Of a stretch of DNA of 64,000 nucleotides, positions 1-64,000 are shown one piece after another. How positions within the stretch are numbered: the first letter of the stretch is position 1; every line of letters starts with the position of its first letter. The stretch comes from Spizellomyces punctatus DAOM BR117 (taxonomy: Eukaryota), in NCBI GenBank assembly GCA_000182565.2, contig KQ257453.1; one strand, 5' to 3'. Position numbers and translations under genes: made by a program. The notes below the pieces were generated by a model. It was not told where the DNA came from. It saw only the letters and a list, made by a program, of their open reading frames with translations, and made no database searches.

Positions 1-360
1 TACGAAACCAAGCCCGCAAAAAACGGACGCCCCTTCAGATCCGCATAATGCTCCTCTGCCAGCGCCTTGGATGGTACAATCGCCTTGATGCCAACCAACT
101 TGTACCCTTTCCTCTCAAACCTCTCAATGACATTCGCCACCAGTCCCCGCTGCGTCCCATCGGGCTTGATGGCTATAAATGTGCGCTCGATCCCGCCTTT
201 TTGTGCCGGCAGGGAAGGGGGCCTCGAGGTGGAGAGGGGAGGTAAGGAGCCCAAGGGTGGCCGCGCTACCCGTGGCGATGGCGACAATGCGGGGCCGTGC
301 CAGGCGGGGAAGCTGCTGGAAGGCTCTGCGGGCCAGGTGGGGAAGCATACGGGCAAACAT
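1..360 (-). CDS. NDK1: Nucleoside diphosphate kinase with N-terminal mitochondrial-type presequence; 3' end runs off the window; one apparent frameshift at 198-202
   Basis: Minus strand reads [20 protein letters not shown]...APFPAGTK, then in a shifted frame [38 protein letters not shown]...AEEHYADLK, the canonical NDPK N-terminus. Confidence 0.85.
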
Positions 361-557
361 GATGCGTTTGTTCTCCAATGAAATCCTTTTAATAAAAAAA
401 AGATGAAAGATGGAAATGTCTCCAAAACCCGCGAACGAGGCCCTTTTATATCCCGCTGATGGTTCCAACCAACCCACGCGCTCCTTCGCCCTCCCAAAGT
501 CGCCGCGATCTCTCCTCGGCATCCAACCATAGACGACAAGATTTAGACAATCAAAAG

Positions 558-1932
558 ATGGAATTTGACGATGTATTGACGAATCAACCTGTTGTTATTG
601 ATAATGTATGTCGTCTGTGCGTTTTAAAGAGTTGGTGGGACACTTGTTTAAATGTGCATTACAGGGGTCAGGCGTTATCAAGGCAGGTTTCGCTGGCGAC
701 GATCAGCCCAAATGTTTCTTTCCCTCCTTGTAAGTTACTTGTTCCATCTCCCTTTCTAGGCCTTACATTTACCGTGCATCATAGTGTGGGCCGCCCAAAG
801 CATCACCGCGTTATGGCCGGTGCAGTCGAAGGTGACACATTTATTGGGAAAAAGGCCCAAGAGCTACGTGGATTGTTGCGAATAAGGTACCCGATGGAAC
901 ACGGAGTTGTTACGGATTGGGATGATATGGAGAGAATTTGGGGGTTTGTGTATGAGGAAGAACTCAAGATATTGTCAGAGGAGGTGCGTTCTAGGCAACT
1001 TTAGAGTTGGGTCAACCATGTCCTAAAAGAAGGGAAAAACAACAGCACCCAGTCCTCTTAACAGAAGCCCCCCAAAACCCCCGCACAAACCGCGACACCG
1101 CCGCCCAAATCCTATTTGAGACCTTCAATGTCCCCGCCCTCTTTCTCTCCATCCAAGCCGTGCTCGCTCTCTACGCCTCAGGTCGAACAACCGGTATCGT
1201 CCTTGACATTGGTGATGGCGTCACACATGCTGTACCCGTCTACGAAGGCTTTTCCATGCCGCATGCCGTTAGAAGGGTGGACATGGCTGGACGAGATATC
1301 ACACATCACCTTCAACTCTTGTTGCGCAAATCAGGATACTCACTCTCCACATCTGCCGAAAAAGAAGTCGTACGCATCATAAAGGAGAAAACATGTTACA
1401 TTGCATCCAATCCCGCCAAGGAGGAAAAAGAGGCTGTTGGAAAATACGAGGACTTTATCTTACCCGATGGCACACCCCTTAAACTCGGACCAGAACGCTT
1501 CAGGGCCCCTGAAATCCTCTTTGCACCTGACCTCATCGGCCAAGAATTCCCAGGTGTTCACCAGCTTTGCGTAGACGCCATTCAAAAAGCCGATATGGAC
1601 CTCCGGAAACACCTGTACTCAAACATGGTGCTGAGTGGCGGTACGACTCTTTGCCGGGGCTTTGGAGATCGGCTTTTGGGAGAAGTCAAGCGGTTGGCAC
1701 TCAAGGATGTCAAGATAAAGATTTATGCACCACAAGAACGAAAGTATTCGACATGGATCGGCGGGTCGATTTTGGCTTCTTTGAGTATGTCTGCTGTTTT
1801 GATTGAGTGACGATTGACTAGCTACTCATGACTTTTTGTCTTTGCCACTTAGGTACATTTAAAAAGATGTGGGTGTCAGCTGAAGAATACCAAGAAGACC
1901 CCGATATTATTCACAAAAAGTTTATGGGGTGA
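558..1932 (+). CDS. ARP1: Actin-related protein 1 (centractin, dynactin subunit), 5 exons
   Basis: [109 protein letters not shown]; four GT-AG introns join the frames. Confidence 0.93.
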
Positions 1933-2108
1933 ATGTCTTTAATTTATGGGCTGTTGTATATAGAATGTGTGTGCGTTTTTCCTTGCCAACGGTGTCGTGT
2001 GAGTAGCCCCCGTCAGTGGGATGGCAATGTCGCTCAAAGAGAGCATCTTCTATCCTTGACCTCCTCCAAAATCCAATAAAAGCCGTCCTCTACTCTGCAT
2101 ACAACCCT

Positions 2109-3188
2109 CTAGTGCTCCGAAACTTCCGCATACCGATCAAATGTCTCTTTTGATACCGCAAACCCCCTCACAACATCTGCCTCCAGAAAATGCATCTTGC
2201 CACAAATCACCAGAGAGTGCAACGGAGGCCCGAAATCGACTGATTGGAGTTCCTCCAGTGTCCCTGCGACAATTTGCTGTGTGGCAGAACCGAGACGTGC
2301 TAGGCCGACTGCGATGGTGGTCGGACTGTAGGCGTCTGTGGTGACGGAAAGGAGTTGGGTGATGGCGGTTGGGATGGACATGTAGCGGGGAGGTTCGTAG
2401 ATTTTGCGGCCGCTAATATGTACGTGCTGTTGGTCATTATGCCTATTTAAATACAAAGACATTTGATGTACGTACCGAGCCAGATTTTCAATACTTTGTT
2501 CTTTCACTTTAATATCTGCGCAAACAAAATACGTTATCACCACTCACTCTCCCAAACGTCACCCTCTACAGAAACACTTACCTAACAGACACAAGGTATG
2601 TAATCCCATCTGCCGATTCGCCCCAATCTTCTCCACAAAACTATCCGGTCTCCACGTCTCTGTAAAAAACACAATCGACACGGTCTGGCCGTACTGGTAC
2701 AATGAAAGTCCACAACACCCAACAGCATTCATGACGCTCGCATTGTGGATCGGTACGGTGGGGATCCCCCGTTCTTGGGCTCGCAGAACAAGGTCGGTGT
2801 GGGTTGTTGCGCTACGCCAATATTAGTTACGACCGAGCAGACTAGTTCTTTGCAACAGCAAGCATACCCGAATGGATCTCCAACGACGAGAAAGGCGACA
2901 TTAACTTTATCAGCGTCTTGTAAAATGGCGTCAGATTCCGTTTCGACCATATCTCGATCGGCAATAATAACGGGGCGTTCATAGAATGCCTCCTATATGC
3001 TACATGTCAATACTAAAATTCTCTATTGGACAAATGTTTGGGTACTCTACCAGTCGCTCTTTCCCAACTCCCAAAATACTCGTATACGCCTCCAAGTAAA
3101 TTCGTGAGCATGATTTGACGGCTTCAAGGCCCTTGACAGTAATATCCTTTTCGTCCGATAGGCCTAGGCCTATAATGTAGAGCACCAT
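2109..3188 (-). CDS. DPH5: Diphthine methyl ester synthase, multi-exon
   Basis: [82 protein letters not shown]. Confidence 0.95.
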
Positions 3189-3341
3189 GTTGACCAACAA
3201 AACCGTTCGCCAGGCCATCCCCGCCGAGCACCTTTGGCACCTCCATCTGAGGCTTGTTGACATGACAACGTCTTGGTCACCTTTTACGTAAAGCTCGATC
3301 ATACACCTCTACTCTCCGCAAACTTATCACCTCAAGCAATA

Positions 3342-3792
3342 ATGTCCAACCTCACCAACATCCATACTTTAAACGTAAGGTCCCATTTGTCAGTCTATAT
3401 TCCGCAAACTAATACTTGACTAGCTTCTCCGATGGACGGCCCTCGGAACTGGTATTCTCTATGGAGGACTCAAAAGACAATATTTAGTCTCGTATGTCCA
3501 GGAACGCAAACAGGAGCGTGACAAAAAGTTGTTTGAGGAATTGGTGTACGAAGCGAGGGTGGTTTATACGGCGTTAAAGGAAAAGGAGCTGGCGGAAGTG
3601 GCAAAGAAAGAGTTTGGCAGTAGGTTTCGTTGTCCCCTCTCCAGTGTTTGCAAACGGTTTTGTTTATTTTGGGTTTGTTTGCTCTGTATAGTTGAGGCTA
3701 TCGATCCGGATGACTACCGATTTGATGCAGAAAAGTACCTCAACTTTTTGATTGCCCAACAAGAAAAGGAGGCGGCCATCTTGCAAAAGTAG
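3342..3792 (+). CDS. TIM11: Probable mitochondrial ATP synthase subunit e, 3 exons
   Basis: Spliced MSNLTNIHTLN|LLRWTALGTGILYGG (GxxxG-type TM helix), then a helical charged segment and DPDDYRFDAEKYL, as in fungal subunit e. Confidence 0.75.
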
Positions 3793-4063
3793 GCGCGTTG
3801 CGTGCGATCTGTGTGGTTTTAATGGGCTGTTGATGGGAATAGGTATCCCGTGGGCATATGATAGCAAGTTGGCATTGACAGATAGCTCATATACGCATAC
3901 GCAATAAACAGAAAACTGAGACAGTCTTTCACATTTCGCAGCTGTCCATTCCCATCCTATCGATTTTATTAGCTAGGAAATAAAAGAAACGTGAAAACAC
4001 AATATACACATGACATCTCAACCTGTGCAAAAAAATAATGTACATGAATCCAGCATTCACCAT

Positions 4064-6667
4064 CTATGCCAACCCATCCACCCCTAGTAATGCCACGATC
4101 ACTCCAAGCATCCCTATATCCAAACCTCTTGCCCACCACCCCATATTGATTGAAACGACATCAAAGACTTCCATACGCCCAACCGTACCTGTACCGAAAG
4201 GGAGCTCATGAGTCAGTCGAGAGAGTGTCATATGGAAGACGAGTTGTACGAAGATGAGGAAGGTGCCGAGGTTCTATGTGAGGTCAGCTCTTTGTAAAGC
4301 CTGCACACGACAAACAGGGGAACTTACCACTCGTTGCTTTGTTCCTTCTCCAACATGTTTACGTCGACCGAGGTATAAAGAACAGCACAAGCTGATGCAA
4401 AGAGCTAGGCTCAGTCCTACCGCATATAGTGCGCTACGATGGGCCTGTGCAAATATGAACCACGCTGCACATCAATTCCGATGCAATGGACATACATACC
4501 CCAGTGATTTGCAGCAAGACACCAAACACCATCAGCAATCGAGCTATCTTGGTCCCCGATTTGAATCGCTGCCGCGAACTTTGAAATGCGCGTAGTTGCC
4601 GATCGTCGTCGTCAAGTTTTGTAGAGCTCGCAAAGGCCCATTCGATGCCGAGTGACTGTTCATAGAGTTGGACAAAGGCGAGAATGCTTTATATAACGAA
4701 CGGATGCTTACCTCAGCCAATGGATCCTTTGGTACACCGCCATCCACTGACAGGCGTTCCCGCCCCCGCTTCCAAAACCAGACGAAACCGCTTCCTTTGG
4801 GGTATCCATTACCTTGCTGAAAAAAACGAGTAAGTCGGGGTAATACGTGGGCTATAGTATGCCGCATCCACCCACCTCAGGTAATTGTGCATCTGCCTTC
4901 TGATCAATATTCACTTTCAGAGGTGCCGGCGGCATCATATTGATACGGGCGGGTTCTATAACACGTAATGTACAGGCACTCTGATATAGCAACTGGAAGC
5001 TGATCCTATTACTCAAAGGTCACCCTCATGGGTGCGATGAAGGATGGTTACGTACCGTGATAGATACCACAAGGAAAAAGCCATGAATAGTGAGCGTCGC
5101 AACCGGACTCCATACACCACGCACAATGTAGAGTGCCAAGGTTCTTAACGCAAACAACTCAAGCTGCAGCCACTGAATTCCAACAAATAACATCAATCCA
5201 CCATGTCACAGATATATCAGACAGCATATGATTACCTGATACTCGTTCTGATTCCGTATCTTTGCATTCATTCTCGGTCGTGTGATCCACAAGGGATTCA
5301 TCACAATGGCCGGTGCAGACAGAGCGTTGAGCCATGACAATGGAAGCAGACAAGTACACAAACATTGTACGCTGTCGGATGAGCTCATGGGAAAGCGAAA
5401 GAGACAGTCTAATCCCCATAGAGAGCGCCAGGTTGGAAGGGGGGTGCCAGTACCAGGCGACCATGTGCACCCGGCATGATTAAATGAAATTGGGTAAAGG
5501 ACACCTATAGAGATCATTATAAATGGGCAGGCTGTGGTAACTGGTTCTAGCGCAACGTACCATAAATATGGAGCGCCAACATAGCGATGATACTGGCGCC
5601 TAGACACAACATCGCAGTCGCCCACAGATAGGGTAAACTTTCCATGTTGATCCATATTCGCGATGAATCGGCGGCGGATCGCCACTGCTGTGACGACTTT
5701 AGTGATTGGTACAGTAAGTGATGCTTCATCTTTTCGTAGGAGCTGTGCAGAGAGGCTTGGACGTTGTCGGCGCAGAGTGGACACACTGGAGGATATTTCT
5801 TCTCCAGTTGTCGTTTGTAATCTTCCACAGTTTCATTAAAATAGTCCTGGAGGGCGTCAGATCGGGATCTTAGGATATATAATCGAAACAGATCGCACTT
5901 GAAGAATGAAAGAGATGTTACCTCGTCTCCTGGATCATACTCTGCAACGAGGCGCATGACCAGATTCTGATTCTGTATGCAGACTTGACAGAATGCAGGT
6001 CGGGTGGATACGTCAACGGCTATCATCGCGCGGTCAGGGATGAGTCGCTAACTTTCACGTTGAATCGAGCCAGGATAGGACGCACCTCGATCTCTCAAGC
6101 TCGTAGTCATGGTGCTTGGTTGCCCCGGTCTTCGCCGCCCGATCTTTTTATTGCAAAGATCTTAATGAGTTCTGGGCCCAGCCGTAGCGAAAAAGCGTCA
6201 AGACTCTCCACCCACACTTTCATCCCCATTCCAACTCGAGCACAGATCGCAGTACCAGCTTTGACCCCCCATAACCGCAAGTCGTTCCTTGGGAAGGATG
6301 ACGTTCTGATTGCAGTAAAAGCATGTCACAGTCGCGGTATCATTTCTCCAGTTTTTATACGATTGCTGAAGACTGGCAGGCGGTAAAGACGTGAGCGCGC
6401 GCGAGCCCCAAGCCAAATAGGTTCCGTCTCCATATCTAGAGCATACCTTTTTATTAGAGGTGATGTCACATACCACCGAACTGTCCACCAGATCAGGTGA
6501 ACTGCTGAGGCGACGACGAGCAAGGCGAGAGCAATCAGCGACGGTCTCCACCCGCCTGTAAAGACCGACTGCACATCCAAGTATGTGCTAGGGAGTAGAT
6601 TGATGACCGCTAATGCCGGAAGCAACAAGAGCAACCCCTCCTGCTGCCGTCGTCCTCCTCCCGGCAT
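4064..6667 (-). CDS. IMA1: Ima1/TMEM201 (Samp1) inner nuclear membrane protein, many exons; start approximate
   Basis: Four CxxC pairs (VTCFYCN, WYCDLCSSWNG, FCQVCIQNQ, YPPVCPLC) in the Ima1 N-domain pattern, followed by hydrophobic segments; last exon ends ...IVALLGVDGLA* at 4064. Confidence 0.8.
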
Positions 6668-6833
6668 GGCCAGAACTGAAAGCAAAACAAACGAATTGCA
6701 CACCACCAGCTGGATAACCCAATGCATTCCAATGCCAAATCGGCTGCAATCGGAACCGTTTATCACCGCGCGCGTTCAGCCGGAAATAAACCAAAAGTCC
6801 AACGGGCTTAAAAACGAAATATCGACGGTAACA

Positions 6834-8098
6834 ATGCCCGTCGTCCAAATTAGCTGCTCAGGACATAACCCCCAAAAGGCGCTCGTGTCCATCGACAGAT
6901 ATCCATCGCTCGCTTCCTTTTTACAAACTCTTCCAGCTCGCTTCAATGTCAAGCCGCATCCGAGAGCAAGTCTTACCTACGTCGAGAATGGCCAGCCATA
7001 CGATATTACCGACGACGAAGGCTGGATGATCGCATTAGGCGAGATGGAAACGCAACCCAAGCCAACGCTGGTTTGGACACTTCCTGTATCTGGGACGAAG
7101 CGGGAGCGGGAATTGCAGGATGCGGATCGGTAAGTGGAGCCTTGAGAGAAGCCACCGCCGCCCTTTGTCAAATTCGCAACATGCACATGAACTGCGTCTC
7201 AAAGCCGAATCTTGGTTTTTAGGGAAGGAATGGATGTACTGAGTCAACTCTTGGCATCACCAGCGGCAACAGCCGCAGCTGCAGCTGCTGCAAGTCCCAG
7301 CGGTACCTCCGAGGTCCCTGTGCCACCAAAACGTCGGAGAAGGTCAAGCAAAAACCCAAACATTGACGGCTCACCCGCAGCTCCCGCACATGTAAAGCGT
7401 CAGCAACAACAAACAGAGCTGTACCGAGTGAGTTTCGCTTTTTTTGTTCTTGATTTCCCTCAATTGATGGCGGCTGACTGTCTTGCATTATTGCTCCGCA
7501 GCGAATTTCAAAGGAACAGGGCCACGCAGCAGCATTCGACGCTCTTGATAAAGCCTGGCAAGAGCGTTTCTACGCTTTGGCGGATATAGTCCAAGATATT
7601 TTTGGCTCCCGTCATTACCTCCTCAACCCTCTCGAAGTCGCCTGCCCCCTCTGCCTCGCCAGCATCAAACTCTCCCAGATATGTGAGAGAAGAATGGGAA
7701 ACCTCATGCACGCGCAGCACCATCTGCGTAAAGTGCATTACGATAGTCCTATACCAGTTGTTCAAAATACCGCACGGGCTTTGGTACAGAGATGGGAAGA
7801 GAGATTTGGAAATGCAAAAATGTGTGTGACGCCACTCACAGAAGAGATGAAGCGTTGTTTGCGGGATATCAATGGAGGTCGAGATGTGCCACTTCAACCG
7901 CAACAGCATGTGACGTCGCAGGAAGCGGGTCATCCGCAGTTGGTGGGGCCACCGCAGGTGGTTGGAATGAGTTTGGCACACCCGCCGGATGCTCATCCCG
8001 CCGCGACCTTGGGGCATCAGGCTGGAGCCCAAGGGGTGTTGAGCATGGCCCCGCAGGGCATGCAACACGTAGCCCATGTAATGATGTCCAGTCGGTAG
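6834..8098 (+). CDS. Hypothetical protein (~365 aa): PB1-like N-domain, basic NLS-like patch, C2H2/BED-like zinc finger, Q/H/P-rich tail; exons 6834-7129, 7223-7427, 7502-8098
   Basis: Canonical GT-AG junctions join three frames; LTYVENGQPYDITDDEGWMIAL, PKRRRR, CPLC...HLRKVH. Confidence 0.7.
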
Positions 8099-8331
8099 CT
8101 TTTTCGAAGCGATCGTTTCCACTGTAGATTTTTTGACTTCGATTGTAGTAATATCTTTTATGTGAACATATATTTCTCGTGTGCAATTCTAAAGTGTCAA
8201 ATAATGACAAATTCCAAAAAGTGGAAACATAAAAACCACTGGTTGAAACTATTCTACAGCTATACGACTCATAAAAAAATTCCCAATTGCATAAACCTAA
8301 TACCAAATAAATAAGGAGTATTATGTACGAA

Positions 8332-11300
8332 CTAATCTTCATCTGGAACATTACAGGATGCGTTAGTTTAACTTGTAGATATAAGCGCATGACACGAGAA
8401 TGCAACACCAACCTGTATCTGGCTCCTTGGCCCCTCCCTCCACCAACCACTTCATATGTCTTGCTCTGCGTCGAATTTCTCGTGCCTTCTGCTCATTCCG
8501 AGTAAGCTTCTTCTTCTTTGGTTTGCTCGCAACCTTTTCCTCAATCTTTTTCCGAGCCGCTTCTTCCTTTTCGTTATCTTCAAATGCATCGTCATTGACA
8601 GCCCCTTTACCCTTCTTGGTCAACTGTCCAGCCTCAACATGCCACTTTTCAGGACAAAGTGCACCCACAAACTCTTCATTGTGCGAGATCATGACAACAG
8701 CACCGCCCCAATCCCGAATGGCGACAGCTAGACCACCCAACGAGTCACGGTCCAAGTAGTTGGTTGGCTCGTCAAGGACGAGCATATGGGGATTGTTCCA
8801 CATGGCGGCAGCAATGACAACCTTGACCTTTTGACCGCCGGAAAGACCACTGATGGGATTGTTGTCCGCAATGTCGCCGTCCAACCCAACATCTTCAATG
8901 TGCTTACGAATGACAGTCGGACTGAGCTCACGGTATCCCTGTCCTTCTCTCGAAGCTTCGCGATCATCGAATGCTTGGACCAACTTTTGGAACCCGAGTT
9001 CCAAGAGCTTTTCCCGTGAAACCCAAGTGTTGTGCTTGGGAAGAAATCCGACCCACTTTATTTCATACTGGAACGACTTTTTCAGCTTTGCTCGACCAAT
9101 CAGGTACTCGACTTTACGTTTCGACCCATTTACATCGACCAAGGTCTCCATCTGCGCTACATCCTGTTCAGTCAGTTTACGTGACTCCTTCTCAAGCACT
9201 TCACGATCCTCTCCAGTTTGGTATCGCCATTGGATGTATTGATTTGGCGTCTTCTCAAGATGTTGATCCAAATGGTGGAAGGCGTGCTGGGCAACGTATC
9301 CAATACGCAAGTTGGGGTGTTTCCAGACTTGACCTTCCTGGGGAATCGCCTCACCAGTTAAAACCTTGATCAAGGTAGATTTACCGGCACCGTTGGGCCC
9401 GATGATGGCTACACGAGATGAAAGGGAGACGCCAGCTGTGACATTTTGAAGAGAGGGTTTCGGCGCGCCCGGATAGGTGTATGTTGCGTTCGTCATCTTG
9501 AGGATAGATTTTGTCTTACTGTTGATGCCTTGAAGGAAAGCAGGTGGGGGAAACGTGAACTTGAGGTTTTCGGTAGATAGTGTGTAGTAGGACTTTGCTT
9601 CAGGTTTTCTCTCCACAAACTTTGACAAGTTGCCCTTGTAATATACCAACTTTTTCCGCTCATAGTGGATGATGTCAGTGCATACATTGTCCAAAAATCC
9701 AGAATCGTGGGAGACGACCAAGACTGTGAGTCTCTTTTGGCTGTTGAGGTAGTTCTCCAACCAAGCGACGTTGCCTACGTCCAAGTGATTTGTAGGCTCG
9801 TCCAACAACAAAAGGTCGGCGTTCATCAAAATCGCACGAGCAAGCTCCAGTTTCATTTTCCAGCCTCCGGAAAGGTTTCCAACCTGGATATCCAATCGAT
9901 CATCTGTGAACCCAACCTCGACAAGTGCCTTCTTGATATCGTCACGAGAGAGATCCTTCAAGCGAGAATCTGATGCAACAAAGTCGAGTACTGGCAAGCT
10001 AGTGTCCTCTCCCTGAAGGCTGTGTTCCACCAGGACAGCACGGATTTCCTCAGGCGGGGGGAAATTTTCAACTTTGCCCAGCGAGATAGCGCGCATAAGG
10101 GTAGACTTTCCGGCACCGTTCCGACCGCACAAGCCATAACGGCGTCCCCGCATCAGCCGCAAGGTGGTATGGTTGAGAAGCATCATACCACCGTACGCCA
10201 AACTAAAATCGCAGCTGCAAAGCTCTTCACCTTCCTCAGCCTCCAGACCAGACTCCTGCTGCCGGCGAATATGATCCACCTCACGATAGTGTGCCGCCAA
10301 CCGCTTTGCGATTAGTTCAGCTTGTTCTGGAGCGATGAAGGACGATAGATATGGCGCGCAGGCTCCCTTCCACTCTTCATCGCCGTATACGTCACTTACA
10401 ATCACTTCTCTTAAAAGGGAGGTGGTGTAATCAATTGAAATCTGCGTGAAAGCGTCCACGGCGGTCAATTGAGCAACGTCCGCCAGTAGGTTCTTTAGGC
10501 GGTTCAAGATTTCGGCTTCTGAAGGAATGTGCGATTTTGACGTTTCCCCTTCTGTCCCATCACCGCCTGCCTTGACCAACGTGTTTCGTGCAGTCGTCGC
10601 CAAGGAACGAATTTCGGGGAAAGCTGCCGTTTCAATAATCTTATCAAGCCCAGGTAGCAGCTGAGGCAGGAACTGGCCAGCCTCCGCAGGGTCGCGGACA
10701 AGTTTGCACAGGTTATCAGTAATGACGGCAGCCGGTCGTAGCACCGCCGCAGAACGCTCATTCAGCGCACGAACGAGAAGAGGCACCATGATGGCCAATG
10801 CAGGGCCAGTTACTTCGGCTACAAAGGTAGTTGCAGACAGTTTTTGAATACATTCGGGAACTTCGGTTGGCCTGGCCATGCAGCTGACCAACATGGGGAG
10901 GTGTGGAGCGATATCTGGGTTATTTGCAACCTTGCAAACGTTCATCATGCACTTTGTGGCAGCTTGCGATACTTCCGTTTTCGTGTCGTGGAGGCATTCG
11001 GTCACTTGAGGGATAATTTCGGGGAGAGCAAGCGCAATTTGTTCGGGAGCACTGTTTGCCAGCTTGCCCAGTACTTCCAAAGCGCCAACTCGCGTTTGCC
11101 ATTTCCTGCCCATCGCATCGTACAATATCGGCAACACAATACGAGTTGCGTAAGGAGACGGCAGTGACATTAGCGTTCCAACGGCCATTTCCGCGGCCTC
11201 TCGTACAGGTTGTCCCTTATCCGCATAGCAGTCGAGCATGATAGATAGCAACGGCAAGAGGTACGGCTCGCCAGCGCGACCTAACACACGTGCCAAACCA

Positions 11301-11530
11301 TGCAGTCCCAATAGCGCACCTTCTCGTGCCAGACCAGACTTTTTGTTTTGCGCTTGTTGTGTGAGATTGTCGAGGACGCCGCATGTGTGCAGAGTGTAAA
11401 GCCCAATTGATTTTATCACTCCCCCGAGGTCAGCAGCAATAGAGACGCACTCGTCGCTTGTTTCACAGGTATACAGCTGGTTGAGGAGCTCCGGAATGCG
11501 GGATGACGGGATAAAGTCTGCAAAGCCCAT
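8332..11530 (-). CDS. YEF3: Translation elongation factor 3 (ABCF family: HEAT repeats, two ABC domains, chromodomain insert)
   Basis: GRNGAGKST and GPNGAGKST Walker A, LSGGWKMK and LSGGQKVK signatures, two DEPTN motifs, Lys/Arg-rich tail. One intron (GTTGGT...CTAAC...CAG) near the end gives a tiny last exon ending DED* at 8332. Confidence 0.95.
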
Positions 11531-11846
11531 TGTGTTCTTGTTTTGGCCGAGTCGAGCTGCACCAACAACAGTCTAAAAAGAGCCCAACCAATGGAAGGGC
11601 CAACAAACAGGAAAAAGATCCCCAGCAAATGGAGAAAACTAAAAAGCCAAGAACGATGCGATGGGGGGATCCCTTGTTCGTTGGTGTTTTTTTTTTCTTC
11701 CAACCCCTAACTTATCGAAACGCGAGGGAAACCCCAACCACGTTTTTTAAAGTCTCGCCTGCAGCTGAAAAAATGGGTGCTGACTAATCATATTATGTCA
11801 GCCAAAAGCGCAGTTTGTACAATACGATTTACATTTGACTAGCAAC

Positions 11847-13894
11847 TCAAAAGCCTTCTCTGCCCGACATGAGCGCTGTAAAGAAAGTGTCATGAGCATG
11901 GGTATGACGAGGAATGCCGCCGATTCACCATACCAAATAGTCTCAACATCATATCAGGTGACATGACGAGCACTCGAGGTTGCGTTCCATTGTCATTGTC
12001 TGCTCCGATCCCATCCATGTCCACGCCATCTGCGCCATAGAAATACGTCAGATAGGCCCCAAAATGAAATAGTTCCCCATGAGAAAGATATTACTGGAAC
12101 GCTGTCCCCGTTCATTTCTTTTCGTGATCTCATTTAACCCTGCCCAATCCGACCAGGGTTCAGCCGCTGTTGGCCACCATATTTTCACGTCGGAATCAAT
12201 TCCAGATGTGGCAAGGATGGGATCAAAGGGATGTGGCTGCAGACAGTTTACTACCCGCTTCAAATATATCGGTCAGAAATCCTACTGCCAAGTTTAATAA
12301 AAAGACGTAAGAACTTACTTGGTCGCCCATAAGGAGGCAGCACACCTTTCCTGTGCCCTTGTGCCACACGAATATTCTGCCATCATCAGAGCCCGACAGC
12401 ACGTACTCGCTGTTGGGCCCAAAAAAGTTGGCTTCCTTGATCTACGCCGCAGATGAGTTGTTTGAGAAATCGGCAATGATGTTTGATGCAATAGTACCAA
12501 AGTTCCAATTGCATACCATTGTTCTTTCATTCCGATGTCCACTAAACACTCGCACAATATCCGTATCGTAACGACCTTTCTCAAGTGACGGCGGCATAAG
12601 TTTCGTCTGAGGTTGACAATACCCATCGATGGGCGGCAAATCCTGCCCACGGTTTGCCTCTTTCCTGTGAGAGTCTTCTGTCTCGGCTTCTCCTTTTCCT
12701 TCCGTTCCAGTTGCCACCACATTTTGCATTGAGACAGCAACATCAGCGCCACCATCACCTTTCCCGGGACGCACCAAGTAGACTTTCTCTCGTGAGTACG
12801 ATACTAGAATATCCCCGCTACTTGTTGGATCGTACTTCAAGCTAGTCATTTTGTGATGACGACCATGAATACGCGCTGACGGCATACTTGTGCCGTCTCC
12901 GTCACTATCTGTATCGTTTTCCGCTGGTAAGGACCTGCGCATATGGGATGGGCAGAAGTTATAAACTTCCCCAGATTGTCTCTTAACGGTGGCGTCCGAT
13001 CCGTTTGATATCCGGCGGCGATCGTAAATCCTTACGACATCGTCGGTGCAACCAAGAGCGAGGTACTCTGTTCTCAGCGGATTGATATCCATTGTTGTGC
13101 ATCCAATCTCAGGTGGTCTTACGCCGCCCATACTGGAAAAAAGTTGTCGGAGAATGAATGACGGGCTTGAGGCTCTGTCTGAACGAGGGTTTTCAGCCCT
13201 TTCGGAGGGATCTGTCTTTCCTCCTCTCCCAGCATTTAGGTCAATTAGCACATGGCGGTTGCAGTGGTCATCCTCGCAAGCGCAATGCGTTGATTGACGT
13301 AAATCGTATTGATTGACAGTTCCGTCATCGCTCGCACTCCAGAAAAGATTTGGAGAGTTTGGATCTACCACCACTTCGTAAGCAATATCACTGTGGCAGC
13401 TGAAACCGACATTGGCCACTGTTTGATTGAAATCCGTGTATCGGACCATGCCGTCCGCCGCACACGAAACGGCCTGCGGGCTTGGACCCCACTCGGAGAA
13501 AGGAACAAACTTGGCAGAGAAGATGTTCGCTTCGTGCCCACTGACGACAGATGAGAGAACAGGCGTCTTGCCGGGAGGAGCAAACGGGTCCCAAATAATC
13601 AGACGACAGTCATCTGGAACACCTTTGAATACCTTGCAGCATGTCCGCCATCAGATAGCTGAGCTTACCACTGCCACTCAAGATTTGTTGTCCGTTTTTA
13701 GTCCACTGAACAGTATTAACGCAGCCCGTGTGTCCTTCGAGTTTCCGCTCCAATTGAAGGCGCCCAACCAGGCTGGCATGGCCGGCTATTTTTCCTTTAA
13801 GTTTGGAGATCGGGGTAAAGGGATCCAGTTCTCTCCGTTCAAGGGCGTCGATGAATGCCGCTGGACTACTTGGGTGCGGAGATGCCCGGCGCAT
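11847..13894 (-). CDS. DDB1-CUL4-associated WD40 protein, DCAF6/DCAF8/WDTC1 family, multi-exon
   Basis: [48 protein letters not shown] (WDxR-like), [44 protein letters not shown]. Confidence 0.88.
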
Positions 13895-14114
13895 GTTTGG
13901 AAAGGTTCTTGGACAGTTGCTCACATTCCTTTTCTAGAGTTCACCGACTGCTTGAAGCTTTCTTGTGACGTGAGCAACGCGACCCTTTGCCTGGTGGCGT
14001 GGGAATCTGCTTACGTTTGTCCGATCATTTGCTTTCGCCATCTCAAGTTCGTTGGGCATTGCTCGGTTTTCAGAAACTGCCCGGACCGTTCAAGTTAAAA
14101 AGCAAGCGAGCGAC

Positions 14115-17100
14115 ATGCTTGGTTTCGTCATATCTCAAAGTTTGGGGTTCTGGCTCTTGTCGTTCCTCATTGGGATATCATTGCCGCCTTTCAGCGAAGG
14201 CAGGTGGTTTAACGGTCTACGCAACCACGAACGCGGACAAAGAGACGAGGCAAGTGGTGCCCAGAAGGAATTAGGGCGGTTAGACACACTGGGCGTGCGT
14301 AATATGCCTAGGCATTCAGCTTGGCTGGACGACAATGACTTTGAAGGTATGTGGTAGAAGTTTACTGTGGTCGAGGTTCTAGCCGGTAAAGGTTGTTATC
14401 ATCAATTGCAGACCTTTTGGATGACTTTTTCCGGGGACAATTTACGCGTGAGGAACGGCTTGCCCTCGAACAGGCAGCTGGTAACTACCCCAAACCAGGC
14501 ACATGTTCTGGCTGAAAGCTATTCACATATCAGCACAGGGACGCTTCAAACATACGAGACCAAAGGAAACGGGTGCTTCAAGGCCGCCGCAAGCGCACTA
14601 AAGACAGGATGCAAGGATGTCTACCTTCAGGAATCCGAGAAAATCAAGTGTGAGAATGAACTGTCTACTTGCAGTAACTCTACCGGCTGATCTTACATAC
14701 ACTTGTAAAGATGCTGTCCGATTGACTAAATGTGAGATTGCAACTGCCAACATACCGATTCCGGCAGAGTGTAAGAGTGACTCTGACAATGGCGAAGTTT
14801 ACGCATGTGTCGAGTAAGGCAATACGCCAACATTGAGTAGATGAATGGTGTCTCATCGTCTCCATTTCTGTAACTCTATCAGGGTCTTATCCCGGGTACC
14901 GCAGTTATGGACGTCTTATTCAGGCTACGTCCGCGACGTTGGTATGGTGTTTTCGTTCTCATGGAACACTAAATACGTGGTAACGCGGATGTAATACCCA
15001 GTGAATATGTGCTTCGCCATTCGCTATGAGGCATATTATGGTGCGTTGGGCCCCATTCATTGGTGTTGTCAGCACGACCTAATCGGCTATTAGATCACAT
15101 TGAGCATCTCTTCGAGAACGTAACTCGATACCAGGTTTCCTCCTACCGCCTACTTCGTCAACAGCGAAAAGACTTAACAGATTGGCGGAAAGAAGAAATG
15201 ACACAATTGAAAAATATCGAGGCTCTGCAAAAGCGCCTTGCAGTGCAGGCTGGTCATATTGAGGTACGTACCTTTCCCTTCAAGGTTCACATCGAGTACT
15301 TATGGATGTTTCTGTCACAAAGCAGACAGTCGCAGTCCGCAGCTCAGCGCTAGCAGTAGCAATAGATCGCAATTTGACTGCAGCACAGATTGCCATTGAA
15401 GCAATATTACATGGCCAAACTGAGGCTCAAACCTTAATATCAGACATATTGTCGGAGACATATGATTTATCTGGTACGGTACGCGGGACACTGGAAAGCA
15501 CGGCTGAGGTGAGTTGTCGACCGAGACTATGTAACCTGGAAATCGCATTCCCCAGGCAAATGTAAGCACGATCTCACTATGCAATGTAGATTGTGACCAG
15601 CTTAAATCAGAGCGTTGGAAGGCTTTCTGCGGACGTCAGCCAGATTATTATTCAAGAAGGCACCGCATTAGAAGCGCTGGATGATATCAAGGAAAGCATC
15701 CTTACTATGATTGTAGCAAATGACTGTGGATTAACCAATTGCACTGGGCAACCAACAGAACGGCTTACGTGGCACTCTCGATTATATAGCATCTCGTTCG
15801 AACGAACTTGATCAGGTGTGCAATCCTGTCTCATAAAACGACACTCTCCACGTAGACGCTGATAGATGTCGTCAGGGTCTGGACCGGATAACTCAACAGG
15901 TGACGTCTGTGGATGGAGGTTTACAAGCATTTGCGGCTACGAGTGAGAAAGCGCAAAACAGAATCATGGTGCGACAATCATGTCTAGTTGTCTCTGTACC
16001 GACAGTCATTGAAACAGAGAGAATGCAGGAGAGCTTGGGTGAAATGTATTCATACCAGCTTGAAAAATTCGCCAAGACATTGCAGGTATGAGAATCAGCT
16101 TGGCGTCAAAGCGCAGACATATTGACGCAAATTGCAATAATGAAGGAACTCGAGGAATTGAGCAAGACAGCAGAAAATAGCCTGCAATTGCAGCACGCCT
16201 TTAAGGTATGAAAGAAACATGGCCTCAGCTGCACTGTTGAGTCTCAAAGGGTGTCTTCGCCAGCAAGAGCACCAAGTTCTAGCCGCGCAATGGACTTCCT
16301 CCTTTGCACGGGCTGAGGAAGACCTGAATGCTCTATCTGCTCGCTCTTCCCAGCAAATTGAGCTACTGATCGAAGCAGCGGAGACCGCGCATACTCGACA
16401 CACAGAAGTCATGGGCGTACTGTCACCTGTGATGTGGTTTCTGGAATTTTTTTTTGGTAGAAAAGACGTTGTGTCTATGTAGAAACTCGGTGAAGGGCAT
16501 CCTCTAACCCCAGATGTCAGATGAACTTCGGAGTGTCACGGCATTTTTGACGATTGGTGTGTCTACGACATTACTCTTATTCATATCGTCCGTAATCCCG
16601 ATGCTACGGCCAGTCCGCTCTAAGCTTTTTTTTGGTAGGTGTTATGATATGCTTCTTTCAGTTGCTTTACTGCGTGATGATACTCCATCGTCAGCATGCA
16701 TTATCGGTTGTTTTGTTGCATATGCATTTGCGAACAGCATGGGAAGACACATTGGAGGCCCCGCGGGGCTCGTTGTGAGTTTATAATGTACAGATTTTGA
16801 CTAGTCGACGAGTTAAAATGTCCTGATCCTTTACAGATTTACTTTTCGCTGATAACGACAGTGCTTTATCGCCACTTCAGCTTTCGAAATGCAAAGGAAG
16901 TTCCCTCTGCATCTGATTCTTTTAAAGACAAACACTTTTCGATTCATCGAGACGAGCACCGCCGTCATCTTGAAAGCCTGCGATCTTCTTGTATGGATAT
17001 TCCAGGATCTAGCGGAAAATCTATCAGCGGTTATCTCCGGTCTGTTTATGCTGGCATAGCCCTACAAGGCGACGTTAATTTATTATGGTTGTTTTATTCA

Positions 17101-17175
17101 GGGACATCAATCTGTCCTCATCCGATACAGAGCATCAAAATCCTTCTCTCTGGCGCTTCCAAAGGAACGCAATAA
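14115..17175 (+). CDS. KAR5: Kar5/Tht1/GEX1/Brambleberry nuclear-envelope fusion protein, many exons; 3' end approximate
   Basis: Signal peptide, then the cysteine-rich domain CFKAAASALKTGC...|AVRLTKCEIATANIPIPAEC...ACVE|..SRVPQLWTSYSGYVRDV|VNMCFAIR, then coiled-coil exons and C-terminal TM segments. Confidence 0.85.
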
Positions 17176-17573
17176 TCAACCGCTCTGCACCTCTACCCCG
17201 TTTTGGTCTATGAATTTGGCACCAAGACCTATTATAAAGACTTTCATATGCCATCGATCTATTACCGCACTCTGCGAGGGACACATTATCAGAATGCCTT
17301 TTATTTTGTAGAATGTTGAACCTATATAGATCTTTAGGAGTGTGTCGTTGAAAATAAATTCCATACCTTTTGAATTTGCAGATTGAACTCTTCGAAGCTG
17401 GATAGGCACGTGACATGTTGCTGACTGACTGCCCATTCAAATTGTGCGAGGACTGATTTGGGGACGATAGCCCGCATCCTGGTGGCCTTTCCGATTGCTT
17501 CTTCCCGTTAAAGAGACAAAAGCAGATACCATTCGTCGTTGGACAGGGGAACATCTGGACGGAGCCGGCGAAA

Positions 17574-20500
17574 ATGTCGGATCATTCTGAATGTAAATGT
17601 CAATTAGCACTTTATGACGATCCTGTGATATTAGTTGTTCTTTCATGCCATCTAACTGCGATCTGCGTATTGTAGCGGATACCGAAAGGCATCGGGCATA
17701 CGAGGAAAGTCAACTCAGTGACGAAGAGCGTGAACCGCTGATGGACGAGGGCCACCAAAGCGATGCGGAAGACGGCCAGATAGACGAAAATGCACCACAA
17801 AGCGAAGGGGAGAATGAGCCCTCGTTCGACGTGGGTCGTCGCCGTAGCGAAGAAGCAGGCGATAGTTATCAAAAACATCGCGAAAATGACAGAGAGCGGG
17901 GGGAACATGGAACCAGTGATGCTGAGGATGATGACCACATGGTCGACGCACCAGTTGCAAGTTTGAAGAAAAAGGTAGCTTTTCAGATTGGTCAAACTAG
18001 AACCCAGAGTGCGACGGAGATTGTGAGGCTATGATTTTGACTTCTGCTCCGGTCTTCAGAGCCAAGTGGTATCTGACGATGAAGGTGAAGGATCAGGAGA
18101 AGAAACGGCACGTCCGTCGTCCAAGAAATATGGGGTGAGTTACTTCTTTCGTGGGACAAAGCGATTCGTCCAAGATTTGATTTTTAAGGTTGCTTCAGAC
18201 ATACAGTGATGAAGACGAGGAATCAGAAGAGTCGGACGAAGAAATGACTGAGGCGGACAAGCAATTCATTGTCGATGACGCCGAGGATGAGGAGGGGGGC
18301 AGGGTACATAGGAAGCGAAAGCGCAAGAAGAGAAGATCTCCAACTGATTCGGAAAGTGATTTGGATGAGGACGACTTGGACCTCCTCGATGAAAATGCTG
18401 GAGGCGGAAGGACTTTTAAAAGGCTTCGACGAAAGATTGAGGAAGATGATGTGGCAAAGATGTTCTCTGACGAGGAAGAGGCTGGTGCAACTCGTGATGG
18501 AATGCAATTCCACGAACGCGAGCTTTACGATGAGGATGATATGGAGGATTTCATTATTGACGACGAAGAGGGTGAAGTTGGAGAAGTGGACCGCGCGGAG
18601 ATTGTAGCGCAACGACGCAAGGAAAGAGCCGCCATGGGTCAAAACTTGGGTCGGGCTCTGGGCATATCGGACGAGTGAGTTGTCATGATTTTTCTGTGGG
18701 CCTGGAGATTTTGACCTTACGAATGATGTGCAGGCAATGGAGAGACACTCAATACTTGATCGATTTTGAGATGGATTATGGTTGGGCACTAAACCCTAGC
18801 AAGGTACGGTGATGAATGATAACGGCTTGACTTGTGATCTTATTCACATTGCGAGATAGGTTGGGAAGGATATGATGGCCATAGATGAAGATGAAGAAGA
18901 GGTCTTGGCTCCGAAACCGAAGGAAGTTAAGCTTGCAGATGTAGGTCTTTGCCTTCGTTCACTCATTGAATACAGGAGATTTGACTCAAATCATTGCATT
19001 CAGATCTATGAACCTACGGAAATCGCAGAGAAACTTCTGACGGATGCGGATGAGCTGATTCGCATGACCGATTTACCCGAACGGCTACAGGTACAAGAGT
19101 GGGGCCAAATATTAGTGGCAATTTGAACATCTCTCTAATTTGCTATATACAGCTTCGAGGAGACTTTCCTCCACCTGACCTCGGAGAGCTTGACCGTGAA
19201 GCACTCTACATTAGACGTTATCTTGTGGAGGAGAAGCACATGAAGGAAGGTGCAATGCCAGATCAGTCTTGGACAGAATCCATTGGAAAAGTTTTGCAGT
19301 TCCTTCGAGGGGAAAACGAGAAAGGGGAGCGATTGTTCTTTGAAGTTCCGTTCATTCATGCGCACCGCAAAGACTATACCGAAGGACGACTCGACCTACT
19401 CGATCTGTGGAGAATTTATGAGCTGGACTTCCAGTTTATGGCATTTGAGGCGAAGAAGAAAAGTGTTAGAGCTGCGTTAAAGGAAATCACACAAAAATCA
19501 GAGCAGGCTGCAGCTGATCTTTACATCGAAGAGGTCCTCGATCGAGCGAGCTCGATGGAGGAAGTGATGGACGTATCGCAATATATGCAGCTGAAGTACG
19601 GAAAGGAGTTGGCGCAAGCGGAGCAGACACGGCGACAAACATTCAAACGTGCCAAACGGAAGACACCTTATGAAATAGCGCGGAGCGCTGGTCTCGGTGA
19701 AATTGTGCAGGTAGCGTTGACGTGCGCTAATAGGTAGCCGTACCGTATTACTCATGCGTATACTTATTGAAGATGTTCAATTGCGATGCTCGACGTATTG
19801 CATCCAGCATTTCCGCCTTCCGATCGCGGGACGCTAAAGTCCCGTCCGAAACACCATTAGAGGTGGCGGAGCGATATGTGGAAGGCCCGTACAAGAGCGC
19901 CGAAGCCGTGCTGGAAGGTACTTCTAATTCCATTGTGCGTAGGTTTTGAGGCGTTGCGGAAGCTAACAAATACCGATAGCGGCCCGTATGATGTTGGCAG
20001 CAGAAATAGCAGTAGATCCGACATTTCGTGCTTTCGTGCGGAAAGTATACTCCACAGATGCCGCGCTGACTGTCACTCCTACCAAAAAGGGCAAGGCCGA
20101 GATTGATGAAACACATCCATATTATGTATGTGACGCGAATTTGAAATTACTAGATTTATGGCTTATGCATTGTGCTTGATCTGCAGCCTTTCAAATACCT
20201 CACGAATAAGTTCCTATTCGAATTCAATGATGGGCAATTCTTGCAGATACTTGCTGCTGAGGAGGAGGGCCTGATTGAGCTGGAGATGCGTATCTCAGCG
20301 GAGGAAGAGTTTTTGAATGATGTCATAGGCAGAGCGTGCTTGCCAGCAACAAGTGGTATTGCAGAAGACTGGAACGACCAGATTCGGAAGACTCTTGAGC
20401 ATGCTTGTAAGGACCTTATTTTTCCGCAGATTGTAAAGTGGCAGAAGGAGAGGCTTGGATTGAAGGCTGCAGACTTTGTTGCTTTGCAATGTCAAATCAC

Positions 20501-23170
20501 TCTTGAAAAGGTAAACTACACGGGCAGTTGATGTATGTTCACTCTCGGCGAGATTCATATCTTCTGCCTTCGTAGAAAATCAACATGGCCCCCTTCAAAC
20601 GTAGTGAGGATGCCGATGCCGATGAATGGGATCCACGCGTCTTGGCCATCAGTTGGGGCGATGGGGAGCCAAATGCCGCAACGTTTGCGGTTGCACTCAA
20701 AGAAACCGGGGAGGTTCTGCAGTGGAATAAGCTCGACCGCCTACGGGGACCTATTGATCACCGAGGACCGGATGCGGATGCCCTAGTAAGCATGATAGTA
20801 CGCCATGAACCGGATGTCATCGCTATTGCCGGATTCAAGCCGAATACGAAGACAATGCTGCACAGAACGCTTCAGGACATTGTGCAAGAGGCGCTTGTCA
20901 GCGGGCGCATCCGAGAGGATATAAAAATCATTATTGTGGACGACGAGGTCGCCAGAATTTTCATGAACTCGAAACGGGGCCTCAGGGAATTCCCAGAAGG
21001 CGCGTATCCACAGCTTGTGCGTTACTGTGTTTCTCTCGGCAGACGAGTACAAGATCCTACCACAGAGTTTGCGGGCTTGATGGACATGAACAGCGACATT
21101 TTGCATTTAAGATTGCATCCGGTGCAACATTTGGTTCCACCTGAAAAACTGAAGCAGGCATTGGAAAAGTCCTTCGTAAATGTCGTCAACACCTGGTCAG
21201 TTACCACCATTCCGTATGACGAAACCGATGTTATTGTTACTATAATCTAACAAGACATCTTGTAATTCAGTGGTGTGGATATCAACTTAGCCGCTCAGCA
21301 TCCACACAGAGCAAGTACCCTCCAGTTCGTAGCTGGCCTAGGGCCTCGAAAAGCACAGTCCTTTATATCTAAAATAAAGAGATCGGTAGGTTAGAGAAGG
21401 CGCCAATGGCTTACACCGGTATCCGTTTATTGACCCGCGTGGTATTAGGGAGGCCGACTGGAATCACGCTCACAACTAGTCAAGAAGGGTCTTTGTGGCA
21501 AACGAGTATTTATGAACTGCGCGTCCTTCATTCGTATACGATCCAGGCACTTTGCCCGGTATGAGGCGAATTTGGACGTTTTGGATGATACTCGTGTACA
21601 TCCTGAAGATTATGATCTGGCGCGAAAGATGGCAGCGGACGCTCTTGATTACGACGATGCCACTGTGGAAGAGGAGGAGAACCCTTCGCTTCATGTTGCT
21701 GAGCTGATGGAAAGTGAGGATGTTGAGAAATTGGCGCACTTGGCTCTGGATGAGTTTGCCATGGAACTCGAGAGGCGTCTTAACGAAAAGAAAAAGATGA
21801 CCTTGAATGACATTATGAAAGAATTGATGGCGCCTTACAGTGAGCGCCGACAGAGTTTCCAGCCAGCAACCCCAGACGAGATCTTCGGCATGCTCACGCA
21901 CGAAACAGATGAAACACTCCGCGAATCCAGCATCGTATCGGCTCACATCGTTCGCGTGACAGATCGGTTGCTCAAATGCCGCCTGCCTTCAGGAATTGAC
22001 GGTCTCATTCACATCCGCAATATACCGTTGGATCGTATCCATGGTCATGAGCCTTCCTTGGGCGAGATATACCAGGAGGATACTGTTTTGGAGGCAAAGG
22101 TTGTGAGAGTTGACAAGGAAAAGCTGGCGGTTGAGCTATCGCTGAGGGACTTGGATCGCAATCGGCTGCGTCTCATGGTTCCGGTAGACCCCCGATTTGA
22201 TCGTGCCAGACAGGCCATTGAGTACGATGAGAGGGCCGCTGAACGCAACGGTAAACATGTTGTTTAAGGTTACTAGGTATTCCCCAGTCTCTCACCTGCA
22301 GTTTTGTAGTGGAGGTGCGCAAGTCCAAATCGAAGCAAGTTCGCATCATCAAACACCCTTACTTCAAAATCATGGATTACAAATCTGCACAACAGTATCT
22401 GTCCGATAAGGACGTCGGCACGGTGGTTATTCGTCCATCAACGAAAGGCAACGACCATTTCTCCATCACATGGAAAGTTGACGAAGACCTGTATCAGCAT
22501 CTTGGTGGGTTGAAACTGGCCAGATGATACTCATGGGACGTCCTAATTGATAACACTGTCTTTCAGACGTCGTGGAGGGTCAAAAGGAGAACGAGATGGC
22601 ACTGGGCAAAGTGCTCATGCTCGAGAATGAACGCTATTATGAAATCGATCAAATCATCGCGGAGCACATTGAACCAACCAGCCGACGCGTTCAAAATATG
22701 CTAGTACATCCAAAGTATCAGCGAAGGACGGTGGCTGACATGAGTGAGTAGACGACGTCGGTACTAGGTCTGGAGAATATGCTAACAGTTCGAAATCAGT
22801 GAAATTGGTCGAAGAGCAGGCCGCCGCCACCCGACGCTCTGCCTATGGCTTCATTCAAGTCCCAGACCGACCCTGTCACTTTTTCTTAGTCTTCAAACAT
22901 CCACAAAGTCGACCACACCAGGAATACGTCCTTGTAAATCACCGAGGCTACGTATTCCGCAAACGAGTCTTCGATACTATCGACGGCGTATTGAAATTCT
23001 TCAAAGAAGATGAAGCACGGCGAGCAAACAGTTCACGACCAAGAGGGCATGGTCATACCGGACAGACACGCGCGCCGGCTCCACCACCCCCTGGAGGATA
23101 TAGGAACGGGCCACCACCTCCCGGTCAATATCCACCGCGGGCACCACCACATATGCCTGCACGAGTATAA
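17574..23170 (+). CDS. SPT6: Transcription elongation factor / histone chaperone Spt6, many exons
   Basis: Acidic N-terminus (LDEDDLDLLDEN), IRMTDLPERLQ, FFEVPFIHAHRKDY, GLGPRKA, LDDTRVHPEDYDLARKMAADAL, S1 domain and SH2 (VIRPSTKG...SITWKV). Start MSDHSE at 17574 with a phase-1 first intron. Confidence 0.95.
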
Positions 23171-23259
23171 ACGAAATCAAATTCTCGTATATATTCTTAT
23201 CCTGGAAGGACGGGCCATTAACGTACATGAATACAGAGCACCGCCTGCACCTTTTTCTA

Positions 23260-23923
23260 CTATCGATATAAACTTAGTTTGCACTTTTTTAAAACCTCCG
23301 CAATCTGACTTCTACGATATGGTTTTGTAGCTACACAGGTTGGGATATTTTCTGGCTGTTCTATCCATCTGAGCGCAAGTCTTTGTTAACCTAGCGGTAC
23401 AAGATGGATCGCTCGTCCATTAGACCTTACTTGTGGTGTACGATTCCATGGGCATCAAACAAGGAGCAAACTTTCTCGAGATGGTTGGCATTTTTGAGCT
23501 TTGCATTCACTTCATTTAGTTCATGGCTTCTGGCAACAATAAACGTGTAACGCAGTACCTCATAAGTTACTTTATGCATTCGCTCGAGATCACCCAAGTA
23601 TTCTACTACGTCCGGGTCTTCTCGCCATCTCCATATTACCGCCGTACTTGCATGGCAAGCCTGCGTCACTATACTGCGTCATATCGCACATTATTCAGCC
23701 GTTTCAAGAGAGGAGCCTTGAGTTGCAAGTCCTACCTCCCAGTCGGCCATCCAAGATCCTGGCTGCAACATTAGAGATTGACAAGGTATCGCCAAGCTCA
23801 GCAAGTGCCCACCTTTTGTAGATCCTTGCGTAGGGCTATAAACACTGTCAGGGGCTCCGGTTGTGGAGGGTCCGTTGTATGTGGTGAATTGTCAACGTGA
23901 TTGGGCGGTTGTGGGGATGACAT
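23260..23923 (-). CDS. PTRHD1: Putative peptidyl-tRNA hydrolase PTRHD1 (PTH2 superfamily), multi-exon
   Basis: VFIALRKDLQK|DLGWPTG...TQACHASTAVIW, DLERMHKVTYE, WMEQPENIPTCVATKPY. Confidence 0.85.
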
Positions 23924-24391
23924 GCTGATGGTACGCGTGCTCCTGGGTTCAAAAAGAGAAGGTCGGTAACAAGACGATGCTCGAAGAAGGGCTATACTGT
24001 TCCTATTAATATGATGACGGTATTGCTGAAACATGTCGGAATGGAAGAGCTGCTGCAGAAGGGTCTGTAGACAGTAGAGACAAAATTCAAGTATGGCTTA
24101 GGTAATGGTCCCGATCACAGAGTCAACCAGAGTCAACGACACTTGTTGTCGAGAGATTTGACAGAGAGCGGTAGTGTTTATAGTCATCCTCGTGCAGGAA
24201 ACTGGATGATTTGTATCAATTGTACAAAAAGAAAGCGACCATAACTACAATCTGTTCTTACAAGACACAGAAGTGCGACATCATTCTGCTTAACGCCGAT
24301 AGTGGAAGCACTGTGGCGATGTGAGACAACGACGTTCGATATAGTGCGGAAGGGTCAGTTCGGGCCACATTCTACCAACATCTTATGGGTA

Positions 24392-27064
24392 TCAATCTGG
24401 GCGGTGGCCAGAATCCGACAATAAGGATTGCGACAACAGCCGCAGGGTCTGGAGCCGGTGATACATTGCATCCGGCAATGCTGTTGATTCATTGCCTTTG
24501 TTCTTTAATTGGTGCAACGCTGCTCTAGATTCGCTCGAGNNNNNNNNNNNNNNNNNNNNNNNNNNNNNNNNNNNNNNNNNNNNNNNNNNNNNNNNNNNNN
24601 NNNNNNNNNNNNNNNNNNNNNNNNNNNNNNNNNNNNNNNTATGACGCGATAAGTGGTGGCTCTACCGCCGGGTGCCATGGGCGATGCTCGGGCCGATCTA
24701 TGATGGGCTCCAGTGCACCATAGGCACCGCACCTTCCCGTACGGGCTTTGTTTTGGTGTCTCGGGCCTTGCATTATTTTCAGGACCTGGGCTATTGTTGA
24801 TATATTAGATCAGCTCACATTCGACAAGATCTTCGACTTACCGGTTCTGATATGCTGCTTCCTGATAACTTCAAACTCGGCACGCAGCAGTTTCGCACCT
24901 TCGTCTCCAAGCCGATATGTTCGACGAAGTTCTAATTTGACTTTTAGGTGATCCGGAAAGGCATGAAAATCCACTCCAGCTTACCTCTTTCGTGTTGTAC
25001 CTTCAGCTTTGACAGTTTGTCTCTCAAGGCGCTTACATCTTGTCTACTGTCTTCAATTTCCTTTTCTTTTTGCTCCAAGTTGGTGGAAATTACTCTGGAT
25101 TTCTTGAACTTGGTAGTTAGCGTTGGAGACCGATGTCTGATTGTCGCGACTGCCTACCTCTTGTTCTTCTTTAAGTTCAAATGTTATCTGATTTAGCCGG
25201 GCACACATGTCTGCTTGAGATGTTTCAAGGTCGGCTACTTTCCGTAATACTACAGTGTGTGCCGTTGGTGAGCATGTCTTATACATGTGGCATCCGATAT
25301 ACACTTACATTCTTGCCGCTCCTCTTCAAACACTTTTGCATCTTCATCAACCCGCTTCATGAGGACATCACGCTCCTCAATGAGTTGAGATATCCGGTCG
25401 TGAAGCAACTGTATTTCGGGTTCCGTCTATGCCAACGGTTACACAGCATTAGTTAACGGGGACGTCATACAGGATACTTTGGCACATACTTCTTCTATGA
25501 TTTGCTGTTGCCCTTGTGAGAAATTGGTCACGTCTTGTTTATGTTTATCGTCAATAGGTGCTGGCCTATGCTTTTGCATACCTGTTGGTCTTAGGTGAGT
25601 CGCAAGTGTATTCGAAGTCCTGACCAGTAATCGATTAGATAAATACATACTTCTGACGACCGCTAGCCTGTCAGCAGCGAATTCAATCCGGCTTGACAAC
25701 ATATGCATCTTTCTTTCGGCAGTCTGTACGAATCTGTTCTGCATCCCACAACCGACATGTTCCATCCTGGAAGAAAGTGTAAAGATAAAGAAACAATGGC
25801 AGGTCCATGAGGCACTGACCAATTCTCTACTGTCTCGAGAACATGCTTATGCTCTGCTATTCTGCGTGCATCCACGGCCTGCACTTCAGTTGCGATTCGC
25901 TGTAAGATAGTTAGCGTCTGGTGGTCATTTTGGACTGCAACAGTCGACCTACTTTCCGAGTATCGCGCTCTAGCTCCAGAGAAGCTTCCTTGATTCGGAG
26001 CAATTCAGCGGAAATTTGCAGTTGCTGCTGCAACGCCTCATTTTCTTGGCGCTGTTCACCTAGCTATGAAATGTTAGTCGTAAGGATGAAGGTATGTCCG
26101 TTCTTATTCAGCGACAAGCATTCTACCTTCACTTCCCAAGCGCGCCTATCCTGATCGAATTCTGCCATCTGCAGCTTATTGTGTACAAGAAGCTCGAACA
26201 CTTTTCGTCGCCAGCTGTGTCCTTTGCAAACTTTGTAATCTGCCACATTCCGTATGCATCATTGCAGCTGCGTACCACGTAAGGAGATCTTCCCGAGCGG
26301 TCACCATGGACAAATGTTTCATTTCTTTATCAGGACTTGAGACTTGGCCTTCTCGAATGTCATTTATCCTTTCAAAGGCACTGATCTGAATCTTGAGCAG
26401 GTCCACAGTTTTTGTGAGTTCCTGTATTTGTTTATCTTTGTCCTTCAAGGCCCTCATCAGTTAGCTTGATCAGGAATAAGGTCAATTCCTGTTGTCCCTA
26501 CCTCCAACGGCGCCGCTGGTTGATTGGGATCGACAGCTGCCAATGGACTGGCTGCCATGCCTTGTAGATAGCATTTCAGAAGTCCGTTTTCCTCCCTTAA
26601 CTCCTCCAACTGTTCATTGTACTGGTATGGATAGGAAATATTTGGCGTGGCCTGCTGTGCAATTGTAGAACTCTGGTTTGACAGTCACATTAGTATCACC
26701 TTACCGACTGCAGGAAGGGTAGAGTGAGTTATACCTTTCCGGTCAACGAGAGTAAAGGACTGTGCGAGCAATTGTGCGGACTGGGTTGGAGTATCCTGCT
26801 CGACAAGTGGGGCAATGGTTGGAATTCCGAGCTCACACTGTCCATACCGTATCGTGACAAGCACTTTGATGGTGCGGGTGGATAAAATGTGTGCTGTAGG
26901 GTAGTTTCGCTTGGTGCCTCACTCATAAAGCTTTTTCCACAAGAATTGTTACACTCCACACTTTGACTTGTGTCTGCCTCCGTGATCTCCGCCCCACTTG
27001 AACCTGAAGGAACCTGAAAGGCACTTGTCGGGATTGAGTCTCCGTCAAACTTGGACGTTGGCAT
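24392..27064 (-). CDS. CCHCR1 (HCR)-like coiled-coil protein, multi-exon, interrupted by an assembly gap
   Basis: ELTKTVDLLKIQISAFERINDIREGQ...DLLT|..WRRKVFELLV resembles the CCHCR1 block (LLQVRVQSL...WREKVFALMV, recalled). Coiled-coil exons follow, and an open frame beyond the gap ends ...RLQTLRLLSQSLLSDSGHRPD*. Confidence 0.6.
24540..24639. other. Scaffold gap (100 N)
   Basis: Run of N bases. Confidence 1.
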
Positions 27065-27466
27065 CAGTTTTATTGTTAGTCATGGTGCTGCACCGGCTTG
27101 TCGATTGCGTTTTGGGCATTGCCATGGCCTGTCGAGTCGTTGGGTCAGATCTGCTGCGCAACAAGAGTCGAATCACGTGCGGTCACATGCCTGATCGTGC
27201 TTACGAGTGTCAAACAGCGCTGCTTTTAGGGCCAAGGTGTTTGCGTCTTTGGCCAGTATTCTGCCAGTTGTACAGCTTGCCATGATGGGCATACCAACTA
27301 ATTGGAGGAAATTTCCAATGGTCTCGATGTCGACATACGGATTTGTGAGTTAGGACGGATTGTTGGGCATCGATGTGGCAATTACGGCCATGTTGAAAGG
27401 GTCAATGTTTGTATTTATCTCAATTGTTATGACCTTACATGAATTTGGATACTGAAAATGATAAGT

Positions 27467-28850
27467 CTATTTTTTGAAGAAGCTGGATATACTTTTCATT
27501 CCTTCTCTATTTGCTTTCGCTAATGAGCGCTGGCCCACCGTTAGCTTCTTTTTCTGGAAAAGCTTGTAAGCATCAGAAACACTACCATCATAGATACAGG
27601 GTTGAATACCTTCGCGGTAGGATGATCGGCGTCTGCCGTATTCTTCTGTGAAAGAGGTCGCTTCACCACGTTATCAAAGTAGACATAATCTGATGCTTCC
27701 TGTTCGTCTTTGAAACTAATATCTGAAGTCAGCCTACACTCATAAGCAGTTTCTGGTAAAAATAGAATATCGGCCTACCCATAAGATTCTCTTAGTTTTT
27801 CAATCCAAGACGGTGGAAGACAGTCACCCAGTATGCGGATGACAACCCGTAATCGCGAGTCTGAAGTTAGATCGATGACAATGAGCGATCACGCAGAGAA
27901 TAAGTGTTTCTCAAACATGTGGATACCTGCCATGTTTTTGAGTCTCATCCATGTGTTTCTCGCCGCTTGTAAACCTTTCCAACATTTGATAGTCGTTGTA
28001 TCTTGTCAACAATCGTGTAGCCTGCACATAATAGCGATCAGGACGACATTGTCAACAGATGATGTCCAAAGTTTATGCACACCTTTGCCTTCAACCATGA
28101 CAATGTTTTATCATCGTTCAATCTGAAGAACTGCATTCCTGGAGCCGGAACTGGATTCAATGTGTCAATTTGGCATTCCTGGCACAGATTCTCTGTCCAG
28201 AGTACCGAATCTTCAACGCACCATTAGAGTCACAAATAACGAGGAGCTTCTCGGGCAGATTTTTGAGGCCGTGTAGCCTAGTCAATGATATGTACGTTTC
28301 ATCGTGCAACAGATCGTCCAACGTAAGGAAGATGCCAGGGGATTCTGATGTCTGCCAGATATATTGTGAGAATCGTCTTTGGGTTGTCTATTGATTCTAG
28401 CACGGCGCATCTACCTTTTTCCTTCGCTTCTCCAAAATTGGAAGAAGTAGAAATAGGGGATCAAAAGGAGAAAATATGTACAAGCTTCCATCTGCGTTTG
28501 CCGGTAATTAGAAATAAGACCTGCATTCGATGGTAAGGCGGCTGCCTCATGCGTCATGTTACCTTTCTGAACCAAGTTGTCTACAAACCACGAAGCACTT
28601 TCCTCCGAGTCTACCAGCTGCATCTCGAGCAAACAAGGCTCTTCCTCCCGAATAATGAAACAAGTAGCATCTCCTGCAAGTAGATGTCAGAAAATGCCCT
28701 CGTGTCGGGCGAAGCGTTTTCAATTACAGAGTCAGGCTTTAGCCAACCTGTTCTGGGATGTGGAAGTCGTACTACTACAGTTGTGGAAAGGGTATCGGAT
28801 GCTCCTGCTGGGGTATCTGGGGTCCTCTGTATACAGATTCTCTGTGCCAT
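27467..28850 (-). CDS. RNH202: Ribonuclease H2 subunit B, multi-exon
   Basis: RLPHPRT, SWFVDNLVQK|DGSLYIFSPFDPLFLLLPIL, FFRLNDDKTLSWLKAK, and the C-terminal PIP box GMKSISSFFKK*. Confidence 0.88.
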
Positions 28851-28982
28851 TAAGAATGGGTTGACAATGTGATTGGCCAAAGGTGAAGGCTGGAGGTCGA
28901 CAAACTAGCAGAATTTCTAAATGGCATAAAAGCAGGGATCTTTTGGCGGATTTACAACCTTGTCCGAAAACGTCCGGACATA

Positions 28983-30435
28983 TTACGTAATCTTCTCCGC
29001 CATTATGCGCTGCACCTCATGCCCAACGACGTGGAGAGACGGATTATCCAGCTCTTTGATTAGCGAAAGTATCGCAAATAATATGTTATTCTGCTGTAAA
29101 GGCTAGAGCTAGTTAGTGGACATGCGTTAATGTGCACGACTTTGTTTCCTCACATACCGTCGTCGATTTGCGGCTGTCATCCTCATCTTCTCTACTACTT
29201 TCGGCCACTTGAGCGTCTAATGAAGCGGCGCGTATTCTATCCTTTACTTGACCCAACTAAAAATAAAAAATCCATTAATAAATCATCTCTCGCGAGCTTC
29301 AGTCTGCTAGTAATCTTTACCTCTTCAGCGTGAACCAGCCACGTCGGCCTCCGCTTTTGAACAGCATCAGATGGCCGTATATCACCCTTGTTTTGAGGGT
29401 TCGTCCTTGGAGGCGTAGGAAACCGCTCTTGCTTTGTTGCTGGAGAATGCTGTTTCTGGCCGGCTCCCAGATTTGGAGGAATTCCGCCTGCTCCATATGC
29501 TGAGCTGCTAAATTTCTAAATCGAACGTAATGCTCAGAACATTGTGTAGTCCCCCTATGTTGAAAAGCAGCATACCTCATGTACTGCAGTAGGACTCGTA
29601 AAAACTGATTGGTCATCATCCGTCCGCCGTCGTGGACGGCCGATGCGTCCATCCGGGTTTTGATGGGGCATCCCCACAACCTCCAGTCCAGACCCCCGGA
29701 TATGTTGCTCCTCCCGTTCCCGGGGTTCGTCACGCATCCAGGTAGGAGTCGGAGCTGCTGACGATGGTGATGGCCGAGAAGGGGAAGCTTGAAAAAGACC
29801 AGTTTCAAAAGTGGGTAAAAGGTCACTTGATAAGAAAGCCGATCGAGCTTGCATTCAACTCACCATTGGTGACCGGTCCCATGGCAAGCACCTCCTCCCG
29901 CTCGCGATCTGTTACATCCCGATCGTCCAATTTCCGAAGCTGAGGTAGTAGACGCAGCACCATCTGCCGGTAATCAGGCCGCTGAGCGATCGGATTCTCG
30001 CTCAACCACAAGACACGCAGCTTGGACAGGTTGCGCAAGTGGTACAGCTCTCCAGGATCGGATACATTATTACGGCGAAGATACAATTCTATCAAATTTG
30101 TCAGGTTTCGAAATGGTGCCAGGGAGGTCAAAGAACTTACGCGAATACAAACGTTAGGTCAGATTGTGCAGCGAGTGGAAGTCGTGTCTTACATGCTGCT
30201 TACTTTATGGCCAGTGAAAGAACTTCCAAGTTGACTAGTCGCTGAAGAACTGTTACATCGGTCAAGTTTTGGCCCCACAAGTTCAAATTTCTTATACTCG
30301 CTTGCAACAAACATACAGTCAAAATGACAGAAAGCCAAAGAAACTAGTCGTATTCTGCTTACCTAGATCAGTAATGGTTTTCTTTGAAGCGCCTCTAGCT
30401 CTACCCAAGACCTGTGCTTCCGTTAGCTGCACCAT
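28983..30435 (-). CDS. CFAP410: Cilia- and flagella-associated LRR protein CFAP410 (C21orf2), multi-exon
   Basis: MVQLTEAQVLGRAR, NLNLWGQNLTDV, LIELYLRRNNV, LRVLWLSENP, YRQMVLRLLPQLRKLDD, and C-terminal NILFAILSLIKELD. Confidence 0.88.
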
Positions 30436-31384
30436 ACTGTCGATTATATCGGTTATCTGGAAGAGAAGCAACCACGAGACAAACGCGGCTATGACAAACA
30501 CGGCGGAATGCCCGAAAATCCCAAATCTTGAGGGTTCAGGGATTTAAACGTCTTTAATGGTCGGAGGTTTTTTTTAGTGATCCACGACAGTTAACATCAT
30601 AGCGAATGGGTTCGTAATGGCAATGTATTTTATTTTTCGCTATACTGCGGATGTGTATGTTCGAGGGTGAACGTCACTTTCAAGTGGATAATTTGTCGCG
30701 CCTTTATAGTAAGGTTGGAAATAGCGTCAACATTGGTGCAAAGACTTTCCCATTTAGCAGACGAGGCTTTTGATTTGGACATCTCCGCTATGGCATCGCC
30801 TGCTCATGTCATTCGAAGGACGAAGCAAGGGAAATCACAAGAACAGGTCCCATCAAGAATCAATGTGCCATGACAAGTACCCAGATCAACAAAGATCAAG
30901 CCAGGCTCGATTCTACAAAGGGAATGAATGAACATTTATAGATTTCGCTGGACTACATGGAAAGGACTTGGTAATTGACATTGAAAGTTTCAAATACTCC
31001 CAAATATATTGATCAGCCAAAGGTCATCATGTCATAACCCCACCACCTGTTCTCTATCTCGTTTCTAAGATATTCCAAACACCTAATAGCCCTGAAGGTT
31101 CATGAACGACCATTATCTGGTAATGATGGTCGGGCTACTGATATGTACAGCCGCTTCTGTGCAGAGGTACCACCTCGATTATGTGTCTCATCAATCTGCC
31201 TTCTGTAGCTTTCAGTCATCGACCGGGTCAACGAACAGGTGACAGCGTTTTCCAGCCCGGGTAACAGTACAACACTGTTACTCCCACTGCCTGCCCGACC
31301 GGACCAGCAACAGAATCCAGAGTTTCATATCTCCACTCGCAAGGCTCTTCTGATCAATGTCTAATCTAGATAACGTCCCGACAT

Positions 31385-31969
31385 TCAGTCAGTTTGGAAG
31401 TCACCTTCCCACGTTTCCACAACGCATCTAACTTCAGTAGGCTTATTGTTTTTGAACTTTTCAACAGAATGGTATCGAGCATTGAACTCGTCAAAGATTT
31501 GTTCTCCCATGGTTAAGGCACATCCGTCCGGTTGAAAGTAGGCGCGAAACCCATAGTCTTTTCCCCTCGGAGGCTGAACAATTTGTCCAGGAGTGCTGGA
31601 CCGGTACAGGTGAATGTGATTCTCATGACGTATTCCAAGAATGCAAACGAAGGCGGCGCGAGTTCCATTGGCAATGTTCGGCAACTCGCCCAACAGCCAT
31701 TTGACGTTCGGTCCTATCTGCATACCTTCAATATCTAAGCTAGTATCGTCTACAAGAACGGGCGCATCAGCTGGAAATTGGGAAGCCTTGTATTGAACGA
31801 TTGTAAAAGGGTCGGAGGACACTGGTTCGCGGATATCTATTGTTGTACTTTTGACTTCCATTGGGGATAGATACCGCTGAAATTCCGCTTTTTTATGGGC
31901 ATTTGATGTGTTCACGAGAACAGTCTTCCCTTTTCCCATAACACTGTGCTCACAAGTTGCGACTGTCAT
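31385..31969 (-). CDS. Intronless Ham1/ITPase-family non-canonical NTP pyrophosphatase, divergent
   Basis: NTSNAHKKAEF, IDIREP, YKAS, VLVDDTSLDI, GPNVKWL, GQIVQPPRG; single 194-aa ORF. Confidence 0.8.
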   Translation of the reverse strand: MTVATCEHSVMGKGKTVLVNTSNAHKKAEFQRYLSPMEVKSTTIDIREPVSSDPFTIVQYKASQFPADAPVLVDDTSLDIEGMQIGPNVKWLLGELPNIANGTRAAFVCILGIRHENHIHLYRSSTPGQIVQPPRGKDYGFRAYFQPDGCALTMGEQIFDEFNARYHSVEKFKNNKPTEVRCVVETWEGDFQTD

Positions 31970-32039
31970 CCTGCGGTTGATGCCTGTTGTCTATGCAAGA
32001 GTTCGTCGGTGGGGAATGGCAAGTTGCAAAGCGTGGCTT

Positions 32040-32222
32040 CCTGAAACAGTCGCGAAGTGGCTTATACATCACGTGAAAACAAAATCGGACTTTCGGACAT
32101 GACTTTCGTCGCGCTGGTCCTGAACGCGAACACTCTCAACCTTTCGAGCCGGGTTGGACGTGACGACGAACCCCCGTCGAGGCCTTCCGTTGCTGGACCA
32201 AATCAAAGGCTTGGGGTTCACC
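32040..32222. promoter_or_regulatory. Divergent promoter between the Ham1-like and Ki-67-like genes, with CGCG-core motifs and an E-box
   Basis: CGCGAA at 32051-32056 and 32125-32130, CGCG at 32110-32113, TCACGTGA at 32069-32076. Confidence 0.4.
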
Positions 32223-35200
32223 ATGGAGTCAAGCCACGCAGAAGATGTCGACTATGGCAGAGTTGTCGCCATCCGAAAAACTGGCGAAGATGCTGGGTAG
32301 GAAGCGCACGCGGAGACATTAATGTTGATTTGCAAAATCGCAACAGTAACTCACTTTCATGGTCTTCAACGACAGATTTATGCGCATCACTCAATCCGAT
32401 TTCACTATCGGAAGGTAAGGACAAAGTTTTCATTATTGCGGCCGTGGCGACTTGCACTGTGTGGGTCCTGACAGTTGTGGCCAAGAAAGAGATTTGAGCT
32501 GCGACATCAAAATTCGCCTCCTCACTGTGAGCAGAGTTCACGCAGTACTACAGGTGGACAAGAAGACTCGCAGAGTATGTTTGCTGGAAAAAAGTCTTCC
32601 ATTTCACGTCCAATAATTGCTCGCGGCCTCACATTACATCCCAGGTGACTGTAACTTGCCGAAGCCCACAGGGTCTTTTGGTGAATAAGGAAACTATAGC
32701 TTTGCAAAGAAAAGTTTTGCTCAAAAATGGGGATGTCATTGACATACAAGGCCGACGATTTCGCTTTGAGAATTCAACTGGTGTCCCATCCACAGGATTT
32801 GCGCATGACTCCCGACAAACAAACAATGCGCTGTCCGGTTCACCCCTTCACATTTTTCCCGCGGAAGAATTGGAATTCCAACGACCATGTGCATCAGTTG
32901 CTACAAAATCTCTTTCTGTGACCAATACCTTGTCGGATGCATCGATATACATTAACGTCAAGACCAATGCTCCAGACCGCTACCGAATCTCCCCAGCTAC
33001 TGGATCCATAGCTCCAGGAGATACTCTCAACATACTGATTTCCTTGCATATACATGAGGGACCTACTGAAAGTGACGTTTCGATGGATAACGTGACGGTT
33101 AAAGGCATCAAGGTGCCGGCGGACTGTGTAGATCTGGGTGGCGAAGATTTGGCAGGAAAGCTACAAGATTTGCTGCAGCGGGCGCAGGAACTGGGGGAAA
33201 GTTCTTCAAAAGCACAATCAGACAGTCTACTGGAGAGGACGTTGAAATGCGTTTATGTTGATCGTGCGACTGATGTGAATGTCGCAGGGACAAGTGGAAC
33301 CCCGTCTGAGGCAAAAGCGCAAGTGGGAAGAAAGGAAACTGCCAATGGGGAGCTAATGGCGTCTAAAAGCATTGCGACTGCTGCTGACGACCCAGCACCA
33401 CGACGGATCGACCGCTCACGTGCCCGCAAAACACTTTCAGCGAGCAGCCTTCCAACTCTCATTAAAACTGGAGCTGCTCGTTCCGTACGCCCTGCAACAA
33501 AATCCACGCTCCAAAATACATCCACATCCACTGATGGGTCTTTTTGGCAGCAAATGGACAAAGTACTAACCGCCACCAATCAGCCAGTCAAGCCGCCTCA
33601 AGCGACGGGCAAGACCAACACTCCAAACTCCCGGCGTCAGGGTGTAGCCGCCGGTGCGAAGAGTGTGCCCGCTAAAGAACAGAGGCGGGGAGCTGCCGGG
33701 GTTACGGCTCCTCGACGCGCCTCAACTTTATTTGGTTACGCGGTGCATCCGTCTTTGAAAGATCTGAGCCTTGCGGACAGTGAGCCCACGCTGAGGAGCA
33801 TAACCAACGCGAAGCCTACTGATCACCCGATCCCTCCCGAAAATAAGTCATGCGATGATAAGCGCAAATCGCCGCCAAGTTCTCCTTCCCACACCGGCGA
33901 CGAACGTGAACCTGCTGATTCAGATACAAGCCTTTCCACAAAAGCAACCACTTCGGACAGCACTCCAAAGCGTCTACCTTCCACCAAGCCGCCCAGCCCT
34001 CTGCCGAAAGCGGTCGATACAGTGGAGCATGCGACGAGTCCGACAGCAAAGGTGTTGACACAATCGCCCACATCTACCGGTGATACACCTCCGAGAAAGA
34101 GTCCAGAAGATGTCCCCGAAGATCAACCGTCAACCTCTCCCTTTGTTCCGATATCGAATCCTCTAATTGTCCTCGAGGGTCAGGCTGCCGAGGAGAACCT
34201 CCAGGACGCTAAGCGGGAAGAGAGCGACAACGTCTCTCTTCTCAACGCAAACCTGTCCCCGGACGAGGTTATTCCCGACGGTACACTTGCGCAGGAGACC
34301 CCCGCTACCGACAGAATCCAGGAGATTGAAGTAGACGACGACGACAAAAATCCATCGTGCTCGCAAGAGACTGATGAGCACGCGAACCAGGCTGACGAGG
34401 GCTCCGCTGCCTTAACTCCTCCGGTAAGCGATCTGCTCACGCCTGGTCGAAGCCTGAGTTCAAAATCGAAAAAGGGCGTTACCTTTGGACCTCCGGTAAG
34501 AACTTTGTCACTTCAAATTCATTTCATTGATACTAATTCTAGTCCTTAAAGCTGTCTCCCGAGGTCTTCGATGAAACTCTTCCGATCAATTCACCCGTAG
34601 TACGGGGCAGGCAAGTGCTGCTCTCAAGGGAAGTCGGAAAGCGGTCCATTCTTAAATCGCAGGAACATTTACGACGGGAAGCGGAAGAGGCGTTGAGAGT
34701 CGCCAGCGAACTCGCCCAAACCAGTGAGTCTGAGCCTGTTCTTCAAGATCCGGGAAAGCATGGAAACACCAGAGAAACTGGTAATGCTGGGGAGGCAGAA
34801 GAGGATAAGAACTCGGATATTGAGAATGGCGATGTGGATACCTTGGCATTCCAATCCATTCCTTCTATTTCAGAAATAGTGGAAAATGATGGTGGAGATG
34901 GGAAAGTGCCGGTCACCTCAGACGCCATTGAGTCGACAAAGCAGAGGGATGGAGAGAATGGAGAGTTTGGCGTTGCTCAAATTGAAACCGAGCCTTCTGC
35001 TGGTGCCGCACACGTCGCCGCGACAGTTTCGGAAAGCAGAAAGAGTAGTAGAAGGAAGAAATCCACTGATAGGATCAAACCTGATGACGTGCAGGAAGGT
35101 AGTGAAACCCTCGCAGTGGAAGCCCAGCCTCCACCATCTAGCCCTGCTGAAAGTGCCGAAGAGCCCTCCGACAATAAGAGACGCGGCCGAAAGCGGGGTT

Positions 35201-38200
35201 CCGCGAAGACCGCGAAGCCAAAGACTGAGCTTAGCGGGACTGAAGGATCCGCGCTGGATATTATCACAGAGCAAGGAGCTCCGTCCATGCCTACTGATGC
35301 CATCGAACTGCCTAAACCGGAGAAGGGTGATCGATTGCCGGCGGTTGTCACCATCACGGAAGACGAGCAGAGCTCCAAAACTGAGATTTCTGTCGCCGAT
35401 GTAACTGATGGAGTTGAGTCTACCACTGAGGACCAGATTGAATTCGAAAAAAGTGGTATACTGGTCACGGACGAGAATATAAGCTCGCGAGCCGAGACCG
35501 AGACTCCCGCAACAGAAGATCCGACAGCTGAATCAGCAGCTGATGTGCAACCAGGTCCATTGACCATTGAAGGAACCCCTAAAGTCAAAAGACGAGGCCG
35601 ACCTCCAAAAGTTACCAAGAGCACGCAAATCGACGTGACTGAGACCCCTGCAACAAAAGATGCGACGATTGAATCACCAAAACCTGTGGATACACCAGCC
35701 GTTGGTGAAAAAGGTCGGGGCAGTAAAAGAAGCCACCCTCCAAAGGTTGTCAACGATACGGAGGAGGATACGAGTGCAGGGGCCGTGCCAGACGATGTCA
35801 TAGTTAAAACTGCGGACATCATAGGTACAGCAGGTCTCGGTGACAACGCTCAGGTCAGAAAGCGAGGCCGGCCACCAAAGGTGACCAGGAATACGACGGA
35901 GGACATAAACTCAGCGTCGAAGGATACGATCGCTGAAGTCCGCATCGAGGCGACGGATGCATCAACCAATGATGAGAAGACTCCAGTTAGAAGGAGAGGT
36001 CGACCTCCCAAGGTTGCCAAAAACACGACAGAGGACATGAATTCACCGGCTGAGGCACCTGCAATTAAAGCTGCGACGGCTGAAGCTCCTGAATCCTTGA
36101 GTAAGTCGACTCTCAATGACAAGACTCAGGTCAGAAAAAGAGGTCGACCTCGAAAGGCTGCCACGGATATGAAGGAGGACACTTGCACCGGAGCTGAAAC
36201 TCGGACCGAAGATGTGACTGATCCATCAGTAAATTCGCCGCAACCACATGCGGAAACTGCTGATGAGCAGCGTGAAGTTGAAGGAAGAGGTCGGACGGAT
36301 AGCCCGCAGGCGACAACACTTGGCCCTCAAGCTGCTCAAGAAGAGACGGCCGCAGCAGAAAGTTCAACCACCGATTCTGTGCTCTCAGCTTCCGTAGAAA
36401 CCCGTAGCGAGCCACCTCAACCAAGAAAGAGTAGAAGAGGCGCTGCGAGAGCGAGAAAGGAGGAGACCACTGATGTGCACTCAGTGGATGCGGTATTAAA
36501 GGATCAGGCACGCTCCACTGAAGTGGTCGTTGAGCAGGAAGGAGATGATGAAACGAAGGGTGAGGCAAAGGGCAATGCCAACATCGAAACGGAACAGAAT
36601 ATGAGCGTGGAGACTGCGAACGCGATGGTACAGGAACTGGAAGTTAAAGATGCTACTGATCAAGTGATTGAACAGCCTAAAGTTGGAAGACGTGGAAGAA
36701 GGAGAAGCATGAACAAAGGAAAGCAGGGTAGCAGTCATACCGACACTGGAACTACTCGAGTTCCAGTAACAGATGAACAGCCTACCGTCCCTACCTCGAC
36801 AGAGACGGTGGCTGAACACGCGGAGGACACAGATAGGAAAGCTGCCAACGCCAAGAGCAAGGAACTCGCAAAAGAGGCGAACCTTGAACCAGTTGTTGAG
36901 ATACCTTCCGTCGAAGACTCTGCTGAGCAACCCGTTGATGCACAAGGTATCGGGAAACGACGTCGAGGCCGGGCCGCCGCAAAGGCCCAGAAGAACAGAG
37001 AGACGAGCAATGACGCAGATCTTGAACACGCATCGATCGAATGCGAAGATCACGAAACCACACCAGCAGACCCAACTGATTCGCAACCGGCACCCAAAGC
37101 TAAGTCGCGGGGAAGGGCGGTTGCAAAAAAGTCCGAAGATGTGAAAAAGGAAGAGGCCAGAAAAGAAGACGTAGAAGCTCTTTCGTTAGAGTCGGGAGAG
37201 TCAGCCCCGCCGTCCACTACGGCAGAAGTTGTTCAGCAAGACACTGAAGTTGAAGGAAAGGTGCGCGGTATGCGCAATGCCAAAGCTAGGCAACCTAAAC
37301 AACAAGAAGCGGTGGAAGCAGAGGCCGCGGACGGGTTGCAGCAAAGCACTGTGGAGTCTGTACCATCCGGCTCCACCACTGAAGATCATCAGCCGGTGGC
37401 TGTTAGACGGAAGAGGGGAAGAGCTGCTTCGAAGGCGAAAACCCTAATGGAAGAGAGCGCAGCAGTTGAAAACTCTACACCCGTCGATACTCATGCAACG
37501 GATGTGACAATCGAGCCAGTGCCGCCGTCCATTGTTCCAGAGGCCGAAGAGAAACCATCCGATGCTAGTGTAAAGGTCCGGACTAGAGCGGGTGGAAAAA
37601 GAACCAAGACCAAGGAAGGCAAGAGCGAGGACAAGACAATCCCAAATGTCGATGATGCTCCAGAATTTGTAGAAGCACAAGCTCCATCTACCCCATCAGA
37701 GATGACCAAAAAGCTTAGAGGTAGACCCGCGGCCAAAACCAAAGCCGCTGTGGAAGACTTCGGCGAGAATAATCCAAGTGAGGACGTTGCAGCGGAAGAG
37801 CCGATGCCAATTCCGACACCTGCCGATGTGGAACCTGAGCGTGCAAGAAGGGGCAGAAGAAGGGCTGCTGCTACAGAGAACAAGGCTGCAAGCGAGCAGG
37901 AGAAAGACCTCAAAGAGAATCCATCAACTCAGGCTGACACTGAAACTCAGCCTGAAGTTGAGGTTAAGGGTAAAGGCAGGGCGGTTACCAGAGCCAGAAA
38001 GGCAATGGAGGAAAGAACAGATGAAAATGCGCTGGCTGAGGCCGAGCCTATAGACCAACCGTCAATAGAACAAACCTCGCGAAAAGGCGGTTTACGACGG
38101 GCAGCTGCAAAGACCAAGACGGACAACAAACAAGTAGCAGAAGCTGATACAAAAGAGGCACCTGTGGATGACGTCCCAGATGGGAAGCGAACGACCAAGG

Positions 38201-38388
38201 GCGTCACCTCGAGAGCAAAGCAGCAAACGAGAGCATCAACCAAGGAAAATCATGACCCAAAAGCTGACACTGAAAGCAACGCGGACAGCAAACCCATATC
38301 AATTCCGACAGAATCTTTTTATGGGGCTGCTGAAGAAAAGAAAGTAACCAGAGCTACTGCGGCAAGACGGAAGAAAGCCGCGAAGTAA
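32223..38388 (+). CDS. Ki-67-like protein (~1961 aa): FHA + MSP + Ki-67/RepoMan PP1-binding motif + long disordered AT-hook/charge-block tail; exons 32223-32296, 32376-32414, 32490-32574, 32645-34495, 34552-38388
   Basis: All four introns are GT-AG and keep frame (5886 nt in total). FHA YGRVVAIRKTGEDAG...FTIGRDLSCDIKIRLLTVSRVHA...LKNGDVIDIQGRRFRFE; MSP INVKTNAPDRYRISPATGSIAPG; spliced KKGVTFGPP|LSPEVFDETLPINSPVVRG. Confidence 0.85.
35575..36180 (+). repeat. Five degenerate ~45-aa coding repeats, four carrying an RGRP AT-hook core
   Basis: KVKRRGRPPKVTKST, SKRSHPPKVVNDTEED, QVRKRGRPPKVTRNTTED, PVRRRGRPPKVAKNTTED, QVRKRGRPRKAATDMKED at roughly 130-145 nt spacing. Confidence 0.8.
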
Positions 38389-38803
38389 TTATTTTTTGTA
38401 AACTGCCAAAGTGGGAGCCTTCCTTTGTAGTAGGCACTGGCCATTTTTGGTATCTCTTCCTAAACTACCGACATGTGATGTATATAACATAGTTTTTCTT
38501 TTGTCGAGGTGCTTTTGCATGTGATCAGGACAAATTGATCGTTGGATTGGAATTATGCCTCGGTGACCTGCTATATAGTAATCGGAATAGCTAGATTAGA
38601 CTTTGCCGTGACGCAGTCAAAGTCCCATAGCTGACGAGATACGAACGCTGCATATTCGCAGCAGATCTGCCCACAGTTGCGCTTCCGGTGTGATAGCCTC
38701 TGCAAGCTAGTCAATCGGCGAGCTGCGGCCGAAAGCTGGGGTAGGACGTTGAATGCTTGTTGCGGTCCGAAAGAACCCGGAGAGAGCCGGCACGCAGGAC
38801 TCG

Positions 38804-39253
38804 TCAAATTTCCAACGCCATGATGTCTTCATGAGCCTTTTTCACAAGGGCATCCACCATGGTCACGTCCAACACGCCCTTCTTCACCATCATCTCCAAA
38901 GCTTCCCTATCCCGCTTGAGGGCCACCTGTTGAACACTCTTTATCGTCCCACCCAAGTGAACCACACAAAAGATACATGGTCTGTTCCTAATCTTTGTGA
39001 TAAACGATAAGGCCGCCCACAGCATTTGATACGACTCTCTTGCGCAGCGTATAATGCCCGTTTGCGTGTGAGGCGAGTAGTATTTTACTGTGAAGGACGC
39101 GATCCCTATCCCATAATCTCCAAAGTTGAGTTCTAAGCTGTCTTTGAGAGAATTGTTAATCGTCCCCCCGTTGATCGCAGTGTCCACCGACGGCGGCGTC
39201 GAAGGATCAAAGTGGAGATTGAAGAGGAGGTAGCGGTTCTTTAGGCGGACCAT
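38804..39253 (-). CDS. POP5: RNase P/MRP protein subunit Pop5, intronless
   Basis: MVRLKNRYLLF, NFGDYG, VKYYSPHTQTGIIRCARE, LWAALSFIT, VVHLGGTIKS. Confidence 0.92.
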   Translation of the reverse strand: MVRLKNRYLLFNLHFDPSTPPSVDTAINGGTINNSLKDSLELNFGDYGIGIASFTVKYYSPHTQTGIIRCARESYQMLWAALSFITKIRNRPCIFCVVHLGGTIKSVQQVALKRDREALEMMVKKGVLDVTMVDALVKKAHEDIMALEI

Positions 39254-39624
39254 CCCGAAGATTTCCAGATCTTCCTTCCTTGGCAAAGTCGGCCGTTCGC
39301 AAGTCGCTGCCTGCGAATCGATGAGATCATGTGATTCCTGCTCGGAATGGTTAAATGACTCACCCAAGCAAGCGTCCCGCCAGGTTCCGACTCCCGCAAA
39401 CAGCCAACGCAACGTTTTCCCCATTTCATTTTCGTCATTCCAATTTGGCACGGCCTCAATCTACGACTGGAATTTGGGTTACAAAGCTACATCTTGTCAC
39501 CTTTCCTTCTCTGCGGGAATTTGGGTGAATTGGTTTGGCCTTGTTTCTGGCAAATGGACATTTAAAGACTTGAAGCCTCATTACCAAAAACGAAGACTGT
39601 TATTCCTGTAAACACCAAGGAAAA

Positions 39625-42600
39625 ATGACTTCTGTCGTTGCATTCGCCGCTGGAAAGGTATGTATCGTTGGACCTTGTCTCAGCCTCCGTCAAGCTGAAC
39701 ACTCTTCTTGGACCCTTCTCCCTCGGGTTTCATTGACAGGTGGTCTCGGCCGTCAGCACCGTCAGCGCCTTCTACAGCGAGGTCAACCCAGCTACATTAT
39801 CTGGTGCCATCGATGTCGTAGTGGTACAGCACCCAGATGGCGAACTGGTGTGCTCCCCGTTTCACGTGAGATTTGGCAAGCTCAAGCTTTTGCGGCCCCA
39901 CGATAAGGCGGTCGAGGTTAGCATCAATGGCAGGCCAACCGACCTTCTTATGAAGGTCGGAGAAGCCGGCGAAGCTTTCTTTGTCGTTGAGACGGATAAT
40001 CCGGTTCCCTCTGAATATGCGACTTCGCCAATCCAGCAACCATTGAAGCACGAGGTATGTGATAGGTCGTCAGACATAAACAATCCTTTATTTATGTTCA
40101 TATCTCGTGATTCATTATAGGTGAATGTTGAACCTCTTGACCTAAACGCCACGACTATCCCGGAGACCGCCGCTGCTAACGGCGAACCCATCACACCCAC
40201 TGGTATGCCTCGCTCAAGTACGAGACTGGAACGTAGCGGTGTTCTTAATTCTTTTGCCGTATGTCTTTAGCGAACGGCTATGTCAGTGCCCATGGATCAG
40301 GTACTTGTCAAAGGCTAGGTACTGATTATCAACCGCTTTGATAATTAATGGCTTTGACAGATATTGGTGAGGACGAATACCCAGTCACAGACGCCAGCCA
40401 GGGCGCCACTGCTGGGTCAATCGAGAATAGACAGAATGGAGACAGGCTAAACACGTCAGAGGCTCATGCCAAGCCTGCGTCATCGAAAGCTTCCGCGAAG
40501 GGATCAGAGCTACCCATCGACGCGGACGATGTTGTTCAAGCGTTTCCCCACGATGCTCACCTATTTGGGATTATTCCGGAAAATGAGAAAAGGACATTCA
40601 ACGAGCAAAGGGACTAAAACCAAGACAGGGGATCAACTCCACCCGCAACAGAATGCCCTGCTGAATGGAGCCACTTCTGACAGCAACACGGACACAAGCA
40701 GGCATCTTCGGCGATCATCCAAATCTTCAGGGAAAACAAAAGGATCGGACCGCCCCATTGATGCAGAGGACGTAACACAATCGTTTGCCGCTGATGCCCA
40801 TCTTGTCGGTATGGTGCAGGGGGAAAACGACAAGGACCCGAATCAAGATGGAGTCGTGGAAACAGCTCCATCCGTAGTGGACGAATCTGATCCAGTAGGT
40901 GCCAGTTTGGGGAGCGAGTCTAAGCAAGTGGATATAGAGAGGTCGACGACTGTACATATCAGAACTATTGATGAGATCAATCTGGACGGCTCTATCTTCA
41001 CTTCGCAGGTCGTATCCGTCGAAGCCGAAGAAACTCAAAAGCCCACCAAAGCTGAGCAACCTGCGGAAACTCCTGCGTCTTTGGCCCAAGCAAGCCCACA
41101 GACAGCCGCGGCTCTGCCAGAGATCCTGGTGGAGAGTCATGCTCCCAGCGCATTACCCACACCCAGCTCTGGTAAATCTTCGTTCGAAGGCTTGCTTTTA
41201 TCTGTTTTCAAAATCCGTTTAATCAATTATATTCCATTGTTTATTTAAGTTCTGACCGACGACCCAATGGTTAAGACCGCCAAGAACGTAAACGCCGCTC
41301 TCGGATCACATGTTCCCGTTGTTCCCCTTCACGCACATGTGCTCTCTACATCGAAACTTTCTAAACCGCCGGTGCCGCAAGTGGAACTGGAAAAGCCCAA
41401 ATTGCCCCATTCAAAGTCCCTCCCTTTCGCAGCGGATTCTGGTGAGCTGAAACGTGGCGGCCATAGTCGAGCATCGTCAATGCAGATGATTCAGGAAGTC
41501 TCTGCAGACAATGGTATGCAATGCACCGGTCATGGGATTTGGGAGAGAAATACTCATGTTTGTTGCCCAGGTACTACTGTTATAGTGACTGAGAACGAGG
41601 AAGGCACACAGTATGTCCTTGTTGCGGCACAGTTATTTGACATTAGTTAATCGGATTGATTTGTAGAATGCCGGGAGGTTATATTAAGCGAGCTAATACA
41701 GGCCCCTTAAGTGACACCGAAGTCGAGGTTTGTTCATCCATCCATGCAAGCAACCATCGAATATTTAGACTTCTAAATTCACATGCGCATGCATCATTCA
41801 CTAGTATAAGGACTATGAGGCAGAAAAGAAGGAGCAGAGAAGGCGAGGATGGAGTTGGCGATGGGGCGGCTTGCCCAAAAAGAACGCGGACGATAAGGCG
41901 GATGACGCAGAGACTCCGCTGCGAAGAGATAGAACAAAGAGCGCTGAACCCCTATCATCTATGTCGGTCGATGAAAAAGTCAACAGCTATTTGGCAGGCT
42001 TGCCAAATCGGTCGTTTTCCCCTGACAGGGCAGGATCCCCTGAACTTGTTTCGGAACCTGCTCAATCACCCGAACCTGCTGCTGTACCCCATGAGTCAGA
42101 CCTTGCCAATGGACCCGAGGTGCCTTTGAGCTTTGCTTTTAATGCTGATGTGGACATGGAGATGTCACTTTGTGGATATGACAAAATGCGCTCTGTTCAG
42201 CCAGAGGTAGGGCTGAGGGGGACTATAACAGCTTGGAAAGAGTGTGAGATGCTCATCCCGATCATCTGTCATAGGAAGGGGAAGAGTTATTCCAAAAGAA
42301 TCTCATCACCTTTGAGTCATTCTGTAAAAACCCAGAATTGTTGATGGACCCGAATTTGGTGTTCAGGATCAACGGCAAGTAAGTATCACATCATATCTAT
42401 TCCGCTTCTGATGTGGATCAGATTACAAATGCACTCTTCAGTTACTACAGCTGGGCGATGGCGGGCCCAATGCTCATGGCCAACATAGCGTTCAAGAAAC
42501 CTCTTCCGGAGGACCTTGTACAACGGCTTGCCCAACAGCAGGGACCAGGCCAAGCGACCGCTGACAATCGTCGGTACAGTTTCAACCAATTGAAGTCATG

Positions 42601-44301
42601 GTGGAGCAGGTCTTCGTCCAGCAAAATTACCAACATCGATCCGGTAATCTTCTGTCGCGCACTTGATTAGAATCAGGCAGGCGTGCTCACTTGAATTGTC
42701 GTATACAATAGGAGGGCAAAGTAAAAGTAGAGACCGATGTCAAACTGGAGCGGAAAGAAAAGGCAACCGTTCCACAGGAGCCTCCTAAGCAACCTGAATC
42801 GCCTGTGCAGGAACAGAAATTTCCTGCCAAGTTTGCCAAATCGTTGCGATTGACATCTGAGCAACTGGTAGTTGTGCTTTAGACGTCGACATGGTAATCT
42901 CACTTTCTAATATTCGTTCATTTTGCAGAAACACCTCAATTTGAATAAAGGAGCAAACACTATCACCTTCTCTGTCAACCAAGGAGGCGCAAGCGTTTCT
43001 GCCAAACTCTTCCTCTATGACTATACCTGTAAGATTGTGATTTCTGATATCGATGGTACAATTACCAAGTAAGCAGAATCGTCCATGGTGAACATTTTCA
43101 GTCTGTCATTAACCGATACTTACTTCTAGGTCTGATGCTCTTGGGCACATTTTCACAATGGTCGGAAAGGATTGGACCCACTTGGGGATTGCCAGTCTGT
43201 ACACCAACATTAGAAAGAACGGGTACCACATACTGTATCTGACATCTCGGGCCATTGGACAGGTATGGTGCACATTCAGCGCCTGGCAGTTAACAAATTG
43301 GCTAATATTATTGTCCCATTCTGCAGGCTGGTTCCACACGAGAATATCTTGCCAAAGTAGAACAGGGAGGCTATCAGCTTCCCGAAGGGCCTGTCATCAT
43401 GTCACCTGATCGGCTCTTTGCCTCTTTCCATCGGTACGTGGGGCATGGACTGGTACTCTGAGTGCTCTTTCAATGTTTAACTCTTTCCATAGTGAGGTCA
43501 TCCTACGCAAACCTGAAGAGTTCAAAATGGCGTGTCTGCGTGACATCAAACGCTTATTTGGAGATAGGACGCCGTTCTATGCTGGATTTGGAAATCGAAT
43601 CACGGTATGTAAAGTGTAAGATATTATTGGTTCGATTGACGATGAGTCTCAATTATGTTATTGGAATCGATAGGACGCACTATCATATAGAAGTGTAGAT
43701 GTCCCATCGTCGCGTATTTTCACAATTGACCCAGCCGGAGACGTAAAGCTAGAGTTGTTGGCTGAGTACAAGTCTTCGTAAGTATTAAAACAGATCTTGT
43801 TGCGTTTTGAGAGTTCCAACTAATTGGAATACGCTGTCACAGATACGTCAAACTGAACGATATTGTTGACCAAATATTTCGTATGTGCTCTGAGAATATT
43901 TACTCTTCATATTTAAACTTGCCTAATTACAGTTGTAACTCTCTCCAGCCCCTATAAACGGTGGTGGCCTCGTCACTCCAGAGTTCAATGACTGGAACTA
44001 TTGGAAGAGTGACTTGCCTCATATTGAGCTCCCTGGTGAAGCCAGTACTGACGCAGAGATGGAAGCCAAACAGGAAGAGGAGGTTGATGAAGAGCTAGAC
44101 GATGAATATGAAGATTCCGATGACGTGTCAGAATTCTACGAAGAGGACGAAGAGGAGGAGGCTGATACAGGAGGATCAACTGCGGATGCGGCCAAGCTTG
44201 CGGATGCCATGCCAGTATCCGATAATGCGGCTGATACTGCCGTAAAGGCTTTGGAGGAGCAAGTTGAAGAGGAGGAAGATCCGGGTGCTTGGCGAGGTTA
44301 A
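39625..44301 (+). CDS. PAH1: Lipin / phosphatidate phosphatase, many exons; one apparent frameshift near 40590
   Basis: [18 protein letters not shown]...[18 protein letters not shown] motif [56 protein letters not shown]. Confidence 0.95.
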
Positions 44302-44578
44302 CTTTGAGGATATGAACTTTAGCTGGACGATGAAAATAGAAGTTCTATGATATTTGGAAAGGGACACTATATAGAGGGGTGTATGGGGATGATATAGCGA
44401 GTCGCATTAACGTCCATGTTTAATAGAAGTTTAGCTTATAGCGTTTGAGTAATTCAGTCAACCAAGAGCATTAGAAAAACTTTCAAAGTTTTGTTGATTA
44501 TAGTAGCGAAAGAATTATATAATACAGAGCAAGAAGGCGAAACGTTACGCCAGACAATAGAATCTTGAGCACTCTATC

Positions 44579-44678
44579 NNNNNNNNNNNNNNNNNNNNNN
44601 NNNNNNNNNNNNNNNNNNNNNNNNNNNNNNNNNNNNNNNNNNNNNNNNNNNNNNNNNNNNNNNNNNNNNNNNNNNNNN
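44579..44678. other. Scaffold gap (100 N)
   Basis: Run of N bases. Confidence 1.
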
Positions 44679-44720
44679 GCGAACAAGATTCACGAGAAAC
44701 CGGCACTTTTAAACAGGCAG

Positions 44721-45027
44721 TTAAAAGCTTTCGGGAGACAGGTAGTATCTAGCCTTGGCAACAAGGTCTTGGGCACCCGAAAGGCAGGTATGCGTAAACA
44801 GTATACAACGTCATGCAAACAAAGAGGAGGACAACAGTATCTAGAGTGAAACAAATGGATGTCGGTGAGTGTGGAACCCAACAATGCTTGCTGGAGCGCA
44901 TTAACTCACTAAAGATGGCCTTTTCCCACGGTTCCATCATGTAGAGACCAAAGGTCCATTCATACTGACGAACTTTTAGCGAAAAGTACGAGCGTGGTCT
45001 AGCAAGGATGGAGGACGAGGATGCCAT
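44721..45027 (-). CDS. Serine palmitoyltransferase small subunit (ssSPT/SPTSS family), 2 exons; apparent frameshift near 44780
   Basis: QYEWTFGLYMMEPWEKAIF|NTVVLLFVCMTLYTVYAYLP matches the family pattern Y-x-x-T-x-x-LYM-x-EPWE...YLP. Confidence 0.85.
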
Positions 45028-45150
45028 GGCGAGTTGCTAATGGAACAAGATCCCCCCGTTGGTTGGCCCACAGCTCTTTCCAAAACTTGGCTGCGGGTCA
45101 AAATTCAAGCCTTGATGACATAAGCGTACCGCGTCTCAAAAAATTGACAG

Positions 45151-45236
45151 GGGGCTTAGTAAAGGGTAAATTCGGCAAAACACGCCATCGCGCCTCACGT
45201 GTTTTTAATCATGTGGCCGATTCGTGGGGCTTAGTA
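45151..45236. promoter_or_regulatory. Direct 11-bp repeat flanking an E-box in the ssSPT/SLC1 divergent promoter
   Basis: GGGGCTTAGTA at 45151-45161 and 45226-45236; CACGTG at 45196-45201. Confidence 0.45.
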
Positions 45237-45421
45237 GCCTTGCTGTCACATGCCAACGTTCCGATCGAGGGATTTGGGCGGAACCCAACTTTTTGAACGG
45301 CTAGCGCTTTTTTGCCAAGGAACTTGGGGGGATTTTAAACATTTCATCGACGGGATTTTTGGCTTGTTTTGGTGAGCGAATTTCCAATTCTTCTTGGCGG
45401 TGACAAGTGTCTCCACTGAGC

Positions 45422-46624
45422 ATGACAAAGACGACGCGAAAGACCGAGACAGCCAGCCGCCTCATGACGCTCCTTGCCCGACCTCAAGCTCCTGCGTTGG
45501 CCGCGGGAGCCCTCATATTCCTCATCCTCTTTCGACGCTCGAGCCGGTTCCGCTTCTTTGCAAGAATGTTTGGGTTCATCTTTACCATGGCCATCTCTTG
45601 CATCGTTGGGATCACAGTCGCTCCTGTTATGTGGCTTTTGGGAAAACCTGGGCTGACAAACTATGTTGTTGCACGGACGTTTGCGCTCATTGGCCCACAC
45701 TTTTGTGGGCTGAAATTCAAGGTGGAGGGAAAAGAACATCTCAAGAACACTCCCATGCCGGCTGTCTTTGTCTGTAATCATCAGAGCTCGCTGGATCTAT
45801 TGGCAATGTCAGTGGTGATATTGCTTTTTGGACGCGTTCAGTTGTAAGGTGTTTTAACCATGGATGTTGTTGATCGACAGGGGCGCCATTTTGCCAAAGA
45901 ATGTCGTCGTGATGGGCAAAAAGTCAATAAAATACGTCCCGCTACTCGGCTGGTTCAGTACGTAGTTGAATTGTCTGATAATTGTTGATCTTGAGATTGA
46001 CTATTTGATCATCATCACAACAGTGGCTCTCGGTAACAATGTGTTTATTGACCGCAAGAATCGCGGACACGCATTGGAGACAATGGCAAAGGTGGCAGTC
46101 TATCTCAAGGAACACAAGGTAAACCTACATCCGATTTCGATATATCAAAATGCCACTCCAGATCTGATCATGTACCATCACTGGCAGTATGGGCTGTGGC
46201 TCTTCCCGGAAGGCACGCGGTCCCACCAAACAGACGACTCGCTACTTCCGTTCAAAAAGGGAGCATTCCATTTGGCCGTTCAGGGACAGATTCCTGTCAT
46301 TCCCATTGTGTTTTCCACCTATTACCCTTGTTACCATCAGAAGAACCAGATTTTTGAACCTGGAGTGGTTACCATAAAAGGTTAGTAGTCCTCTTGAGCA
46401 TCCGTCTCAGTATAGTCAAACTGCTGTGCACGTCTTCTAAACTTCACTTGCGCCACCCAGTTCTGCCACCGATTCCAACCACAGGCCTTGAAACCGCCAA
46501 TGTCGACGACTTGCTTGCAAAAACCCGAGATACCATGGCTGAGGCTCTCAAAGGCATCAAGACTAAACCAACTGGTTCCGTCTTACCACCAATATCAGCG
46601 GACTCTGCCAAAAAACTAGAATAG
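45422..46624 (+). CDS. SLC1: 1-acyl-sn-glycerol-3-phosphate acyltransferase (LPAAT), multi-exon; start 45422 or 45464
   Basis: VFVCNHQSSLDL (HX4D), NVFIDRKNR, LFPEGTRS, LLPFKKGAFHLAVQGQIPVIPIV. Confidence 0.93.
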
Positions 46625-46865
46625 AATCGGCACATTTCTTTTCAAGATGTTTATACCATGGTGGTCACGACTGGAATACCTCATCATACTCCCTATGTAA
46701 ACGTTCGCGAGATAATCAAGTTGTGGAAAGGGTGCTTGTTTCGTACGGCGTGGGTTCTTTCCTACGCAAATTTTATTGCCTAACAAATAGATGCTATTTT
46801 ATCTTAGTTCCCTTGCTTGCTATATCTACACATGGTTCTATATAATATATGGCTTTAACAGATCG

Positions 46866-51303
<4,438 letters not shown>

Positions 51304-51810
51304 TCTGCCTTGTTTTTAGACGATCGCAGGTGCAAATCCCACAGATCTACTGTACACTGCCTTTGTTCGTAGGTCACGGATCTGTCGGCTCAATCCTCCC
51401 TGCTCCGATGTGTGACTCACTCTACGCTTTGCATTCCTGTTATGTAAGCATCTCCGATCATATCAACGGGATTCTTTGTCCATGCATTCCATTCAATGGG
51501 CATTGAAGAAAGAAGGAAGAGTGACGGAGAGCTTCTTCCTCGACTTTAGGATTTCGGTGAGAGCCGTGCGATTCCAGGTTTAAGAGCGAAAATCATTCTT
51601 TCGAGAAACACTGCATGTCAAGCATCTATTAAAACTAAATGGACTAAAATAACGTCCTAAAATGAAAACTATCGCTTCTGTCTAGAGAATACGTAAAACA
51701 AGAATGGCAAGCTGCCGCCATGTGCAGCCGATTCGTATAGTCACTCGGGTATCTGCCTCCAACCCTAGCAGCCACAACCTACGCATAACTGGCAAATCGA
51801 CGGGTATCGA

Positions 51811-52994
51811 CTATGCAGATGCAGAGTCCTTACTTCCATGTTCCTTCAACGGCTTGGATGACAACACTTTGACGTCCATATTGTTCCCGCACACCTGGCA
51901 TGTACCGGAGCCCTTACTCTGTGATCCCTGACCGGGTAGGGTGTTGTCTTTTTCGGCCGTTGATGCAAGTGCTTTGGCGCGTGCCATATCAGTAAGAAGG
52001 AGCATAGGTCGGATTGACCAGGTAACGTTTGCAGCGACCTGCAACGATATGATGTTGGTGACGAGAAAACCAACGCTTCATCAGAGTATACGACGTACCA
52101 TTAGAGCAGGTGGCGTTCGAACGGTCCAGTCATTGACTTGCACATTGTACACAATGTTGACAATCTAACACGATGGCAGCCCTTCGATTAGCTGATGATT
52201 TCGAGGACAAAAAGATCGATCCTAGCACTTACCTCGCACCCAAGACACATCAATAATCGGAGCCCCGTCGAACATAAGATCATGGCAGGGAGCGACCTCC
52301 CCTGGCTTCCATCGTCAGCCAACAGTTGTCTCATACTATAGAACTGCCAGGCAAGGTACAAAAACACGGCGATTTCAAATGCAACATGCAGCGCCGTCCA
52401 GGTCAATTGTAGCGGCCAGTAGCTAGGGTCGTATTCGCTGTTAACGTTCCATGCATCTTTACTCAACATCGCTCCTACTGCTTCACCAAGGGCCAGCTCG
52501 ATGGCCATGAAAACGTAGCCAATATAGGACCAACGTCCGTAATACATGGAGATCCATGGTGCAATCGTCTCGTATATCATAAAGCTCAACAAAGTTTCCT
52601 GATCAGAGCGTGAGCGTCAGCAAAAGTCTTTCAAAAACAGGAGAGAAACCACAGTCTACTTCACCTGCACAGCGAACAAAACATAAAGAATCTTGGTGTC
52701 AAATACCTCCCGATACACATAGCTATAATAGAGGCGTGGATTATACACCATCGCAGATAGAAAGTTGAGATACAAATCGATTCCATAGTAGGTCCACAAG
52801 GCAATCTTGATGCTCCGTTTAGGCATCTTCAAGAATTTATCCAAATTCGAGACGAGCATGACCATCACGATGATGAGGGCTGCCACATTGGCAGACTCGT
52901 AGGTTTCGCTTTCGTAGTAATACGGTGTGTATGGGTCCCATAGCTCAAAGGGTAGTGGTCCTTCGTCAGTAGCAGCGTCTTCCGATTCAGACAT
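51811..52994 (-). CDS. Orphan multi-pass membrane protein with about 7 hydrophobic helices (GPCR-like topology), 4 exons
   Basis: ORFs 52656-52994, 52188-52592 and 51811-52044 plus a short exon near 52098-52165 join through GT-AG introns; seven hydrophobic stretches and a polar C-tail. Confidence 0.65.
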
Positions 52995-53472
52995 GTTAGT
53001 AAGAAACTATGAGGTTTTTACCGCTCTATGGGGAATAAGGAAGAAAAAACGATGGGAAGCAAAACAATTTAACAAGGTTAAGCGCAGAAGGCATGATGTG
53101 TTATGTTTGTGTCTAATTTTGGACTGATAGTTACAGATGTCTTTGTTTGGGATACATTATTGTTTTGTTATCCATGACTTCTGGAGCCAAGACCCTCAAT
53201 CATGCACATGGTTGTTAAATGCAAAGCAATAACTATAGAACAAGCACTGGTATCTTCAACCCATTTATCAAAAGAAAATTGCATCAGCAGCAATCCCGTG
53301 CATGCGATTAACATGACATGATTTCAAGGCCATCAAAAAGTCTGATGCATGATCATATTCACACTGGGAAAAGAAAAATAGAAAAAACAATCCAACAGTA
53401 ACTAAAAGCAAAGATCTTGCCCAGGTCCAAATAAAGCAATTATAAAAAGAAAAATATGCAAATCACATTGAA

Positions 53473-56400
53473 CTAATCATGAAAGTCCTTTCCAGCTCTT
53501 GTCGCCTTCACAACTCCCGCCCGAATAACCCAATCGCCAAACTTTTCCCCGTGAATCCTGTCGCGGGCATATCGTGCCAAAAGCGGCCTCAATTCTTTAA
53601 TAATTTCTTCCTCGCCAATGCTCTCCCGGTATAGTTTGCTCAATCGGTCTCCGACGAAACCGCCGCCCAAGTACATGTTGTATGCCCCAGGCGCTTTACC
53701 CACGAACCCAATTTCAGCAATTGTGGGACGAGCGCACCCATTGGGACATCCTGTCATACGGATGGTGATGGCGTCATCACGGAGACCGTGTTCGTCCAAG
53801 ATCTCCTCAATCAATGTCATAAGGCTTGGAAGGTATCGTTCGGATTCGGCCATGGCAAGACCACAGGTAGGCAAAGCAACGCATGCCATAGAGTTGAGTC
53901 GAAGTCCAGAGTGGTTGGTGATGAGGAGTTTGTGAGTGCGGAGGAAAGAGTCAATTTCGGCGCGATGAGCAGTAGGGATCTTGGCAATCAAGAGATGCTG
54001 GTTGGCTGTGAGACGGATTTCACCAATGTTCAATTTGTCCAAGAGCTTAGCCAAATCTTTGAGTGCAGTTTTCATGCGGTGCTCGGGTGTGTCCTTGACT
54101 CGACCGCTCTGGATAAACATTGTGTATGCCCAGGATCCATTAGATTCTTGGATCCATCCAAACCGATCACCATTCGAGTCAAATTTGAAAGGACGAGGAG
54201 CGGGAAGCTTCCATCCCAAACGCTTTTCTACCTCTCCACGGAACCATTCGATGCTACGGTCATCGATCGTGTACTTCAATCGGGCGTGCTTGCGGTTGGT
54301 ACGGTCTCCATAATCACGCTGGACCGTCACGACCTTTTCACCAACTTCGATCGCCTGCTCGGGTGTGCAAAACCCGAGTACATCCGCAAGTCGTGGGTAA
54401 GTCTTCTTGTTTCCGTGCGTCATACCCATGCCACCTCCAACTGTCACATTGTATCCGACAATCTTGCCGTTCTCAATGATTGCAATGTATCCAAGGTCAT
54501 TGGCAAAGATGTCTACGTCATTGTGGGGAGGCACGGCGATGGCAGTCTTGAATTTACGGGGAAGGAACGTTTTGCCGTAGATCGGTTCGTGCTCCTCCTG
54601 TGTGGACACAACCAATTTCTTGTCAAGCCAGATCTCGTGGTATGCGCCCGAGTGAGGGAGCATGTGGGTACTCCAGTCCCTGGCGAGTTTCAAGACCGCC
54701 TCGTTGACTTCGGAAGAGTGCTCGTTGGGACTGCAAAGAACGTTTCGATTGACATCTCCACAGGCGGCGATAGTGTCTGTACAGGCCAAAATTTGTCAAT
54801 CATAATTCATCCTGCTGAGAAGCCGAAGATTACAGACAACTTACCCATCAAAGCTTGGTTCATCTCCCTGATGGATGGCTTCAAAACCCTTTTAACAATT
54901 CCATGAAATTGGAAAGTCTGACGGGTAGTAATCTTGATCGTACCGTTCGCGAACCGATCCGCGATATCATCAACAGCCAACCACTGCCGAGGGGTGATGG
55001 TACCTCCGGGGATACGGCAGCGCACCATGAACGAGAAGGCAGGCTCGAATCCTTGGCGAGCGCGCTCATCCCGAATGTCACGGTCATCTTGCTGGTAAAT
55101 ACCGTGGAACTTGATAAGCTTGGTGTCGAGCTCAACAAGTGCTCCGGTGGAGCTGTTGACCAGTCCTTCAGCAATTGTACCACGGAGGAAGTTACTGGAT
55201 TCTTTGATGGCATCATCCGACGGAAGGGCTGGCTCTAGGCTGACATCCATTTCGTCCACATCAAGAGCCTTCCAAAGCAAGGGGCGCCAAAGGTTGAGAC
55301 CAGTGTGGTATCCGTCAGGATCTTGATCATCACCAATACCGAGAGGAGTCAGGCGAGGAGCACCCAGTAGCTCAAGCTTGGCATCAAGATCTTTACCAGC
55401 CTTAGCAAAGTAATGCTTGTCTTCGGGCAATGGCCAATAGTGTCGATCACCAAGTGCGAGGACAGCAAACCTGGTCTTGCTAAGATCAAGCTCTGTGACC
55501 GAGCTGAGCGCCTTCCATGTCTCCTTACAGTTTCCAGGAAACTCTCCTTGTCCAGCCGTAGACACGACAAATACAACGTTGGGTTCGCCAGGAAGGTCCT
55601 CCACGCTGTAAGAATCAGCTGCCATGACTCTCGGCCGCAATCCGCGCTGCTTCGCTTCAGCACCAACCCGCTTGGCAACTGCCTCTGCATTTCCACCATC
55701 CGATCCGTATAGGACTAGTAAGGGCTGTGTGTTCAAGCTGCTGAGGAGCTCAGCGTATGATGCCTTGATCTTGTTCTCAATAGCAGCCTTGCGCTCCGAT
55801 TCCGCAGAACCAGTGAATTGCTCAGAGATTTCAGGTTTACTCTTGAGCACGTACGCCAAATGGTTCTCGCGCTCCAAGAATTCAAAGATCTCCTTTTTCA
55901 CCTTTTCAGAATCCAAAGCAAAAGGATCCTGACCCTTCTCCTCCAAGCTAGGGTTCCATCGATACAACGGCCAGTAACCGCTGTCCACAGCCTGTTTGGT
56001 TTCCTTGAGCATACCAAGAGGAATACTAACTCCCTTGCTAGCCTTGTTAATGCGCGGGGCATATGCAAGTACGACGGCGGGTCCAGGGTATGCGTCCGCT
56101 TCCATGAATGCCCGAAGGACTTGAGCATAGGACGCATTTACTGCAACCGAGGCCACATACACTCCACCGTACTGCATGGCATACAGACCTATATCCTTTT
56201 TGCGCTTGTCCACTTGAGCGGGCGCAACCTTCTCAGAATAGGGTTGCGTGTCCAGCACGATCATATTGATATTTTCTTTGGACGAGATGACATGGTGCAC
56301 ACCGCTGTTGCCGACATCGTAGGAAAGTTGGTCACCACCAATGAGCCAGCGCGAAGGTTTGGCAAAGAATACTCTGTCTTCATAAAGCTGGCCAAGTGCA

Positions 56401-58076
56401 GGGTGACGAGATTTTTCCGTCTCCAAAAGATGGACGGCGTCATTTCCGTATTTGTGCGACTTTTCGGCATCATCCCTGTGTTGCAACCAGGAGGCCAGCA
56501 CATTGCGCAATTCTGCACTCAAAGGGACATCGGCAGAGGCATCTTTGACCAGGTTTGCAAGACCATTCGCGAATCGGTTGCGACGCTGCACAAGTGCAAG
56601 GTGCATTCCGAAACCAAACTCTGCATTGGACTCGGCTGCATTCTTGCCCCAAACCGAGCTTGCTGCTGCGACGTTTGCGATGGAGACACGCTCACCAAAG
56701 AGTTGATGCAGCATCTTAACGTATGGTCCCTCGATTACCGAATCCAAGTCCACATGAGGCACAGTGCCATTTACACTGCTCGTTACAGGACCATGGCCAT
56801 TCGCCTGTGGAGCTCCGATGACAAAGGTACCTTGCTCATCTGCGGCTGTCCGTTCCAGCGCCGACTTTACAATTTCGCCGGTAAACCCTTCCGTACCCAA
56901 ATGTACTCTTCCCTCCCGCACCGCAGGGGCTTCTCCTTGCCATTTTCCAGAGTGGAATGACGCTGCAACGTCCAAGAACAAAGGTCCCCACGCTGTTGTC
57001 AAGGTATGAGCTGTTTCGAGCACTGAAACACGTCGAACAGTTCGTGGTAAAGCAGCAAGGAAGTGTTCCTCGGACCACGGCCGGTAGACACGGACGCGAA
57101 CAACTCCAACTTTGCGACCACTGACGACGAGATTATGCACGGTTTCCTCCACTGTTGACGATGCTGTACCAAGCACAACAATGACATCGGTTGCGTCATG
57201 AGCACCAGTGTACTCGAATAATTTGTAAGCGCGCGTTCCAAAAGCTGGCTTCAGTTGTTGGATAACATCAACAAATGACTGTGTTATCTGAGTGTAGTCA
57301 ATAGAAGGTTGTGAGCTTGGCAGGAAGAGGGAGTCTTTGACCTATTACCAAAACACCAGTCGTTTGTTAGCACCAAGACAGTCCAATTTGCTGGGAATAA
57401 ACTGAAGCTTACCTCAGCATTCTTTTGGTGATACTTGTTGACCAAATCTTTCTGTTCAGCAAACAAGTTTGAGAGCTCCGAGTACTGAATCGTGTGAATC
57501 TGTTCGTAGCTTCGGCTATCTGCGTAAAAGTGCACGACAGGGATGTGGTTGCGAAGGGCCACAATATGGGAGATGAGGCCCACATCGTGAGCCTGCTGTG
57601 CGCCGTGAGATGCAATCAAGAGAGCGCCGGTTTGCCGGATCGCAAAGATGTCCGATGTGTCACCATTGTGCGCAAGAGGAGTGTGAAAGACAAAGGGAGC
57701 CTTGTCTCCGATGAGCTTGTACAGTGTGGGGATAGTGTTGATGAGTTCGCTTGATGGAATGTAAACGGTTGCAAGAGACTTGTTCAGGACAGCTTGGTGT
57801 GTGGCAGCATGAAAATCTGCTCTAGCGTTTTCAATGGTGACGACGGATCCTGTGTTTCCATATGCATTTCTTGTTCCTTGTTTCGCCCACTCGCTCACGA
57901 GATCTCCCACTGGAGAAGGTTCAACCACGAAATTTGTGTCTGCCAAATCATATCTACAAGGAATCAGACAATGAATCAGACAATCAGTACATGCCCTTTT
58001 TAATCACAAGATGATAAAATCAGCACACATACCCGACATAGGACAATGCCGTCGGGATATTAAAGGATTGTGCCAT
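53473..58076 (-). CDS. MET5: Assimilatory sulfite reductase beta (hemoprotein) subunit, with PFOR-like and flavodoxin domains
   Basis: [32 protein letters not shown] (PFOR-like); [10 protein letters not shown] (flavodoxin); [38 protein letters not shown] and [10 protein letters not shown] (siroheme/4Fe-4S ligands). Confidence 0.96.
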
Positions 58077-58612
58077 TGCAAGAGCCAATTCCAACGCAAC
58101 GAGAAAACCAAAAGGACAAGTTAAATGCACTCGCTGTCGTTGTCGTCCTTGTCCTCTTGCTCAACAATGGTTTTTCACAAAAGGGGAGATGCAAAAGAGC
58201 CCACCCCAATAAAATACCCAACAAGAAGAAAAAAAACCCACAAGCAACCTTCGCCCAAAACTCGACGACGAGATGACTGTTGGTTCCAACAAACCATCTC
58301 ATCCAACGTTAATGCACGTTGTTATGAATTGATCCATATCTGTGATGTAATTGGAATGTATATGGATGGAACCAATAAAGAAGACGCGATTTGCCTCGTC
58401 GCTGATTGGCTGGAAATGGTGTCATTTAAAAAGACTGATGGGTTTACTAATGCAAACTGAGTTGGTGGGGAAGAAGGTTTCCTTCCTGACGAGCAAATCC
58501 CCGCAGACGAGGCATTAGAAATCCGAGTTTTTTTGGGACATTTGTTATAAAGAAGAGAACTTGTGCCTTTCTCCCCCACACAGTTCTAACGACGACAACG
58601 ACCAGAACAACA

Positions 58613-59530
58613 ATGTCTCCATCCACAACGCCCACCAGCAAGACTCGCCTTGACACTGTCTTTACTCCTGCCTACGTGGCTCACCTCAACCAAAAGCTCG
58701 CCCATCTGGAACCGCAAAAGATTATAGAGTGGGCCATCGTTTCCCTGCCAAATCTCTATCAAACAACAGCCTTTGGTCTCACGGGTCTGGTCATCCTCGA
58801 CATGATATCAAAAGTCTCCAAGGAGCACGCTCAACAACAAAGAGACCGCCAGCGTGGTCCAAAGGAAGACGTTGCCGTCAATCACCTCGTTCCGCTGATA
58901 TTTGTTGATACCTTATACCACTTTGATGAGACCATTGAACTGGCTCATCGTGCTGCCAAGCACTATGGCGCTCCTCTCCACGTCTACAAGCCTCAAGCGT
59001 GCGAAGATCGTCAGGAATTTGAAAACAAGAACGGAGAGCGCTTGTGGGAGACGGAGCCGGACATTTACGACTACCTCGTCAAGGTCGAACCGGCTCGTCG
59101 CGCATATGAGGATCTTGATGTGCAAGCATACTTTACTGGTCGTCGGAGATCACAAAACGGCGATCGCGCTGCCATTCCCATCATTGAATTGGACAACACA
59201 GTCTCTCCTCCCATGCTCAAGATTAACGCATTGGCATCGTGGGATTACGATACAGTTTGGGCATATGTACAGTGCAATGATGTCCCATACAATCCTTTGA
59301 TTGACAAGGGATACAAGTCCATTGGCGACGTCCACTCTACCCAACCAACACGTCCCGGAGAGAACGAGCGTGATGGCCGGTGGCGGGGTCAAGCAAAGAC
59401 CGAGTGCGGATTGCACAAGGATTACTTGCGCATGCGGTCATCATACCTGGCGGCAAAGAAGCGAAAAGCGGCTTTGACAGCGTCTGGCACAGAGCCGGTC
59501 ATGGAGGTGGAACCTGTCCCATCTTCTTGA
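58613..59530 (+). CDS. MET16: Phosphoadenosine phosphosulfate (PAPS) reductase, intronless
   Basis: LYQTTAFGLTG, IFVDTLYHFDET, YDYLVKVEP, TGRRRSQ, YNPLIDKGYKSIGD, ERDGRW, KTECGLH; no CC/CxxC cluster ligands. Confidence 0.96.
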   Translation: MSPSTTPTSKTRLDTVFTPAYVAHLNQKLAHLEPQKIIEWAIVSLPNLYQTTAFGLTGLVILDMISKVSKEHAQQQRDRQRGPKEDVAVNHLVPLIFVDTLYHFDETIELAHRAAKHYGAPLHVYKPQACEDRQEFENKNGERLWETEPDIYDYLVKVEPARRAYEDLDVQAYFTGRRRSQNGDRAAIPIIELDNTVSPPMLKINALASWDYDTVWAYVQCNDVPYNPLIDKGYKSIGDVHSTQPTRPGENERDGRWRGQAKTECGLHKDYLRMRSSYLAAKKRKAALTASGTEPVMEVEPVPSS

Positions 59531-60705
59531 TGCGATGCGGTCAAATAGTTGTTTTCTTTGTCACATATACTTGAAGTCGAATAATGGCGTAGGATGAGTT
59601 GGAGATTGGGGTTTCTTCTTGTATCTATATATCCCACTTTTGTGTTTTTTTTTTTTGTTATCGTATGATGGACGGACGTGGGCACAATTGAAATAGATTA
59701 TTTTCCAATCACTTTACATCTCAGTTGTCTTGCATTTGCTAATGCTTTTTGCACTTTGCAATGTGATTGCCTGGTAGATACACTACTTTGAACCTCTCAA
59801 AATAGTGCCGTATTATGAATGCTACCAATCTGGGATACTTTCGACATTATTTCCAATAAGTCTTTAACAAATGGCCAGCCATTTAACTGGGATCTTAGGC
59901 AGGGGACAAGCACGATGGATACCACCGCCGTGCCATACGGAAAAGTGACGTTGCAGCAAAGGACAATGAAATGTAAAGCCAAGGATAGACCAAATCGCCG
60001 TATGATGCATTGAAGCGTTTGGTGAGTATCGGCTTGTTGGATGCTCTTGTTTGCTTAAAAATTGTTACCTCCCACGATGAAAAGGGAAGCCACAGAGTGT
60101 AGCAAACGTCAACATGCCCACAAGGCAAAAGACAATACACAAGATATTCAGCCAAGATTGATAAACACTACCTACTCTCTCCATATTTTTCTTCCTTTAT
60201 AAAGGGGTGGACGGACAAACGCTCAGGAGTAAGCCTCGTTGAGTTACAATCCCGTAAAACGGAACTGCAATCGCATAACTGTGCTATAACGAACCACATC
60301 CCCTAGTACACTCTCACCCGCCCTCCCACCACCACCAGCTCCTGATGACCAGGTATTTGCCAACGGCGGAGCGGAAGAGCGGCACAGAGCAAAAAAGGAT
60401 GGAGATAGGACCCGCAGCGAGCAGCGACACTTTCTGCCAAGTGTTCGAGGACTTTCCCCAAAGCAACCATGAGCAACCCCGCGAAGGAAAGTTGCTCCGT
60501 ATGTGTGCTTCGAACGCGATTCTCCGAGATGTTTGTCCGTCAAAGGAAGAAAAAAGAACAGCAACCCGCATTTTATAGCCTTGAAATGAGGCGCAGCTGC
60601 AAACCACTGCGCCACGCACGGGTTGCCCTTCCCAACCAGCGAGAGCATCTCCAAGGACAAGAAGGTAAACGGACTCTGGCGTGGAGATCTTGGGGTAAAA
60701 ACAGC

Positions 60706-61914
60706 ATGCACGCCAGGATCGCAACAAAAAGCACCCGGTCGGTTTCCAGCCAGCGGGGGTGGGCGTCCCACCTTTTGCGTCGCCAGGGAACCTTTCTACC
60801 GAATGCCACCCTCGCCACTACAGCAACAGTTCCCGTTCCTTCCGTCCAAGAACCTCCCGTCTTCCGGGCTCGTCTCGAAGAACACTACTACAACTCCCTC
60901 CTCGAGGACTTGATGGTTCTCACCTACGACCACACATCTCCCCATGCAAGTTTGTCGCATCTCTCGAAAACAAGAGACTGGAATAGACGTCTTCCCGAAA
61001 CACCTTTGCAGAGCCTTTTCTCCGTCCCTGTTGAGAGACTCCCAACCGTTCCTGCCTCAGAGACGACAACAAATATCTTGACGCTGGAAAATGCAAGAGT
61101 GAAGGACGTTGTTTTGAAGCGCAAGTTCCGGAAAGGACTCTTCAACCCTATTGATTACACGACTGTGTTAAAGGAAAAGTATGATGCTCGGGAGGACGCT
61201 CCCCCACCTCCCCCTTATGCGCCCTTACCTTCCCGACTTCCCATTGTGTCAAAAGTCATGTTGAGAATTTGGAGTGAGGCCGCAGTCGCCAACAAGTAAG
61301 TCGGCGATAACAATATGTGGTGCGCGATGGCACATTATAACCGCCAACATCTTTCCAGGACCATCCTCCTCTCTGCCATCATGTCCCTTCAATCCATTAC
61401 TGGCGTCCGCGCCGAGCCTCTCTTTGCAACCGTGGGCGACGCCTCGAAAAAGATCCGGGAAGGCATGCCCCTCGGCGCACGTGTAGAACTCACCGGTGTG
61501 AAAATGTACGAATTCCTTGACAAAATGACTCAATGCGTTCTTCCCCGTCTTCGGGAATGGGATGGCCTTAACCCCGTTGGAGATGACAATGGATCCATCA
61601 CACTTTCCCTTCCCAGTACCGCCATTGGTTACTTTCCCGACATTGAACCCCATTTCGACATGTACCCCAGGTTGTTTGACACGGATATCGTCATCCAGAC
61701 AACCGGAAAGAGCGATTGGGAGACAGTACTGTGCTTGTCTGGGTTTCAAGTACCATTCTTGAAGGAGAGAGTCGTGGCGCAGGAAGAGGAAGTCGAGGAT
61801 GCCAATGATCCATGGGCCAAGTTCAGGAAGCCAAAGACAAGAGAGGAGCGGAGGGCCATGGCTGAAAAGCTCAAGAAAATGCATCAAGCCCAACAGGGAG
61901 CTTCCAAGCAATAG
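60706..61914 (+). CDS. MRPL7: Mitochondrial ribosomal protein uL5m, 2 exons (intron 61296-61358); start uncertain
   Basis: RLEEHYYNSLLEDLMVLTYDH, LQSITG, KIREGMPLGARVEL, MYEFLDKMTQCVLPRLREWDG, FPDIEPHFDMYP, LSGFQVPF. Confidence 0.88.
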
Positions 61915-62309
61915 ATCTACTGCGGTGGATGCAAATGGCATCTCTACCTGGAAAGTGTCATGGTTGAGCACCTTCAATATCGGGTGCATTGTTTCTCCTT
62001 GCTTAGAATTCCCCGACAATTTGATTCTCTGCCATACCATGTATTTATGAAAGGTCTACAGATTTGTTTAACAGATATATGTAGTACTAGTACTAGTTGT
62101 TGATTCCTTCGCATCGGTTCAATAGAACTGGGACCATTATATAAATTTGCATTGAAATCTCCGTCATGCAAAGCATCTGGTTCTCAAATACACAGCAGCC
62201 ATTATCGAATATTATGAATTTAAACAACGTTTTGCTTATGGTACAATTGCACCCCTTTAGTTCTAAAATACATAAATTAAGGAGTTGCTCAATGCTCAAT
62301 GTTTCCCGC

Positions 62310-64000
62310 TTAGTGCTTCCATCTAGAGAATGACACACGATTAGCCCGTTACCAAATGCTCATCGATCTAAAGCCTTACATTTTCAAGACTTTGTCCTTG
62401 CCGCCACTGGCAACCTTATCTCCTGCTGGGCTCCAATCTACCGAGTATACTTCATCCGCGTGTCCTGGTAACTCGATTTTTAGCTTCTTGGTCTTCAGGT
62501 CCCAGGTTTTGAGTGTCGAGTCGCGCGAGCCAGAGAGAACTTGTCGTGAGTCAGAAGACCAGCAGACTTGGAAGACAGCACCGACGTGTCCGCGGAGGGT
62601 TGAGATGAAACTCGTGGTCAAGTAGCATGTGAGTTTACATATTGACTATATACACGTGAAAAAAAGCGAGTCAAAAACTCACACTCCCTTTTCAGCATCC
62701 CATAACTTGATGCTCTTGTCAAAGCTCGCACTGGCTATTGTCCTCCCGTCAGGGGAGAAGCTCAAGTGGGTCACAGGCTGTTGATGTCCTGTCATCCGCG
62801 TAATAGGCTTCTTGCCAGTACTAGGTTCCCATAAGAATATTGTGAAATCGTCGCTGCAGGATGCGAGGCGTTCTTTCCGAGTTCCATTGGCTGTTGCAGC
62901 ATTGTAGCGTTTCGTCGCTGCAGCATGGGCTGTGGATCTGTCGGGGAAGGTAGAACCTGTGTGATCGTAGGGGCCGGTGCGGAGGATAAAATCGGTAGAG
63001 AGGGCGAGGTGGTTGACCCAGTGGGCATGGCCTTCCAGTGAGCGGACCAGCTTGCCCTTTGGAGTATTGGTTTGGTTACAACTCAAGTCGGACAATACCT
63101 CATCTATTACAGACACAATGCATACCTGCGTCGACTCCCACACTTTGATCGTCTTGTCTCTAGATGCAGAGTAAATCAACCCGTCGCCGCCCCACTTGAC
63201 GCACATTACAGGACCCGTATGTCCGGAAAGTGTCATAAGGACCTTTCGTAAGGTCGCATCCCATATGCGGACAGTGCCGTCACGCGACGCTGATGCAAAG
63301 CGATTGCAGTTTTCATTGCTAAAGCGGCATGAGAGATTATCATGCATCAAAATGTAGACTAACAGAAGACTTACAGGTGCATTGGCTCCCAGGATATGCT
63401 TGTAATGACTTGCGAATGAGCGCGGAGGGCATCGCCTATAGGTTTACCTGTTTTGGGATTCCACAATCTTATCTAATATTCACAAATATAGTTCAGTTTC
63501 AAGAAAGTCACAGCCTTCCTGTAAAGCTGGGTCATACCGTACTATCCATGCTTCCAGACGCCAAGATCTGACAGTCTGGGGACCAGGCCACAATCTGGAC
63601 CCAGTTCTTGTGCCCTACCAATCCGAACGGTTTAGACTATGCCCATGTAATATGGAACTCTCATTGAGTCGTCATTTATCAAGATCCACACACACCTTCC
63701 AGCGTAAATTGTGGGGTCTCGGTCGCTAGATCCCATATTCTCACTGTTGTGTCCCCAGATCCCGTTGCCAGCTGTGTTCCATCCGGACTAAAGCATACCG
63801 AGAGTATAGCCTCCGTATGTCCTATGCTCTGGAGCTGTAGTTACCCATGAGTGATGACATTCCTGCACACAAGTAGCTTACCAGTTAGCGAAGAACTGCA
63901 CCGAGTAACAGAGCGAACACGAAAAACCGCTTGTGGACGGTATAATATAGTAACCAAGTCTTCTGTAGATCGCTGGAGGCCTTGGATGATATCAACATGG
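62310..64000 (-). CDS. RSA4: Ribosome assembly WD40 protein Rsa4/Notchless, 5' end outside the window
   Basis: [86 protein letters not shown]. Confidence 0.93.

What the first reader, a model, noticed from the sequence alone, without database searches (positions are those of the whole stretch)
32223..38388. Ki-67-like chromosome-periphery / PP1-scaffold protein in an apparent zoosporic fungus
Seen: the spliced gene has a Ki-67-type FHA at the very N-terminus (GRVVAIRKTG...IGRDLSCDIKIRLLTVSRVHA...LKNGDVIDIQGRRFRFE), then a PP1-binding motif, then about 1250 aa of low-complexity repetitive tail. Known (from memory): human Ki-67 begins RRLVTIKRSG...FGRGIECDIRIQLPVVSKQHC...LKHGDVITIIDRSFRYE, has the same FHA / PP1 motif / repeat-tail order, and is usually described as an animal protein absent from yeasts. 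Inference: this may be a fungal Ki-67 orthologue, which would place the Ki-67-PP1 mitotic-exit system in the common ancestor of animals and fungi. The ORF track hides it because the FHA is split over four exons.
Basis: partly seen in the sequence, partly recalled or inferred. Interest (0 to 1): 0.92.

Follow-up and report, generated by a model that had tools for sequence, protein, structure and literature searches.

The report
Chytrid Ki-67/bridgin-family PP1 scaffold gene
This is a real five-exon gene of the chytrid fungus Spizellomyces punctatus whose protein belongs to the same family as the human proliferation marker Ki-67, but fungal members of that family are already in print, so it is a useful new member, not a discovery.

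Summary
Five GT-AG exons (32223-38388, +) give a 1961-aa protein identical to NCBI SPPG_02950 of Spizellomyces punctatus.

- **FHA domain:** it is N-terminal, and its best solved match by sequence and by fold is the human Ki-67 FHA.
- **PP1-binding domain:** a Ki-67/RepoMan-type domain lies at residues 675-711, above Pfam's cut-off. It is split by intron 4.
- **Tail:** about 1250 aa, acidic, with basic blocks.

In a tree of FHA domains the protein falls on the side that holds vertebrate Ki-67 and all 16 proteins carrying the PP1 motif. Family membership is well supported. Strict orthology and location in the cell are not shown.

The idea is not new. Bridgin, a Cryptococcus kinetochore protein, was published in 2021 with Ki-67 named as its animal homologue. 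A 2026 preprint lists Ki-67-like proteins in three other fungi.

My reading is a chromatin-bound scaffold that recruits PP1 under mitotic-kinase control. Chromosome periphery versus kinetochore stays open. Interest is moderate.

The parts
31991..32222 (.). Intergenic stretch shared with the divergent Ham1-like gene; presumed promoter and 5' UTR
   Evidence: The Ham1p_like ORF at 31385-31990 lies on the minus strand. The first ATG of the open frame is at 32223. The stretch holds 3 CGCG cores against 0.66 expected, which is weak.
32223..32296 (+). Exon 1 (residues 1-24 plus 2 nt): first strand of the FHA
   Evidence: Donor tgg|GTAGGAAG. The spliced product equals P0001.
32376..32414 (+). Exon 2 (residues 25-38)
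   Evidence: Acceptor ...CGACAG|, donor aag|GTAAGGAC. The alignment to the human Ki-67 FHA runs across the junction.
32490..32574 (+). Exon 3 (residues 38-66): holds the family's C-D-I-[KR]-I segment after the GR loop, and the S-x-x-H motif
   Evidence: G37, R38, S52, H55 and N80 are invariant or nearly so in alignment A1 or A2.
32645..34495 (+). Exon 4 (residues 67-683): end of the FHA, the MSP domain, the linker and the RVxF half of the PP1 domain
34552..38388 (+). Exon 5 (residues 684-1961 plus stop): the KiR-SLiM half of the PP1 domain and the whole tail
32223..32821 (+). Region coding the FHA domain (residues 1-125, introns included)
   Evidence: Pfam FHA 43.3 bits. PDB 2AFF and 1R21, E 2e-8. 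AlphaFold model with mean pLDDT 89.1. Top two Foldseek hits are the human Ki-67 FHA, rmsd 1.4-1.6 A.
32846..33127 (+). MSP (major sperm protein / VAP-type) domain, residues 134-227
   Evidence: Pfam Motile_Sperm 43.1 bits against 25.9. Best solved matches are MOSPD2 and VAPB, E about 1e-8. Only P0001 and P0002 of 151 proteins match it below E 0.8.
34469..34635 (+). Ki-67/RepoMan-type PP1-binding domain, residues 675-711, interrupted by intron 4 (34496-34551)
   Evidence: Pfam PP1_bind 36.8 bits against 27. RepoMan peptide 5IOH_B, E 1.3e-5. 13 of 20 residues identical to RepoMan. 9 of 14 defined KiR-SLiM positions met.
34648..35562 (+). Acidic, presumably disordered stretch (residues 716-1020; residues 721-1020 have pI 4.37)
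   Evidence: 74% identity to the S. 'palustris' orthologue, the least conserved part.
35587..36168 (+). Four canonical AT-hooks (RGRP cores near residues 1029, 1119, 1163 and 1211)
   Evidence: Pfam AT_hook 25 bits against 17.4, in 4 stretches.
36169..38385 (+). Alternating acidic and basic blocks with 7 degenerate RGR[A/R/P] motifs; the last 111 aa are basic (pI 9.84)
   Evidence: RGR blocks are 95% identical between the two Spizellomyces species; the rest of the tail is 80%.
38389..38507 (+). 3' UTR up to a poly(A) site
   Evidence: RNA run X8 has depth 15.1 (first mate on +) at 38188-38408. Seven reads carry an A-run after 38507, agreement 0.97.

Best explanation
SPPG_02950 is the Spizellomyces member of the Ki-67/bridgin family. 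It is a long, mostly disordered nuclear scaffold that sits on chromatin and brings protein phosphatase 1 (PP1) to it in mitosis.

**Shown:**
- One spliced gene encodes the following parts in order: a Ki-67-type FHA, an MSP domain, a linker, an RVxF/PhiPhi/KiR-SLiM PP1-binding domain, an acidic stretch, and AT-hooks followed by basic blocks.

**Inferred from the family and from the human structures:**
- The AT-hooks and RGR blocks hold the protein on DNA.
- The FHA, which keeps the phosphothreonine-binding residues G37, R38, S52, H55 and N80, docks a phosphorylated partner.
- Residues 676-702 bind PP1 the way Ki-67 and RepoMan do.
- That binding is probably blocked in early mitosis by phosphorylation of T679 (the x of RVxF), S685-P and S697-P, and released at anaphase, when PP1 dephosphorylates chromatin substrates.

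**Not settled:**
- Whether the protein coats whole chromosomes, as Ki-67 does, or concentrates at kinetochores, as bridgin does.
- What the MSP domain binds.
For: **Gene model.** The spliced product is identical to the NCBI protein. PP1_bind rises from 24.1 bits on exon 5 alone to 36.8 bits on the spliced protein. The FHA model is confident across all three junctions (mean pLDDT 89.1).

**FHA type.**
- The top PDB sequence hit is human Ki-67 at 35.6 bits; CHFR follows at 22.7.
- The top two Foldseek hits are the Ki-67 FHA.
- In a tree of 144 FHA domains, a branch with SH-aLRT 99 sets apart 65 rows. These hold the query and all 16 motif-bearing proteins, including P0105, which is a true Ki-67 (173.9 bits to the human FHA).
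- A careful tree of 84 rows gives that split 97/85 support and finds it in 96% of bootstrap trees.

**PP1 domain.**
- There is only one RVxF-like site in the 1961 aa.
- 13 of 20 residues are identical to human RepoMan and 12 of 20 to Ki-67.
- The PhiPhi pair is E-V, as in RepoMan.
- Phosphorylation at these positions weakens PP1 binding in the human proteins (PMC5005033, passages read).

**DNA binding.** AT_hook scores above its cut-off. The RGR blocks are the best-kept part of the tail. Relatives carry other DNA-binding ends: SAP domains in P0014 and P0110.

**Expression.** A polyadenylated 3' end lies at about 38507.

**Family precedent.** PP1 co-purified with bridgin.
Against: - There is no localisation, binding or phenotype data for this protein.
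- It is acidic overall (pI 5.27, net charge -53), whereas mammalian Ki-67 is highly basic.
- No Ki-67 repeat family appeared in the Pfam scan at E <= 0.1.
- S/T-P sites are sparse: 34, about one per 58 aa, and only 4 are full CDK sites.
- 5 of 14 defined KiR-SLiM positions differ.
- The residue at -2 of T679 is G. By my recall that makes it a weaker Aurora B site.
- The position of the query inside the Ki-67-type clade is unresolved.
- The clade split was found and then re-tested on the same hit list. That list holds none of the other named eukaryotic FHA families.
- Splice junctions were not seen in reads.
Confidence: 0.75

Rival explanations
1. It works like bridgin. It would be a kinetochore linker recruited by the outer kinetochore through the FHA and the acidic region, and tied to centromeric DNA by its basic parts, not a coat over whole chromosomes. 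This concerns location and is compatible with family membership.
For: Bridgin is the only fungal member studied. It has an N-terminal FHA, a PP1 docking site, an acidic unstructured domain with repeats (pI 4.65) and a basic DNA-binding end, and PP1 came down with it (PMC7794384, passages read). The chytrid protein has the same charge layout: residues 721-1020 at pI 4.37 and the last 111 aa at pI 9.84. Three relatives (P0007, P0008, P0150) also have an acidic middle and a basic end.
Against: The last 300 aa reach only pI 7.0, against 11.2 for bridgin's basic domain. AT-hooks spread over 900 aa suit general chromatin binding. The PP1 site is the full Ki-67/RepoMan type, whereas bridgin's is called unconventional.
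Confidence: 0.3
2. The likeness is domain shuffling, not descent. An ordinary FHA and a PP1 motif would have come together independently in chytrids.
For: FHA domains are common and short motifs can arise anew. The tail shows no alignable similarity to Ki-67 (mean column identity 18% in A1).
Against: The same FHA subtype and the same roughly 30-residue PP1 domain, in the same order, occur in 16 proteins on one side of a well-supported branch. The PP1 segment shares 13 of 20 residues with human RepoMan. By the authors' Swiss-Prot search, the KiR-SLiM was found only in Ki-67 and RepoMan proteins.
Confidence: 0.05
3. The gene model fuses two genes: an FHA-MSP gene ending near 34549 and a separate AT-hook gene.
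For: Read without intron 4, the frame stops at 34549. No read joint was seen.
Against: The PP1 domain is complete only across the junction, contiguous over Pfam profile positions 2-38, and gains 12.7 bits when spliced. The splice sites are canonical GT-AG. S. 'palustris' has the same 1955-aa architecture. Read depth over the intron was nil, so the lack of joints says nothing.
Confidence: 0.03
4. The contig is animal contamination.
For: None found.
Against: The protein is recorded on a 1,741,622-bp contig under S. punctatus, and a second Spizellomyces species has it at 82-83% identity. Neighbouring genes include an EF3-type elongation factor, typical of fungi by my recall, plus Ham1, Pop5 and sulfite reductase. 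The short introns of 56-79 nt fit a fungal gene.
Confidence: 0.01

Closest known systems
Human Ki-67 (MKI67)
   Same: Both have an N-terminal FHA of the same subtype: 33-34% identity, rmsd 1.4-1.6 A. Both have the RVxF/PhiPhi/KiR-SLiM PP1 domain downstream, a long repeat-bearing tail coded in one exon (for Ki-67), and a DNA-binding capacity.
   Different: The chytrid protein has an MSP domain and AT-hooks, and no Ki-67 repeat match. It is acidic (pI 5.27), where Ki-67 is basic. No LR domain could be tested. It is 1961 aa against 3256.
Bridgin (Bgi1) of Cryptococcus neoformans (PMC7794384)
   Same: Both are fungal. Both have an N-terminal FHA, a PP1 site, an acidic disordered middle with repeats, and basic DNA-binding parts. 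Its authors name Ki-67 as the metazoan homologue.
   Different: Bridgin's PP1 site lies right after the FHA and is called unconventional. Its basic domain is one 290-aa block of pI 11.2. No MSP or AT-hook is described. Its kinetochore role is shown by experiment; nothing is shown for the chytrid protein. The sequences were not compared here.
RepoMan (CDCA2)
   Same: The PP1 segment is closest to RepoMan's: E 1.3e-5 against 0.042 for the Ki-67 peptide. The first 8 residues of exon 5 are identical to it, the RVxF x residue is T, and the PhiPhi pair is E-V.
   Different: The only region RepoMan shares with Ki-67 is the roughly 40-residue PP1 domain, so it has no Ki-67-type FHA. One review holds that it derives from a duplication of Ki-67.
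Non-vertebrate Ki-67-like proteins of the 2026 preprint (10.64898/2026.06.18.733134)
   Same: The chytrid protein meets the same criteria: an N-terminal Ki-67-type FHA, a PP1 motif, a large disordered charged protein, repeats and S/T-P sites. Three fungi are included (Malassezia, Mycoemilia, Paramicrosporidium). The Drosophila member is acidic too.
   Different: The text has no chytrid, no MSP and no AT-hook (0 occurrences each). It scores the PP1 site by a short regular expression, not by the full KiR-SLiM. It does not mention bridgin. Its Table 1 and supplements were not visible.
VAP / MOSPD2 MSP domains
   Same: The fold family is the same (Pfam 43.1 bits). The K-T-x-A-P-x-x-Y core is kept.
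   Different: There is no membrane anchor (highest 19-residue hydropathy 1.01). The positions aligned with VAPB K87 and M89 are N215 and T217 (the numbering and the role of those residues in FFAT binding are recalled). Canonical FFAT binding is therefore doubtful.

Membership tests
Ki-67 family | N-terminal FHA of the Ki-67 subtype | tested here: met
   Best PDB hit by sequence (35.6 bits, against 22.7 for CHFR) and by fold. It falls on the same side of a 99 / 97-85 branch as true Ki-67. No CDD or InterPro Ki-67-FHA model was on hand.
Ki-67 family | PP1-binding domain (RVxF, PhiPhi, KiR-SLiM) downstream of the FHA | tested here: met
   Pfam PP1_bind 36.8 bits against 27. K-G-V-T-F, an E-V PhiPhi pair, and 9 of 14 KiR-SLiM positions (motif definition from PMC5005033).
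Ki-67 family | Ki-67 (K167/chmadrin) repeats | tested here: not met
   No such family among the 6 Pfam hits at E <= 0.1. No DNA tandem repeat. The repeated unit here is an AT-hook or RGR block. That Pfam holds a Ki-67 repeat model is my recall.
Ki-67 family | Large, mostly disordered, highly charged protein with S/T-P sites | tested here: inconclusive
   31% of residues are charged and there are 34 S/T-P sites. Disorder was not computed. Outside residues 1-245 and 675-711 the only Pfam families found were AT-hooks and a weak sub-threshold DUF6187 match.
Ki-67 family | Highly basic isoelectric point | tested here: not met
   pI 5.27, net charge -53. The Drosophila homologue of the preprint is also acidic.
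Ki-67 family | C-terminal LR domain that binds DNA and HP1 | not testable with these tools
   No model of it was available. The last 111 aa are basic (pI 9.84) and AT-hooks are present.
Ki-67 family | Location at the perichromosomal layer and nucleolus; NIFK binding | not testable with these tools
   This needs imaging and binding assays.
Bridgin family | N-terminal FHA, then an acidic unstructured region with repeats, then a basic C-terminus | tested here: inconclusive
   The FHA is met. The acidic region is met (pI 4.37-5.06). The basic end is short: pI 9.84 over 111 aa but 7.0 over 300 aa.
Bridgin family | Sequence relatedness to C. neoformans Bgi1; kinetochore location | not tested
   The Bgi1 sequence was not among the session's proteins by name. 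The supplements listing bridgin homologues are closed.
RepoMan (CDCA2) | PP1_bind domain in a protein without an FHA | tested here: not met
   PP1_bind is present, but so is an N-terminal FHA. The architecture is Ki-67-like, not RepoMan-like.
VAP/MOSPD (FFAT-binding MSP proteins) | MSP fold | tested here: met
   Pfam 43.1 bits against 25.9. MOSPD2 and VAPB at E about 1e-8.
VAP/MOSPD (FFAT-binding MSP proteins) | Basic and hydrophobic pair needed for FFAT binding (VAPB K87 and M89, recalled) and a C-terminal membrane anchor | tested here: not met
   The aligned residues are N215 and T217. No hydrophobic segment.

The most novel reading that the evidence does not exclude
The chytrid protein may keep the ancestral opisthokont layout: a Ki-67-type FHA, a full KiR-SLiM PP1 domain, an acidic disordered region and a DNA-binding end. 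Animal Ki-67 and RepoMan and fungal bridgin would all descend from that layout. In Spizellomyces the added MSP domain would make it a direct tether between PP1-loaded anaphase chromatin and a motif-bearing partner on the ER or nuclear envelope. That would couple chromatin dephosphorylation to resealing of the envelope, which in this fungus is thought to be fenestrated in mitosis (PMC7213984).
Probability: 0.1. Interest if true: 0.75.

Novelty: new member of a known kind. Interest (0 to 1): 0.4.

Why it matters
Two groups have reached the same family from opposite ends. Bridgin is described as a fungal kinetochore linker. Ki-67 is described as an animal chromosome coat and PP1 scaffold. The 2026 preprint does not mention bridgin.

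The Spizellomyces protein combines features of both. It has the full human-type PP1 domain and the bridgin-like acidic layout. It also sits in a chytrid that can be transformed and imaged live, and that shows signs of envelope fenestration in mitosis.

It is therefore a practical place to ask what the ancestral job of the family was, and whether control of PP1 binding by mitotic kinases predates the split of animals and fungi. The MSP domain and the AT-hooks add to a pattern seen in relatives (SAP domains in P0014 and P0110): the family seems to swap its chromatin-binding and partner-binding modules.

Tried and rejected
- **RNA evidence for splicing.** No RNA holder was listed by the look-up of sequencing runs. 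The one raw RNA run laid (X8; 321 reads laid, about 6% of the run read) is 3'-biased. Depth is 0-0.21 over the introns and no joints appear, so splicing is untested. X2 and X3 contigs are colinear with the genome, introns included, so they behave as DNA.
- **Names and organisms of relatives.** A word-based search with FHA residues 1-125 found only the 2 Spizellomyces proteins. A search with alignment A1 found 4 proteins, adding one named catshark Ki-67-like protein and one unnamed JGI FHA protein. The organisms of P0003-P0151 therefore stay unknown.
- **Own genome.** None is held. No reciprocal search and no count of other FHA or PP1_bind genes was possible.
- **ESM Atlas.** It returned only generic FHA clusters (score 0.94) for residues 1-125, and nothing of use (score 0.75) for residues 1-720.
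- **Metagenome scan** with the FHA-end plus MSP exon piece: 199 pattern matches, none confirmed by tblastn. This is no evidence on how far the FHA-MSP fusion extends.
- **MSP fold** from a single sequence: mean pLDDT 37.1, unusable and not searched.
- **DNA tandem repeats** in exon 5: none.
- **E2F or MCB promoter motifs:** 0 E2F sites, 1 MCB core against 0.28 expected, 3 CGCG against 0.66 expected. Too weak to use.
- **FFAT-like cores** within the protein: none by a loose pattern.
- **Complex prediction:** not used, because no PP1 or NIFK sequence of this organism was available.
- **Literature searches:**
  - 'SPPG_02950': 0 papers.
  - 'Ki-67' plus 'chytrid': 4 papers, none on this subject judging by title and abstract.
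  - The six-term Ki-67/bridgin/chytrid search: nothing beyond the bridgin paper among the 25 listed.
  - The Nature 2024 mitosis paper PMC11153136: no mention of Ki-67.
Full report
**What is there**

The window is eukaryotic. Reading 32223-38388 on the + strand, I built five exons: 32223-32296, 32376-32414, 32490-32574, 32645-34495 and 34552-38388. The four introns are 79, 75, 70 and 56 nt, all GT..AG. The CDS is 5886 nt with no internal stop and gives 1961 aa.

A database search with the exon-4 peptide returned a 1961-aa NCBI protein, [quoted passage not shown]. It is recorded on a 1,741,622-bp contig. The same search returned a 1955-aa orthologue in Spizellomyces sp. 'palustris'. My spliced translation is identical to the NCBI protein.

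**Domains**

Pfam on the spliced protein:

| Family | Residues | Bits | Cut-off |
|---|---|---|---|
| FHA | 35-100 | 43.3 | 20.7 |
| Motile_Sperm (MSP) | 134-227 | 43.1 | 25.9 |
| PP1_bind | 675-711 | 36.8 | 27 |

- The sister-species protein has the same three domains.
Exon 5 alone scores 24.1 bits, below the cut-off. That is good homology evidence that exons 4 and 5 belong to one mRNA.
- A 211-aa piece of the tail passes Pfam AT_hook (25 bits against 17.4, 4 stretches). The whole-protein scan did not list AT_hook.

The tail, residues 721-1961:
- It has pI 5.06 and alternating acidic and basic blocks.
- It holds four RGRP AT-hooks near residues 1029, 1119, 1163 and 1211, and seven degenerate RGR motifs further on.
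- There is no tandem repeat at DNA level.
- Only one RVxF-like site exists in the whole protein, at residue 676.
- There is no hydrophobic segment.

**Is the FHA the Ki-67 type?**

1. *Solved structures, by sequence.* The best hits for the whole protein are the human Ki-67 FHA entries 2AFF and 1R21 (E 2.2e-8, 35.6 bits). They align over residues 13-120 with no break at any exon junction. The next FHA is CHFR (E 1.7e-4, 22.7 bits). All others are at E 0.1 or worse.
2. *Fold.* An AlphaFold model of residues 1-125, built with a 24-row alignment, has mean pLDDT 89.1, and 94-98 over residues 11-110. Its top two Foldseek matches in the PDB are the same Ki-67 entries (rmsd 1.4-1.6 A, 33-34% identity). 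Bacterial GarA/OdhI-type FHAs follow at rmsd 2.3-7.5 A. The 2026 preprint warns that structure alone separates FHA families poorly, so I give this little weight on its own.
3. *Full HMMER search.* Residues 1-125 searched against 1.84 billion representatives gave 810 proteins at E <= 1e-3. The best 150 were listed.
In all but two the FHA sits at the N-terminus with the PP1 motif downstream. In P0006, which has two FHAs, the motif lies ahead of the best-scoring FHA (residue 1023). In P0018 the FHA starts at residue 74.
   - I scanned 11 of the 14 motif-bearing relatives with Pfam. Ten pass the PP1_bind cut-off, and P0073 has 24.0 bits. P0080 and P0105 were not scanned. P0152 carries PF15276 in the precomputed list and is named a Ki-67-like protein of a catshark.
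   - P0105 is a true Ki-67 (173.9 bits to the human FHA).
4. *Trees.*
   - In a tree of 144 FHA segments, a branch with SH-aLRT 99 separates 65 rows from 79. Nine of the 153 proteins were left out because their matched segment was too short. The 65 hold the query, all 16 motif-bearing proteins and all 4 other long proteins with an N-terminal FHA. The 79 hold none of them.
   - A careful tree of 84 rows supports the split at 97/85 and finds it in 96% of bootstrap trees. It used 62 of the 65 inside rows, with three long branches dropped, and the 22 of 79 outside rows with the shortest branches.
   - Limits: the split was defined and re-tested on one hit list. The outside rows are unnamed and are not the other eukaryotic FHA families. 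Inside the clade the query's place is unresolved.

**The PP1 domain**

Kumar et al. 2016 (PMC5005033, passages read) define the Ki-67/RepoMan PP1 domain as three elements:
- an RVxF motif;
- a PhiPhi pair (EL in Ki-67, EV in RepoMan);
- the KiR-SLiM, FDxxLP(P/A)N(T/S)PL(R/K)(R/K)Gx(T/S)P.

Their Swiss-Prot search found the KiR-SLiM only in Ki-67 and RepoMan proteins. They show that phosphorylation weakens PP1 binding. Aurora B acts on the RVxF x residue (S507 in Ki-67, T394 in RepoMan). Cdk1 acts on three sites inside the RepoMan motif.

The chytrid protein compares as follows:
- It has K676-G-V-T-F680, an E687-V688 pair, and 9 of the 14 defined KiR-SLiM positions.
- The start of exon 5 shares 13 of 20 residues with human RepoMan, including the first eight, and 12 of 20 with the Ki-67 peptide.
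- Across the 17 motifs found, S/T is at the x position in 13, an S-P follows the RVxF in 11, and an [ST]P lies inside the KiR-SLiM in all 17.
- In the chytrid these sites are T679, S685 and S697.
- Between the two Spizellomyces species this segment is 98% identical, against 83% overall.

That PP1 binds here, and that mitotic kinases gate the binding, is inference from the human work.

**The MSP domain**

- Its best solved relatives are the MSP domains of MOSPD2 and VAPB (E about 1e-8).
- In the alignment with VAPB, the positions I recall as K87 and M89 are N215 and T217. Mutating that pair abolishes FFAT binding; the numbering and the role are recalled, not from a call.
- There is no membrane anchor and no FFAT-like core in the protein itself.
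- None of the other 149 proteins then held matches this MSP at E below 0.8. Only the best 150 of 810 FHA hits were visible, so other chytrid orthologues may simply not be in view. A metagenome scan found nothing.
- What the MSP binds is unknown.

**Surroundings and origin**

- Upstream on the minus strand is a Ham1-type gene (31385-31990).
- Downstream, converging, is a Pop5/Rpp14 gene (38804-39460).
- Elsewhere in the window are an EF3-type elongation factor with a chromo domain (8363-11572) and sulfite reductase pieces.
- With the 1.74-Mb contig and the sister-species orthologue, animal contamination is excluded.
- RNA run X8 shows depth at the 3' end, and seven reads carry an A-run after 38507. 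The gene is therefore expressed and polyadenylated about 119 nt past the stop.

**What is already known**

- **Sridhar et al. 2021** (PMC7794384, passages read) described bridgin (Bgi1) of Cryptococcus neoformans.
  - It has an FHA at residues 1-124, a putative PP1 docking site, an acidic unstructured domain (pI 4.65) with 13 repeats, and a basic DNA-binding end (pI 11.2).
  - It is a kinetochore protein, and PP1 came down with it.
  - The authors state that Ki-67 is the bridgin homologue in metazoa, and that bridgin-like proteins outside fungi suggest an ancient origin.
  - Their homologue lists are in supplements I could not open, and those may include chytrids.
- **Haider et al. 2026** (bioRxiv 10.64898/2026.06.18.733134; outline, sections 6, 7, 8, 13, part 1 of section 9, and passages read).
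  - They report Ki-67-like proteins across non-vertebrates, including Malassezia, Mycoemilia and Paramicrosporidium, and outside opisthokonts.
  - Their text has no chytrid, MSP, AT-hook or bridgin.
- **Remnant et al. 2021** (PMC8354752, passages read) still describe Ki-67 as found in vertebrates, and hold that RepoMan derives from a Ki-67 duplication.
- No paper in the library names SPPG_02950.
- None of the 4 papers holding both 'Ki-67' and 'chytrid' is on this subject, judging by title and abstract.

**How it most likely works**

*Shown:* the architecture, its conservation between two species, and its place in the family.

*Inferred:*
- The AT-hooks and RGR blocks hold it on DNA. They are the best-conserved part of the tail, at 95% identity against 80% for the rest.
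- The FHA, with G37, R38, S52, H55 and N80 kept, docks a phosphothreonine partner.
- Residues 676-702 recruit PP1 once the mitotic phosphates are gone.

Relatives end in other DNA-binding modules: SAP domains in P0014 and P0110, and basic ends in P0007, P0008 and P0150. This fits a family plan of "FHA, PP1 site, disordered spacer, chromatin anchor" with exchangeable anchors.

Nothing here says whether the chytrid protein coats chromosomes or marks kinetochores. The acidic charge, the lack of Ki-67 repeats and the fungal precedent keep the bridgin-like reading alive at about 0.3.

**Verdict**

It is not shown for strict orthology or for location in the cell, and it is not new as an evolutionary claim. 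I file this as a new member of a known kind.

It has three notable features: the most human-like PP1 domain I am aware of in a fungal member, an MSP domain not seen in its nearest relatives, and an AT-hook array. It is of moderate interest because S. punctatus is transformable and can be imaged through its synchronous, apparently fenestrated mitoses (PMC7213984, passages read).

Noticed in passing
window 8363-11572 (-): A long ORF of an EF3-type translation elongation factor: EF3 N-terminal HEAT repeats, two ABC domains and a chromo domain. By my recall EF3 is typical of fungi, so it supports the fungal origin of the contig.
   Followed up: partly
window 31385-31990 (-) and 38804-39460 (-): The flanking genes are a Ham1-type (ITPase family) gene, divergent from the Ki-67-like gene across about 230 bp, and a Pop5/Rpp14 RNase P subunit gene converging on its 3' end. 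Reads with the first mate on the minus strand pile up at 38409-38600 (depth 40.1), probably the Pop5 gene's 3' end.
   Followed up: partly
window 53473-57341 (-): Two adjacent open frames carry sulfite/nitrite reductase domains: flavodoxin with PFOR_II and NIR_SIR_ferr, then the NIR_SIR 4Fe-4S domain. They are probably exons of one sulfite reductase gene.
   Followed up: no
window 24540-24639 and 44579-44678: Two runs of exactly 100 N, which are assembly gaps in the scaffold.
   Followed up: no
P0014 (1746 aa) and P0110 (1156 aa), relatives: These proteins have a Ki-67-type N-terminal FHA but no PP1_bind match. They end in SAP DNA-binding domains (2 and 5 stretches). This suggests the family swaps its chromatin anchor. 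Their organisms are unknown.
   Followed up: partly
P0140 (1430 aa), relative: It carries two PP1_bind motifs in tandem, at about residues 376 and 434 (Pfam 87.2 bits, 2 stretches). P0075 may also have two.
   Followed up: no
P0006 (2148 aa), relative: It has two Ki-67-type FHA domains, the better-scoring one near residue 1023, and a PP1_bind at residue 415. It may be a tandem duplication or a fused gene model of a vertebrate-like Ki-67.
   Followed up: no
window 34552-38385 (+): The whole disordered tail of 1278 aa lies in one exon. The Ki-67 review notes the same for the repeat region of vertebrate Ki-67 genes.
   Followed up: no
window 31951-32222: The stretch upstream of the start codon has 3 CGCG cores (0.66 expected) and one ACGCG (0.28 expected), but no E2F consensus. 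This is too weak to call a cell-cycle promoter.
   Followed up: partly

What the first reader, a model, noticed from the sequence alone, without database searches (positions are those of the whole stretch)
34468..34608. Intron-split RVxF + KiR-SLiM PP1-docking motif, with an alternative acceptor that would change its spacing
Seen: intron 34496-34551 joins KKGVTFGPP to LSPEVFDETLPINSPVVRG. Known (from memory): RepoMan has RVTFGEDLSPEVFDESLPANTPLRKG and Ki-67 has RVSFGGHLRPELFDENLPPNTPLKRG, an extended PP1 motif considered specific to these two proteins and controlled by mitotic kinases. The spacing matches exactly and S/T-P sites are kept (LSP, NSP). A second in-frame AG at 34541-34542 would insert SLK between the two halves. 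Inference: alternative 3' splice-site use could tune PP1 binding.
Basis: partly seen in the sequence, partly recalled or inferred. Interest (0 to 1): 0.75.

Follow-up and report, generated by a model that had tools for sequence, protein, structure and literature searches.

The report
Chytrid Ki-67-like gene's PP1-docking motif
A short intron in a chytrid fungus gene splits a well-conserved docking site for protein phosphatase 1 of the kind known from the human cell-division proteins Ki-67 and RepoMan; the motif is real, but the proposed splicing switch has no supporting evidence.

Summary
The window is Spizellomyces punctatus. The gene at 32223-38388 (+) is SPPG_02950, 1961 aa, and my 5-exon model reproduces it exactly. 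Intron 4 (34496-34551, 56 nt, phase 0) splits a Pfam PP1_bind domain.

Evidence that the spliced motif is real:
- It scores 44.5 bits against Pfam PP1_bind (cut-off 27).
- It aligns without gaps to the PP1-bound RepoMan and Ki-67 peptides in the PDB (E 5.9e-8 and 2.8e-4).
- The protein's best PDB match overall is the Ki-67 FHA domain.

The gene is therefore a chytrid member of the published Ki-67/bridgin family. It differs in carrying an extra MSP domain and RGR(P) repeats.

The strict KiR-SLiM pattern is met at only 9 of 14 defined positions. The RVxF is the variant KGVTF.

The splicing idea is not supported, though not refuted:
- The in-frame upstream AG (+SLK) exists but lies 6 nt after the only branch-like CTAAT.
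- Such an AG is expected in about 15% of introns by chance.
- It appears in neither deposited protein model.
- No RNA reads could be laid on the locus, so acceptor use was never measured.

PP1 binding could not be modelled because no PP1 sequence was available. Verdict: a new member of a known kind, of moderate interest.

The parts
32223..38388 (+). Gene SPPG_02950 (1961 aa). Exons 32223-32296, 32376-32414, 32490-32574, 32645-34495 and 34552-38388 (stop included). Introns of 79, 75, 70 and 56 nt.
   Evidence: The spliced translation equals P0001 exactly. P0001 is a 100% hit named SPPG_02950, Spizellomyces punctatus DAOM BR117.
32223..32806 (+). N-terminal FHA domain (residues about 13-120), interrupted by introns 1-3
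   Evidence: Pfam FHA 43.3 bits, residues 35-100. Best PDB hits of the whole protein are the Ki-67 FHA chains 2aff_A and 1r21_A, E 2.2e-8.
32846..33127 (+). MSP (major sperm protein / VAP-like) domain, residues 134-227
   Evidence: Pfam Motile_Sperm 43.1 bits. PDB MOSPD2 and VAPB chains, E about 1e-8.
34472..34486 (+). RVxF-type motif KGVTF (residues 676-680), at the end of exon 4
   Evidence: It is the only match to [RK]-x(0,1)-[VI]-{P}-[FW] in the 1961 aa. It aligns to RVTF of RepoMan and RVSF of Ki-67.
34496..34551 (+). Intron 4: 56 nt, phase 0, donor GTAAGA, acceptor AAG
   Evidence: The junction is used in P0001 and P0002.
34533..34537 (+). CTAAT, the only CTRAY branch-like site in intron 4 (branch A at 34536)
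   Evidence: the distance from this A to the G of the first AG is 6 nt, and to the second AG 15 nt. Assigning it as the branch point is inference.
34541..34542 (+). Upstream in-frame AG (TAG); its use would add SLK between KGVTFGPP and LSPEV
   Evidence: No transcript evidence either way.
34547..34549 (+). TAA that would end the protein 17 codons after KGVTFGPP if intron 4 were retained
   Evidence: ORF 32531..34549.
34561..34566 (+). E-V (residues 687-688), aligned with the PhiPhi motif EV of RepoMan and EL of Ki-67
   Evidence: Alignment. PhiPhi residues are named in section 6 of PMC5005033.
34567..34617 (+). KiR-SLiM-like stretch FDETLPINSPVVRGRQV (residues 689-705)
   Evidence: 9 of 14 defined positions of the published pattern are met; the core FD..LP.N[ST]P occurs once in the protein. 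Pfam PP1_bind match.
34418..34428 (+). Second copy of the donor 11-mer CCTCCGGTAAG, 72 nt (in frame) upstream of the real donor copy at 34490-34500
   Evidence: Exactly 2 matches in the 64 kb window against 0.03 expected. See Noticed in passing.
35182..37980 (+). Array of 14 [KR]GR motifs in the disordered tail (residues 894-1826); 5 of them read RGRP (AT-hook-like)
   Evidence: Listed. That RGRP is the AT-hook core is recalled, not tested.

Best explanation
The gene is the Spizellomyces punctatus member of the Ki-67/bridgin family. It has an N-terminal Ki-67-type FHA domain, an inserted MSP domain, a PP1-docking module, and a long acidic disordered tail with RGR(P) repeats and a basic last 150 residues.

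Intron 4 is an ordinary constitutive short intron that happens to lie inside the docking module. Splicing to the AG at 34550-51 produces KGVTF-GPPLSP-EV-FDETLPINSPVVRG. This has the RVxF, PhiPhi and KiR-type elements at the same spacing as in the crystal structures of RepoMan and Ki-67 bound to PP1.

Inferred mechanism: the module recruits the chytrid PP1 catalytic subunit to chromatin or kinetochores at mitotic exit. Phosphorylation of T679 (the x of RVxF), S685 (LSP) and S697 (NSP) by mitotic kinases would block binding earlier in mitosis, as shown for RepoMan and Ki-67.

The upstream AG at 34541-42 is most likely bypassed, or used only as low-level noise.

Shown here: the sequence, the gene model, and the domain and motif homology. 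Inferred: PP1 binding, phospho-regulation, and which acceptor is used in vivo.
For: - Gene model equals P0001 exactly.
- PP1_bind scores 44.5 bits against a cut-off of 27, gapless over profile positions 2-42. Exon 5 alone starts at profile position 11, so positions 1-10 lie in exon 4.
- Gapless alignments to PP1-bound RepoMan (5ioh_B E 5.9e-8, 5inb_B E 2.1e-7) and Ki-67 (5j28_C E 2.8e-4); 18 of 29 and 15 of 29 identical by my count of the printed alignments.
- The best PDB hit of the whole protein is the Ki-67 FHA domain, E 2.2e-8, against CHFR FHA at 1.7e-4.
- Against the sister species, the module is more conserved than its surroundings: a run of 50 invariant residues; 93% identity over residues 655-725 against 68-72% in nearby 50-residue bins and 82.7% overall.
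- KGVTF is the only RVxF-type site in the protein.
- Ki-67 is the published metazoan homologue of fungal bridgin, whose pull-downs recovered PP1 (passages of PMC7794384).
- Acceptor choice: both deposited models use 34551 and each sits in a cluster of 1 member sequence, so no +SLK form is on record there. The upstream AG is 6 nt from the CTAAT A, while the used AGs of the 4 introns lie 13-22 nt from their branch-like sites. AGs under 12-15 nt from a branch point can be bypassed (PMC1431707 passages).
Against: - No RNA evidence of any kind for the junction. The two protein models may share one annotation lineage and are not independent.
- The canonical Arg of RVxF is Gly here.
- 5 of 14 defined KiR-SLiM positions differ: I for P/A, V for L, V for R/K, Q for T/S, V for P. 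The third CDK site is absent.
- With Gly two residues before T679, the basic residue that the aligned RepoMan and Ki-67 sites carry there is missing. That Aurora B needs it is recalled.
- PP1 binding was neither tested nor modelled.
- The same mammalian rules say that AGs under 12 nt apart compete and that the preceding base matters. The upstream site is TAG and the used one AAG, so some use of the upstream AG is mechanistically possible.
- The protein is acidic overall (pI 5.27), unlike basic vertebrate Ki-67.
- Sridhar et al. list no bridgin homologue for this species.
Confidence: 0.7

Rival explanations
1. One reading: both acceptors (34542 and 34551) are used in a regulated way. The +SLK isoform lengthens the RVxF-to-PhiPhi linker from 6 to 9 residues and thereby tunes PP1 affinity.
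For: The upstream AG is in frame and stop-free. The two AGs are 9 nt apart, within the range where closely spaced AGs compete and the preceding base matters (passages of PMC1431707). The upstream AG is preceded by T and the downstream one by A.
Against: - An in-frame, stop-free AG within 12 nt is expected in about 15% of introns by composition alone.
- It lies 6 nt from the only branch-like site, in the bypass zone.
- Neither deposited model nor any cluster member carries SLK.
- The insertion would break the gapless fit to the Pfam profile and to three solved chains.
- Conservation of the AG in the sister species could not be checked.
Confidence: 0.07
2. A different splice switch at the same place. 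Either the twin donor at 34424 is used, which would remove 24 residues including KGVTF while keeping the KiR part, or intron 4 is retained, giving an FHA-MSP-KGVTF protein without the KiR part and tail.
For: The donor 11-mer CCTCCGGTAAG occurs only twice in 64 kb, 72 nt apart and in frame (0.03 expected). Retention meets a stop after 17 codons.
Against: - No RNA data.
- The resulting intron would be 128 nt against 56-79 nt for the gene's four introns.
- The sister species has Asn where this species has Ser, encoded by AGC, just after the upstream GT. Every Asn codon puts A at donor position +5, so the upstream GTAAG is not conserved (inference from the protein).
Confidence: 0.04
3. The motif is conserved by descent but no longer docks PP1 in the chytrid, for example because the Arg of RVxF and several KiR positions are lost. 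It may serve another partner.
For: Gly replaces Arg in RVxF. 5 of 14 KiR positions deviate. Binding is untested.
Against: KGVTF still fits the general RVxF pattern quoted in the 2026 preprint (section 8). The deviating residues are mostly hydrophobic-for-hydrophobic. The 50-residue block is invariant between two species whose flanks have diverged to about 70%, which points to function.
Confidence: 0.1

Closest known systems
Ki-67 (MKI67) of vertebrates
   Same: N-terminal FHA domain that is its best PDB match. A PP1_bind module downstream of the FHA in the same order, with the same RVxF-PhiPhi-KiR spacing. Large size, repeats, and 34 S/T-P sites.
   Different: An MSP domain sits between the FHA and the PP1 module. 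The protein is acidic overall (pI 5.27), with only the last ~150 aa basic. Its repeats are short RGR(P) motifs, not Ki-67 repeats. The RVxF is KGVTF.
RepoMan (CDCA2) PP1-interaction domain, PDB 5ioh and 5inb
   Same: Closest sequence match for the docking module: 36 bits, 18 of 29 identical by my count, gapless. The LSPEVFDE block is identical and the LSP and N[ST]P sites are kept.
   Different: Per Kumar et al., RepoMan shares only this ~40-residue region with Ki-67. The third S/T-P site and the basic residues after the N[ST]P site are not kept here.
Bridgin (Bgi1) of Cryptococcus neoformans and its listed homologues (PMC7794384)
   Same: A fungal FHA-first, largely unstructured protein with a PP1 docking site, an acidic middle and a basic end. 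The authors name Ki-67 as the metazoan homologue and list a homologue in another chytrid, Batrachochytrium.
   Different: Bridgin's PP1 site is described as unconventional and lies right after the FHA domain (aa 161-164). The S. punctatus row of Supplementary Data 4 is blank. I could not fetch a bridgin sequence, so no direct alignment was made.
Tandem (NAGNAG-type) alternative acceptors
   Same: Two in-frame AGs lie 9 nt apart at one 3' splice site.
   Different: Use of both is not shown. The upstream AG lies 6 nt from the branch-like site.

Membership tests
Pfam PP1_bind (PF15276), the Ki-67/RepoMan PP1-interaction domain | Score above the curated gathering cut-off (27 bits) | tested here: met
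   44.5 bits for the 71-residue spliced segment, 36.8 for whole P0001 and 38.9 for P0002. 28 bits for exon 5 alone.
Pfam PP1_bind (PF15276), the Ki-67/RepoMan PP1-interaction domain | RVxF-type motif [RK]-x(0,1)-[VI]-{P}-[FW] | tested here: met
   KGVTF at residue 676 is the only match in the protein. Gly stands where RepoMan and Ki-67 have Arg.
Pfam PP1_bind (PF15276), the Ki-67/RepoMan PP1-interaction domain | PhiPhi motif (EL/EV) at the same distance from RVxF | tested here: met
   E687-V688 align without gaps to EV of RepoMan and EL of Ki-67 (motif residues from section 6 of PMC5005033).
Pfam PP1_bind (PF15276), the Ki-67/RepoMan PP1-interaction domain | Published general KiR-SLiM pattern FDxxLP(P/A)N(T/S)PL(R/K)(R/K)Gx(T/S)P | tested here: not met
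   No regex match in P0001 or P0002. 9 of 14 defined positions are met; the core FD..LP.N[ST]P is present once.
Pfam PP1_bind (PF15276), the Ki-67/RepoMan PP1-interaction domain | Binds PP1 through the RVxF, PhiPhi and KiR pockets | not testable with these tools
   No genome is held for the window and no PPP phosphatase signature occurs in the window. No PP1 chain was therefore available for complex prediction.
Ki-67 / bridgin family | N-terminal FHA domain closer to Ki-67's than to other FHA domains | tested here: met
   Ki-67 FHA chains 2aff_A and 1r21_A at E 2.2e-8 and 2.6e-8. The next FHA protein, CHFR, is at 1.7e-4. No phylogeny was made.
Ki-67 / bridgin family | [quoted passage not shown] | tested here: met
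   FHA at residues 35-100 and PP1_bind at 675-711.
Ki-67 / bridgin family | Basic protein (Ki-67) or basic C-terminal domain (bridgin) | tested here: inconclusive
   Whole protein pI 5.27. Last 300 aa pI 7.02; last 150 aa pI 9.4. Several listed bridgin homologues carry the comment 'Shorter basic region ~150aa'.
Ki-67 / bridgin family | Repeats and many S/T-P sites in a long non-domain region | tested here: met
   15 [KR]GR motifs and 34 S/T-P sites, about 1 per 58 aa. This is inside the 8-128 aa range quoted in the preprint. Disorder itself was not computed.
Ki-67 / bridgin family | Mitotic chromosome-periphery or kinetochore localisation | not testable with these tools
   Needs tagging and imaging.
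Functional tandem alternative acceptor | Both junctions present in transcripts | tested here: inconclusive
   Of 4 runs laid, the one run on record as RNA (X7) gave 0 reads (the tool calls this no test) and a second, only guessed to be RNA (X1), gave none. Two runs of unknown kind (X2, X3) each gave 1 contig; only X2's covers the intron, and it is unspliced.
Functional tandem alternative acceptor | Both AGs conserved in related species | not testable with these tools
   No genomic DNA of a relative could be fetched: both metagenome scans found none.

The most novel reading that the evidence does not exclude
Splice-site choice at intron 4 could be a built-in switch for PP1 docking in an ancient Ki-67-type protein. 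The same 56-nt intron would offer three alternatives to the normal product: a +SLK acceptor that stretches the RVxF-PhiPhi linker; a twin donor 72 nt upstream that deletes KGVTF but keeps the KiR part; and retention that keeps KGVTF but drops the KiR part and the chromatin tail. The cell could then make full, weakened and docking-dead forms.

Separately, and more likely: the complete RVxF-PhiPhi-KiR module predates the split of fungi and animals. It could then be studied in a chytrid.
Probability: 0.08. Interest if true: 0.6.

Novelty: new member of a known kind. Interest (0 to 1): 0.35.

Why it matters
Kumar et al. (2016) presented the KiR-SLiM as used only by Ki-67 and RepoMan, on the basis of a Swiss-Prot search. 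Reviews note that RepoMan has no predicted orthologue in flies or worms (PMC9576876 passages).

A chytrid protein with a Ki-67-type FHA domain, and a docking module 18 of 29 identical to RepoMan's, argues that the whole RVxF-PhiPhi-KiR module dates back at least to the common ancestor of fungi and animals. The RepoMan-like wording of the module may be close to the ancestral one.

This adds S. punctatus to the published fungal Ki-67/bridgin set. The one table that looked at this species left it blank. It also shows an MSP-bearing variant of the architecture.

It does not change the picture of how the module works. The domain call is already attached to the database record: precomputed Pfam hits are listed.

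Tried and rejected
- RNA evidence: no RNA holder was listed for 33600-35600. Of 4 runs laid on 34076-34975, the RNA raw-read run X7 gave 0 reads from about 6% of the run (the tool calls this no test) and X1 gave 0. X2 and X3 gave one contig each, without a joint (X3's stops short of the intron); their kind is unknown and probably DNA. Acceptor use, retention and the twin donor therefore remain unmeasured.
- Homologue collection: 3 of 3 word-index searches (PP1 region, FHA region, 71-residue peptite against longer proteins) returned only P0001 and P0002.
- The all-against-all HMMER search with exon 4 gave 117 hits. Only P0002 is an orthologue. All 21 of the 21 other hits that I scanned with Pfam are MSP-only proteins; 95 were not scanned.
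- Atlas: the PP1 segment's nearest clusters are chordate KI67 fragments with PF15276 (score 0.90, a lead only). Residues 1-730 gave no usable hit.
- Two metagenome scans found no relative. The first used a pattern that spans the intron.
- No genome is held and no phosphatase signature lies in the window, so complex prediction with the species' PP1 was not run.
- A home-made census of introns in the window, meant to calibrate branch-to-AG distances, returned 26 candidates in 14 donor groups. Most were spurious in-frame deletions inside long ORFs, and it was dropped.
- Considered and rejected: that the motif is a chance match, and that the protein is a RepoMan orthologue (it has a Ki-67-type FHA domain).
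Full report
**1. The observation**

- Exon 4 ends at 34495 with KKGVTFGPP.
- The intron runs 34496-34551: GTAAGA...TTAAAG, 56 nt, phase 0.
- Exon 5 opens with LSPEVFDETLPINSPVVRG.
- The AG at 34541-42 is in frame and would add SLK.
- An unspliced message would stop at TAA 34547-49.

**2. The gene**

A search with the start of exon 5 returned a 100% match, P0001. A source names it SPPG_02950 of Spizellomyces punctatus DAOM BR117 (1961 aa). It also returned an 82% match, P0002, from Spizellomyces sp. 'palustris'.

Both proteins read ...KKGVTFGPPLSPEVFDE.... I placed five exons by eye. A script then confirmed that their splice translates exactly to P0001. The exons are 32223-32296, 32376-32414, 32490-32574, 32645-34495 and 34552-38388. 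The intron in question is therefore intron 4 of 4.

The neighbours are ordinary genes: Ham1, Pop5/Rpp14, lipin and an LRR protein.

**3. The motif**

- Pfam finds FHA (43.3 bits), MSP (43.1 bits) and PP1_bind (36.8 bits, cut-off 27) in P0001.
- The 71-residue spliced segment alone scores 44.5 bits, E 1.8e-11. Residues 13-53 lie on profile positions 2-42 without a gap.
- Exon 5 alone begins at profile position 11, so the intron cuts the domain after its tenth position.
- Against the PDB, the segment matches the RepoMan peptides crystallised with PP1 (5ioh_B E 5.9e-8; 5inb_B E 2.1e-7) and the Ki-67 peptide (5j28_C E 2.8e-4). All three are gapless over the motif.

In section 6 of Kumar et al. 2016 (PMC5005033, read whole), the RVxF is RVTF/RVSF, the PhiPhi is EV/EL, and the KiR-SLiM starts at the following Phe. 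Here these are KGVTF, E687-V688 and F689 onward.

The fit is good but not perfect:
- Gly replaces the Arg of RVxF, although KGVTF still fits the general pattern and is the only such site in the protein.
- The strict KiR pattern is met at 9 of 14 defined positions.
- Of the three sites that the paper numbers 400, 412 and 419 in RepoMan, whose phosphorylation by Cdk1 blocks PP1 binding (passages), the first two are kept as LSP and NSP. The third is Q-V.

Between the two Spizellomyces proteins a run of 50 residues around the motif is invariant. Identity is 93% over residues 655-725, against 68-72% in nearby bins and 82.7% overall. This points to selection on the module.

**4. What the protein is**

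The best PDB match of the whole protein is the FHA domain of human Ki-67 (2aff_A, 1r21_A; E about 2e-8). This is well ahead of the next FHA protein, CHFR (1.7e-4). The protein thus matches Ki-67 in both FHA and PP1 module, in the same order.

It also has 34 S/T-P sites and 15 [KR]GR motifs, five of them RGRP. It is acidic overall (pI 5.27), with a basic last 150 residues (pI 9.4).

Two papers cover this ground:
- Sridhar et al. 2021 (PMC7794384; passages and Supplementary Data 4 read whole) describe bridgin. It is a fungal FHA protein with a PP1 docking site, an acidic middle and a basic end. They name Ki-67 as its metazoan homologue and list homologues in many fungi, including Batrachochytrium. 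The Spizellomyces punctatus row has no accession.
- A June 2026 preprint (10.64898/2026.06.18.733134; abstract, sections 7 and 8, and passages) reports Ki-67-like proteins in non-vertebrates, including three fungi. Spizellomyces is not among them, and the preprint scores only the bare RVxF pattern.

The MSP domain between FHA and PP1 module is not mentioned in what I read: 'MSP' occurs 0 times in the preprint's main text. In my searches this architecture appeared only in the two Spizellomyces proteins. That is weak evidence, given the limits of those searches.

**5. The splicing idea**

I could not measure acceptor use.
- No RNA holder was listed.
- The one RNA raw-read run laid gave no reads on the stretch, which the tool calls no test.
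- The only contig laid across the intron is unspliced, from a run of unknown kind.

What can be said from the sequence:
- CTAAT at 34533-37 is the only CTRAY-like site in the intron. The upstream AG ends 6 nt after its A and the annotated AG 15 nt after. The annotated AGs of the gene's four introns lie 13-22 nt from their branch-like sites.
- For mammalian introns, AGs closer than 12-15 nt to the branch point can be bypassed. AGs less than 12 nt apart compete, and the preceding base matters (passages of Gooding et al. 2006, PMC1431707). The first rule argues against the upstream AG. The second leaves room for it, since it is a TAG against an AAG.
- By intron base composition, an in-frame, stop-free AG within 12 nt upstream is expected in about 15% of introns. 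Its presence alone says little.
- The +SLK form would put a three-residue insertion into a module that otherwise fits the family profile and three solved peptides without gaps.
- No such form is among the deposited proteins: both hits are clusters of one member sequence.

I put the chance that +SLK exists at a detectable level at roughly 0.3. I put the chance that it is a regulated tuning device at about 0.07.

**6. A second oddity at the same intron**

The donor 11-mer CCTCCGGTAAG occurs exactly twice in the 64 kb window, at the real donor and 72 nt upstream in frame (0.03 expected). Use of the upstream copy would delete 24 residues including KGVTF.

Against this, the sister species has Asn where this species has the Ser codon AGC. 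Every Asn codon puts A at donor position +5. The resulting intron would also be 128 nt, against 56-79 nt for the others.

**7. Novelty**

Six literature searches turned up no paper that links Ki-67 with Spizellomyces or chytrids, and none that places the KiR-SLiM outside Ki-67 and RepoMan:
- 'KiR-SLiM': 5 papers. I read passages of two (Kumar 2016; a 2023 PPP-evolution review); neither places the KiR-SLiM outside Ki-67 and RepoMan. The other three I saw only as a listing.
- 'Ki-67' + 'Spizellomyces': 0 papers.
- 'PF15276': 0 papers.
- 'Ki-67' + 'chytrid': 4 papers, none relevant by title or abstract.
- Two broader searches.

The domain call is already attached to the database record, and fungal Ki-67/bridgin proteins are published. 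This is therefore a new member of a known kind, with one architectural variation (the MSP domain) and a notably well-kept docking module.

**8. Left open**

- PP1 binding: no PP1 sequence was reachable.
- Acceptor use in vivo.
- Conservation of the intron and of both AGs.
- Localisation of the protein.

Noticed in passing
window 34418-34428 and 34490-34500: The donor 11-mer CCTCCGGTAAG occurs only twice in the 64 kb window, 72 nt apart and in frame (0.03 expected). The upstream copy is a potential cryptic donor that would delete 24 residues including KGVTF. The sister species' Ser-to-Asn change implies its +5 G is not conserved.
   Followed up: partly
window 32846-33127: A VAP/MOSPD2-like MSP domain sits between the FHA domain and the PP1 module. 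This architecture turned up only in the two Spizellomyces proteins in my searches. In the VAPB alignment, the two residues I recall as the FFAT-binding pair (K87, M89; numbering recalled) align to N and T, so canonical FFAT binding is doubtful.
   Followed up: partly
window 35182-37980: There are fourteen [KR]GR motifs spaced through the acidic tail. Three read RGRPPKV, one RGRPRKA and one RGRPAAK. They look like AT-hook-type DNA-binding repeats (the AT-hook core is recalled). They could replace the basic DNA-binding end of Ki-67.
   Followed up: no
window 32415-32489 (intron 2): An AG at 32484-85 lies 4 nt upstream of the annotated acceptor and 14 nt from the CTGAC branch-like A. It is out of frame. 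The annotated acceptor is therefore not the first AG after the branch-like site.
   Followed up: no
P0001 whole: The protein is acidic (pI 5.27), with only the last ~150 residues basic (pI 9.4). This may be why an architecture filter for a basic C-terminus left the S. punctatus row blank in Supplementary Data 4 of the bridgin paper.
   Followed up: partly
   Followed up: no
window 29823-31990 and 38804-40120: The flanking genes are housekeeping types: an LRR protein, a Ham1-family NTP pyrophosphatase, the Pop5/Rpp14 RNase P subunit and lipin. There is no functional link to the finding.
   Followed up: yes
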